This document shows, piece after piece, positions 1 through 31,496 of a stretch of 31,496 nucleotides of DNA (positions are counted from its first letter, which is position 1; each line of letters opens with the position of its first letter). The position numbers and the translations under genes are program-made. The notes beneath the pieces were generated by a model that made no database searches, was not told the origin of the DNA, and saw nothing but the letters and a program-made list of their open reading frames with translations. Source of the DNA: a virus (Duplodnaviria; Caudoviricetes); the IMG/VR virus record IMGVR_UViG_3300044676_003853, positions 1 through 31,496 of that record. One strand, 5' to 3'.

Positions 1-176
1 CCAAGTGTGCCACGCTTGACCCACGCACTCCAAGTCCAAGTCTTGCGGTTGCCAGCAGCAGCCGGTGTCCAGCTTAGATACTGGCTTTCGTCATCGTTAA
101 ACTTGAGGGATTGCTGGGTGACTGCTTCCGCACCAGTTGCGTACATCCACTGCGAAGAACCTATTGGTGTAGACAT
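1..176 (-). CDS. Tail fibre / LamG (concanavalin A-like) domain protein, N-terminal fragment, truncated at window edge
   Basis: Not in the ORF track. Own translation from ATG at 176: MSTPIGSSQWMYATGAEAVTQQSLKFNDDESQYLSWTPAAAGNRKTWTWSAWVKRGTLG, open to the edge. The SLxFNDD...GNRKTWTWSxWVKRG pattern is typical of the start of marine-phage LamG-type fibres. GGGGG RBS upstream. Confidence 0.75.
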   Translation of the reverse strand, partial: MSTPIGSSQWMYATGAEAVTQQSLKFNDDESQYLSWTPAAAGNRKTWTWSAWVKRGTL

Positions 177-184
177 AAGACCCC

Positions 185-835
185 CTAGCCAAACGCCAGT
201 TGAGGCGCACCAAGTAGAATAGAACCGCTTGCCTTTACAATGTAAGGCACAACATCATAAGCGTCAGCCGTACTAGATATAGTCAAGCCAGCAGCACCAG
301 CAGTCTCATAGTCTGTACCAAGCGACACAGTATAGCCGCCTGTGCTGTCTTGAATAAAGATAATAAACCCAGACTGACCAATAGTCTCAGTGGTAGGATT
401 AACCAGCGTCACATCATCGGTCAGTGTCAGGATAAAATTCTGATGCGTGGCAAAGTCCAGCGTAATGTTGCCAGTAGCAGCACCAGCAGCCGGAATAGAC
501 CTAGTGTCAGTAGACCCAACAACAGCACCATTAAAGGTGCCGCCAATCAGCGGCATTGCATCAGCACCGTTGTATAGGCGGTAAACAGTAACAACCACAC
601 TATCACTAGCTGACAATGCAGTAAGGCCATCAATGGTGTTGGCTGTGTTTGTGTTGTAGTCAGTGCCAGCCGCTAACAATGTGCCGTTGAGATGCACCGT
701 GACATTTGAACCTGACGTAAACAACAGCGGATTGCCAGCGTTATCAACGCCAGAAATGCTAGTCTCACCGCCAGCAGCCGTGTAAGTGTAAACAGCATTG
801 TTAGCAAAGTTTGCGTCAGCACCAATGTACCGCAT
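185..835 (-). CDS. Tail fibre-associated structural protein (216 aa)
   Basis: Start re-called at ATG 835 (MRYIGADAN...), coupled by TGATG overlap with the upstream stop. Thr/Gly/Ala-rich beta composition; VHLNGTLL..GTDY and QSGFIIFIQDSTGG motifs of phage fibre proteins. Confidence 0.7.
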   Translation of the reverse strand: MRYIGADANFANNAVYTYTAAGGETSISGVDNAGNPLLFTSGSNVTVHLNGTLLAAGTDYNTNTANTIDGLTALSASDSVVVTVYRLYNGADAMPLIGGTFNGAVVGSTDTRSIPAAGAATGNITLDFATHQNFILTLTDDVTLVNPTTETIGQSGFIIFIQDSTGGYTVSLGTDYETAGAAGLTISSTADAYDVVPYIVKASGSILLGAPQLAFG

Positions 836-1185
836 CAGGTTATCTCCGTCACACTTAGCGTTGCGTCTATCTTGGCAGACACGCTGCAATCAATCTTGAT
901 GATGTCACCAGTTTGCAAGATGTATTTGTTGCCACTCATCAACTCTAGTGATGAGCCAACCAAGATGGGAACGTCTTTAACAACGCTGACTGTCTCGTTG
1001 GTTTCAGTATCAACCGTTGTAGATACAATCTGCACTGTGGCTGTGACTGAGGTTGTGTGGATGTTTGCCAGTGTCAGCCCAATGATAGCTGCCGTAGTTG
1101 CAGCCGGAACTGTGTAAAGCGTATCGGGCGTACCAGCACTGGCTGGCATAGCCCCATTAGTTTTTAGTTTAAAGGTGTTAGCCAT
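835..1185 (-). CDS. Virion structural protein (tail-fibre adaptor-like, 116 aa)
   Basis: MANTFK...TLYTVPAATTA.I.GLTLAN...L.TGD.I...S.TEIT family pattern, common between fibre genes of marine phages; position in the tail cluster. Confidence 0.65.
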   Translation of the reverse strand: MANTFKLKTNGAMPASAGTPDTLYTVPAATTAAIIGLTLANIHTTSVTATVQIVSTTVDTETNETVSVVKDVPILVGSSLELMSGNKYILQTGDIIKIDCSVSAKIDATLSVTEIT

Positions 1186-1189
1186 TTTA

Positions 1190-1930
1190 CTATCCTAAGA
1201 TTATTGCGAACTCTACAGCGGTTTCAGACGCTATGCTTTCAATCAGAGCAGTTTGTGCGGCTGAAATATTTACAAACAAATCATAATCTGTGCTGTTTAT
1301 GTTTGTCGTTAAAGGCACTACGCCAGCAGATGTGTGCGCCGTGTTAACGCGATAAACATTGTTATCACTTGGATCAATGACTAGATCGCCAGCAAAATAA
1401 TCAACGCCAGATGCCCAGGTTCCCCTAAAATCTCCAGCTGTTGTTGTAGCAATTGGCAGCCCGTTGCTGTCAAACGCTAGGAATTTTAAAGCTCGATCTG
1501 CTTTAGACGGCAGGATCATATCAGCTGTTACGTCTGATTGCGCAATCCGCATCGCCCTGGTGAATTTCTCATCCAGCTGCTGGACCATGATAACATTACT
1601 ATCAAGCTGCTCATTCAATGAGCTGGCCAGCAAGTCCCCAGCTGTAACAAAATCAGTTGTCCTGGATAACTCGCGGCCACCAACAATCGTCAAAAAGTCT
1701 GCAGAAACCAAAGCAGTGCCGTTGCTACTGCCCGTCAACGTCACAGAGCCAGTACCATCAGCATTAGTCGTGATTGTGTAATCTGTTGAAAGCACTAACA
1801 GAGTGTCGTTTTTAAAGACAGCAATATCGCCATCGACCAGGATGTTGAATGTAAAAGCAAACGGGCCAAGGCCGGTATTGCCCGTAAACTGAACCCGCCT
1901 AGTTACGGGGTTAATTGCGATATCGGCCAT
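1190..1930 (-). CDS. Tail fibre protein with T7 gp17-like N-terminal attachment domain
   Basis: RRVQFTGN...PFAFTFNIL...DY...RTTDF..GDLLASSLNEQLD N-terminal anchor pattern; FRGTWASGVDYFAGDLV carbohydrate-binding-like motif; follows the ejection proteins; GAGG RBS. Confidence 0.8.
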   Translation of the reverse strand: MADIAINPVTRRVQFTGNTGLGPFAFTFNILVDGDIAVFKNDTLLVLSTDYTITTNADGTGSVTLTGSSNGTALVSADFLTIVGGRELSRTTDFVTAGDLLASSLNEQLDSNVIMVQQLDEKFTRAMRIAQSDVTADMILPSKADRALKFLAFDSNGLPIATTTAGDFRGTWASGVDYFAGDLVIDPSDNNVYRVNTAHTSAGVVPLTTNINSTDYDLFVNISAAQTALIESIASETAVEFAIILG

Positions 1931-1966
1931 GTTACACCTCTGCAGTTATCAATACATATACCATAT

Positions 1967-4444
1967 TTATGGGGCATCAGACAACATATTACCTAAATCT
2001 GGTGCCCTGCCTGGTTCATCACGCCCAGGACGCCACCAATACCGTTGCCCAGTTTCGCGTCTATATCTGCTTTCTAAGCGCCGCATCTTCTGGCCGGCTT
2101 TAGGGTCTGTGTATCTTTTCATTCTATCGAACACCATACGCTCTAACCCCAGGCGCATATACCAAAGGGATACGCCAGGCGTGTACCTGGAAGCAAAACT
2201 AACAGCTTCCGTTGCGGCGTTGGTATCCGCTCCATGTGCGGCTTCAAGCAAATTGCCCACAGTCAGCTTTCTAACATCATCAATAAAGCCTACCACTGGC
2301 CCAGCAATAGTCATCTCTAGCCCTCGGTCATGCCGATTTACCTCACTGAACAGAAAATCTCCATAGATGCCGAGGCCACCGCCCTGCAAGAAGGCAGCAA
2401 GCCAGAACTCTGTGCCTTCCATTGGCCGAGGATCGCGGCCCTTGCTCATTTCTTTGAGCTGCATAGCAAAGGCACCCATAACAGTTGTGCTAATAAGAAG
2501 ATCCGCAAAGTAACCGCCTTTGCCTTTTATGCCGGCTTGGGCCATCCCGCGCATCAAATGGGTATTAATCAGGGTAACACCGAAATTCTTATACATGGCC
2601 ATAGATCTAAGCAGCTCACCCTGCAATGTTCCTGGTTGCGTGTTTCCAATTAAAGTTGCTCTACCCTTGAGGCTGGAACTAGGAACGGCAAAGTTTGTCT
2701 CAGCGTCCACCATTTCCATGACGCGGGTAGCAAGGTCTTGAGCCAAGCGAGGGTTTATATCATCACGAAACTCGATATCCTCTGCCCGTAAGAACGTAGC
2801 CCCTTCATACTCATATGGGTCAGTTGACCGGATAATGTCCCATTTGTCAGACCCGATCCCGTACTTTTCCAAGGTCTGCCGCAATGCGGGGTCAAGATCA
2901 TTAAAAGCTCTGCCAACATTATCTGCCAGGGTCCCATAGAACTCCATGCCAAAAGCCCAGCGACCAGCATTAGTAAATGGGGAAAGCAATGACGCCTTCA
3001 TGGTAAAGTCAGCAATTCGCCTGGTGATCTCTGGACCAGATATATCTCCAACATAACGCATTTGCGCTGCAGCGACAGTCATCCAGCCTTCAGCAATCAA
3101 TCCCATACGAATAGCCGTTTTACCTCTTTCCTCGACAGTCAGTGGGTTTAGCTGATCCAGGTATTGAGTAACGGTTCTAACTTGAGGCAACCCAGCTGAA
3201 CGCCTGGCAATGCGCTGAAAGTTAAGATCAGTTAAAGCAGATATAGAAGCGGCACCCAGCTGCGCTGATTGCAACACTTGTCTAATTCCTGCCATTGTTG
3301 CTGCAAACCGGCCCCCGCCAACAGGCGTGTTTACGTTTCCGGTTGCAGCCATATACAGATCTTCTAGCTTTTTGCCAGCTCTGTTGGCCCTGCTTTCCTC
3401 GGCAACATTGCCAGCTGCACGTTTTGCAATGGTTGTTTTCATAAAGTTGATTGTTGATCTTGGGTTTGGCCCCAGGATCTCCATCAATGCGATATCCCTA
3501 GACATAGTGCTGATGTGGCCCATCATGGTATCAAACGCATCAGGGTTCCCAAATTTAGTCTGGTACTCCATCCATGAGTCTGCATCTCTAAACACCAGGA
3601 ACCTGTGGTCAGTGCGCCTGTTTGCCATGCTCTTGCCGCGTCCGGCAGCTGCGCCAGGCGTGATCTTTGCCATCCCGTCTGTGCGGATTGTTTCGTATAC
3701 ATCTTTCAAAGCAAGCTCAAGACGGGCTGGCGTCATTGGCAAGCCGGTGCCCTCATCGACCATTCTTTCAACATTCAATCGAGGGGCAATAAAATCTCGC
3801 CATTCCTGGAATGTCGCTTTTCTTACTTGCAGTGTGTCGTGGAACTGCGGCAATCCCCAGCCTTGGCGCTGTACTATCCTGCCACCAGCTGCATTAAATC
3901 TTTTCCGCAGATACTCAGCTGTCGTGGCCCAGGCTTGTGCAAACTCTCTCGCAGAGGCATCTCCGGTTTCTTCTCCGAACACCTCCCGAACCATACTGTG
4001 CAGCTTGGCTTTGTTCCTGGTGCCGCCAATCAAATTTTTACGGAAAGATGCCAGGACGTTATACATATTCCTGGTTGCGGCATTGGTCACAGCATTAACA
4101 CGGTTTTCAAATGCGGAAAACTTGGCGCCTTCGTCCCTAGCAAGATGCGCTATCGCTGCTCTATACGGGTCTGCTTCACCACGATAGTTACGGTATTCAT
4201 CTAAGTTTTTAGTGATTTGTTTCCAGTTTTGGTACGCTAAGATTTTTTGGCGCTTTCGGTGTAAAGCGATATTTTCTAATGCGCTGAACGTATCCCGCCC
4301 AGCTTGTGAAGCTGCTTGCCCTGGTGACATTCTGCCCTGGTACTGAGCCTCCAGGTCATCAAACAAATCACGGGCCTCTGACGCCTGTTCTGGCGTGATG
4401 GCCCCTTCTGTCTCAGCGTTGTCTATGCAACCACGCAAACTCAT
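1967..4444 (-). CDS. Internal virion / DNA ejection protein (BPP-1/epsilon15-like, ~825 aa)
   Basis: Start re-called at ATG 4444 (MSLRGCIDNA), ATGA overlap with the upstream stop. C-terminal KGRDPRP...FWLAAFLQGGGLGIYGDFL...AGP motif characteristic of the last ejection protein of such podophages; position immediately before the tail fibre. Confidence 0.75.
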   Translation of the reverse strand: MSLRGCIDNAETEGAITPEQASEARDLFDDLEAQYQGRMSPGQAASQAGRDTFSALENIALHRKRQKILAYQNWKQITKNLDEYRNYRGEADPYRAAIAHLARDEGAKFSAFENRVNAVTNAATRNMYNVLASFRKNLIGGTRNKAKLHSMVREVFGEETGDASAREFAQAWATTAEYLRKRFNAAGGRIVQRQGWGLPQFHDTLQVRKATFQEWRDFIAPRLNVERMVDEGTGLPMTPARLELALKDVYETIRTDGMAKITPGAAAGRGKSMANRRTDHRFLVFRDADSWMEYQTKFGNPDAFDTMMGHISTMSRDIALMEILGPNPRSTINFMKTTIAKRAAGNVAEESRANRAGKKLEDLYMAATGNVNTPVGGGRFAATMAGIRQVLQSAQLGAASISALTDLNFQRIARRSAGLPQVRTVTQYLDQLNPLTVEERGKTAIRMGLIAEGWMTVAAAQMRYVGDISGPEITRRIADFTMKASLLSPFTNAGRWAFGMEFYGTLADNVGRAFNDLDPALRQTLEKYGIGSDKWDIIRSTDPYEYEGATFLRAEDIEFRDDINPRLAQDLATRVMEMVDAETNFAVPSSSLKGRATLIGNTQPGTLQGELLRSMAMYKNFGVTLINTHLMRGMAQAGIKGKGGYFADLLISTTVMGAFAMQLKEMSKGRDPRPMEGTEFWLAAFLQGGGLGIYGDFLFSEVNRHDRGLEMTIAGPVVGFIDDVRKLTVGNLLEAAHGADTNAATEAVSFASRYTPGVSLWYMRLGLERMVFDRMKRYTDPKAGQKMRRLESRYRRETGQRYWWRPGRDEPGRAPDLGNMLSDAP

Positions 4445-7400
4445 ACCGCGCACTCCCGCAATCTATCGAGCATATTTTTATCCTGTTGAATATCATCCAA
4501 CATCTGACGCCTGGTAACTGTAACAGCTATCTGGTTGCCGGCATCATCCACTGTGCTGCCAATGGGGATTTCGGTTTCGTCTAGCGCTTGCCTTGCTGCG
4601 ACTTGGGCTTGTTCGACTCTAGATACTGGCGCAGCTTCTGGGATTGCAGCTTCATCTGTTCTGCCCTCTGCTCCCCTTTCTGCTCGGCTTCGCTCCAATT
4701 GTAGCTGGACGCCATCAATGGCTGCTTTTGGTTCTGGGCCGTTGAAGCTGTCATCGGTAAGTCTTGGTCCGACATCGAGTCCACCATTGTTGTCAATGTT
4801 TGCGTATCCATCAAATATGCCTTCCTCTTTTAAAGTATAATATGTTTGCGTTGGGTTGTCACCAACCATCCGTATATAATCAGGTCCTATCAACCGGCCT
4901 GTTTCAACAAATCTGCCAAACATACGCCGCCGCGCTTCTGGGTAAGCGACTTCCATGTTTATCAATTTTACTTCATAGCCGGCATCTTTTAGCTCTTGTT
5001 GCAACTTGCGTATGCTGGCGGGGTTATCCCCAACTTTTGGGACAACCACGTTTAAACCGAAATCTTTAACAGTATTAAGCAAGCCCTTGGCTATTTCTGA
5101 GCTTTCTTCATGCACCGCCATAGCGCCGATGCCGCCTTGGTACTCTGGCATCGCTTTTTTAATTTCATCCGAGTCAATAATTGCAGCCCGTTGTTGAATT
5201 GCGATTGGATTTGCCAGGGTGCTTTTACCGGCAGCTGGTGGGCCAATTAAAATTGTTGCCTTACGATCATACGAAACTGGCGCATCAGGCACCTCAAGGC
5301 CCATTTCTCGGTATGGTAAGGTTTGCGCATCCTCAAATGCTTTAAATATTGCGTTGTCATAGCCAATAATTTCTTCGCCATCAAAATCAAATGTGCGATT
5401 TGCTTGCCATGCCTGGCTGCCATAATCTGGCGCATTTACTGTTTGCGGTATAGATTGCGCTTCTTCTAGCGCCTGGACAACAGCTGGATGTGCGTCAATC
5501 GTTGCTTCGTCAGCGCCTTCGTCAATTAATCGTTTTAGATCCTGGCGTAAATCAGCATCTTCTTGGAAACCTTCTTGGCGGGTGGCAGCCGGTTCCTCTG
5601 GCGGCGCACGGCCAATGGCCTGTTCTTCGCTAATCAGGTCGGTTTCTAGCTGATCTGCCTGGCGCTGCACACCTGGACCATTAGGGTCATCAAACAGGCT
5701 TACGTCTGGCTCTGGCTCTGCCGCACTCGCGCGGCCTTCCGTTGGAGCATTGATAGACTGTCCAACATCGCCAGCTGAGAGCCGATCAAAATCGCCTGAT
5801 TCAATTGATCGTCTGACAGCTTCGATGAAGCCTCTAGTAGCTTGTCCGTAGCTGCCGCTTTCTCTGGCTTGCCTTGCTGCAGCTGTGAGGGCGTCTGAGA
5901 GAGGCCCTTTTCTGTTTGCTTGCGCTTGTAAGAGGCTGATCGCTTGCGAGTCATTGCTGGCTCTCCTTTCATTTGCTTTCTGTGCTAGTTGGTTGCCTTC
6001 TGCTTCAAGGCGTTGTGCATTGCGTAACAAACTGGCAAATGCAGCTTTGTCCTGGCCCAGCTGCTTTCTCGCCTGGTCAAGTACCTTTGCCCGTTCCAGG
6101 AAATAACTTTCGGTAATTATCTCCTCACCAAATAATGATTCCTGTGTTCTTGTTTCTGCGCCGGACTCGATGACCTGGCGAACAATAGACTCTGCCTGGT
6201 ACTCGTTTGCTGGGTCAGTTTTAGATAAAACTTGGATAGCGTTCTTTTGCAACCCTGGGTCATCTGGTATTAACCGGCCCACGATTGCACCATAATTAGC
6301 TGGAACCACCCCGTTAATAATAGCGCCAAATGTTTCATCGTCTAACAGCGTCAGGCCTCTGGCTTGCTGCACTAGGACAGATCGAGGCGGCAACTCTCCG
6401 GCTCGTTGCGGCGCATCTCTTAACACCTTCGCAGCATCAATAGCTGTGCCGGTACCCTCTTTAATGTTTTTGACAGCGGCAATAACCCTGGCCATGTCAG
6501 GCGTAATACCATCAGACTCGCGCAACGTATGCCCAAGCAGCTCTATTTTTTGGCTTGGGTCTTGTGACTTGATACGTTTTGCCAGGCCCAGGCGCTGGTG
6601 CCCGTCTGCAATAAATTTGCGGCCATCAGCAAACTCATAAACAACAATTTGCCCAGCTGCTATGGGGTCCCAGGTTGTAACGCCCTGCAATCGCTCAGTA
6701 ACGCCAAACTCGTCACCACCGGCCTTGAATTGAAATAACTCCGCATCTACAGCAACCTCATCTGGGTCAAACACTTTGACAAGCCCGTCAACCTTGTCAG
6801 CGTCTGTAACGCTCAACAATGGCCGTGGAGGCGTTGCAGATGCGTCCGGCATAGTAGGAGCCACATTTTCGTCAACGGCTGCTACGGCGTCAGCTAGGCG
6901 TTGTTCATGCTCGGCCTCTGCGGCAATCCTGCTTGGCAAAATAGGTTTTTCTGGTTCAACCACTTGTTCACCGGCGCGGCGCTTTTGCTCAATTTTTATG
7001 GCATTACGTTCTCTAATCATTCCGTAGTTAATTTTGCCAGATTTTGTTTGAGCTTCTATTTTTCTTTCTAATGTATTTAAAGCAGCGGCAAGGGAAGCGT
7101 CATCCAAGTCTTTTACAGCTGGGATACCCTCTATCGTTTCTAATTTAAAATTAAGATCGTATGGTGTGCTTTGGGAAAGCTCATCTAATTCTAATATTTT
7201 TTCTTCCCCATCCGCGCTTCGGACAATAATCCCACCAGATTCACTTCGCTTAACAACTTGAGCGACAGATGCCGTACCGTCTGGACTATAAACAATAATG
7301 TCATCTGGATTTCCCGTGTTAAGGGGATTGTCAGCAACAATTTCTTCTAGCTCTGTTGCCAGGTCCTCTGCAATTTGCCCGTCCGGTGTTTGTCTAGCGC

Positions 7401-8172
7401 CGGTTGAGCGTATTGCTTGGATGCCTTTTTTGGCTTGTTCTGTTGTTATGCTTACTGCTTTGCCGGCGCCACGAAACGCAAACGGAAAAGCAAAACCAAT
7501 CGCCCCACCGTATTTAACAGCGTTCCAATATTGCTCATTAGTATAGGGCATACCAGTTTCCTGGTGCCACCGCTGTACTGGTATTTGAGCCAGGGCCTCC
7601 GATCCGGCACCCAGGGCCGCTTCTTGAAAGGCCATGCCCCACAAAGATTTTGCGCCACCAAACAACATAGATGAAATTAAAATAGGGTCATCTAGCCCCT
7701 CGTACATTTCACCTAATGTTCTTACTGCACCGGCTGATGTAGAAGGGGATTCCCCGCTGACACGCAAATAATCTTCACGGGCGTTTCTTGCCATCTCTCC
7801 TGCTTGGGATGCAACAGTTTCTGGAGTGTATAATCCTCGGTATTGCTCGAACTCTGGATATCTATCTATTGCTTGATTTAACTTAGCCAGGCTTTGATTA
7901 AAAACAGATGTCTGCTTTTCCGGCTCAAACAATCGAATACGAAAAGCAACAGACGGATTGTGGAATGTTTCCCCAACATTTGCCGCGTTCATCTCGTCAA
8001 TCACAGGCTGCAATATTTCTTGGTATGTCTTGGCCTTAGATGTGGACGTTAATGCAAGTTTGCTATAAGTGGTCGCCGCGTTCCAGTTTTCTTCCAGGGA
8101 CGGCGTAGGTTCTTCCTGCAGCTGATAACCGCGTTGCTCTAATGACTCTGTTTTTTTAAAAAGAAAAGTCAT
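4441..8172 (-). CDS. Large internal virion protein with ParB/Srx-like and Zeta-toxin-like kinase domains (polyvalent protein, ~1243 aa)
   Basis: Start likely ATG 8172 (ATGA overlap). Gly/Ala-rich hydrophobic ejection-protein N-terminus; IADGHQRLGLA ParB-like motif (DGHQR at 6592-6606); Walker A GPPAAGKS (5221-5244) followed by IIDSDEIK and RRRMFGRFVETGRLI, as in Zeta-toxin family kinases. Confidence 0.75.
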   Translation of the reverse strand: MTFLFKKTESLEQRGYQLQEEPTPSLEENWNAATTYSKLALTSTSKAKTYQEILQPVIDEMNAANVGETFHNPSVAFRIRLFEPEKQTSVFNQSLAKLNQAIDRYPEFEQYRGLYTPETVASQAGEMARNAREDYLRVSGESPSTSAGAVRTLGEMYEGLDDPILISSMLFGGAKSLWGMAFQEAALGAGSEALAQIPVQRWHQETGMPYTNEQYWNAVKYGGAIGFAFPFAFRGAGKAVSITTEQAKKGIQAIRSTGARQTPDGQIAEDLATELEEIVADNPLNTGNPDDIIVYSPDGTASVAQVVKRSESGGIIVRSADGEEKILELDELSQSTPYDLNFKLETIEGIPAVKDLDDASLAAALNTLERKIEAQTKSGKINYGMIRERNAIKIEQKRRAGEQVVEPEKPILPSRIAAEAEHEQRLADAVAAVDENVAPTMPDASATPPRPLLSVTDADKVDGLVKVFDPDEVAVDAELFQFKAGGDEFGVTERLQGVTTWDPIAAGQIVVYEFADGRKFIADGHQRLGLAKRIKSQDPSQKIELLGHTLRESDGITPDMARVIAAVKNIKEGTGTAIDAAKVLRDAPQRAGELPPRSVLVQQARGLTLLDDETFGAIINGVVPANYGAIVGRLIPDDPGLQKNAIQVLSKTDPANEYQAESIVRQVIESGAETRTQESLFGEEIITESYFLERAKVLDQARKQLGQDKAAFASLLRNAQRLEAEGNQLAQKANERRASNDSQAISLLQAQANRKGPLSDALTAAARQARESGSYGQATRGFIEAVRRSIESGDFDRLSAGDVGQSINAPTEGRASAAEPEPDVSLFDDPNGPGVQRQADQLETDLISEEQAIGRAPPEEPAATRQEGFQEDADLRQDLKRLIDEGADEATIDAHPAVVQALEEAQSIPQTVNAPDYGSQAWQANRTFDFDGEEIIGYDNAIFKAFEDAQTLPYREMGLEVPDAPVSYDRKATILIGPPAAGKSTLANPIAIQQRAAIIDSDEIKKAMPEYQGGIGAMAVHEESSEIAKGLLNTVKDFGLNVVVPKVGDNPASIRKLQQELKDAGYEVKLINMEVAYPEARRRMFGRFVETGRLIGPDYIRMVGDNPTQTYYTLKEEGIFDGYANIDNNGGLDVGPRLTDDSFNGPEPKAAIDGVQLQLERSRAERGAEGRTDEAAIPEAAPVSRVEQAQVAARQALDETEIPIGSTVDDAGNQIAVTVTRRQMLDDIQQDKNMLDRLRECAV

Positions 8173-10385
8173 CGCAGTGGTTCCTTGCCCCACAAAACAC
8201 GCATATCTATTTCAAACGGCTCCCCATCAAAGCCCATCACTTTTACAAAAGAAATATTATTTGGGTCAGCGTGGACAAAAATATATCTATCATCCCCAAT
8301 GGCTTGAGGAAAAATATTATCGTTTTCTTTTATTTCATTTAACATACCGGCGTCTATATCGCGGCCAGAAGCTGTCTTAAATTTTTCCGGCGTTAAGTTG
8401 CTAATAAGGGTTTCCATGTCGGGTGCGCTAAGATACGGGGGCACTAAGACCTGGCGATCACGAACTGTTCTAACGCCGCCAAGCCCCGCATTGTCCATAT
8501 TTCCATCACCGCCTAGTGCTAAATTTATAGCAATTTGCATTTCTTTATCGCCGGCAGCTTTCTGTCTGACCATGCCGCTTCTGCTCATGTTCGATCTAAA
8601 GATAGCTATAGCAGCTTCGTATGTAGCGCCAGTCACAGCTGCGGATTGTTCATTTAACGAACTGCCAACAGTTTCGTGGAACAATAACTCAATGTCGGTT
8701 TTAGTAATATCTGCCGGCATTGGGCCGCCTTCTTTGCCTAGCGCGATACCTTCTAAAATTTGACGGGCTGTTTTTGTTTTGCCCATCAACATTAGGCCAC
8801 CAACATGAGCGAACACAGGGGCTTCTTTGCTTACTTGCTCTAGGACATCTGGGGAGTCTTGCCGGAAACCTTGAACAATAGCTCCTAGAGTCTCCATTTG
8901 GGTTTGCACATCACCGTTTTCTAAAGCATTTGTTACAACTTGCACTTCGCCTTCGCGTAACGGCCCAATGTTATAAGTAGGGTATGCGCTTTGCACCGTC
9001 TGGTAATCTTGCCGGCGTTTTTCTATCGAGCTAAATAATTCGTCTGGGCTGCCCCCAAACGCAATTGCTGACGGCTGAACCAGCCCAACATTCTGGGCGT
9101 GAGTCATCCCGTCTTTTTTAAGATTAGCTCTTGTGTTTGTAATAAAACTTTGGGCAGCGTCCCTGGCTTTGACCTCTAGCACTGTGTCAATGCCTGGACC
9201 GCCAGCGCCGCTTATGCCGCCCTGCAGCTGGTCTAAAGATCGTTGCGCTTCTTCTGGGGAAGATTGTCTATAAGCTGACAATATATTTTCAACAATTTTT
9301 AATTCTTGCAGCTCTGTTCTTGCCGAAAGATTTATAGGCTGACCAGTAGACGGATCTATAACACCGTCCAGAGATGTCAACTCAGTTTCTAATTTTACTA
9401 AAACAGCCCCATCAATTTGACCGCCGCCCTCTATTACTTTTGTTAAATCTGCAATTCTATCACTTGCCAGTTTGACCTGGCCCTTCATTACTTTAACGCC
9501 AGTGTTCATTTGTGTGCGTAAAGTAGATGCTATTTTTCTGGACGCATCCCTGCCAATAGCCTTTGGCGGCGATTTCTCTAGCTTTGAAATAAATTTTATT
9601 TGTTCTTGCACAGAGCCTAGTTCTGAAAAATCAAACCGGATGCCTTCCTCGATGGCTTTTCCCCTGGTTTCTAAAAATATTTTAGATACCTGTTCTTCGC
9701 TAAATTGAAGGTCCTGCATATAGAATTGAAGATTTTTTAACTCAGCATCTATAACCGCTAGTCGTATTTCATCGCTTGGAGAATTAGACGCCGCCAGCTG
9801 GTAAATGGTTTGTTGCCTGGTGTCGATGCCAACCAGGGCACGGCCCCTGGCGTCCTGCATTGCTTTCTTGTGATACCAATCTGCATAATTTTGTGTATAT
9901 ATACCGGCTTTTGCATTTAGTTTTGCTTGCAGCTCACCGGCCAGCAATGGGTTTAGATCCGACAATGAAGCCGGTATGCCATCTGTGACATCAGCCAGGT
10001 TAGCTTGAAAATCGTCTAATGACAGCTCTTGCTGTTCAGCGGCTGAAAGCACCTGGTTCATCTCTAAGATAGCCTGGGTTTCCAACTCAGCTGATGCAAT
10101 TCTGTTTGCTGTTTCTACAGCTGCGCGATCTTCAATAGTTCTCGGACCGCCAGCTTGCTGCATGGATGATAATACGGGCTGGGCACCCTCATCGGCCACA
10201 CGCTGCATACCGCGCTGTTTGGCCTCTCTTGACTCTTGCTCAAAAGAAAACTTGGCCATTCGGCTTACAGAGTCTGAAATAGTGCGATACATATTTCGCG
10301 TTTCTGCCAAAGCCGCATCTTCTAACGGCTTGACTTGCATCACCCGCTCTTCGCCGCCTTCGTATCTTAATATTCTAGGAGCCAT
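8169..10385 (-). CDS. Internal virion protein (738 aa, helical)
   Basis: Long helical Ala/Gln/Glu-rich ORF between the gp14-like gene and the large ejection protein; GGAG RBS. Function from synteny only. Confidence 0.6.
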   Translation of the reverse strand: MAPRILRYEGGEERVMQVKPLEDAALAETRNMYRTISDSVSRMAKFSFEQESREAKQRGMQRVADEGAQPVLSSMQQAGGPRTIEDRAAVETANRIASAELETQAILEMNQVLSAAEQQELSLDDFQANLADVTDGIPASLSDLNPLLAGELQAKLNAKAGIYTQNYADWYHKKAMQDARGRALVGIDTRQQTIYQLAASNSPSDEIRLAVIDAELKNLQFYMQDLQFSEEQVSKIFLETRGKAIEEGIRFDFSELGSVQEQIKFISKLEKSPPKAIGRDASRKIASTLRTQMNTGVKVMKGQVKLASDRIADLTKVIEGGGQIDGAVLVKLETELTSLDGVIDPSTGQPINLSARTELQELKIVENILSAYRQSSPEEAQRSLDQLQGGISGAGGPGIDTVLEVKARDAAQSFITNTRANLKKDGMTHAQNVGLVQPSAIAFGGSPDELFSSIEKRRQDYQTVQSAYPTYNIGPLREGEVQVVTNALENGDVQTQMETLGAIVQGFRQDSPDVLEQVSKEAPVFAHVGGLMLMGKTKTARQILEGIALGKEGGPMPADITKTDIELLFHETVGSSLNEQSAAVTGATYEAAIAIFRSNMSRSGMVRQKAAGDKEMQIAINLALGGDGNMDNAGLGGVRTVRDRQVLVPPYLSAPDMETLISNLTPEKFKTASGRDIDAGMLNEIKENDNIFPQAIGDDRYIFVHADPNNISFVKVMGFDGEPFEIDMRVLWGKEPLR

Positions 10386-10386
10386 T

Positions 10387-10887
10387 TTAATCTCCTCCGT
10401 ACATACCGCTTGGCGCCGTATATGGAGTATTTGGTACAGTTACACTTTTACTGCCGAACTCAGGATACCCAAGCTGAGATTGTTGTGCATGGCCAGACGC
10501 CAAAGAACCCATCGCCTCTATGTATGAGTTAGCAACAGCGACCTCTCCAGCATATATGTAATCCTGGGCCTGTCCTTCGGCCCTGCCTAATTGAATATCA
10601 ATATTGTCTTTGACCGTGCTGTAATCACGGACGCCGTATTTTAATGACCCTGTTTGAACAGCTGTTATGTTTGTTGCGCCACCACCAACCTGGGAACGCG
10701 CTAGGCTTGTTGACATAATGCTATTAACTTTAGAAAGGATTTGTGCGCCTTTCATTTGCAAGTTTATTGCGGTAATTCTACCAGACAGCCGCGCATCAGC
10801 CGCCTTTCGGTTGTACATCGCTTGCTTAGTCTGACCCCCAAGTATGGCGCCAAATGCACCTACGACTCCAGCTACTAACTGTGACAT
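10387..10887 (-). CDS. Internal virion protein (T7 gp14-like)
   Basis: 166 aa with Gly/Ala-rich hydrophobic N-terminus, directly after tail tubular protein B. Confidence 0.6.
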   Translation of the reverse strand: MSQLVAGVVGAFGAILGGQTKQAMYNRKAADARLSGRITAINLQMKGAQILSKVNSIMSTSLARSQVGGGATNITAVQTGSLKYGVRDYSTVKDNIDIQLGRAEGQAQDYIYAGEVAVANSYIEAMGSLASGHAQQSQLGYPEFGSKSVTVPNTPYTAPSGMYGGD

Positions 10888-10888
10888 A

Positions 10889-13423
10889 TTAATTCCCCAC
10901 GCTCATCTTGTACTCAAGGCCAAGCAAAGTCATTTTAAGCGGCTCTGTTTGAGTAATAGTAATTTGTCCGGTTCCAGAAAACCCTAGAAGGCCATGCACG
11001 GTTTTTGTTCCAGTAAACTCTGCAACAGGGTTCCCCAGCACACTTACTCCAAAATTTCTAAACGGCACCAGCTTGCTGTTGATACTGAGGTTTTGCGTAT
11101 TCGCAACAACAGCGTCAACCTGGACAATACGTTTTTTAACGCCTTGTATGGTGCCCTGGGGCAGCTTTGGCTCTGCCGGCATAGTCACCATAGTAACATT
11201 ATAGTTCAGTCCCACCTGGCAAGATGACGAGGCGGCGGTGCCAAACGCAACAGTAAAGGGAGATATAGGAACGACTTGGCTAGGCTCAACAATGCCATCC
11301 CGTATTACCTCAACAGATTTTCCTGCTAGGTGGTCCATATTTACACTAGAAACAGCGCCGCCAATTACAGCACTGTCCAGCGTCAAATCCTCATCAAATT
11401 TTTCTAAATAATAATTTGTGTCATCCGGCGCGGTAAAATCTGTTTTAGTTAGCCTTACGTTGTCAGAAGATGTAACCGTGAGATTATTGTCACCAGAAAC
11501 CGTCCTAGTGACTGTCACAACAGCTGCAGCTGGGTTAGGCGCATCAAATGCACTCACAGAGTTTATTGCAGTTGCTAAGTTATCAGCAACCTGGTCATTT
11601 GTTAGCACCCCACCAACTTGAAACTGAAAATTAGTAGATGGCGTTCCGGTAACGGCGGTAAATGTTGTTGATACTCCGGCATTGTCCGTTAGCACAATTG
11701 TTTCGTTATCAACAATATTAGCTGCGTCACTTACAGTAATTGTGCACGTTGCATAGGGAAGAACGGTTCTTTTTACAATTGTGTATGTCTCCGCAATTTC
11801 ATTTGCTATTGCTATAAAGTCTCCGTCAGTTGTGAACTTACTTGGGGCCACAACATTTTGTTCTTGGAGAACAGAATAGACTGTCATCGAGCCATCATCG
11901 CCATTCACCAAAAAGAGGCGGTCAGTTTCGTCAGTTGATGTGGCTCTACGGATAGACATATCCACAGGCCCTTTTAACAAATGGCTACTAAATACAGACA
12001 AATTACTGGCCGAATAACTAGATGTTGTGTCCGAGAACTGAAAAGACATCAAAGACTTTCCCTGGCGCTGCACAAATATTGTGGACCCCTTTAAGTCCTC
12101 GATGGGCACCCCTGGGCGGCTGCCGATCCGGCTTTGTGGCTTCACCAAAAAATTAGTAGGCGTCACCGGCTCGTTGCCTAGCTGTGATACAACAAATTCA
12201 CCAGCTGTTGTAAATATCTGCAAATCAGGACCAGGGTTTAAAGTAGTTATAACATTGAGCTGGTTTGTGTTTATGGTAGCTTCAACACTTTCATCATCCA
12301 GGCCGGTGCCAACGTCAAAGTTAAAATAGTCAATAACTTTGCTGCCCCATACTGTGTTTGGCCTAGATGAACTACCGCCAAAATATAGCCGGCCTTCATG
12401 GAAAGCGGCTGAACGTGGCCATCCTCGTACCGCACTCCAAACATCTTCGTAACCATGTTCTGACTCCCAATCGCCGGCAGTAATCGCGCCTGTGTCAAAA
12501 AACGGAACTTCGACATATGCCTTCATTTGTGTATCACTGACATATTCAACATACCTGGCACGGCCAAAGCCATTAACCACGTTAAGGTATTCATCTACCG
12601 CCGCTGGTTTAAACGCTTTGATTTCGTATTGGCTAGTAGCATCTGGAGCCGTATTCCAATCTGGGTAGACAGTTAGGACTTTAGTAGATGCAACATAATC
12701 CTCAACGTGTCTGGTTTGCCCAGATCCAGTGCCAGCCGTTATTTCTATAAACATCCCATTTGGCTGGTCATCGCTTGTAAAACTGGTTGCAGACTTCAAT
12801 GTAATTGTATCAATGCCACCCGCTTGCGCTGTGCCGTTGTCAGTTGTGACGCTGGACGCTGTAATCGTAATATTACCCTCGATACCGCTGGGTGTAATTG
12901 TAAATGTCGGTTCATGTGTATCTAAAACGTATGCGTGTTTAGGGATAAAAGTCAGAGGCAGCACCCCAACAGTCCAATCTGTATCAGAGTTACGCAGCAA
13001 TCTTTGCGGTTCCAAATCCTCGTGTACCAGGATCAAGGTATCAACAGCCTGGATATAATTAAGCTGGTCAATAATCCCAGCGGTGATAGCTGATGCAGTT
13101 ATATAATCATTTCCGCTGCCATTGATGTTAGTTTGCAAAACACCATTTTTAAAAACGTAGATACGGCCAGTAACAACGACCAGCAAATAACTGTCATTTA
13201 CACTGTATTCAAATGGAATCAGCTTAAAGCTGGTAAATGAACTGCCAAAGTTATAAATAAACTCAAGACCAGCTCTACGCTTGGCCCCGCCTTGCGGCTG
13301 AATAGTTACATTCTCTGCAGACTCAAGAGCGTTCTGATACTGCTGCAAGTCCGTTCTTGCGCGGAGTAAAGGGTCCAGCTCACCAACACTGAAATTAGTT
13401 TGAAACTGAACAATACGAGCCAT
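10889..13423 (-). CDS. Tail tubular protein B (nozzle, T7 gp12-like)
   Basis: QTNFSVGELDP.L.AR.DL..Y, GGAKRRAG, GWPRSAAFHEGRLYFGG, LQIFTTAGEF motifs; 844 aa; follows tubular protein A. Confidence 0.9.
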   Translation of the reverse strand: MARIVQFQTNFSVGELDPLLRARTDLQQYQNALESAENVTIQPQGGAKRRAGLEFIYNFGSSFTSFKLIPFEYSVNDSYLLVVVTGRIYVFKNGVLQTNINGSGNDYITASAITAGIIDQLNYIQAVDTLILVHEDLEPQRLLRNSDTDWTVGVLPLTFIPKHAYVLDTHEPTFTITPSGIEGNITITASSVTTDNGTAQAGGIDTITLKSATSFTSDDQPNGMFIEITAGTGSGQTRHVEDYVASTKVLTVYPDWNTAPDATSQYEIKAFKPAAVDEYLNVVNGFGRARYVEYVSDTQMKAYVEVPFFDTGAITAGDWESEHGYEDVWSAVRGWPRSAAFHEGRLYFGGSSSRPNTVWGSKVIDYFNFDVGTGLDDESVEATINTNQLNVITTLNPGPDLQIFTTAGEFVVSQLGNEPVTPTNFLVKPQSRIGSRPGVPIEDLKGSTIFVQRQGKSLMSFQFSDTTSSYSASNLSVFSSHLLKGPVDMSIRRATSTDETDRLFLVNGDDGSMTVYSVLQEQNVVAPSKFTTDGDFIAIANEIAETYTIVKRTVLPYATCTITVSDAANIVDNETIVLTDNAGVSTTFTAVTGTPSTNFQFQVGGVLTNDQVADNLATAINSVSAFDAPNPAAAVVTVTRTVSGDNNLTVTSSDNVRLTKTDFTAPDDTNYYLEKFDEDLTLDSAVIGGAVSSVNMDHLAGKSVEVIRDGIVEPSQVVPISPFTVAFGTAASSSCQVGLNYNVTMVTMPAEPKLPQGTIQGVKKRIVQVDAVVANTQNLSINSKLVPFRNFGVSVLGNPVAEFTGTKTVHGLLGFSGTGQITITQTEPLKMTLLGLEYKMSVGN

Positions 13424-14037
13424 TATCTCACCTGGATCAAAGCATAATCTTCAATAATCTGCGGCAGCCGGCCACGGCTGTCGATGTTCACGGCCTCTCT
13501 AAACAGACCACCACGGCCATTCTCGCCAGGGCTGCCATAAGCAATTCCCCTAAAATAATCAGCCTTTGAAGCCTGGTCAGTAATTACGATCCCAAGCTCT
13601 CCTGCTAAAGCATTTCTAAGAAGATGCACAAAATAAACTGGCATCCTAGATTCGCTAATAGTTTCCTGATAATCTATAAAAACAGTTTCCAAGTCAGTAT
13701 AGAGCTGATCGCCGTAGATTTCCCACCCGTCATTTATGGCATTTTGGTTAGATGCTGAGGTTTCAAAAACGGCCTGGACACCAGAGAGAATGTTTCCTGG
13801 CAGTTGGTAGGCGTATTTAAATTCATTGATTGGCGCTGTAGCCAGTCTGCCAAGGGATGTTTTCTTGTAAGTCCAGCTCCAAGGATACCTGGAAAGCAGC
13901 GAGTCTCTGAGGTCTGGGTAAAGCCGGTCACAAGCCTGTGCAGCGTCCGTGCCCTCAGTAAAAGAAGAAATCGGGGCTGCCCCTAGCATGATAAGGGCAT
14001 CAGAGCAAATGGATAGGTCGGTATCGCCAGCAGCCAT
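13423..14037 (-). CDS. Tail tubular protein A (adaptor, T7 gp11-like)
   Basis: ICSDALIMLGAAPISSF...LLSRYPWSW...YAYQLP pattern; GGAGG RBS; position after the capsid genes. Confidence 0.88.
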   Translation of the reverse strand: MAAGDTDLSICSDALIMLGAAPISSFTEGTDAAQACDRLYPDLRDSLLSRYPWSWTYKKTSLGRLATAPINEFKYAYQLPGNILSGVQAVFETSASNQNAINDGWEIYGDQLYTDLETVFIDYQETISESRMPVYFVHLLRNALAGELGIVITDQASKADYFRGIAYGSPGENGRGGLFREAVNIDSRGRLPQIIEDYALIQVR

Positions 14038-14050
14038 TTCGTCCTCCGCT

Positions 14051-14082
14051 AAAAGGTGGAGAGGCCGTTGCCGGCCCCCCCC
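14051..14082 (-). terminator. Rho-independent terminator after capsid/decoration genes
   Basis: Minus strand GGGGGGGCCG-GCAA-CGGCCTCTCC-ACC-TTTT. The stem closes with G-U pairs only on the minus strand and has a GNRA loop. Analogous in position to T7 T-phi. Confidence 0.75.
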
Positions 14083-14088
14083 AATAGT

Positions 14089-14328
14089 TTAGATGGCTGT
14101 GGTTGTAATAACCCCAGCTGTGTTAGTCGCTACCAGCAATTGACCACCATCGCTGGCGTAATTCATAATGAAATCGCCTGTGGTAATCAAAGCCTCAACG
14201 CTATTGAAATAGCCTGATCCAGCTACCGCTGTTTTGTTGTCAGCCGCTGATGAGTAGGCATAGACGCTAGGAGCGTTGCCAGATTTTGAGGCTGCTACTG
14301 TTGCCAAATTAGCTTGTGCAAAAGCCAT
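14089..14328 (-). CDS. Small capsid-associated (decoration-like) protein
   Basis: 79 aa directly after the major capsid gene with a strong AGGAG RBS; Y.S..D....V..SGYFN......L..GD.I pattern. Confidence 0.65.
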   Translation of the reverse strand: MAFAQANLATVAASKSGNAPSVYAYSSAADNKTAVAGSGYFNSVEALITTGDFIMNYASDGGQLLVATNTAGVITTTAI

Positions 14329-14341
14329 TTTTTAATCTCCT

Positions 14342-15175
14342 CTATTCAGTACAGCTAATTTTGACGATGCCTTCATCGTCAATAGCGACAGCGCCAGCTG
14401 AGAACATTGAAGAAACTAGGAAGCTAGTTTTTTCTGGGACATAGTTCACTTCTGTCTTTTGTGCCATTGACTCAGCATAGCCGAGAGAGTCTTTGTGCCA
14501 GGCAAAACAAGTGCGTGTTGATGGCTTTGGAACGCCGCCTTCATCACGATCACCCATCGTAAGTACCTGAAATCCCATGAAACTTGAAATTTCACCACGG
14601 ACTAGAGCTTTCACACTCGCAAAATCTGCTGATGTAATTTCAGTTTCGCCAAGCAGAGCATCGAGCTGAGAAGCGTGCATAAGAAGATAACGGCCCTCGG
14701 AAGGTACGTTTTTCTCATTCATTGCTTTCGCAGTAGCGCGGAGCTTCTCGATGTTCATGTTGGATGCTGCGCCACCGATTGATGTAGCAACAGTGGATGG
14801 AGAGGCAGCTGCATTGAGTGCATCAATACAGATCTGATCCATACGCCGAGCAATCGCTTTTGAAACTACCTCGACAAGTTCACGCCGCTCATCAAAGTTA
14901 ATGTGAGTCTGGTGAAAGATGTCAGAATATTCTGCAGCGATAAAATCTGACATATTCGCGGTCACTTGCGAGTAGGTCACATTTAACGGGGTTACATCGG
15001 TCTGATTAATGCGAGGGGTTGCCACGCCTTTACCAATTTTTGGAAACTTTACAGTGTTTCCCTGGACGCCGGTGCGAGTACGCATTGTTCCGCGTAGGAT
15101 CGACTCGGACTGATACGCTTGTTTCACTTCACTTTCAAAGAGTGTTACAAACGCTGTGGTTACATTCTGCGCCAT
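14342..15175 (-). CDS. Major capsid protein
   Basis: FVTLFESEVKQAYQ, VKFPKIGK, AIARRMDQI, ALVRGEISSFMGF, GAVAIDDEGIV motifs of podophage capsid proteins; AGGAGG RBS. Confidence 0.92.
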   Translation of the reverse strand: MAQNVTTAFVTLFESEVKQAYQSESILRGTMRTRTGVQGNTVKFPKIGKGVATPRINQTDVTPLNVTYSQVTANMSDFIAAEYSDIFHQTHINFDERRELVEVVSKAIARRMDQICIDALNAAASPSTVATSIGGAASNMNIEKLRATAKAMNEKNVPSEGRYLLMHASQLDALLGETEITSADFASVKALVRGEISSFMGFQVLTMGDRDEGGVPKPSTRTCFAWHKDSLGYAESMAQKTEVNYVPEKTSFLVSSMFSAGAVAIDDEGIVKISCTE

Positions 15176-15190
15176 AGCAGAATCCTCCTA

Positions 15191-15303
15191 TTAAGGTTTC
15201 GACTAAAACACAATCCGTTATCCTTACGGGCGGGTTGCTTGCGCTTTGTGGATGCGCCGACCAACGGGTTCACCGTATAGAAGGGCCGCAAGGTTATCCT
15301 TCA
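15191..15303 (-). ncRNA. Candidate structured 5' leader RNA of the capsid gene
   Basis: Two hairpins sharing the internal loop GGAUAAC/GCCC, plus a closing stem (GGUCGGC...GUCGAAACC) ending just before the Shine-Dalgarno. Folded by eye. Confidence 0.5.
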
Positions 15304-15310
15304 AATACTA

Positions 15311-15339
15311 TATTTACACACAATTGGCCGGTTATGCAA
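15311..15339 (-). promoter_or_regulatory. Putative sigma70 promoter for the capsid gene
   Basis: TTGCAT-17 bp-TAAATA with TGTG just upstream of the -10, immediately after the scaffold stop codon. Confidence 0.45.
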
Positions 15340-15345
15340 CTACAT

Positions 15346-16134
15346 CTAGCTGTTTGCTTCCATCCATTGCTTTTCTATCTTGCCTCGGAAAGAGGCATCG
15401 GTTGTCCAACGGGGGTCTGCAATGGCAGATTCCAGGTCCTCTTTTGTCATTGAAGGCGAATTGATTGCTGGCGTAATAGGGATACCCTCGTTAGTCAAAG
15501 CCTGGTGATACTTGATAAAGGCATTGATGCTATCCGCACTGTCCAGGCTGACCGCCAGGTTTTGCTGCTCCTCGTTGGTCAAAGGCGCTTTTGCAATCAA
15601 CCGCTCAACCATAGCAATCTTTTCGGCTGCCCGATCTCCGAGCTTTGCCATTTCTTGCTGGCGATCTATCTCAACCGCTTCAGCTTCTTGTTTAGTGACT
15701 GAAAGGATTTTTTGACCCAATTCCTCAAACGCTGCCTGGCTGACACCATTTTCTTTTGCCCACTCAGAAAAAATTTGGAAACCTGGTTCTTCAGCATCGA
15801 GGCCCTGTTCAGCCAGTGAGGCATATTCATAATCCCCGTCAGGCGCCTTGTGCTTTCCCTGGCTAAATTTTGTACGCAGCTCATTGTAGCTTTTGGCAAG
15901 TTCTTCAACATTAGGGCCATCCTCATCCCAAAATTGTTCTGGATAATAATCTGGACGCTCCAGTGGCTCGTCATCAGTAGTAAACTCTGCCTGGGGCTGT
16001 TGCGCCCCAGAGTTGTCATAAAGCGGCATAGGGGCCTCTGTAGTAGCCTCTGGGGCTTCCACAGTATTACCAGGGTTAATTAGTGGGGCATCGGCGTCTG
16101 TGGCCTGTGCTGCGGTTTGTGCTTCATTATCCAT
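15346..16134 (-). CDS. Capsid scaffolding protein
   Basis: Acidic 262 aa between portal and capsid; ERPDYYPEQFWD...LAKSYNELRTKF and DPRW..D..FR C-terminal motifs. Confidence 0.85.
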   Translation of the reverse strand: MDNEAQTAAQATDADAPLINPGNTVEAPEATTEAPMPLYDNSGAQQPQAEFTTDDEPLERPDYYPEQFWDEDGPNVEELAKSYNELRTKFSQGKHKAPDGDYEYASLAEQGLDAEEPGFQIFSEWAKENGVSQAAFEELGQKILSVTKQEAEAVEIDRQQEMAKLGDRAAEKIAMVERLIAKAPLTNEEQQNLAVSLDSADSINAFIKYHQALTNEGIPITPAINSPSMTKEDLESAIADPRWTTDASFRGKIEKQWMEANS

Positions 16135-16381
16135 TGTTCGACCTTCCTACTCTTTTTTCAATCATACGGACGATTTCTGCCATCCCTGTCCGTACATAAC
16201 CAAAGCTGGCGTCCTCACCTGGGACCCAAGATGGCTGCTCAATTGTCGTTTGCCTTAGATGGCTCAAGACCTTTTGACCTTCTGATGTTTTGAAAACTTT
16301 ACCATACAGAAGGTCTAAGTCGTCTGCCTCTGGTTTTGCCATCTCGGCAGGGACTAGGCCGTCCCATCCTTCCTCATTCAT
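16127..16381 (-). CDS. Bbp19-like conserved phage protein
   Basis: YGKVFKTSEGQKVLSHL...G...IV..I pattern; conserved position between portal and scaffold. Confidence 0.65.
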   Translation of the reverse strand: MNEEGWDGLVPAEMAKPEADDLDLLYGKVFKTSEGQKVLSHLRQTTIEQPSWVPGEDASFGYVRTGMAEIVRMIEKRVGRSNNG

Positions 16382-17931
16382 ACCATTGATTCCTCAAGGG
16401 CCCCTTCTGCTTGCTGCGCTTCTGGCGGGGCCATCATTTGTTGTAATTGCTGCATCATCATTTGCTGCTCTTGCGGAGTTGCCAACAGCTCCTGGCTAAT
16501 GCCTAAACGCTCTGCAATAAATTTCAGAACTCGATCTACGGCAACAGTGGTCTGCCCTTGGGGGCCCATGCTGTTGGCGATTTGCATATACTGCATAACA
16601 TCATTGATCTCTTGCAGTTTTTGTGCCTGGGCCAATGGAGACACTGGCGTAACCTTTACCTCGATGCCATTAACACGCAATGGCAAGTCAATCATGCCTT
16701 GCTGGTCCAGGACATACAAAGTGCGGCTAACAATTGGCACCAGGATTTCTGTAATCATTCTGCCGAAAGCACTGCCCAAGTTTGTAGCCAGCTCACGGGT
16801 CCTTTCTGAGATTTCCGTTGCTGACCTGGCACTCATGTTATCCGGCGGCAATGTATCGTCCATCATAATCTTTTTGATGTTCATGCGGAGATCGTTAATA
16901 ACAATTTGGCTGACGTTAAAGTCCCCAGCTTTCGGCAGCGGAGTCAATGATGGGCCTTGTGCGCCGCCATTCCTGGCAACAGATATGATGCTGCCTGGCT
17001 GGATCTTGACGTTCTGTGGGTTTAAGACGCCATCATCTGCAGCTGTATAAACACCAGCAATTGCCAGGCTGGCGTTCTTTAAAAGCAGCTCCAGGGTTTT
17101 GTTTAGCGTTTTAATGTCACTGATCGCTGTAACCAACGGGCCTCGTCCATATACCTCGCCGGCGACCTTAGTGTACCTGGCAACAACAAATGGCGATGAC
17201 CGCATCTCACGATAGACAAGCTCTTGCTTCTTTGCCGGCCAAATAACATGGTAATGATACCGGCCAGTCTCCTGGTCAAGAATAACAGCATCCACTAACT
17301 CCAGCTCTTTTTCTGGGGATCGGGTCATTGCATCGTCTAACTCAACTGACATTTTAACGTCAGGGAACTCTGTTTGCAGAGACTCTGCCTTTATACGCAG
17401 CTTACGATAGACGTTATCAACATTACCATAAGAGCCTTCTTCGATGGCAACCAGGTACTGTGGGATAGAATTAAAACGGATCGGTGTTGTTTCATCGCCT
17501 GGTGTAATCATCATCACAGCTGTACCAACAGCCAAATCCATAAGAAACTCGCCCATTGCCAGGTCAAAATTGGTCTGGCGCAATGTTTCAAACATCCGAA
17601 CATTGTATCTGTCCAGGGCTTCTTGAGCTGCGTCCTGGTCCTGCTCTGGGATTGCACTACCTGGCTCCAGACGGCACCATTGTTTATAGGGAGGAAAAAG
17701 CCCCGCCTGGAGTCTATTGGCAAACCGCTGCGTTGAGTGGATTGCTGTTGAGTCAAACACACGGGCCATCTTGCCTTTGCCGGCGACCTTGCCCTCGTAA
17801 TACCCGCTATAAAGATTGCGCTGCGGCAATGCAAATTCGTAACAATCTTCGTAAATAGACCGCCACTCATCTTTCCTGGCTTGCGCCTTGGCCTCACGTT
17901 CAATCACTTCTTTTACATTAAGCCTTGGCAT
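16378..17931 (-). CDS. Portal (head-to-tail connector) protein
   Basis: VFDSTAI, DLAVGTA, PFVVARY...GEVYGRGP, SATEI.ER, SPLAQAQ motifs; 517 aa. Confidence 0.95.
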   Translation of the reverse strand: MPRLNVKEVIEREAKAQARKDEWRSIYEDCYEFALPQRNLYSGYYEGKVAGKGKMARVFDSTAIHSTQRFANRLQAGLFPPYKQWCRLEPGSAIPEQDQDAAQEALDRYNVRMFETLRQTNFDLAMGEFLMDLAVGTAVMMITPGDETTPIRFNSIPQYLVAIEEGSYGNVDNVYRKLRIKAESLQTEFPDVKMSVELDDAMTRSPEKELELVDAVILDQETGRYHYHVIWPAKKQELVYREMRSSPFVVARYTKVAGEVYGRGPLVTAISDIKTLNKTLELLLKNASLAIAGVYTAADDGVLNPQNVKIQPGSIISVARNGGAQGPSLTPLPKAGDFNVSQIVINDLRMNIKKIMMDDTLPPDNMSARSATEISERTRELATNLGSAFGRMITEILVPIVSRTLYVLDQQGMIDLPLRVNGIEVKVTPVSPLAQAQKLQEINDVMQYMQIANSMGPQGQTTVAVDRVLKFIAERLGISQELLATPQEQQMMMQQLQQMMAPPEAQQAEGALEESMV

Positions 17932-18208
17932 TTTTTAGCCTCTTACTGATGTTACTGGATTTAGATCTGGCGTCTGCTTTAGACGATGCACCCCAGGCGC
18001 GGAGCGATAACAGAAGCCTGGTGGGGCGTCCTTTATCGTCACGCTCCGGCCCAGGATTACCCGCCATCCGAGCGAGGAAGGATGCTCGGCGCGGGTTATC
18101 GCCGCTCTTGACGGGGCGCTTTAGGTTCGCCCCCTCTTTGCGTTTGAAATAATCACGGCCAGCCTGGTTAAGACCGCCGCTTGGATTTTGATGTTTTTTT
18201 AGCGTCAT
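17918..18208 (-). CDS. Small basic phage protein (DUF6321-like)
   Basis: Start re-called at ATG 18208 (MTLKKHQNP). NPSGGLN..GR......G.NLK.PV...NPRRASFLARM...RL.LSLRAW pattern. Confidence 0.6.
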   Translation of the reverse strand: MTLKKHQNPSGGLNQAGRDYFKRKEGANLKRPVKSGDNPRRASFLARMAGNPGPERDDKGRPTRLLLSLRAWGASSKADARSKSSNISKRLKNAKA

Positions 18209-18362
18209 TAGTTTTTGCCGGCGCTTTGCCGCCTTCCCAAGCCTCATTCACATCAGGAGTCGAAAGATCATCACCTTTCAGCGTCCCGTCCTGGTTCCTG
18301 GCACGAACAGGGTTTACTATAAGTTTATGGTGAACCCTGGGATCTTCTTTGATTTTTGTCAT
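18168..18362 (-). CDS. Conserved small phage protein (64 aa)
   Basis: RARNQDGTLKGDDLSTPDVNEAW motif recurrent in marine phages; TAATG coupling with the upstream gene. Confidence 0.6.
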   Translation of the reverse strand: MTKIKEDPRVHHKLIVNPVRARNQDGTLKGDDLSTPDVNEAWEGGKAPAKTNDAKKTSKSKRRS

Positions 18363-18643
18363 TACTGTGGCCCCAATGTTGTTTTCTTTTGGTCCCCGCC
18401 CTGGTTGCTTTGGCTCATTAAAAGACGCATACCGCCAGTGCGCCTTGCGCGTCTGCGGCCACCTCTTTGTCGAGCTTCCTCAGTGGCTGCAGTTAACCCC
18501 ATCCCAGCTGCTGGCTTATCTGCTGCCGGCTTCTTGGCTGCTGGGGCTGCGGCTGCTGGAGCTGCGGCTGCTGGGGCACTAGGGATAATTTCCTTAATGA
18601 CTTTTGCGAACATTTTTCTAATCGGCTTAAATATAGCACCCAT
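18362..18643 (-). CDS. Small virion protein, paralogue 2 (T7 gp7.3/6.7-like position)
   Basis: AGGAG RBS; Ala/Pro linker; RRARRTGGMRLLMS; upstream of portal. Confidence 0.55.
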   Translation of the reverse strand: MGAIFKPIRKMFAKVIKEIIPSAPAAAAPAAAAPAAKKPAADKPAAGMGLTAATEEARQRGGRRRARRTGGMRLLMSQSNQGGDQKKTTLGPQ

Positions 18644-18652
18644 TAGTATCTC

Positions 18653-18931
18653 CTATTTAGGCGTGTTGCCGCCAAGTTTGCGTTTTTCTTCGATGTCATC
18701 TGTGCGCTGGGGGGACATTAACAGCCTTAGACCGCCTGTCCTTCGCGCACGTTTTCGTGCGGTCAATCGTTTCAACGCCTCTTTCTCGGCAGCCTCTGCC
18801 CGTTGTTCCTGGCGACTTAACGCCTCTGACATTTTTGGAGTTTCAACTGGAGGCGGTTTATCCGGCACCAGACCTAGGGCCTTGCCAACACCTTTAACAA
18901 GCTTGCCAATTGGCTTAAAAATACTGCTCAT
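18653..18931 (-). CDS. Small virion protein, paralogue 1
   Basis: MSSIFKPIGK...KRARRTGGLRLLMS; ATGA-coupled to the GNAT gene. Confidence 0.55.
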   Translation of the reverse strand: MSSIFKPIGKLVKGVGKALGLVPDKPPPVETPKMSEALSRQEQRAEAAEKEALKRLTARKRARRTGGLRLLMSPQRTDDIEEKRKLGGNTPK

Positions 18932-19410
18932 TTTCCAAACCTAACCATCATGTAATAATCTTCACCCTCTGGACCGAACCGCTCCATCAGGCTTTCCTCA
19001 TTAAAGTACAGTGTTTTTGCAAATTTGTATGCGGGTTTGTTTGCTACTGAAACGGCGATCTGAAGGCGCTTTAGGTCATATTCGTACATCATCTCGTCTA
19101 AAAACCCTCGACACTCTTTCACAACAGCTATCGGATTCTGGCGAATGTTCTTGCCCGGGAGCAGCCAAACCTCACCCACCCCTTTCCAGTATGGGCGTAG
19201 GCCAAAAATACATATTGGCTTCCCCTTGGCCATGATCGTGTATGTAAATTCCTCTATGAGTCCGTCATCAACGTATGAGATATAATCATCAAAGTTACCT
19301 TCGTAGTGATATCTTTCATAATCTCCCAGCTCCATAGAGATTAAATGCGATTTACGATAGGGGACCAGCTGGTGCCCCATGTTGATACTTGGGTGTGGGA
19401 TAAAGCTCAT
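18928..19410 (-). CDS. GNAT-fold acetyltransferase-like protein
   Basis: GKPICIFG...W.GVGEVWLL...LKRLQIAV...N..A.KFAK.L.F..E..M..FGPEGEDYYMM pattern; located between terL and portal. Confidence 0.65.
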   Translation of the reverse strand: MSFIPHPSINMGHQLVPYRKSHLISMELGDYERYHYEGNFDDYISYVDDGLIEEFTYTIMAKGKPICIFGLRPYWKGVGEVWLLPGKNIRQNPIAVVKECRGFLDEMMYEYDLKRLQIAVSVANKPAYKFAKTLYFNEESLMERFGPEGEDYYMMVRFGK

Positions 19411-20924
19411 AATACATCAAAGTCCATGTTTGCTTGATAAACGCCAGAGCCTGGCGGGGAATAGTGGCCTCTCCGCAACCGGCGTTGTTCACCGCCGCCG
19501 AGCATCAGATAGCCAAAAGCATCCCCGCAATGCGAATGTTCATTCTTTACGGGCGTATCTCGGAACCTTTCCTGGCCGGCACCCAGGCTTTGGCGTTTGA
19601 AAAAATAACCACCGGACAGACTTTTCCGCAGTCTTAGGCACTTTTTATCCACAATCAGCCCTGGTTTGCTGCTTATCAGACGGGACATAGGCGCTGCCCC
19701 AGCTTCGCGCCGGACCTGGAAAGCGTTGGTTTCAGTAGGCTGCGCCTTGAAACCCAGGCTTCTGAGGTGGTCAAACGCCGTAACCTCATAGATTTCGTCA
19801 CGCTTGTTGCCGGCAGGATCCCCCCATATCAAAATTTCCTGCTTGTTGTAGCGTTCCGCTATCCTGGCCAGCAACTCTTGGCCAAACCGTTCCAGGCCCA
19901 TATCAAACGTAACCAGCTCATCGAGGATGCGCCAGCCACCAGCCTGGGTGCGTTGCCCAAAGATTGCTGCCGGCGTCAAACCAAAGTCAACGCCGATTTG
20001 CACGGGATAGTATGGGTCCAGCTCAACATCGCCACTCATCAGCTCATCGTCATACTCTGGCCATACGGGCCGGCCTTCTTGGACAAACGTAAACTTGCCC
20101 TCGGCATAGCAGCGAATCCAGTCCAGGTTTTTACCCCCAATCAGCTGTGGATAATACCCTGGCGGTAGATTGTTTCGGTTTTCTGCAGCCGGATTTATTC
20201 GCCACCAACGCCCCGCGCCATGCACAAAATCATTTGCTTCTGGGTTTTCCGGCACTTCTTCCGGCAATGCCTGGATAACGCCGCCAGGTTGCCGGTGAAA
20301 ATTCCAGCCCCATTTTCCCTTGATGGGGTTTTTCTCAGAAACATCATGCCACCAATGGTCCGAGTCTGGCGGGTTAGTATCCATCCAGATCCCGTACCAG
20401 GACGGCCCACCATCCGCTTTAGTGGGATAACGCCCGACACGGTGCGTCAGTCCATCAATAACAGCTTTTGGCAGTTCCCTGGCTTCATTGCACCAGGCAC
20501 CGGTTATTTCCAGAGACAGCAACTTTCTAACCGATTGCGGTGTATCCAGGGCCAGGAATATAACCTCGCAGTCAATTCCGGCAGCATCGCCACGGCTGGG
20601 CAGTTTTAAATGGTGCGTGATTGGCGGCTGCCATCTCATGCCTCCCCATGTAGACTCAGGGAATAGTTCCTGCCAAGTCTTAATAGTGGTGGTTCTGAGT
20701 TCGGGGTATGTATTTCTAACGACCACAAAACGAGTATATCGGATACCATCTCTGGGGGATGGCCGTTGCTTAACAGCTCTAAGCATAATTTCTGCAGCAC
20801 ATCCATAGCTTTTTCCACTTCCAACGGGTCCCATGAGGCCTCTGACGAAACTATCATCATTTATCAGCTTCCATACTGTGGGGCTTTGTGAAAAATCTAA
20901 ATCCAGGCTAGGTACATCAGTCAC
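19407..20924 (-). CDS. terL: Terminase large subunit
   Basis: Walker A GPVGSGKS, VVRNTYPEL, Walker B WCNEARE, DTNPP coupling motif, nuclease GVDFGLTP and SHCGDAFGY. Confidence 0.95.
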   Translation of the reverse strand: MTDVPSLDLDFSQSPTVWKLINDDSFVRGLMGPVGSGKSYGCAAEIMLRAVKQRPSPRDGIRYTRFVVVRNTYPELRTTTIKTWQELFPESTWGGMRWQPPITHHLKLPSRGDAAGIDCEVIFLALDTPQSVRKLLSLEITGAWCNEARELPKAVIDGLTHRVGRYPTKADGGPSWYGIWMDTNPPDSDHWWHDVSEKNPIKGKWGWNFHRQPGGVIQALPEEVPENPEANDFVHGAGRWWRINPAAENRNNLPPGYYPQLIGGKNLDWIRCYAEGKFTFVQEGRPVWPEYDDELMSGDVELDPYYPVQIGVDFGLTPAAIFGQRTQAGGWRILDELVTFDMGLERFGQELLARIAERYNKQEILIWGDPAGNKRDEIYEVTAFDHLRSLGFKAQPTETNAFQVRREAGAAPMSRLISSKPGLIVDKKCLRLRKSLSGGYFFKRQSLGAGQERFRDTPVKNEHSHCGDAFGYLMLGGGEQRRLRRGHYSPPGSGVYQANMDFDVL

Positions 20925-21102
20925 GACTCATCCCCTCTAAGCGTTGCACCAAATACTCATCAGGACGCCGTTTGCCCTGGACCATCTCACGAACACGATC
21001 TTTTGACCGGCCAAACTGCCTGGCAATCTCAGCCTCGCTCATCCGCGCTTTCAGCATCGCCTGGGCCATCCGTAGGCCCTCTTTCTGGTACGGCGCTTTC
21101 AT
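20917..21102 (-). CDS. Small helix-turn-helix protein
   Basis: MSEAEIARQFGRSKDRVREMV HTH pattern; GGAAG RBS; overlaps terS end and terL start. Confidence 0.55.
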   Translation of the reverse strand: MKAPYQKEGLRMAQAMLKARMSEAEIARQFGRSKDRVREMVQGKRRPDEYLVQRLEGMSRD

Positions 21103-21484
21103 TATCTTCCTCCATCTCGATTGTCGGACCCTTCATGTTGATGCCAACAATGCTGGGTTTATCGTGGTGTTCTTCCTGGTCCAGCATACCGGACGCCTTG
21201 GCCAGCACTCGCAACACACTAACTTTATCGTGCATCTCAATCGTTACGTCCTCGCCGCGAACACTGATCTTCTTGATCGCCCGTAAAGCATGTTCGGGGA
21301 TATCATCGTAATCTTTGATCGTCCCGTCCAAATTAACAATGTCAGTAATGTTCGCCGTGCCCAGGGCAATTAACTCCTGGGCAACAGCTTCTTTGTTTTG
21401 GTGCAATGTCTCAGCACGGCCAACACGCCGCTGGACCATCTTGACGCCGCCAAACCGGCCCAATGGAGGACGCTTATCTGTCAT
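21029..21484 (-). CDS. terS: Terminase small subunit
   Basis: VAQELIALGTANITDIV...AIKKI...IEMHDK..VL..LAK..GML oligomerisation-type pattern; upstream of terL. Confidence 0.7.
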   Translation of the reverse strand: MTDKRPPLGRFGGVKMVQRRVGRAETLHQNKEAVAQELIALGTANITDIVNLDGTIKDYDDIPEHALRAIKKISVRGEDVTIEMHDKVSVLRVLAKASGMLDQEEHHDKPSIVGINMKGPTIEMEEDNESAVPERGPTDGPGDAESADERG

Positions 21485-21693
21485 CAGCTATACTTGCTGG
21501 GCTTGGCGTGTCTTTTCTTCAGACCGCCTTTAGCCCTTATCCGAGCCAAGACCGTCCGGTCATTTATCGCACGTTCACGATAAAACCGGCTATATGGGTT
21601 CTTCAAAGGCGCCGCAGCCGGTACCTCAACCAAACGCAACGCATCCCGCAGCTGCTCAAATGTCGGAACCTTAGAACTTAATGTCATTGTCAT
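21484..21693 (-). CDS. Hypothetical basic protein
   Basis: Likely start ATG 21693 or 21687; TGATG-coupled to terS; fills the operon gap. Confidence 0.5.
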   Translation of the reverse strand: MTMTLSSKVPTFEQLRDALRLVEVPAAAPLKNPYSRFYRERAINDRTVLARIRAKGGLKKRHAKPSKYS

Positions 21694-21940
21694 CAAACCC
21701 CGATAAGTTATCCTCAGACGCATAATCCGCTTTCGGCGGGGTAACAGCACCAGGCTGCTGCCCATCATCCTCAAACAAGTTTAACCATATATCACCATCA
21801 GCGTTTGGTATAGGCAAACTCTCCAACTTAATACGCATCTTGCCGTCCTCAGACTGAAACGCACGACCATGCTTTAACCACACCGGCTTATCACGGCCCT
21901 GGATCTCTTTGGCTTGAACCAAGTTAAACTGCTTTTTCAT
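21671..21940 (-). CDS. Putative small ssDNA-binding protein
   Basis: Start re-called at ATG 21940 with AAGGAG RBS. W.K.G.AF....GK..IKLESLP beta-rich core; acidic tail FDDNDIKF resembling the SSB DDDIPF tail. Confidence 0.55.
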   Translation of the reverse strand: MKKQFNLVQAKEIQGRDKPVWLKHGRAFQSEDGKMRIKLESLPIPNADGDIWLNLFEDDGQQPGAVTPPKADYASEDNLSGFDDNDIKF

Positions 21941-22071
21941 AGGTAACTCCTTTTTCACGAAAAATTGGAAAATATTGTTGTGGTACCCCCATATATACAG
22001 CGGTGGGGGTGGGGGGCAAGGGGTGCCCGTGCGAGGCAAAGTTAACCGAAATCAAGTTAACACTGCCCGTT

Positions 22072-22099
22072 TTGTCGCATAACGCTAATTATGCGCAAC
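22072..22099. other. dif-like XerC/D recombination site
   Basis: TTGTCGCATAA-CGCTAA-TTATGCGCAAC, 11-6-11 layout with CATAA/TTATG inner repeats. The reverse complement of the right arm (GTTGCGCATAA) matches the E. coli XerC arm GGTGCGCATAA at 10/11. Intergenic. Confidence 0.6.
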
Positions 22100-22132
22100 G
22101 GGTATCCTTTATTTACAGTCACTTGCGAACCC

Positions 22133-22141
22133 TGTGGATAA
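22133..22141 (-). promoter_or_regulatory. Perfect DnaA box (TTATCCACA)
   Basis: TGTGGATAA on the plus strand, intergenic, about 430 bp from the iterons. Confidence 0.4.
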
Positions 22142-22228
22142 AAGTTAACTGCAATCGGGTTGATGTGCCTGTTTATTGCACAGCTTGTCCTGGTCATTAC
22201 GATGCCTCCGCTCATTGTGTAAATCGCC

Positions 22229-23059
22229 CTAGATTCGCCGTAGACTGGCGCTGGTTCTTTTTAGTACCTGGTTAACCTGGTCGCTGTCTGAGCTGCCCAG
22301 AGCACGGCTGACGGGCTTGCTAAAGTATCCCAGGCCCCTGGCTAGATCCCTAGCGTTCTTCTGGCAATATGTGCAGTGATCCCGCACAACCTGGCCCCAT
22401 TGCTGGATGGTCAGACCTTGCCTGACCCATGACTCAGCCAGTTGCTCGTCACGTTCATTCCAGATCCTGGGTGTGCCGTATGCCTCTGCAGCATCTATAA
22501 ACAACTTCACTATTCTTTTTGCATCTCCCTTTATATCGTTACTATTACTCGTTAGTGTCTCGTTTAGTGCAACCTCTGGTGTTGCATGTGTGTCAACCTC
22601 AGATGTTGCACCTGTGTGCAACCTCTGGTGTTGCACCTGTCCCTTTGCAGCTGCAACCTCTAGTGTTGCACCAGCCAGTCCTGCTTCACGCTCGGCCAGG
22701 TCCATTTGTTCCCTGGCTGACAGGTTGCTGCGGCTTGTCTTGTCACTGGTGATGTCGGGTTCGTACTTAACTTTCACTGTGTTGGTCCTTTGGTCTTTAT
22801 ACTGTTTCCTGGCGTAAACCAGATAGCCGGTGTCAAACAGCTTCTTTATCTGTCGCTGTACTGCTTGCCTGGATATGCCGAGATCTGACGCAAGCCTGGC
22901 CTGGCTGACGAATGTTCGGCCCAGCTCGTCCGTGTAACCACAGATGGCTGCCAAGACTGTCAGGGCTGCCGAGCGGTTTATCCGCTGGTCCCTTACGGCT
23001 CTGATTGGCAGGATGCTGTACTTTCTTAGATCTTTGCTTCTGATTGTTGCCGGCTTCAT
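22229..23059 (-). CDS. Replication initiator (lambda O-like, N-terminal HTH)
   Basis: ALTVLAAICGY.D..G.TFVSQARLASDLGISRQAVQRQIKKL...GYL winged-HTH; iterons inside the coding linker. Confidence 0.8.
   Translation of the reverse strand: MKPATIRSKDLRKYSILPIRAVRDQRINRSAALTVLAAICGYTDELGRTFVSQARLASDLGISRQAVQRQIKKLFDTGYLVYARKQYKDQRTNTVKVKYEPDITSDKTSRSNLSAREQMDLAEREAGLAGATLEVAAAKGQVQHQRLHTGATSEVDTHATPEVALNETLTSNSNDIKGDAKRIVKLFIDAAEAYGTPRIWNERDEQLAESWVRQGLTIQQWGQVVRDHCTYCQKNARDLARGLGYFSKPVSRALGSSDSDQVNQVLKRTSASLRRI
22568..22670. repeat. Four 19-bp palindromic iterons (replication origin)
   Basis: TGCAACCTCTGGTGTTGCA at 22568 and 22617, GTCAACCTCAGATGTTGCA at 22592, TGCAACCTCTAGTGTTGCA at 22652; adjacent AT-rich tract at about 22495-22560. 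Confidence 0.85.
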
Positions 23060-23219
23060 CTTGCAGCTGCCTGGCGATTGCTTGAATAAGCTCTGGTTCT
23101 GTCCATTGCTGTCGTCCTTCCTCTTTTGGCGCCAGGAGTTTTGCTATTGCAAACACCCCCATTCCATCGAGGATGCAATCAATATAAACACGCCTGGCGT
23201 GATCGAGCCATTCAGTCAT
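22833..23219 (-). CDS. Hypothetical protein, 3' half overlapping the initiator gene
   Basis: Start coupled to the rusA stop; fills the 23060-23219 gap. Confidence 0.5.
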   Translation of the reverse strand: MTEWLDHARRVYIDCILDGMGVFAIAKLLAPKEEGRQQWTEPELIQAIARQLQDEAGNNQKQRSKKVQHPANQSRKGPADKPLGSPDSLGSHLWLHGRAGPNIRQPGQACVRSRHIQASSTATDKEAV

Positions 23220-23673
23220 CGGACCAGCTCACCGTTGCCACCATCAACGGCTGCCCGTATATCTTCTTGACTGTCAGCTCATAAACCTGGGCATCATCCT
23301 TATAAACGATGCCATTGAACGCATCTAATACTGCCTTGGCCACGTTGTCAATATCTGGCCGTCCTGGCGTGTAAATGCCAAGCAGCGCGGCATCACGCTT
23401 CCACTTTGGCCAGGACTTGGGTATCTCAAACTGTGCCAGGATGTGCATCTTGACCGGCTGCTCAGTTAAATCCATGCCCTGGAACTGCATCTCCAGCCTG
23501 GCTGCCTCGCCGATCTTATGCTCATAATTCTTGGTCTTGAGCGGTGTATATGCCCGATTGTTGGCGAACCTGGGCCGGCCTTTGCCAACCGGCTGCCCTG
23601 GCACGACAACGTGCAGCGCATCCTGCAGCGGCTGACTGGTGTAACGATCTTCCATCAATTTCTTTTGAGCCAT
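23212..23673 (-). CDS. rusA: RusA-family Holliday junction resolvase
   Basis: PGQPVGKGRPRF, PDIDNVAKAVLDAFNGIVYKDDAQV catalytic motifs. Confidence 0.9.
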   Translation of the reverse strand: MAQKKLMEDRYTSQPLQDALHVVVPGQPVGKGRPRFANNRAYTPLKTKNYEHKIGEAARLEMQFQGMDLTEQPVKMHILAQFEIPKSWPKWKRDAALLGIYTPGRPDIDNVAKAVLDAFNGIVYKDDAQVYELTVKKIYGQPLMVATVSWSDD

Positions 23674-23909
23674 TGGCTGATGTGCTCCCGTCCGTGATTG
23701 TCTAAATCCGATTCAGCCTGGACCACATCTGATGTGATTCCATCAATGGTCTGTTCGACCTTGAGTCCAAGCTCGATCAACTCGGTTGCGACACGGGCCG
23801 AGCTGGTCATATTTTTTTCTGCCATGTCGTCTATTTTCTGCCTCAAACTTGCCGGCAGCCGAAAATAAAAGCTCACCAGGCCGTCTGATTTCTGGCGGGT
23901 TTTAGCCAT
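23655..23909 (-). CDS. Arc/MetJ-like ribbon-helix-helix regulator
   Basis: VSFYFRLPASLRQKIDDMAEKNMTSSARVATELIELGL; GAGGGG RBS; first gene of the leftward operon. Confidence 0.75.
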   Translation of the reverse strand: MAKTRQKSDGLVSFYFRLPASLRQKIDDMAEKNMTSSARVATELIELGLKVEQTIDGITSDVVQAESDLDNHGREHISQWLKRN

Positions 23910-23966
23910 TTATTGCCCCTCATCAAAAAAAAGTGCATAAAAATGCAAAAAAAAGCGATTGCGCTA

Positions 23967-23995
23967 TTGACAGTACGATATCGGATTGCTATTTA
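23967..23995 (+). promoter_or_regulatory. Rightward sigma70 promoter (early operon)
   Basis: TTGACA-17 bp-TATTTA, with TG extended -10 and an A-rich UP-like tract upstream. Confidence 0.75.
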
Positions 23996-23998
23996 CAA
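23970..23998 (-). promoter_or_regulatory. Leftward sigma70 promoter (regulator/replication operon)
   Basis: Minus strand TTGTAA-17 bp-TACTGT. Confidence 0.6.
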
Positions 23999-24033
23999 GG
24001 TGACTGGTTAGTTACTAACAGGAGATTGAACGG

Positions 24034-24231
24034 ATGAAATACTTACTTCCCATCGCCAAGGCGCTGAACATGACGATCGTCAAAGCCACTGACTGCGGTT
24101 ACGCCGGATACAAGGTCATCAACAACGAAACAGGGATGACCACTGGGATTCACTGCGACACGCTAGAAACAGTTGCCCATGAATTAGCCAAGTTAGCTGC
24201 CTATCGGATTGCAAACAAGGAGACTGCATAA
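24034..24231 (+). CDS. Hypothetical early protein (65 aa)
   Basis: First ORF after the promoter; AGGAG RBS. Confidence 0.7.
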   Translation: MKYLLPIAKALNMTIVKATDCGYAGYKVINNETGMTTGIHCDTLETVAHELAKLAAYRIANKETA

Positions 24232-24515
24232 TGACCATGACTCACAAACACGAAAAGTTCGTTGATTACTTTTACTGCAGCAAGAACTGGGATGACCTTG
24301 ACTGGTTCAAGTTTCATGTCGAGATAGACGGCCATAACGGCCTGGTCACTGCCGAGCATCATCGGGACAACGACAAGTTCTTTGTGACTTGGCGGGAATG
24401 GTTCGGGGGTGACAACTTCGGCGAAAACAAGCGGGTCTGGATCAGCGGTCACGACACGGTGCAGCTCATCAAAGAGACTGGCGATATTTACGGAATGGCA
24501 GAGGAGCTTCAATAA
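24231..24515 (+). CDS. Hypothetical early protein (94 aa)
   Basis: AAGGAG RBS; TAATG coupling. Confidence 0.7.
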   Translation: MTMTHKHEKFVDYFYCSKNWDDLDWFKFHVEIDGHNGLVTAEHHRDNDKFFVTWREWFGGDNFGENKRVWISGHDTVQLIKETGDIYGMAEELQ

Positions 24516-24715
24516 TGCTTAAAACACACGAGCAAATGATGAGCGAAATAATCGCGGATAACTTTCAGAGAGCTGCGGTGCAGCTCAATGCTGCTTACAA
24601 AAAGATCAAGAAGTTTGATCCTGACAACAAAGAAAACGCTGTCGCTGTTCTCTGGCTGCAAGCCAAGGTTTATGAGATGGCTAATGAGTACCAAAACAAA
24701 GCGGAGGTTAAATAA
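24515..24715 (+). CDS. Hypothetical early protein (66 aa)
   Basis: GAGGAG RBS; TAATG coupling. Confidence 0.7.
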   Translation: MLKTHEQMMSEIIADNFQRAAVQLNAAYKKIKKFDPDNKENAVAVLWLQAKVYEMANEYQNKAEVK

Positions 24716-25293
24716 TGGCTAAATTCAAACCAACACGGGAGTTTTATATTCCCAAGGGCGGCGTCAGAGTCGCTGACAAAAACAGCACCGCTGTGTGCTA
24801 CATGATCGGCAAGGACAATTACCATGTCGTGATGGGGTTTGCCGGCAAGCGGCAGAAGCCTGACTTCCACTACCGGTTCACGACTCTGGAAAACGCCCAG
24901 GCTTACGTTGCCAAGTTCTTCAAGGACGTCCAGGCAGCCGAGGATCACAAGGCCCAGGCCAAGCAGCGGGAAACTGAACGGCTTGCCAAGATGCGGGACA
25001 AGATCAAGGCCGGTGACATCTATTACACCAGCTGGGGTTATGACCAGACCAACATTGACTTTTACCTGGTAGTGGACCGGACAGCTGCCACAGTTGAGGT
25101 GGTTAAGATCGGCAAAGATTGTGTCGAGGAAGTGACCGGTGTTGATTATGTGGTGCCAAACCCAATGGTCAAGTGGGGTGACACAATCAAGCGGAAGATC
25201 AACACGACTGGTTTTAAGATTGCCAGCTACGCCTACGCTTACCCCTGGGATGGCCAGCCAAAACATGAAACAGCAGCAGGATGGGGACACTAG
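24715..25293 (+). CDS. Conserved phage early protein (SWGYDQTNIDFY family)
   Basis: GGAGG RBS; GDIYYTSWGYDQTNIDFYLVV motif recurrent in phages and mobile elements; function unknown. Confidence 0.7.
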   Translation: MAKFKPTREFYIPKGGVRVADKNSTAVCYMIGKDNYHVVMGFAGKRQKPDFHYRFTTLENAQAYVAKFFKDVQAAEDHKAQAKQRETERLAKMRDKIKAGDIYYTSWGYDQTNIDFYLVVDRTAATVEVVKIGKDCVEEVTGVDYVVPNPMVKWGDTIKRKINTTGFKIASYAYAYPWDGQPKHETAAGWGH

Positions 25294-25776
25294 ATGACAG
25301 CGACTCTAACAATACCTGATTGGGAAATGGCCAAGGGCAAGCCGTGTTGCGCTGTCCTGGCTTGCGCGGTGGCCGCCCAGCGGCCATTCAAAGATGCCTG
25401 GCAGTTTATGACCAAGCGCCGGACTGGCCGGTGGCGGGGCAGCATGTTTGACCGAGACATATTCAAGCTGCTCGATCACTTGGGTGTAAAATACAAAGCG
25501 ATCACGGGATTCGACTTGATTGCGAGGGGTAACCCAACGCTGGAACGGTGGGCCGCCAACAGAGCCAAGCCTGACCAGCTCTACTTCATTGTAACCACTG
25601 GCCACGCTCAGACGTTGTTCAACGGTACAGTCATGGATCAGCGGGGGCCAAAGCCACTCGCCGAGTTCTGGGGGCGCAGAAAGCGGATCAGGTTCGTTCT
25701 TGAGATCGCGCTGCCAGCTGGTCAAGACCCAGCGACATTTGGATTGCCTCTGTTTGACTTTGCGGGGGCTGCATGA
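25294..25776 (+). CDS. Putative papain-fold (Cys-His-Asp) protein
   Basis: CCAVLACAVA helix, then YFIVTTGHAQTLFNGTVMD. Confidence 0.5.
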   Translation: MTATLTIPDWEMAKGKPCCAVLACAVAAQRPFKDAWQFMTKRRTGRWRGSMFDRDIFKLLDHLGVKYKAITGFDLIARGNPTLERWAANRAKPDQLYFIVTTGHAQTLFNGTVMDQRGPKPLAEFWGRRKRIRFVLEIALPAGQDPATFGLPLFDFAGAA

Positions 25777-25943
25777 TGCTTGAGTTTATCAAATGGTATC
25801 TCGACAACCAGGCCGAGATCGAGGGCACAGAGAGCAGCAACGCTGCTCCGGCCAAGATCATCACTGAGCTGAAGAACCGCACCTGGTCCATGACCCATGA
25901 GCAGCGGTGGATCGTTCACCAGATATTCGCGGAGGCAAAATGA
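25773..25943 (+). CDS. Hypothetical protein (56 aa)
   Basis: Not in the ORF track. MMLEFIKWYLDNQAEIEG...IFAEAK; ATGA-coupled at both ends. Confidence 0.65.
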   Translation: MMLEFIKWYLDNQAEIEGTESSNAAPAKIITELKNRTWSMTHEQRWIVHQIFAEAK

Positions 25944-26077
25944 CAAAAGATGATTTGATCGGGTTTTTTATTCTGATGCTGTTCACTCTTGGCTGGTTCG
26001 ACTGGCTGTGGATGTTCGGTGTCGAGTCCAGCCGCAGTTGGACTTGGTGGGCTTTGATCGCTCACTTTGGCAAATAG
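25940..26077 (+). CDS. Small Trp-rich membrane protein (45 aa)
   Basis: Not in the ORF track. MTKDDLIGFFILMLFTLGWFDWLWMFGVESSRSWTWWALIAHFGK; GGAGG RBS. Confidence 0.65.
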   Translation: MTKDDLIGFFILMLFTLGWFDWLWMFGVESSRSWTWWALIAHFGK

Positions 26078-26089
26078 GAGGAAAAAATA

Positions 26090-26425
26090 ATGATGGATGA
26101 TTTGTTTGATACACCAGCTTATAAACTGGCAAGGCGGGATGACCCGTCAACAAGCCATGCTGCAGCTGCGTCTGTAAACGTGACCGCGCTGGAGAAAGTG
26201 GTCTATGACACGATCTGCAGCTTTGGTGATCGAGGCTGCATCGCTGACCAGGTATGTGATGCGCTGCCTGGATACAGATACAACAGCGTGACGCCCAGGT
26301 TTAAGGCTCTAAAAGAAAAGGGCCTGATAATTGTAGATGACCGTAAAAAGAAAGGCGGCAGTGGCCGCCAGCAACTTGTGATGTGGGGAAAGGATTTTTA
26401 CCATGCCAAAGCTCTCACCCGATAA
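26090..26425 (+). CDS. Winged-helix DNA-binding protein
   Basis: ARRDDPSTSHAAA...SVTPRFKAL.EKGLI...G.SGR.Q family pattern; AGGAGG RBS. Confidence 0.7.
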   Translation: MMDDLFDTPAYKLARRDDPSTSHAAAASVNVTALEKVVYDTICSFGDRGCIADQVCDALPGYRYNSVTPRFKALKEKGLIIVDDRKKKGGSGRQQLVMWGKDFYHAKALTR

Positions 26426-27410
26426 CCATTTATCCGGCAGTGTCATGCCGGCCTGGCTGGGGTATTCGCCCTGGCAGAGTCCTTATGATGTGCTTGAGGC
26501 TGCAAGGAACAGCGTCAAGGGCATCGAGCGGCCACCCTTGGATAGCTTGCCAGCTGACATCGGGACCGAGGCTGAGAACGTGATCCTGGACCACGGGATG
26601 CGGATGCTCGGCCTGGACCCTGATAAGATTGGGACACACAGCCACACAGAATCCAAGAAGCACCCGCTGATGGAGCTGTATTATACTGATGACGGGTTGT
26701 ATACTCTTGAAGAACCGATGGAGTTCAAAACAGATCCGGCTAAAAATATTTACGTTATGACACAAAGCGGCTCATTGTTTGTGGATTGTCCTCTGGTTTT
26801 GGAGGCCAAGTTCACAACAGTTCACAGACGAGCTGATGACCCGCCGTTGTATCGAGGGCCAATCCAGCTGCAAGCGGGTATGATGTGCCACGGGTATGGC
26901 GCCGGCATCTTGTTTACTTGTCACCAGGGGCGTGAAATAACAGCTCACATATTCCGCAGTCATGTGGAAACCCAGACGGCAATCAAACGAGCGGTTGCCA
27001 GTTTTGAAAAGCACATGAAGGATGGCACCTGGCCCGATCCGATAACACCGGATGAGGCCGTGCAGCGGTTTGCCCAGGTGAAAGAGGATGAGCCGCCAAT
27101 CGAGCTAGACCCTGACCTGGCCGACTCAGTGAAGCAATACCAGGCTGCAGTCGATGCTATCAAATCGGCAGAAGAAACCAAGGCAAGTGAGGCCACCAGG
27201 CTGATGACCGCCCTGGGCAACTACAGCGCCGGCAATGTTGTCGATGCCAAGACGGGCAAACAATACCAGGTTAAATGCCCGATGCGTAAATACAAGGGCA
27301 AGCCAGCTGAGAATTGTCCCAGCTGCAGCCACGAATTAAAAGCCGCAACACCGGAGCGGGAGATCCGGCAAAAGACTGTCACAATTAAGGAGCTTAACAA
27401 TGGCGAATAA
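26403..27410 (+). CDS. YqaJ/lambda-exonuclease family protein
   Basis: LSGS.....LGYSPWQSP, G...E..I, DG, LEAK, QLQ motifs; adjacent to recT. Confidence 0.8.
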   Translation: MPKLSPDNHLSGSVMPAWLGYSPWQSPYDVLEAARNSVKGIERPPLDSLPADIGTEAENVILDHGMRMLGLDPDKIGTHSHTESKKHPLMELYYTDDGLYTLEEPMEFKTDPAKNIYVMTQSGSLFVDCPLVLEAKFTTVHRRADDPPLYRGPIQLQAGMMCHGYGAGILFTCHQGREITAHIFRSHVETQTAIKRAVASFEKHMKDGTWPDPITPDEAVQRFAQVKEDEPPIELDPDLADSVKQYQAAVDAIKSAEETKASEATRLMTALGNYSAGNVVDAKTGKQYQVKCPMRKYKGKPAENCPSCSHELKAATPEREIRQKTVTIKELNNGE

Positions 27411-28347
27411 TCTGCCAACACTTGCACCAGCCAACATGACCGAGGCCATCGAGTTTTCAAAGATGTTAGCGCAATCTGAAATGGTGCCAAAAAATTATCA
27501 CCGGAAGCCGCAGGATATTCTTGTGGCCATGCAATGGGGTTATGAGGTCGGGCTGCAGCCGCTCCAGGCTTTGCAAAACATTGCGGTAATCAATGGGAAG
27601 CCCAGCATCTATGGCGATGCAGCTCTTGCCCTGGTCAAAAACCACCCGTCATGCGCCGGAGTATCGGAGCGGGTTGAGGGTGACGGCGACAACAGGACCG
27701 CTTATTGCACAGTTAAACGCCGGTACGGTGATGAAATCGAGGAAACAACCAGGACGTTTTCGGTTGCTGATGCAAAACGTGCCAGGTTATGGGGCAAGCA
27801 AGGCCCCTGGTCACAGTATCCAGACCGGATGCTGGCCATGAGAGCCAGAGGTTTTGCAGTCCGTGACGGCTTCCCCGATGCGCTGAAAGGCATCATCACC
27901 CAGGAAGAAGCCCAGGACATGCCAAAGGAACCCGTCAACGTGACGCCGCCGGACAATCCATTGGACGCCATAGCAGCTCCGACAGCGCCGGAACCTGAAA
28001 TTGTGGTGGAAGATACTGTTGAGACTGTAGAGCCTGTTGTAGAGCCACCAGAGGCCGAGGAAACACTGGTCGAATATCAAATGGTGTCTGCCGCTGGCAA
28101 GACGATGGGTGATCCCGCAACTTGCCTGGATGATTTCGCTAATGGGTTTCTTAGAGCGATGACCACATATGTCCAGGCAACTAAGACAGCCGGCGGTAAA
28201 GAGCTGACGCCCAGGGAACGCATGACAATGCTGCGGCAGCTGCGTGAAAACAACCAGGACACTTTGGATCAAATGTCTGAGGCAGATATGCAGATCATCA
28301 CTGAGGCGTATAAGAAAAACCTGGCAGCACTCGGAGCATCACAATGA
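27400..28347 (+). CDS. recT: RecT-family single-strand annealing protein
   Basis: VPKNY..KPQDILVAMQWGYEVGLQPLQALQNIAVINGKP, W.QYPDRML..RA..FA.RD.FPD.L.GI...EE motifs. Confidence 0.85.
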   Translation: MANNLPTLAPANMTEAIEFSKMLAQSEMVPKNYHRKPQDILVAMQWGYEVGLQPLQALQNIAVINGKPSIYGDAALALVKNHPSCAGVSERVEGDGDNRTAYCTVKRRYGDEIEETTRTFSVADAKRARLWGKQGPWSQYPDRMLAMRARGFAVRDGFPDALKGIITQEEAQDMPKEPVNVTPPDNPLDAIAAPTAPEPEIVVEDTVETVEPVVEPPEAEETLVEYQMVSAAGKTMGDPATCLDDFANGFLRAMTTYVQATKTAGGKELTPRERMTMLRQLRENNQDTLDQMSEADMQIITEAYKKNLAALGASQ

Positions 28348-28556
28348 AAGCAGGACTAACAGAAAAGCAGCGCAACATCTTTGACTTTATCCAGGCTCAC
28401 AATATGTCAGCTGGTGTGAGTCCAACGCAAAAAGAAATGGCTGCTCATTTCCAGACCAGCGAGTCTAACATCGCAAAACACCTGGCCGCAATCGAGCGGC
28501 GAGGATGGATACAACGGGCCAAGGGATTAAAGAACGCCCTGACTATCCTGCCATAA
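28344..28556 (+). CDS. LexA-like N-terminal DNA-binding domain protein (no peptidase domain)
   Basis: LTEKQRNIFDFI......GVSPTQKEMAAHF..S......HL.AIERRGWI.R......A..IL. Confidence 0.8.
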   Translation: MKAGLTEKQRNIFDFIQAHNMSAGVSPTQKEMAAHFQTSESNIAKHLAAIERRGWIQRAKGLKNALTILP

Positions 28557-28560
28557 CACC

Positions 28561-28587
28561 AAGCCCCAGCTTAACGGCTGGGGTTTT
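28561..28587. terminator. Terminator between convergent operons
   Basis: AAGCCCCAGC-TTAACG-GCTGGGGTTTT located between the two converging stop codons. Confidence 0.8.
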
Positions 28588-29035
28588 ACTTTATCAGGCC
28601 GGTTCTATAACCGTTCACCTTGTCATAGGTGAGAGTCTCGCCCCGATTACCTTCAGCCACATAACTGCAATGGATCCAGCCAGTATTGCCACCGGTGTAA
28701 CATTCAAGGATGAGCTGATCGAAAGCCAGGTTCTGCTCGATCCAAACAGCCAGGTCATAATTATCCACACCAGCCACCTCAAAGTCAGCGGCCTCACCTT
28801 TTGCGTGTTGGCTGGTAATCTTGCTGCCGATTGCCAGGCATAACTCAGGAGATCTGTACCCAGATGAAACCAGGAACGGGCCAAACTCATTACGAACCGG
28901 TTGCAAAATATTTTCACAAAGCTGGGCCATCGAGTACACTTGTTCGGGGTCAGGTTCATTTGGCAACCTTTTACGTTCAGCTGTCTGGCTCTTGACCATC
29001 TCAGCTAACGTAAAGTTCTTTGACAGATTCATCAC
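28586..29035 (-). CDS. Endolysin, peptidase M15A family
   Basis: NLSKNFTLAEM.KS.TA.R, SSGYRS, SQHAKGEAADF, FDQLILE, WIHCSY zinc-peptidase motifs. Confidence 0.9.
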   Translation of the reverse strand: MMNLSKNFTLAEMVKSQTAERKRLPNEPDPEQVYSMAQLCENILQPVRNEFGPFLVSSGYRSPELCLAIGSKITSQHAKGEAADFEVAGVDNYDLAVWIEQNLAFDQLILECYTGGNTGWIHCSYVAEGNRGETLTYDKVNGYRTGLIK

Positions 29036-29145
29036 TTGCCCTTTTTCATTTTGGCCAGGGCCGCTTTACGCAGCTTTGGGTTTTTCTTATCGTCCTTTGA
29101 CGGGCGCCCCACCTTTGACCCATATGTTCCTTTACCGTATGGCAT
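29032..29145 (-). CDS. Small basic protein (37 aa)
   Basis: Not in the ORF track. MPYGKGTYGSKVGRPSKDDKKNPKLRKAALAKMKKGK; coupled overlaps at both ends. Confidence 0.7.
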   Translation of the reverse strand: MPYGKGTYGSKVGRPSKDDKKNPKLRKAALAKMKKGK

Positions 29146-29297
29146 TACGCTTTCCTCATTTTCTTAGTGGCGCTTTTTTTTAGAGCTGATGCAGTGGGTG
29201 CGCCAGGCTCCCCAGGTTTACGCATCTTCTCTCCGCTGCCGGCCTTTATCCGTTTGCGCTTGGCATGGATGTTAGCCCAGAGTCCAGGACGTTTCAT
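29145..29297 (-). CDS. Small basic protein (50 aa)
   Basis: Not in the ORF track. MKRPGLWANIHAKRKRIKAGSGEKMRKPGEPGAPTASALKKSATKKMRKA; recurrent marine-phage motif. Confidence 0.7.
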   Translation of the reverse strand: MKRPGLWANIHAKRKRIKAGSGEKMRKPGEPGAPTASALKKSATKKMRKA

Positions 29298-29671
29298 TTT
29301 TTCATTCCCTTCAACGATCTCAGTCCAAAGCTGGCTGCAATACTAGCATAAACTGCATACTGAAACCAGTCAGGTGTACCATCCAAAGCAGCAAAGCCAC
29401 GCTCTACATAAGGCTGGGTAAACGGGATGAAGCACATAGCAATGATAACAATGAACAATATTGTCCACGCCTCATCCTTCCAGCTATTGTCACTGGCCTG
29501 AGCCATGATCTTTTCCCAGCCAGCTTCATGTGTAGCTGCAGTCACCATCACCTGTGCTTCTGCTTCTGCTTTTGCTTTGGCAACAACGCCTTTAGCCTTG
29601 GTCTGTTCCACCTTTGATTCCATCCAGGAACCGGCTAACGATGCAATAGGCCCGATCAATGCTTGAATCAT
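29294..29671 (-). CDS. Putative holin
   Basis: Start re-called at ATG 29671 (MIQALIGPI). SWKDE motif, hydrophobic segments, ASFGLR and basic tail; upstream of the endolysin. Confidence 0.65.
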   Translation of the reverse strand: MIQALIGPIASLAGSWMESKVEQTKAKGVVAKAKAEAEAQVMVTAATHEAGWEKIMAQASDNSWKDEAWTILFIVIIAMCFIPFTQPYVERGFAALDGTPDWFQYAVYASIAASFGLRSLKGMKK

Positions 29672-29874
29672 GTGCTTAATTTTCCTTTCGGCAAAGCTTG
29701 GCATTTCCACGATACTGGCTTATAGCCTTTCATGTACACATGAACGCTTCTAGCCATCTCCATAGCCCTAGCCTCGCACCTTTCGTAAGACCTATACGGC
29801 CCCTTTTGATCTTCTAGCTGCCAACATTCTGTCGGCTGGAAAACCATACAAGCGAGAACAAGGGCTTGAAACAT
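29668..29874 (-). CDS. Small Cys-containing exported-type protein
   Basis: MFQALVLAC...C...GPY...C...WKC pattern; GGAG RBS. Confidence 0.6.
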   Translation of the reverse strand: MFQALVLACMVFQPTECWQLEDQKGPYRSYERCEARAMEMARSVHVYMKGYKPVSWKCQALPKGKLST

Positions 29875-29883
29875 ATCACTCCA

Positions 29884-30195
29884 TTACTTTTTGCTCATCC
29901 ATACAGACGTACCCATATAAGCACCAACAATACCAGCACCAGCCAAATAAAATAAATTGCTTATGTCGCCCAACGCATTAACTCGCTCAATGCTCACAAA
30001 AAACATTGCGAATGTAAAAATGCCCATTGAAACAAGAGTCGCTGTAGCCATGCGCCGCTGGGCAAGCAGCTTCCGCAGCTCTGCTTCTTCTTGCTTTATC
30101 TCTTTTGCATGGGATAATTCATCATCAGTAATCACTCCATCACCATCAAGATCGTACTGAGAATAAGTTGTATCTTTCTGGAATTTTTTTGTCAT
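29884..30195 (-). CDS. EF-hand-loop membrane protein (2 TM)
   Basis: DLDGDGVITDDE loop followed by two hydrophobic segments ending IVGAYMG. Confidence 0.65.
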   Translation of the reverse strand: MTKKFQKDTTYSQYDLDGDGVITDDELSHAKEIKQEEAELRKLLAQRRMATATLVSMGIFTFAMFFVSIERVNALGDISNLFYLAGAGIVGAYMGTSVWMSKK

Positions 30196-30686
30196 ATAAC
30201 AAACGCCTTTGCTACACTAACCATTAGAAAAACAATCAACGCAAATGCTATAGCTACAATCAAACCAATTAAAAGAAACTGTTTAACACCTTCTTCAAAC
30301 TCTCTATCTGCTTGTATCTTCTTGCGTCTAGCTATAGCCTCTGCTTCCTTGGCCTCTTGAATACGCTTGGCTCTCTCAGCTATAATCCCAGCCCAAGTGC
30401 CATGACCAAAACGCATATCAACCATAGTCGCTACTTCTTGTAGCTTCTCAGCGGCAATCTTAGCGTCAATGATTTCTTTAGCTACAGTGTTCACACCAAA
30501 CTGATCGCCTAAACCAGTGCCAGACTTCTTGGCTCTAGCTTGCTGCACCTGTTTTTCACCAGAAAATAAATCGTCTATCTGGCTGGCTATCTGCCCTATG
30601 TCTTGAGCAGTGCTAATATTTTCCTTGATGAATTTTACGGATTGCTGGACTAACGCAATACCAGTTAGCACTTCAGCAACTACCAT
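30192..30686 (-). CDS. Coiled-coil protein with C-terminal TM anchor
   Basis: 164 aa; RFG.GTW..I..ERA motif; hydrophobic C-terminus. Confidence 0.65.
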   Translation of the reverse strand: MVVAEVLTGIALVQQSVKFIKENISTAQDIGQIASQIDDLFSGEKQVQQARAKKSGTGLGDQFGVNTVAKEIIDAKIAAEKLQEVATMVDMRFGHGTWAGIIAERAKRIQEAKEAEAIARRKKIQADREFEEGVKQFLLIGLIVAIAFALIVFLMVSVAKAFVI

Positions 30687-30687
30687 G

Positions 30688-30858
30688 TCAGCCTCGCAAG
30701 ATTACACTCAATAAAAGCAGGATCATAGTACCAGCAGTACCAATCATAATGTGTTCAATGCGTTTAATACGCAGGATAGTTTCCTTCCAGCGTTCTGCAC
30801 ACACGGCCTCATGTGTATCCATCTGAGCCTTTACAGATTCGGCTGTTGGCTTTGCCAT
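30688..30858 (-). CDS. Small membrane-anchored protein (HEAVCAERW family, 56 aa)
   Basis: Not in the ORF track. MAKPTAESVKAQMDTHEAVCAERWKETILRIKRIEHIMIGTAGTMILLLLSVILRG; TAATG coupling. Confidence 0.7.
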   Translation of the reverse strand: MAKPTAESVKAQMDTHEAVCAERWKETILRIKRIEHIMIGTAGTMILLLLSVILRG

Positions 30859-31406
30859 TAGACTGTCTCAGGCCAATTGTTTATGGTTGCATTGCCAGTC
30901 GGGTTGCCATCGCTATCCACAGGCACATCATACAAAACCATAAACGCAGCCAAATCACTAGCCGCTGTGATAGCTGCCTCGATTGTGTTGCTTGCTGTGC
31001 GTACCGCTGCACGATATGTAAGCGTTGCACTAGGCACAGTATAGTCTGACACCTCTGCCGCTTTGATAACCATCCAATCTGTCGGGGCTAGCAAGCCACC
31101 AGCCTGTGCCTTTACTGTGGCAATGGCTTGTGACTTGAGGCCAAGCGTCACGACCTGTTCGCCATCAGCGTCCAGCAATGGGTTGCCATCTTCGTCAACT
31201 TCATTCACATCATCCAGTGCTTTAGCCACACCGGCTGACCAGTAGAACCGCCCATCAAAGCTGGCTGGGTCATCTTCCCAGACCAGCCCCTTGGCGGCTT
31301 TGGTTGCGTCATCCCACAACATCCAGTTAGCTGGGTGCTGTATTCCGTCATTGTCTGTCCACGCCTTGCCGGCTCGGACGATGCGACCACTGTACTTGTA
31401 TGCCAT
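30858..31406 (-). CDS. Tail fibre assembly chaperone-like protein
   Basis: LLAPTDWMVIK..E......YRAAVR and terminal WP motif; directly after the fibre gene; GGAG RBS. Confidence 0.65.
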   Translation of the reverse strand: MAYKYSGRIVRAGKAWTDNDGIQHPANWMLWDDATKAAKGLVWEDDPASFDGRFYWSAGVAKALDDVNEVDEDGNPLLDADGEQVVTLGLKSQAIATVKAQAGGLLAPTDWMVIKAAEVSDYTVPSATLTYRAAVRTASNTIEAAITAASDLAAFMVLYDVPVDSDGNPTGNATINNWPETV

Positions 31407-31418
31407 TGTAAATCTCCG

Positions 31419-31496
31419 TTATCTGGCGTTAGCGTATTTGAATGGATGTTCGGCAAAGGCGAGGTAGATATAATTCCCGCTAGAATTATTCCAAGT
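31419..31496 (-). CDS. Tail fibre protein, C-terminal fragment
   Basis: Own translation TWNNSSGNYIYLAFAEHPFKYANAR*. YIY.AFAE.PFKYANAR is the typical C-terminus of the fibre family that begins at 176. Confidence 0.75.
   Translation of the reverse strand, partial: TWNNSSGNYIYLAFAEHPFKYANAR

Follow-up and report, generated by a model that had tools for sequence, protein, structure and literature searches.

The window analysed here, i.e., the whole stretch of 31,496 nt of viral DNA, contains a long gene, designated gene X, that occupies the place of epsilon15 gp16 among the genes for tail and internal virion proteins (Table 1). The gene order runs from the tail tubular proteins A and B via a 166-aa and a 738-aa (gp15-like) product to X, followed by an 828-aa product and the tail fibre; it equals the gp11–gp17 order of epsilon15 and is constant in 62 IMG/VR loci wherever the flanks are present. 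The 828-aa neighbour matches PHROG 684 (E 2e-175) and epsilon15 gp17 (E 4e-52), and the two upstream genes are without a family match in Pfam, PHROG or NCBIfam. According to Hardies 2016 (PMC4819975), epsilon15 gp15 and gp16 are candidates for IVP-C and gp17 is IVP-D; podoviral internal virion proteins are described there as carriers of passenger domains, such as the N4 vRNAP, a methylase, and muralytic domains. The phage itself is of marine type.

Table 1. Coordinates of gene X, its neighbours and its constituent parts in the window.
Feature	Positions	Strand	Residues	Basis or remark
Gene X, epsilon15-gp16-slot internal virion protein with passenger domains	4441..8172	-	1243 aa	ATG start
Downstream gene, epsilon15-gp17 (IVP-D) homologue	1967..4453	-	828 aa	
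Two upstream genes, gp14 and gp15 slots	8169..10887	-	166 aa and 738 aa	synteny
N-terminal helical scaffold	7321..8172	-	1-284	family HMM, structure model, hydropathy
Slot A, optional insert	6940..7320	-	127 aa	gap in close relatives
ParB/Srx-fold NTP-binding domain	6451..6792	-	461-574	motif conservation, VIA
DGHQR motif of the NTP-binding domain	6592-6606	-		
ParB/Noc-DNA-binding-like helical domain	6163..6450	-	575-670	VIA, Foldseek
Beta-hairpin, then long helices; candidate dimerisation domain	5743..6162	-	671-810	structure models
Hairpin tip Q-x-[S/G/T]-L-F-G	6127-6144	-		
Acidic low-confidence linker, left edge of slot B	5533..5742	-	811-880	26% D+E
Pre-kinase subdomain	5278..5532	-	881-965	pLDDT about 90
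Slot B cargo, Zeta-like P-loop kinase	4768..5277	-	966-1135	Pfam, Foldseek, motifs
Conserved C-terminal scaffold segment	4441..4584	-		Cys near end

Both ends of the X protein belong to a scaffold shared with gp16-slot proteins of known phages. In a 14-protein database of such proteins, the HMM of the N-terminal scaffold matches eight at E<1e-5, most strongly those of Vibrio and Pelagibacter phages, including the cargo-less proteins of Vibrio 23E28.1 (7e-35) and VP2 (1.5e-31) as well as Skadi-3 gp29 of Pelagibacter (1e-16); the match to epsilon15 gp16 is weak (8e-6). At the other end, a cysteine lies within the last six residues in 87 of 102 family members and within the last eight in each of the 14 proteins that fill the gp16 slot in cultured or deposited phages. 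X thus shares slot and homologous ends with epsilon15 gp16 and differs from the cultured members, which are mostly cargo-less and measure 390–640 aa. Synteny and scaffold homology support the identity as an ejection protein that a preceding sequence-only reading had proposed for this open reading frame, and from the same context we infer that the product is likely packaged in the virion and ejected into the host, with delivery to the cytoplasm. The membrane-like N-terminus of that reading is retained in weakened form: the scaffold has Gly/Ala-rich, mildly hydrophobic segments near aa 164–182 and 224–242, the best 19-residue hydropathy (1.32, at aa 164) lying below the usual threshold of 1.6 for a transmembrane helix. 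The scaffold is followed by slot A, which is present in five of 120 homologues and missing (gap 6916–7324) in two relatives, L001 and L002, of 93–95% DNA identity; this insert has no match in the ESM Atlas or NCBIfam.

The ParB-like part (aa 461–810, nt 5743–6792) lies close to where a ParB-like domain had been claimed (about 5800–6790). In Foldseek, its model retrieves Noc and ParB over about 220 columns, with E-values from 4.6e-4 to 4e-3; in the ESM Atlas, the matches are ParB_N/HTH_ParB clusters (0.91–0.93). VIA, with all Z-scores for this part below 8, matches it to PadC (Z 7.6) and Srx (Z 6.7), and its helical domain to the ParB DNA-binding domain 6s6h (Z 7.0, rmsd 6.6, 100 aligned); the hairpin and long helices yield generic helical matches only. 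Pfam ParB matches none of the 37 alignment members, NCBIfam does not recognise the module, and a PDB sequence search with the ParB alignment returned coiled coils only; the polyubiquitin matches obtained with the whole protein were dismissed as spurious. Profile–profile comparison with 14 host ParB proteins is colinear over 144 columns and lacks significance (E 0.2, against 0.15 for the reversed control). One homologue with a broken frame (L060) was excluded from the alignment (A2).

The module is highly conserved. DGxQR and N569 occur in 151 of 151 proteins and the histidine of DGHQR in 150; the modelled fold and the active-site Arg motif are those of the ParB/Srx superfamily. The two ParB domains show no amino-acid change vs 37–38 silent changes over 210 codons (0 non-synonymous vs 19–20 synonymous in the NTP-binding and 0 vs 17–19 in the helical domain), and the module is, like the kinase described below (dN/dS 0.04–0.08), under strong purifying selection. 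The predicted architecture—NTP-binding domain, helical DNA-binding domain, hairpin plus long helix—follows the order of the ParB/Noc/PadC clamps, from which the module differs in having DGHQR for GERR and K-N for EN (Arg and Asn being retained; K568 precedes N569 in 120 of 151 proteins, vs Glu in canonical ParB), an apparently shortened first HTH helix, no ParA partner, and its embedding in an ejection protein. This part, previously taken for a simple enzyme, is therefore predicted to be a complete DNA-binding protein of the ParB type, not a lone Srx enzyme, and since it models in this way, a DNA-gripping role is the best guess.

Alternatively, the domain might be a DdrB-like NTPase or DNase effector directed at the nucleotides or DNA of the host, which it would degrade or sense. 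DGHQR resembles Srx/GmrS-type motifs (DGQQR in GmrS according to the accessible part of Silas 2025, which treats GmrSD only), the Srx match points in the same direction, and the accessible portion of Iyer 2017 (PMC5512222) proposes polyvalent ParB domains to be NTP-regulated DNases or NTP sensors. We nevertheless consider this unlikely: a ParB-like helical domain, conserved to the same degree, invariably comes after the NTP domain, the module varies much less than the toxin cargo that is swapped, Pfam ddrB-ParB (PF18763) matches none of the 37 alignment members at E up to 5, and no tyrosine is conserved at 80% in the family domain that would correspond to the Tyr in the extra helix of DdrB-like ParB. 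The additional helical domain and the epsilon15 gp16 scaffold likewise set X apart from the DdrB-like ParB proteins, as far as these are covered by the available text of that study.

The hairpin tip (Q in 129, L in 144, F in 150 and G in 150 of 151 proteins) admits a further function, compatible with DNA gripping, namely docking onto the beta sliding clamp of the host, which would bring the ejected protein to replication forks. Q-x-[S/G/T]-L-F resembles the clamp-binding consensus, and the motif is found in 128 of 151 proteins with 159 occurrences vs 19 in shuffles; phage Mu reportedly uses the clamp. However, 126 occurrences fall on one inherited position, so that the shuffle test reports conservation only, and the invariant glycine fits a structural turn; we regard docking as improbable. 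The dimerisation domain of ParB is likewise built as a hairpin plus long helix.

Behind the acidic linker, which had been noticed before, slot B harbours the kinase. The P-loop kinase claimed at about 4780–5270 is confirmed by Pfam Zeta_toxin (aa 971–1130, nt 4783–5262; E 2.5e-15), by zeta and PezT as best Foldseek matches, and by the predicted P-loop kinase fold, in which the Walker A Lys and the catalytic Asp are present; structure modelling, proposed as a check, supports both the ParB and the kinase fold. Walker A, D1000, D1002, K1005, H1021, E1023, R1083 and R1087 are conserved in 41 of 41 Zeta cargos, and the pre-kinase subdomain travels with the kinase: of 120 homologues, the same 105 possess both. 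The strand-3 acidic residue of zeta is lost in 38 of the 41, and kinase activity may therefore be reduced.

If the enzyme were a true zeta, phosphorylation of UNAG would weaken peptidoglycan synthesis and ease DNA entry or lysis, a role that the accessible part of Iyer 2017 (PMC5512222) proposes for MuF-fused zeta. The best profile and structural matches (zeta and PezT) and the retained equivalents of K46 and D67 speak for this. Against it, the UNAG contacts of zeta (Thr118 and Arg120) align to a P-K-V-G stretch (by sequence alignment only); a few injected copies would act once the wall had already been crossed; and the alternate slot B cargo has no cell-wall link. A true zeta is thus quite unlikely; the substrate is probably not UNAG and may be a new one. 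The kinase shares fold, Walker A Lys, catalytic Asp and lid arginines with Zeta/PezT; fusion to a virion protein, replacement of the strand-3 E-G-T-x-R motif and the lack of an adjacent epsilon/PezA antitoxin distinguish it from them.

The survey for cargo swapping supports it. Among 150 family representatives, slot B carries Zeta in 41, a Tas1-like/RSH-like domain in 45, other cargo in 18, and is short or empty in 46; Zeta and synthetase never occur together (0/150) and are mutually exclusive in this slot. The RSH-like cargo is nearest to Tas1 (E 1.4e-21) and, judged from sequence, likely an alarmone ((p)ppApp) synthetase. On a 116-row ParB tree, cargo is distributed near-randomly (54 label changes vs 58.4 shuffled).

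These data bear on the dedicated two-enzyme system envisaged in the sequence-only reading, in which ParB and Zeta would form one coupled effector, auto-inhibited until ejection. The pair is the commonest form in close relatives (105/120) and recurs in five giant proteins, in both orders; gp114 of halovirus HCTV-5, annotated as "zeta toxin and ParB nuclease domain protein" and located within head-morphogenesis genes, also has it, albeit with a different, faintly similar ParB (iE 0.009), reversed domain order and an unrelated scaffold. However, the 93 complete proteins from IMG/VR loci include the scaffold with Zeta but no ParB (4), ParB alone (3) and ParB plus synthetase (36), the cargo is near-random on the tree, and the full-length model, with its low pTM of 0.35, does not point to fixed packing. 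On this scaffold, gain and loss of ParB are independent of those of Zeta, and the pair is not obligate; X is a modular carrier of a ParB-like module plus one swapped toxin-type enzyme, and a coupled effector is very unlikely.

As had been noted, no antitoxin gene adjoins X on either flank, because the flanking genes overlap it, and the Pfam epsilon antitoxin has no match among the 32 window proteins scanned. Two candidate antidotes elsewhere were considered. A gene for an HD_4 hydrolase occurs in four synthetase-bearing records (plus one weak match), in the early/replication region and thus kilobases from the X homologue; all 18 Zeta records that are near-complete are without it, and so is the equivalent position in the Zeta-bearing sister G044. 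It was rejected as a general antidote, being absent from four of seven near-complete synthetase phages, and the link therefore rests on probably one lineage. A 56-aa gene (30688–30858) initially appeared Zeta-specific (5/5 Zeta genomes) and was discarded when tblastn also placed one in a synthetase locus and one in an empty-slot genome; no antidote for Zeta was found.

The cargo might also act late, while the structural operon is being expressed, with an effect on the timing of assembly or lysis, or it might not reach the cytoplasm at all. Owing to the high expression of late genes, the majority of cargo molecules exist at this stage, and the hydrolase gene of the early/replication region could protect the producing cell. 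Yet the cargo is always placed between the conserved scaffold ends, never a free gene in these loci, and both possibilities appear highly improbable.

We lean, by a narrow margin over even, towards X being a likely ejected gp16-slot protein with two independent passengers, a DNA-gripping ParB-like module and a swappable toxin-type enzyme. Packaged in the virion and ejected with its cargo into the cytoplasm, X would bind nucleotide through the ParB-like module and grip the entering phage DNA; by analogy with Noc, a membrane-tethered clamp might aid in holding, pulling or shielding the genome. Within the first minutes after infection begins, the Zeta-like kinase would phosphorylate a nucleotide metabolite of the host, and kinase and synthetase may be alternative ways to do one job, because in both enzyme classes phosphate passes from ATP to a 3'-hydroxyl. 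The likely consequence would be a short-lived, dose-limited perturbation of the host's nucleotide pools, for which no antitoxin gene next to X would be necessary. A more far-reaching version is conceivable, if rather doubtful as a whole: in a large family of marine alphaproteobacterial podophages, a membrane-anchored, nucleotide-gated ParB/Noc-like clamp would close round the incoming genome, and the same protein would deliver a Zeta-like kinase (with a new substrate) or a (p)ppApp synthetase as interchangeable ATP-dependent 3'-phosphotransferases, disarming nucleotide-dependent host defences before transcription.

The concept of such proteins is already published in the form of polyvalent proteins, passenger domains on internal virion proteins, and MuF toxins. 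X carries at least two disparate effector-type domains from a shared domain pool on one virion-linked polypeptide, resembling the late-gene, virion-linked, multidomain polyvalent proteins, whose pool comprises ParB, RelA/SpoT, PBECR, ART, LPD38 and zeta-like domains in the accessible part of Iyer 2017 (PMC5512222); there, both ParB and zeta-type domains are listed, zeta being placed on MuF or conjugative elements and not on podophage ejection proteins. With MuF toxins and Apk2 (p)ppApp synthetases (PMC5576092, PMC12226406), X shares the interchangeable toxin-type domain on a virion protein, and its family resembles T6SS Tas1/Apk2 systems in the Tas1-like alternate cargo and the HD hydrolase as candidate antidote; unlike MuF toxins, X has no MuF domain, internal instead of C-terminal cargo, and no downstream immunity gene. 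The claim that the pairing is undescribed holds only in part, given HCTV-5 gp114 and the domain lists cited above; our searches found no report of the scaffold with cargo, of its ParB family, or of the Zeta/synthetase exchange.

The exchange can serve as a natural experiment on the benefit that a phage draws from toxin domains in its virion, a question that also concerns MuF toxins. The near-invariant ParB-like module offers a concrete candidate for DNA movement or protection in non-T7 podophages after the tail tube forms. The P-SCSP1u cryo-EM paper contains, in its accessible part, nothing on core proteins. The family of the module, missed by Pfam, comprises 3710 sequence clusters; members are found in prophages of Aureimonas, Novosphingobium and Brevundimonas and, on scaffolds other than that of X, in P-SCSP1 and Ruegeria 45A6. 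The family extends to proteins with Pfam domains of the polyvalent pool, among them LPD38-bearing polyvalent proteins, and to the last ejection-protein slot of the T7-like cyanophage P-SCSP1g.

X, the protein in the epsilon15 gp16 slot that carries passenger domains, belongs to a podophage whose morphogenesis genes are of the T7/epsilon15 type and whose replication and recombination genes are lambdoid. Upstream of X lie the genes for tail tubular A and B, followed by genes for proteins of 166 and 738 aa, while the gene after X (828 aa, homologous to epsilon15 gp17) begins before X ends; this order is constant wherever flanks are present (62 loci). Passages of Hardies 2016 (PMC4819975) name gp17 as IVP-D and gp15/gp16 as candidates for IVP-C, and state that IVPs bring passenger domains into the cytoplasm. 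A profile built from the N-terminus of the X family matched 8 of 14 slot proteins of deposited phages at E<1e-5, from Vibrio 23E28.1 (404 aa; 7e-35) down to epsilon15 gp16 (8e-6), and a Cys near the C-terminal end is found in all 14 slot proteins and in 87 of 102 X-family members. On the strength of these N-terminal matches and the shared terminal Cys, X is, as judged from sequence, a member of the gp16-slot family whose conserved ends enclose added cargo, and we infer that it is packaged into the virion. Its N-terminus has a mild hydrophobic character (hydropathy 1.32). Where the two genes meet (window 4441-4453), the conserved terminal Cys of X faces an initial Cys of the downstream IVP-D, seen in all 26 distinct N-termini, and these two ejection proteins might be joined by a disulfide or in some other way.

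Anatomy of X, based on the 120 homologues listed (381 were found in all)
Feature	Position	Strand	Length	Remarks
X	4441-8172	minus	1243 aa	
Scaffold	aa 1-284 of X			
Optional insert (slot A)	aa 285-411 of X			in 5/120 listed homologues
ParB module	aa 461-810 of X			in 120/120 listed homologues
Acidic linker	between ParB module and slot B			
Slot B	aa 881-1135 of X			
Conserved tail	aa 1197-1243 of X			

This architecture is real and well conserved. The slot A insert is cleanly missing from relatives that are 93-95% identical in DNA. Further inserts occur in the homologues P0011 (aa 1055-1329, after the kinase) and P0073 (aa 340-520, in slot A). P0012 and P0057 bear at aa 1-274 an N-terminal extension, a third cargo position, with the motif N-N-P-G-N-I-R, characteristic of lysozyme-like domains in virion proteins.

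The ParB module went unrecognised when its sequence was searched against Pfam, NCBIfam and PDB. An AlphaFold2 model of P0004, 96% identical to X (pLDDT 73), gave Noc and ParB structural matches over about 220 columns. When the module was modelled alone (pLDDT 79.5), residues 1-114 matched PadC (Z 7.6) and sulfiredoxin (Z 6.7) and residues 115-221 the parS-bound ParB DNA-binding domain (Z 7.0), these Z values being middling and most listed matches being generic helical ones to the last third. An ESM Atlas search with the module retrieved ParB_N and HTH_ParB clusters; profile-profile alignment with host ParB was colinear, not significant. Across 151 sequences, D523, G524, Q526, R527 and N569 are invariant, and the residue preceding N569, where canonical ParB has its catalytic Glu, is Lys in 120. 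Compared with the related loci L001 and L002, the 210 codons of both ParB domains carry 37-38 silent changes and none that alters an amino acid. We read the module as a putative whole ParB-type DNA-binding protein, which might, hypothetically, behave as a clamp. PMC12704722 shows that the ParB fold binds CTP, ATP or GTP, with a specificity that is not predictable; "zeta", "DdrB" and "polyvalent" are absent from its main text. The module profile gathered 3710 clusters at 50% identity, among them the protein in the last ejection slot of cyanophage P-SCSP1g (2563 aa) and one of 3912 aa from Ruegeria 45A6.

Slot B is occupied in different ways. Among the 150 best representatives, a Zeta kinase fills it in 41 and a RelA/SpoT-like domain in 45; in 46, some of which are incomplete proteins, it has no more than 170 residues, and 18 have other content there; none combines Zeta with the RelA/SpoT-like domain. 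IMG/VR loci gave 93 complete proteins that differ from one another: 49 have ParB and Zeta, 36 ParB and synthetase, four Zeta only, three ParB only and one synthetase only, although the choice of queries biases these counts. On a ParB-module tree limited to complete members, 116 of the 155 supplied, the four cargo labels change 54 times versus 58.4 when shuffled (17 of 200 shuffles were as low), and well-supported sister pairs carry different cargo. Zeta kinase and synthetase therefore replace one another on a module that is independent of them, and this speaks against ParB and kinase forming an obligate pair. With Tas1 (E 1.4e-21) and SaSAS as its best matches, well ahead of RelA, the alternative domain is likely a (p)ppApp synthetase of the kind that PMC12226406 describes for Apk2 in MuF toxins. 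A Pfam scan of 27 proteins added PBECR3 in three, ART-PolyVal in two and LPD38 in seven. In slot B of P0028 and L034, a synthetase-like domain comes after a second ParB-like domain unlike the first.

The kinase of X matches Pfam Zeta_toxin (E 2.5e-15), with zeta and PezT as top fold matches; all 41 kinases keep Walker A, the lid arginines and the D-x-D that contains the catalytic base, and dN/dS is 0.04-0.08. Whereas the UNAG contacts of zeta include Thr118 and Arg120 (sections of PMC3062530), the aligned stretch in X reads P-K-V-G, its Pro recurring in 38 of 41 kinases. By its sequence, the kinase is probably active on an acceptor other than UNAG; reduced activity is conceivable.

Between X and its neighbours there is no room for an antitoxin gene. 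A search of 82 virus records for HD_4 gave four above cut-off and one weak match, all synthetase-bearing. In records at least 90% complete, it was found in synthetase phages (two strong and one weak of seven), in 0 of 18 Zeta phages (three of them without the ParB module) and in 0 of 1 with an empty slot. In G034, G035 and G038 this hydrolase gene is flanked by a recombinase gene and the RecE-like gene, which are direct neighbours in the related Zeta phage G044. The pattern is suggestive of a synthetase antidote but probably reflects a single lineage. On testing, no candidate antidote gene proved specific to Zeta phages.

Iyer 2017 (PMC5512222), whose supplements may already list the architecture of X, reports polyvalent virion proteins that have DdrB-like ParB, RelA/SpoT and PBECR domains, and places zeta-like kinases on MuF; Jamet 2017 (PMC5576092) treats MuF toxins whose immunity genes lie downstream. 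The annotation of HCTV-5 gp114 names both zeta and ParB, and haloviral zeta genes are given no known role in the relevant part of a review (PMC4284463). Searches of mainly open-access literature listed no paper in which the X scaffold bears cargo of the ParB, Zeta or Tas1-like kind. Most interesting are the overlooked ParB-type module in an ejection protein and the repeated exchange of Zeta and synthetase; a clamp with an anti-defence role before transcription, if true, would raise the interest further.

The ParB module also occurs in 13 GTDB genomes, and because ten bear alphaproteobacterial labels, the host is probably an alphaproteobacterium. The window is a whole virus record of 31,496 bases, and genes of the tail-fibre region at both of its ends suggest that it is circularly permuted. 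The window proteins that were scanned include no recognisable integrase (window 22229-28556); a serine-recombinase-like gene is present in G034, G035, G038 and G044. HQ332136 (L064), named Dunaliella viridis virus SI2, has the same bacteriophage gene block with slot B empty and looks like a bacterial podophage. An IVP-A-like gene (GNAT, phrog_308; window 18928-19410) adjoins the terminase in this phage but follows tail tubular B in epsilon15 and several relatives (L019, L022, L035, L040). Tail tubular B (window 10889-13423) has 844 aa versus 671 in L001/L002, although the remaining genes of these two loci share 95-98% identity with those of the window; the nozzle likewise has a swappable insert.

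Follow-up and report, generated by a model that had tools for sequence, protein, structure and literature searches.

A candidate host XerC/D-type recombination site beside the packaging genes of an integrase-free marine tailed phage

Why would a tailed phage that encodes no recognisable recombinase carry a site resembling chromosomal dif, and what would the host XerC and XerD proteins do there? The question is raised by a 28-bp element in a viral record of 31,496 nucleotides, the whole of which we refer to as the window. The window is a 31.5-kb podophage-type record that is 92% complete, and because both record ends fall inside one tail gene, little of the phage genome is missing. The phage is a marine tailed phage, and its nearest isolate is the OM43 Methylophilales phage MEP301 (MW452941). 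The first-pass annotation of this DNA had suggested that an integrase-free phage hijacks host XerCD for dimer resolution, integration at dif or a plasmid-like prophage state. Much of the gene content on which it drew was found, namely an O-like replication initiator (Rep) with four 25-bp repeats, a RecE-like exonuclease, RecT and RusA. Its statement that no recombinase is recognisable also held, as neither a tyrosine recombinase nor a resolvase was found in the 92%-complete record, the remainder of which falls in the tail gene. The repressors that it listed were found in part: the small regulators are a weak Arc-like match and a 70-aa LexA-type HTH protein only, but neither a CI-type repressor nor a partition ATPase gene was recognised in the window. 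The genes relevant to the site are as follows.

19407..20924, minus strand: terminase large subunit (TerL), nearest isolate MEP301 at 70.8%
21029..21484, minus strand: terminase small subunit (PF03592)
21671..21958, minus strand: small conserved ORF after the C-tract, labelled "SSB-like" from its acidic tail and position, with no family match in profile searches
22229..23059, minus strand: O-like Rep, with four internal 25-bp iterons at 22567-22675
23212..23673, minus strand: RusA Holliday-junction resolvase (PF05866)
26403..28347, plus strand: RecE-like exonuclease and RecT

Elsewhere in the window, positions 4441-8193 (minus strand) encode a 1250-aa probable internal virion protein with a Zeta_toxin-family P-loop kinase domain at residues ~978-1137 (E 2.5e-15), which is possibly an injected enzyme.

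The site itself, at 22072-22099, reads TTGTCGCATAA CGCTAA TTATGCGCAAC and has an 11-6-11 layout with a perfect inner 7-bp inverted repeat. It lies in a gap of 270 bp, from the Rep stop (22229) to the start of the next ORF (21958), which to the eye appears to be the largest clean gap in the ORF list, in agreement with its earlier placement in the largest intergenic region. The near-symmetric site is real and unlikely to be a chance occurrence, as its core, CGCATAA-N6-TTATG, has a single zero-mismatch match in the window and was present anywhere in just 3 of 500 windows simulated with a first-order Markov model. Contigs from other runs also cover it (X3, X4, X5, X8, X14 and X15); we note that runs X1 and X2 may be the source sample of the window. 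The elements in and around the gap are listed below.

21966..22025, minus strand: conserved C-tract, hairpin and AAATATTTT element, kept in site-bearing and site-less relatives
22072..22082, plus strand: XerC-side arm, identical to 4 of the 29 sites listed from the alphaproteobacterial sample
22083..22088, plus strand: 6-bp central (strand-exchange) region, which differs from the common chromosomal centres
22089..22099, plus strand: XerD-side arm, apparently diverged into a near-mirror of the XerC arm; relatives have TTATGTTAAAT or TTATGGAA.. here
22113..22125, plus strand: degenerate IHF-type site with three mismatches to WATCAANNNNTTR, in the register of the relatives' site with 0-1 mismatches
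22133..22141, minus strand: DnaA-box-like 9-mer, weakly conserved

Both arms had been described as XerC-like. This is true of the sequence of the right arm, which matches the E. coli XerD arm at 7 of 11 positions, but relatives hold XerD arms at the same position, and we therefore interpret it as a diverged XerD-side arm. Two 11-bp arms around a 6-8-bp centre, as in plasmid xrs, are present in the window site, and the xrs pattern in which the inner 5 bp of each arm are most conserved and palindromic around an unconserved centre is found as well. An XerD arm better conserved than the XerC arm, also typical of xrs, is lacking in the window site and seen in many relatives. From these sequence features, we read the element as a host XerC/D-type recombination site rather than a repressor operator.

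Comparison with chromosomes points to a host class. Of 401 alphaproteobacterial genomes sampled, 258 contain the core, mostly as a single copy and with AT-rich centres (tallies over 401 and 381 genomes include the unpublished G212, on whose sequence no claim depends). Listed chromosomal centres were mostly TATATA, TGTATA, TTTATA or GATATA, and CGCTAA was absent among them, with 172 matches lying beyond those listed. The earlier proposal to compare the site with alphaproteobacterial dif was informative: beyond the identity of the left arm to several listed sites, the closest relatives that carry the site have TTATGGAA.. arms, which agree with the arm seen most often among the chromosomal sites listed, and the exact symmetric form was found in 0 of 381 alphaproteobacterial genomes, with 21 matching at one mismatch. 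Because the left arm and the relatives' arms match those of the chromosomal sample, an alphaproteobacterial host is likely, and the suggestion that the site could help identify the host holds at class level. Xer-site arms may thus serve as a coarse host clue for uncultured phages. Two genomes of the alphaproteobacterial sample (G157 and G273; loci L287 and L288) contain a CGCATAA-N6-TTATGC motif 3-4 times, within a repeat context that they share; this is probably a mobile-element end, not dif.

Among relatives, the site is an accessory, exchangeable cassette. Of 80 IMG/VR TerL relatives (81-99%), many on contigs too short to reach the site position, 31 carry an 11-6-11 site 0.85-2 kb upstream of TerL. 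The short complete spacer between Rep and the "SSB" ORF (n=47, after three spacers longer than 900 bp, L030, L078 and L079, were dropped) had a site at 0-1 core mismatches in 29 cases and nothing under three mismatches in 18. The closest relative (99% TerL) has no site, and neither do the nearest relatives by Rep (L003/L268 and L267, 92-93%), so the site is not essential; the window spacer resembles that of a group at 84% TerL (L014-L021). On the TerL tree we counted nine presence changes, at least six of which are forced by well-supported branches. Where the site is present, its end lies 24-102 bp upstream of an invariant C-tract, usually at a distance of 49-61 bp.

Conservation within the cassette follows the pattern of an Xer site. 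Across 24 distinct family sites, the inner arms were 83-100% conserved (arm positions 5-11 on the XerC side), compared with 29-38% at two centre positions and 33-79% in the 10-bp flanks. The 30 family sites contained 17 different central hexamers, the last base of which was always A, and many relatives have asymmetric textbook XerD arms at the right-arm position. The TTATGCG arm form seen in the window occurred in 35 IMG/VR stretches with differing flanks and several unrelated terminase families. In run X5, assembly gave a distinct contig of 40 bp and high depth for the 33-bp core, and other contigs depart from the window exactly at the core edges. About 25 bp of flank plus the XerC arm are common to a member of this family (L004) and to members of an unrelated terminase family (L082, L097 and L100), which suggests that the cassette crosses phage families.

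The site has a characteristic neighbourhood. In most relatives, an IHF-type motif, scored against the sequence that we take to be the IHF consensus, lies 13-14 bp beyond the XerD arm. It was found in 22 of 30 spacers with the site versus 1 of 18 without (Fisher p 4e-6, with kin not independent), and it follows the Xer site, not the C-tract. The XerC side of the window site is occupied by the conserved C/G tract, an element that we infer to be a marker of the genome-end or packaging region. Other motifs in the region had less to offer. The 9-mer at 22133..22141 was set aside as a DnaA box and may be incidental, as what is presumably the DnaA-box consensus was matched in just 3 of 48 spacers. 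KOPS (GGGNAGGG) were likewise set aside, with none on either strand of the window and few expected in 31 kb. Two GTTAAC palindromes 9 bp apart lie between the C-tract and the site (22040-22062), with a third at 22144; the pair is retained also in the site-less L003, and these palindromes are a possible operator.

Sites of this kind also occur beside terminase genes in unrelated viruses. A search for textbook arms in 12 of 64 parts of IMG/VR returned 120 loci from an estimated ~700 stretches, of which 8 with short flanks and 26 near-duplicates were dropped. Annotation covered the loci as far as L216 that were 3 kb or longer, with one to three of the longest ORFs each. Among the loci annotated, TerL lay within 3 kb of 30 of 42 sites with a non-host centre and of 1 of 18 with a host centre, and 14 of these 18 had inovirus markers. 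All but one of the 30 TerL-proximal sites were upstream of TerL, mostly with an intervening C-run. Among the loci kept, a G/C run accompanied 32 of 61 non-host-centre sites versus 2 of 25 with host-like centres, and the IHF-type motif stood at offset 14 in 11 of the 61. Some other contigs differ in character. Two P2-type terminase/portal contigs (L146 and L170, site at ~3000) have E. coli-type arms and the centre GCACCA, and L170 has its own integrase within 1.1 kb of the site. In two more (L085 and L112) the sites are doubly symmetric, lie within 2 kb of a tyrosine recombinase gene and have another half-site close by; these sites may be targets of a phage-encoded recombinase.

Some cultivated phages place such sites within their end repeats. 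A family site was matched by 275 isolate records, and the 120 of these listed include many rV5-like coliphages and Barbaviruses; rV5-like phages that infect laboratory E. coli K-12 are among those with a match. In Vequintavirus EdH4, a site with both E. coli arms exact and a centre differing at two positions occupies nt 170-197 of an end repeat that is exact over 459 bp (L257/L258), and in Pseudomonas phage SYP the site is at nt 134-161 of a 351-bp end repeat (L259/L260). The T7-like Ralstonia phages RpY2 and RpT1 (L264 and L265) carry it twice, at both record ends, although their records are labelled circular and the end copies may be assembly overlaps. The sites of all four phages have non-host centres and are unannotated in the records. 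In C72C1, the IHF motif, site and C-tract lie between terS and TerL. Phage phiM5, which is unrelated to the window family and has no dif-like site, has a similar C-tract at nt 315 of its annotated 357-bp terminal repeat; about 315 bp upstream of the tract are inside the repeat, so a terminal repeat can include the DNA immediately upstream of a tract of this kind. A dif-like site was absent from MEP301 and Hodr and from the genome ends of Ss1 and BcepC6B, and H101 gave a BLAST match but no site passing our site filter. The window's own site had one weak match among isolates, and blastn of the C-tract against them gave no match beyond nine weak records. For the window phage, contigs of the runs aligned to the window showed no pile-up of starts or ends, and by eye no clear clustering of contig ends was evident at the C-tract.

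Integration at chromosomal dif through the window site, as had been proposed, was unsupported. A metagenome scan for tract plus site gave 25 loci, of which 18 had Rep on the far side, six were matched to phage loci (PHROG or blastn) and the remaining one, L323, had host chromosome on both sides. Thus 24 of the 25 had phage on both sides, and none had a phage-host junction at the site. No joint into host DNA was seen in 8 runs, no integrated copy through a window-type site was found among 21 GTDB loci (all with TerL at ≤69%), and no close relative lay on a chromosome-scale contig, the longest contig among 104 Rep relatives being 35.7 kb. We note that MAGs often omit prophages. CGCTAA was absent among the listed chromosomal centres, but a non-host centre alone does not exclude integration, since gokushoviruses integrate despite variable spacers, according to the available text of PMC7062461. 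Nor is the missing integrase an argument for Xer integration, because site-less relatives are also without one (PF00589 was found in none of 5 relatives with the site and none of 5 without it). An O-type origin is nothing unusual in lytic replication. A plasmid-like prophage state likewise found no support, because of this and because a partition gene was not found; the 46 ORFs, searched with Pfam and PHROG, included no partition or plasmid-maintenance gene apart from a weak (E 6e-4) match of an 84-aa Arc-like protein.

The search for related prophages at dif did uncover one, but it is a distant relative using a different site. This prophage (G005:C36; TerL 65%, portal 58%) is a ~35-kb tailed prophage at 63502-98856 (L123, L283-L284) and sits exactly at the host dif, between host mazG and a metallo-beta-lactamase-fold/tatD cluster. 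A 16-bp repeat, with copies at 63502 and 98829, marks its limits and consists of the XerC arm and centre of the host dif; the other arm is non-XerD. The prophage attaches through a site in its early region whose centre is identical to that of the host, and no dif is present in its C-tract spacer. Its genes include a serine resolvase and an XerC-like tyrosine recombinase (L283:4610-5521), which scored 268 bits against a cut-off of 335 and had no IMG/VR relative. In 10 further portal-bearing genomes, pattern and portal were at least 59 kb apart wherever they shared a contig, and in five of these genomes the pattern was on other contigs only or absent.

We propose that both virion ends of the window phage carry the site and that they are joined by host XerCD in a manner similar to the use of loxP by P1, an explanation that we consider about evenly balanced between right and wrong. 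The observed basis is the site, its conservation, its fixed place before the tract, its gain and loss and the linked IHF-type motif, together with the equivalent sites within the end repeats of EdH4 and SYP. The cassette, beside the packaging genes, would likely lie inside a terminal repeat, by analogy with phiM5. Host XerCD would bind the site and either circularise an incoming genome by recombining its two copies or link sister genomes through their ends. The variable centre would favour self-by-self recombination and disfavour crossover with chromosomal dif. Activation by FtsK could be replaced by IHF bending or by an XerC-made Holliday junction, which RusA might complete together with branch migration across the homologous repeat. 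The gain would be fast end-joining ahead of phage gene expression. RecE and RecT may provide a slower homologous route, so the cassette would be optional.

Some evidence runs counter to this explanation. The XerD-side arm and the IHF-type site are both degraded in the window, which also has no KOPS on either strand, and FtsK is reported to be required at 28-bp sites that lack ArgR/ArcA accessory DNA (10.1101/2024.04.05.588136, in the text available). Only one copy of the site would exist if packaging started at the tract and proceeded in the direction of transcription. More broadly, and with somewhat less confidence than an even call would imply, we suggest that host Xer sites with private centres have come to lie repeatedly in the terminal repeats of tailed phages from many families, among them lytic phages, often with an IHF site at a fixed distance. 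The host dimer resolvase would then act as an expression-free end-joiner on entry, the cassette would be mobile between unrelated phages and the symmetric form may run FtsK-independently, XerC-first and RusA-finished. The first-pass reading was right that the site is of Xer type, but it missed the packaging-region tract, the IHF-type motif and the terminal-repeat sites of cultivated phages.

Several other explanations share part of this evidence. Phage DNA packaging generally needs multimers. This weighs against the use of the site, as in plasmid xrs, for dimer resolution or catenane unlinking of replicating circular phage DNA, in lytic theta replication or a carrier state. The O-type origin, RecE/RecT and RusA could generate dimers, no duplication of the site is required, and unconserved centres are typical of plasmid xrs (rule iii in the available text of 10.1101/2024.04.05.588136); however, dimer resolution leaves unexplained both the clustering at terminase and terminal-repeat positions in unrelated phages and the occurrence in T7-like phages, and a partition gene was not found. 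We regard it as unlikely, although the first-pass suggestion of XerCD hijack holds to the extent that a recombinase-free phage carries a candidate host XerC/D-type site, for which dimer resolution is possible and integration is not indicated. IHF assists processing of lambda cos and P1 pac. XerCD and IHF could similarly bind without productive recombination, shaping or shielding a DNA end for packaging or entry or titrating Xer and FtsK, and the abutting presumed packaging tract, the diverged XerD-side arm and the KOPS-free genome are consistent with this. Yet the exact 6-bp spacing and the invariant A beside the XerD arm are catalytic requirements, and the IHF-type motif goes with the Xer site and not with the tract, which makes binding alone distinctly improbable.

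Use of the site as attP, with integration at dif by host XerCD as in mobile elements that exploit Xer to integrate (IMEXs), is very unlikely. It would be in keeping with the absence of a recombinase from the record and from 10 relatives, the G005 prophage exactly at dif, the few family sites with host-like centres (L063 and L064) and the spacer tolerance of gokushoviruses (PMC7062461, in the text available). The lack of any junction or joint into host DNA, the host-flanked L323 and the short contigs of Rep relatives all count against it, as does the reliance of G005 on a different early-region site and its own XerC-like gene. Integration here would also separate Rep from the co-oriented terminase genes, and no CI-type repressor was found. 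That the cassette is a decaying passenger in the window phage and functional in relatives would fit the 7/11 XerD-side arm, the three IHF mismatches and the site-less sister genomes, but the recurrence of the TTATGCG arm with different flanks in 35 stretches across unrelated families, and the separate high-depth core contig in run X5 and the departures of other contigs at the core edges, leave this a slim prospect. Least credible is that the palindrome is an operator of the phage Arc-like or LexA-type HTH protein. The near-perfect symmetry in this genome and its two small regulators invite the idea; however, orthologous sites lose symmetry toward the host XerD arm, and because these textbook arms break the palindrome we exclude a homodimeric phage repressor. 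The same arms are also found in chromosomes and unrelated phages, and L003 retains both regulators (98%) without the site.

Phage use of Xer has so far been described as an integration route in small non-tailed viruses. If the end-joining explanation is true, joining of a phage's own ends would be a third use of Xer, and XerCD would be a host factor in the first minutes of infection by common lytic phages such as rV5-like coliphages, Barbaviruses and T7-like phages. A dif-like site in a viral contig would then be no evidence of lysogeny. In the literature that we searched, largely outside subscription journals, we found no description of Xer sites in the terminal repeats of tailed or lytic phages or beside terminase genes; the phage and plasmid Xer sites described were those of non-tailed IMEXs and plasmid xrs. 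The word "phage" does not occur in the main text of the xrs study (10.1101/2024.04.05.588136), the supplementary site list of which may hold phage-plasmid sites, and the available text of a T5 preprint (10.1101/866236) has no instance of "xer".

Its setting distinguishes the window site from chromosomal dif, IMEXs and plasmid xrs, which have the same kind of site. Chromosomal dif with XerCD-FtsK, in Alphaproteobacteria and E. coli, has the same 11-6-11 layout and inner arms, and the window left arm is identical to several chromosomal sites; in contrast to dif, the window site has a non-host centre, a diverged XerD-side arm and an IHF-type neighbour, is optional and terminase-adjacent, and is without KOPS. 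IMEXs (CTXphi, VGJphi, TLC, Vibrio DJR prophages and enterogokushoviruses) likewise have a dif-like site and no integrase, as the available texts describe (PMC12715192, PMC9966536, PMC7062461), but they are non-tailed and found integrated, whereas no integrated copy was found for the window site, whose class-mates include lytic-type phages. Plasmid xrs (cer, psi and R27 xrs) are also host Xer sites with unconserved centres and self-by-self use; in the available text of 10.1101/2024.04.05.588136, their accessory DNA is ArgR/ArcA-PepA on the XerC side, whereas the phage family has an IHF-type motif on the XerD side. MEP301 resembles the window phage in its gene set and has a G-tract in a spacer comparable to that of the window, and its genome ends were not determined in the paper as available (PMC8024684). 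Unlike the window phage, it has no dif-like site. P1 encodes its own recombinase, Cre, which acts at loxP to circularise terminally redundant DNA. The available text of 10.1101/2021.07.08.451572 stresses RecA-RecBCD in P1 circularisation. The logic that we propose is the same as that of P1 loxP, in that a site in redundant ends would close the incoming genome, but the window phage would use a host enzyme.
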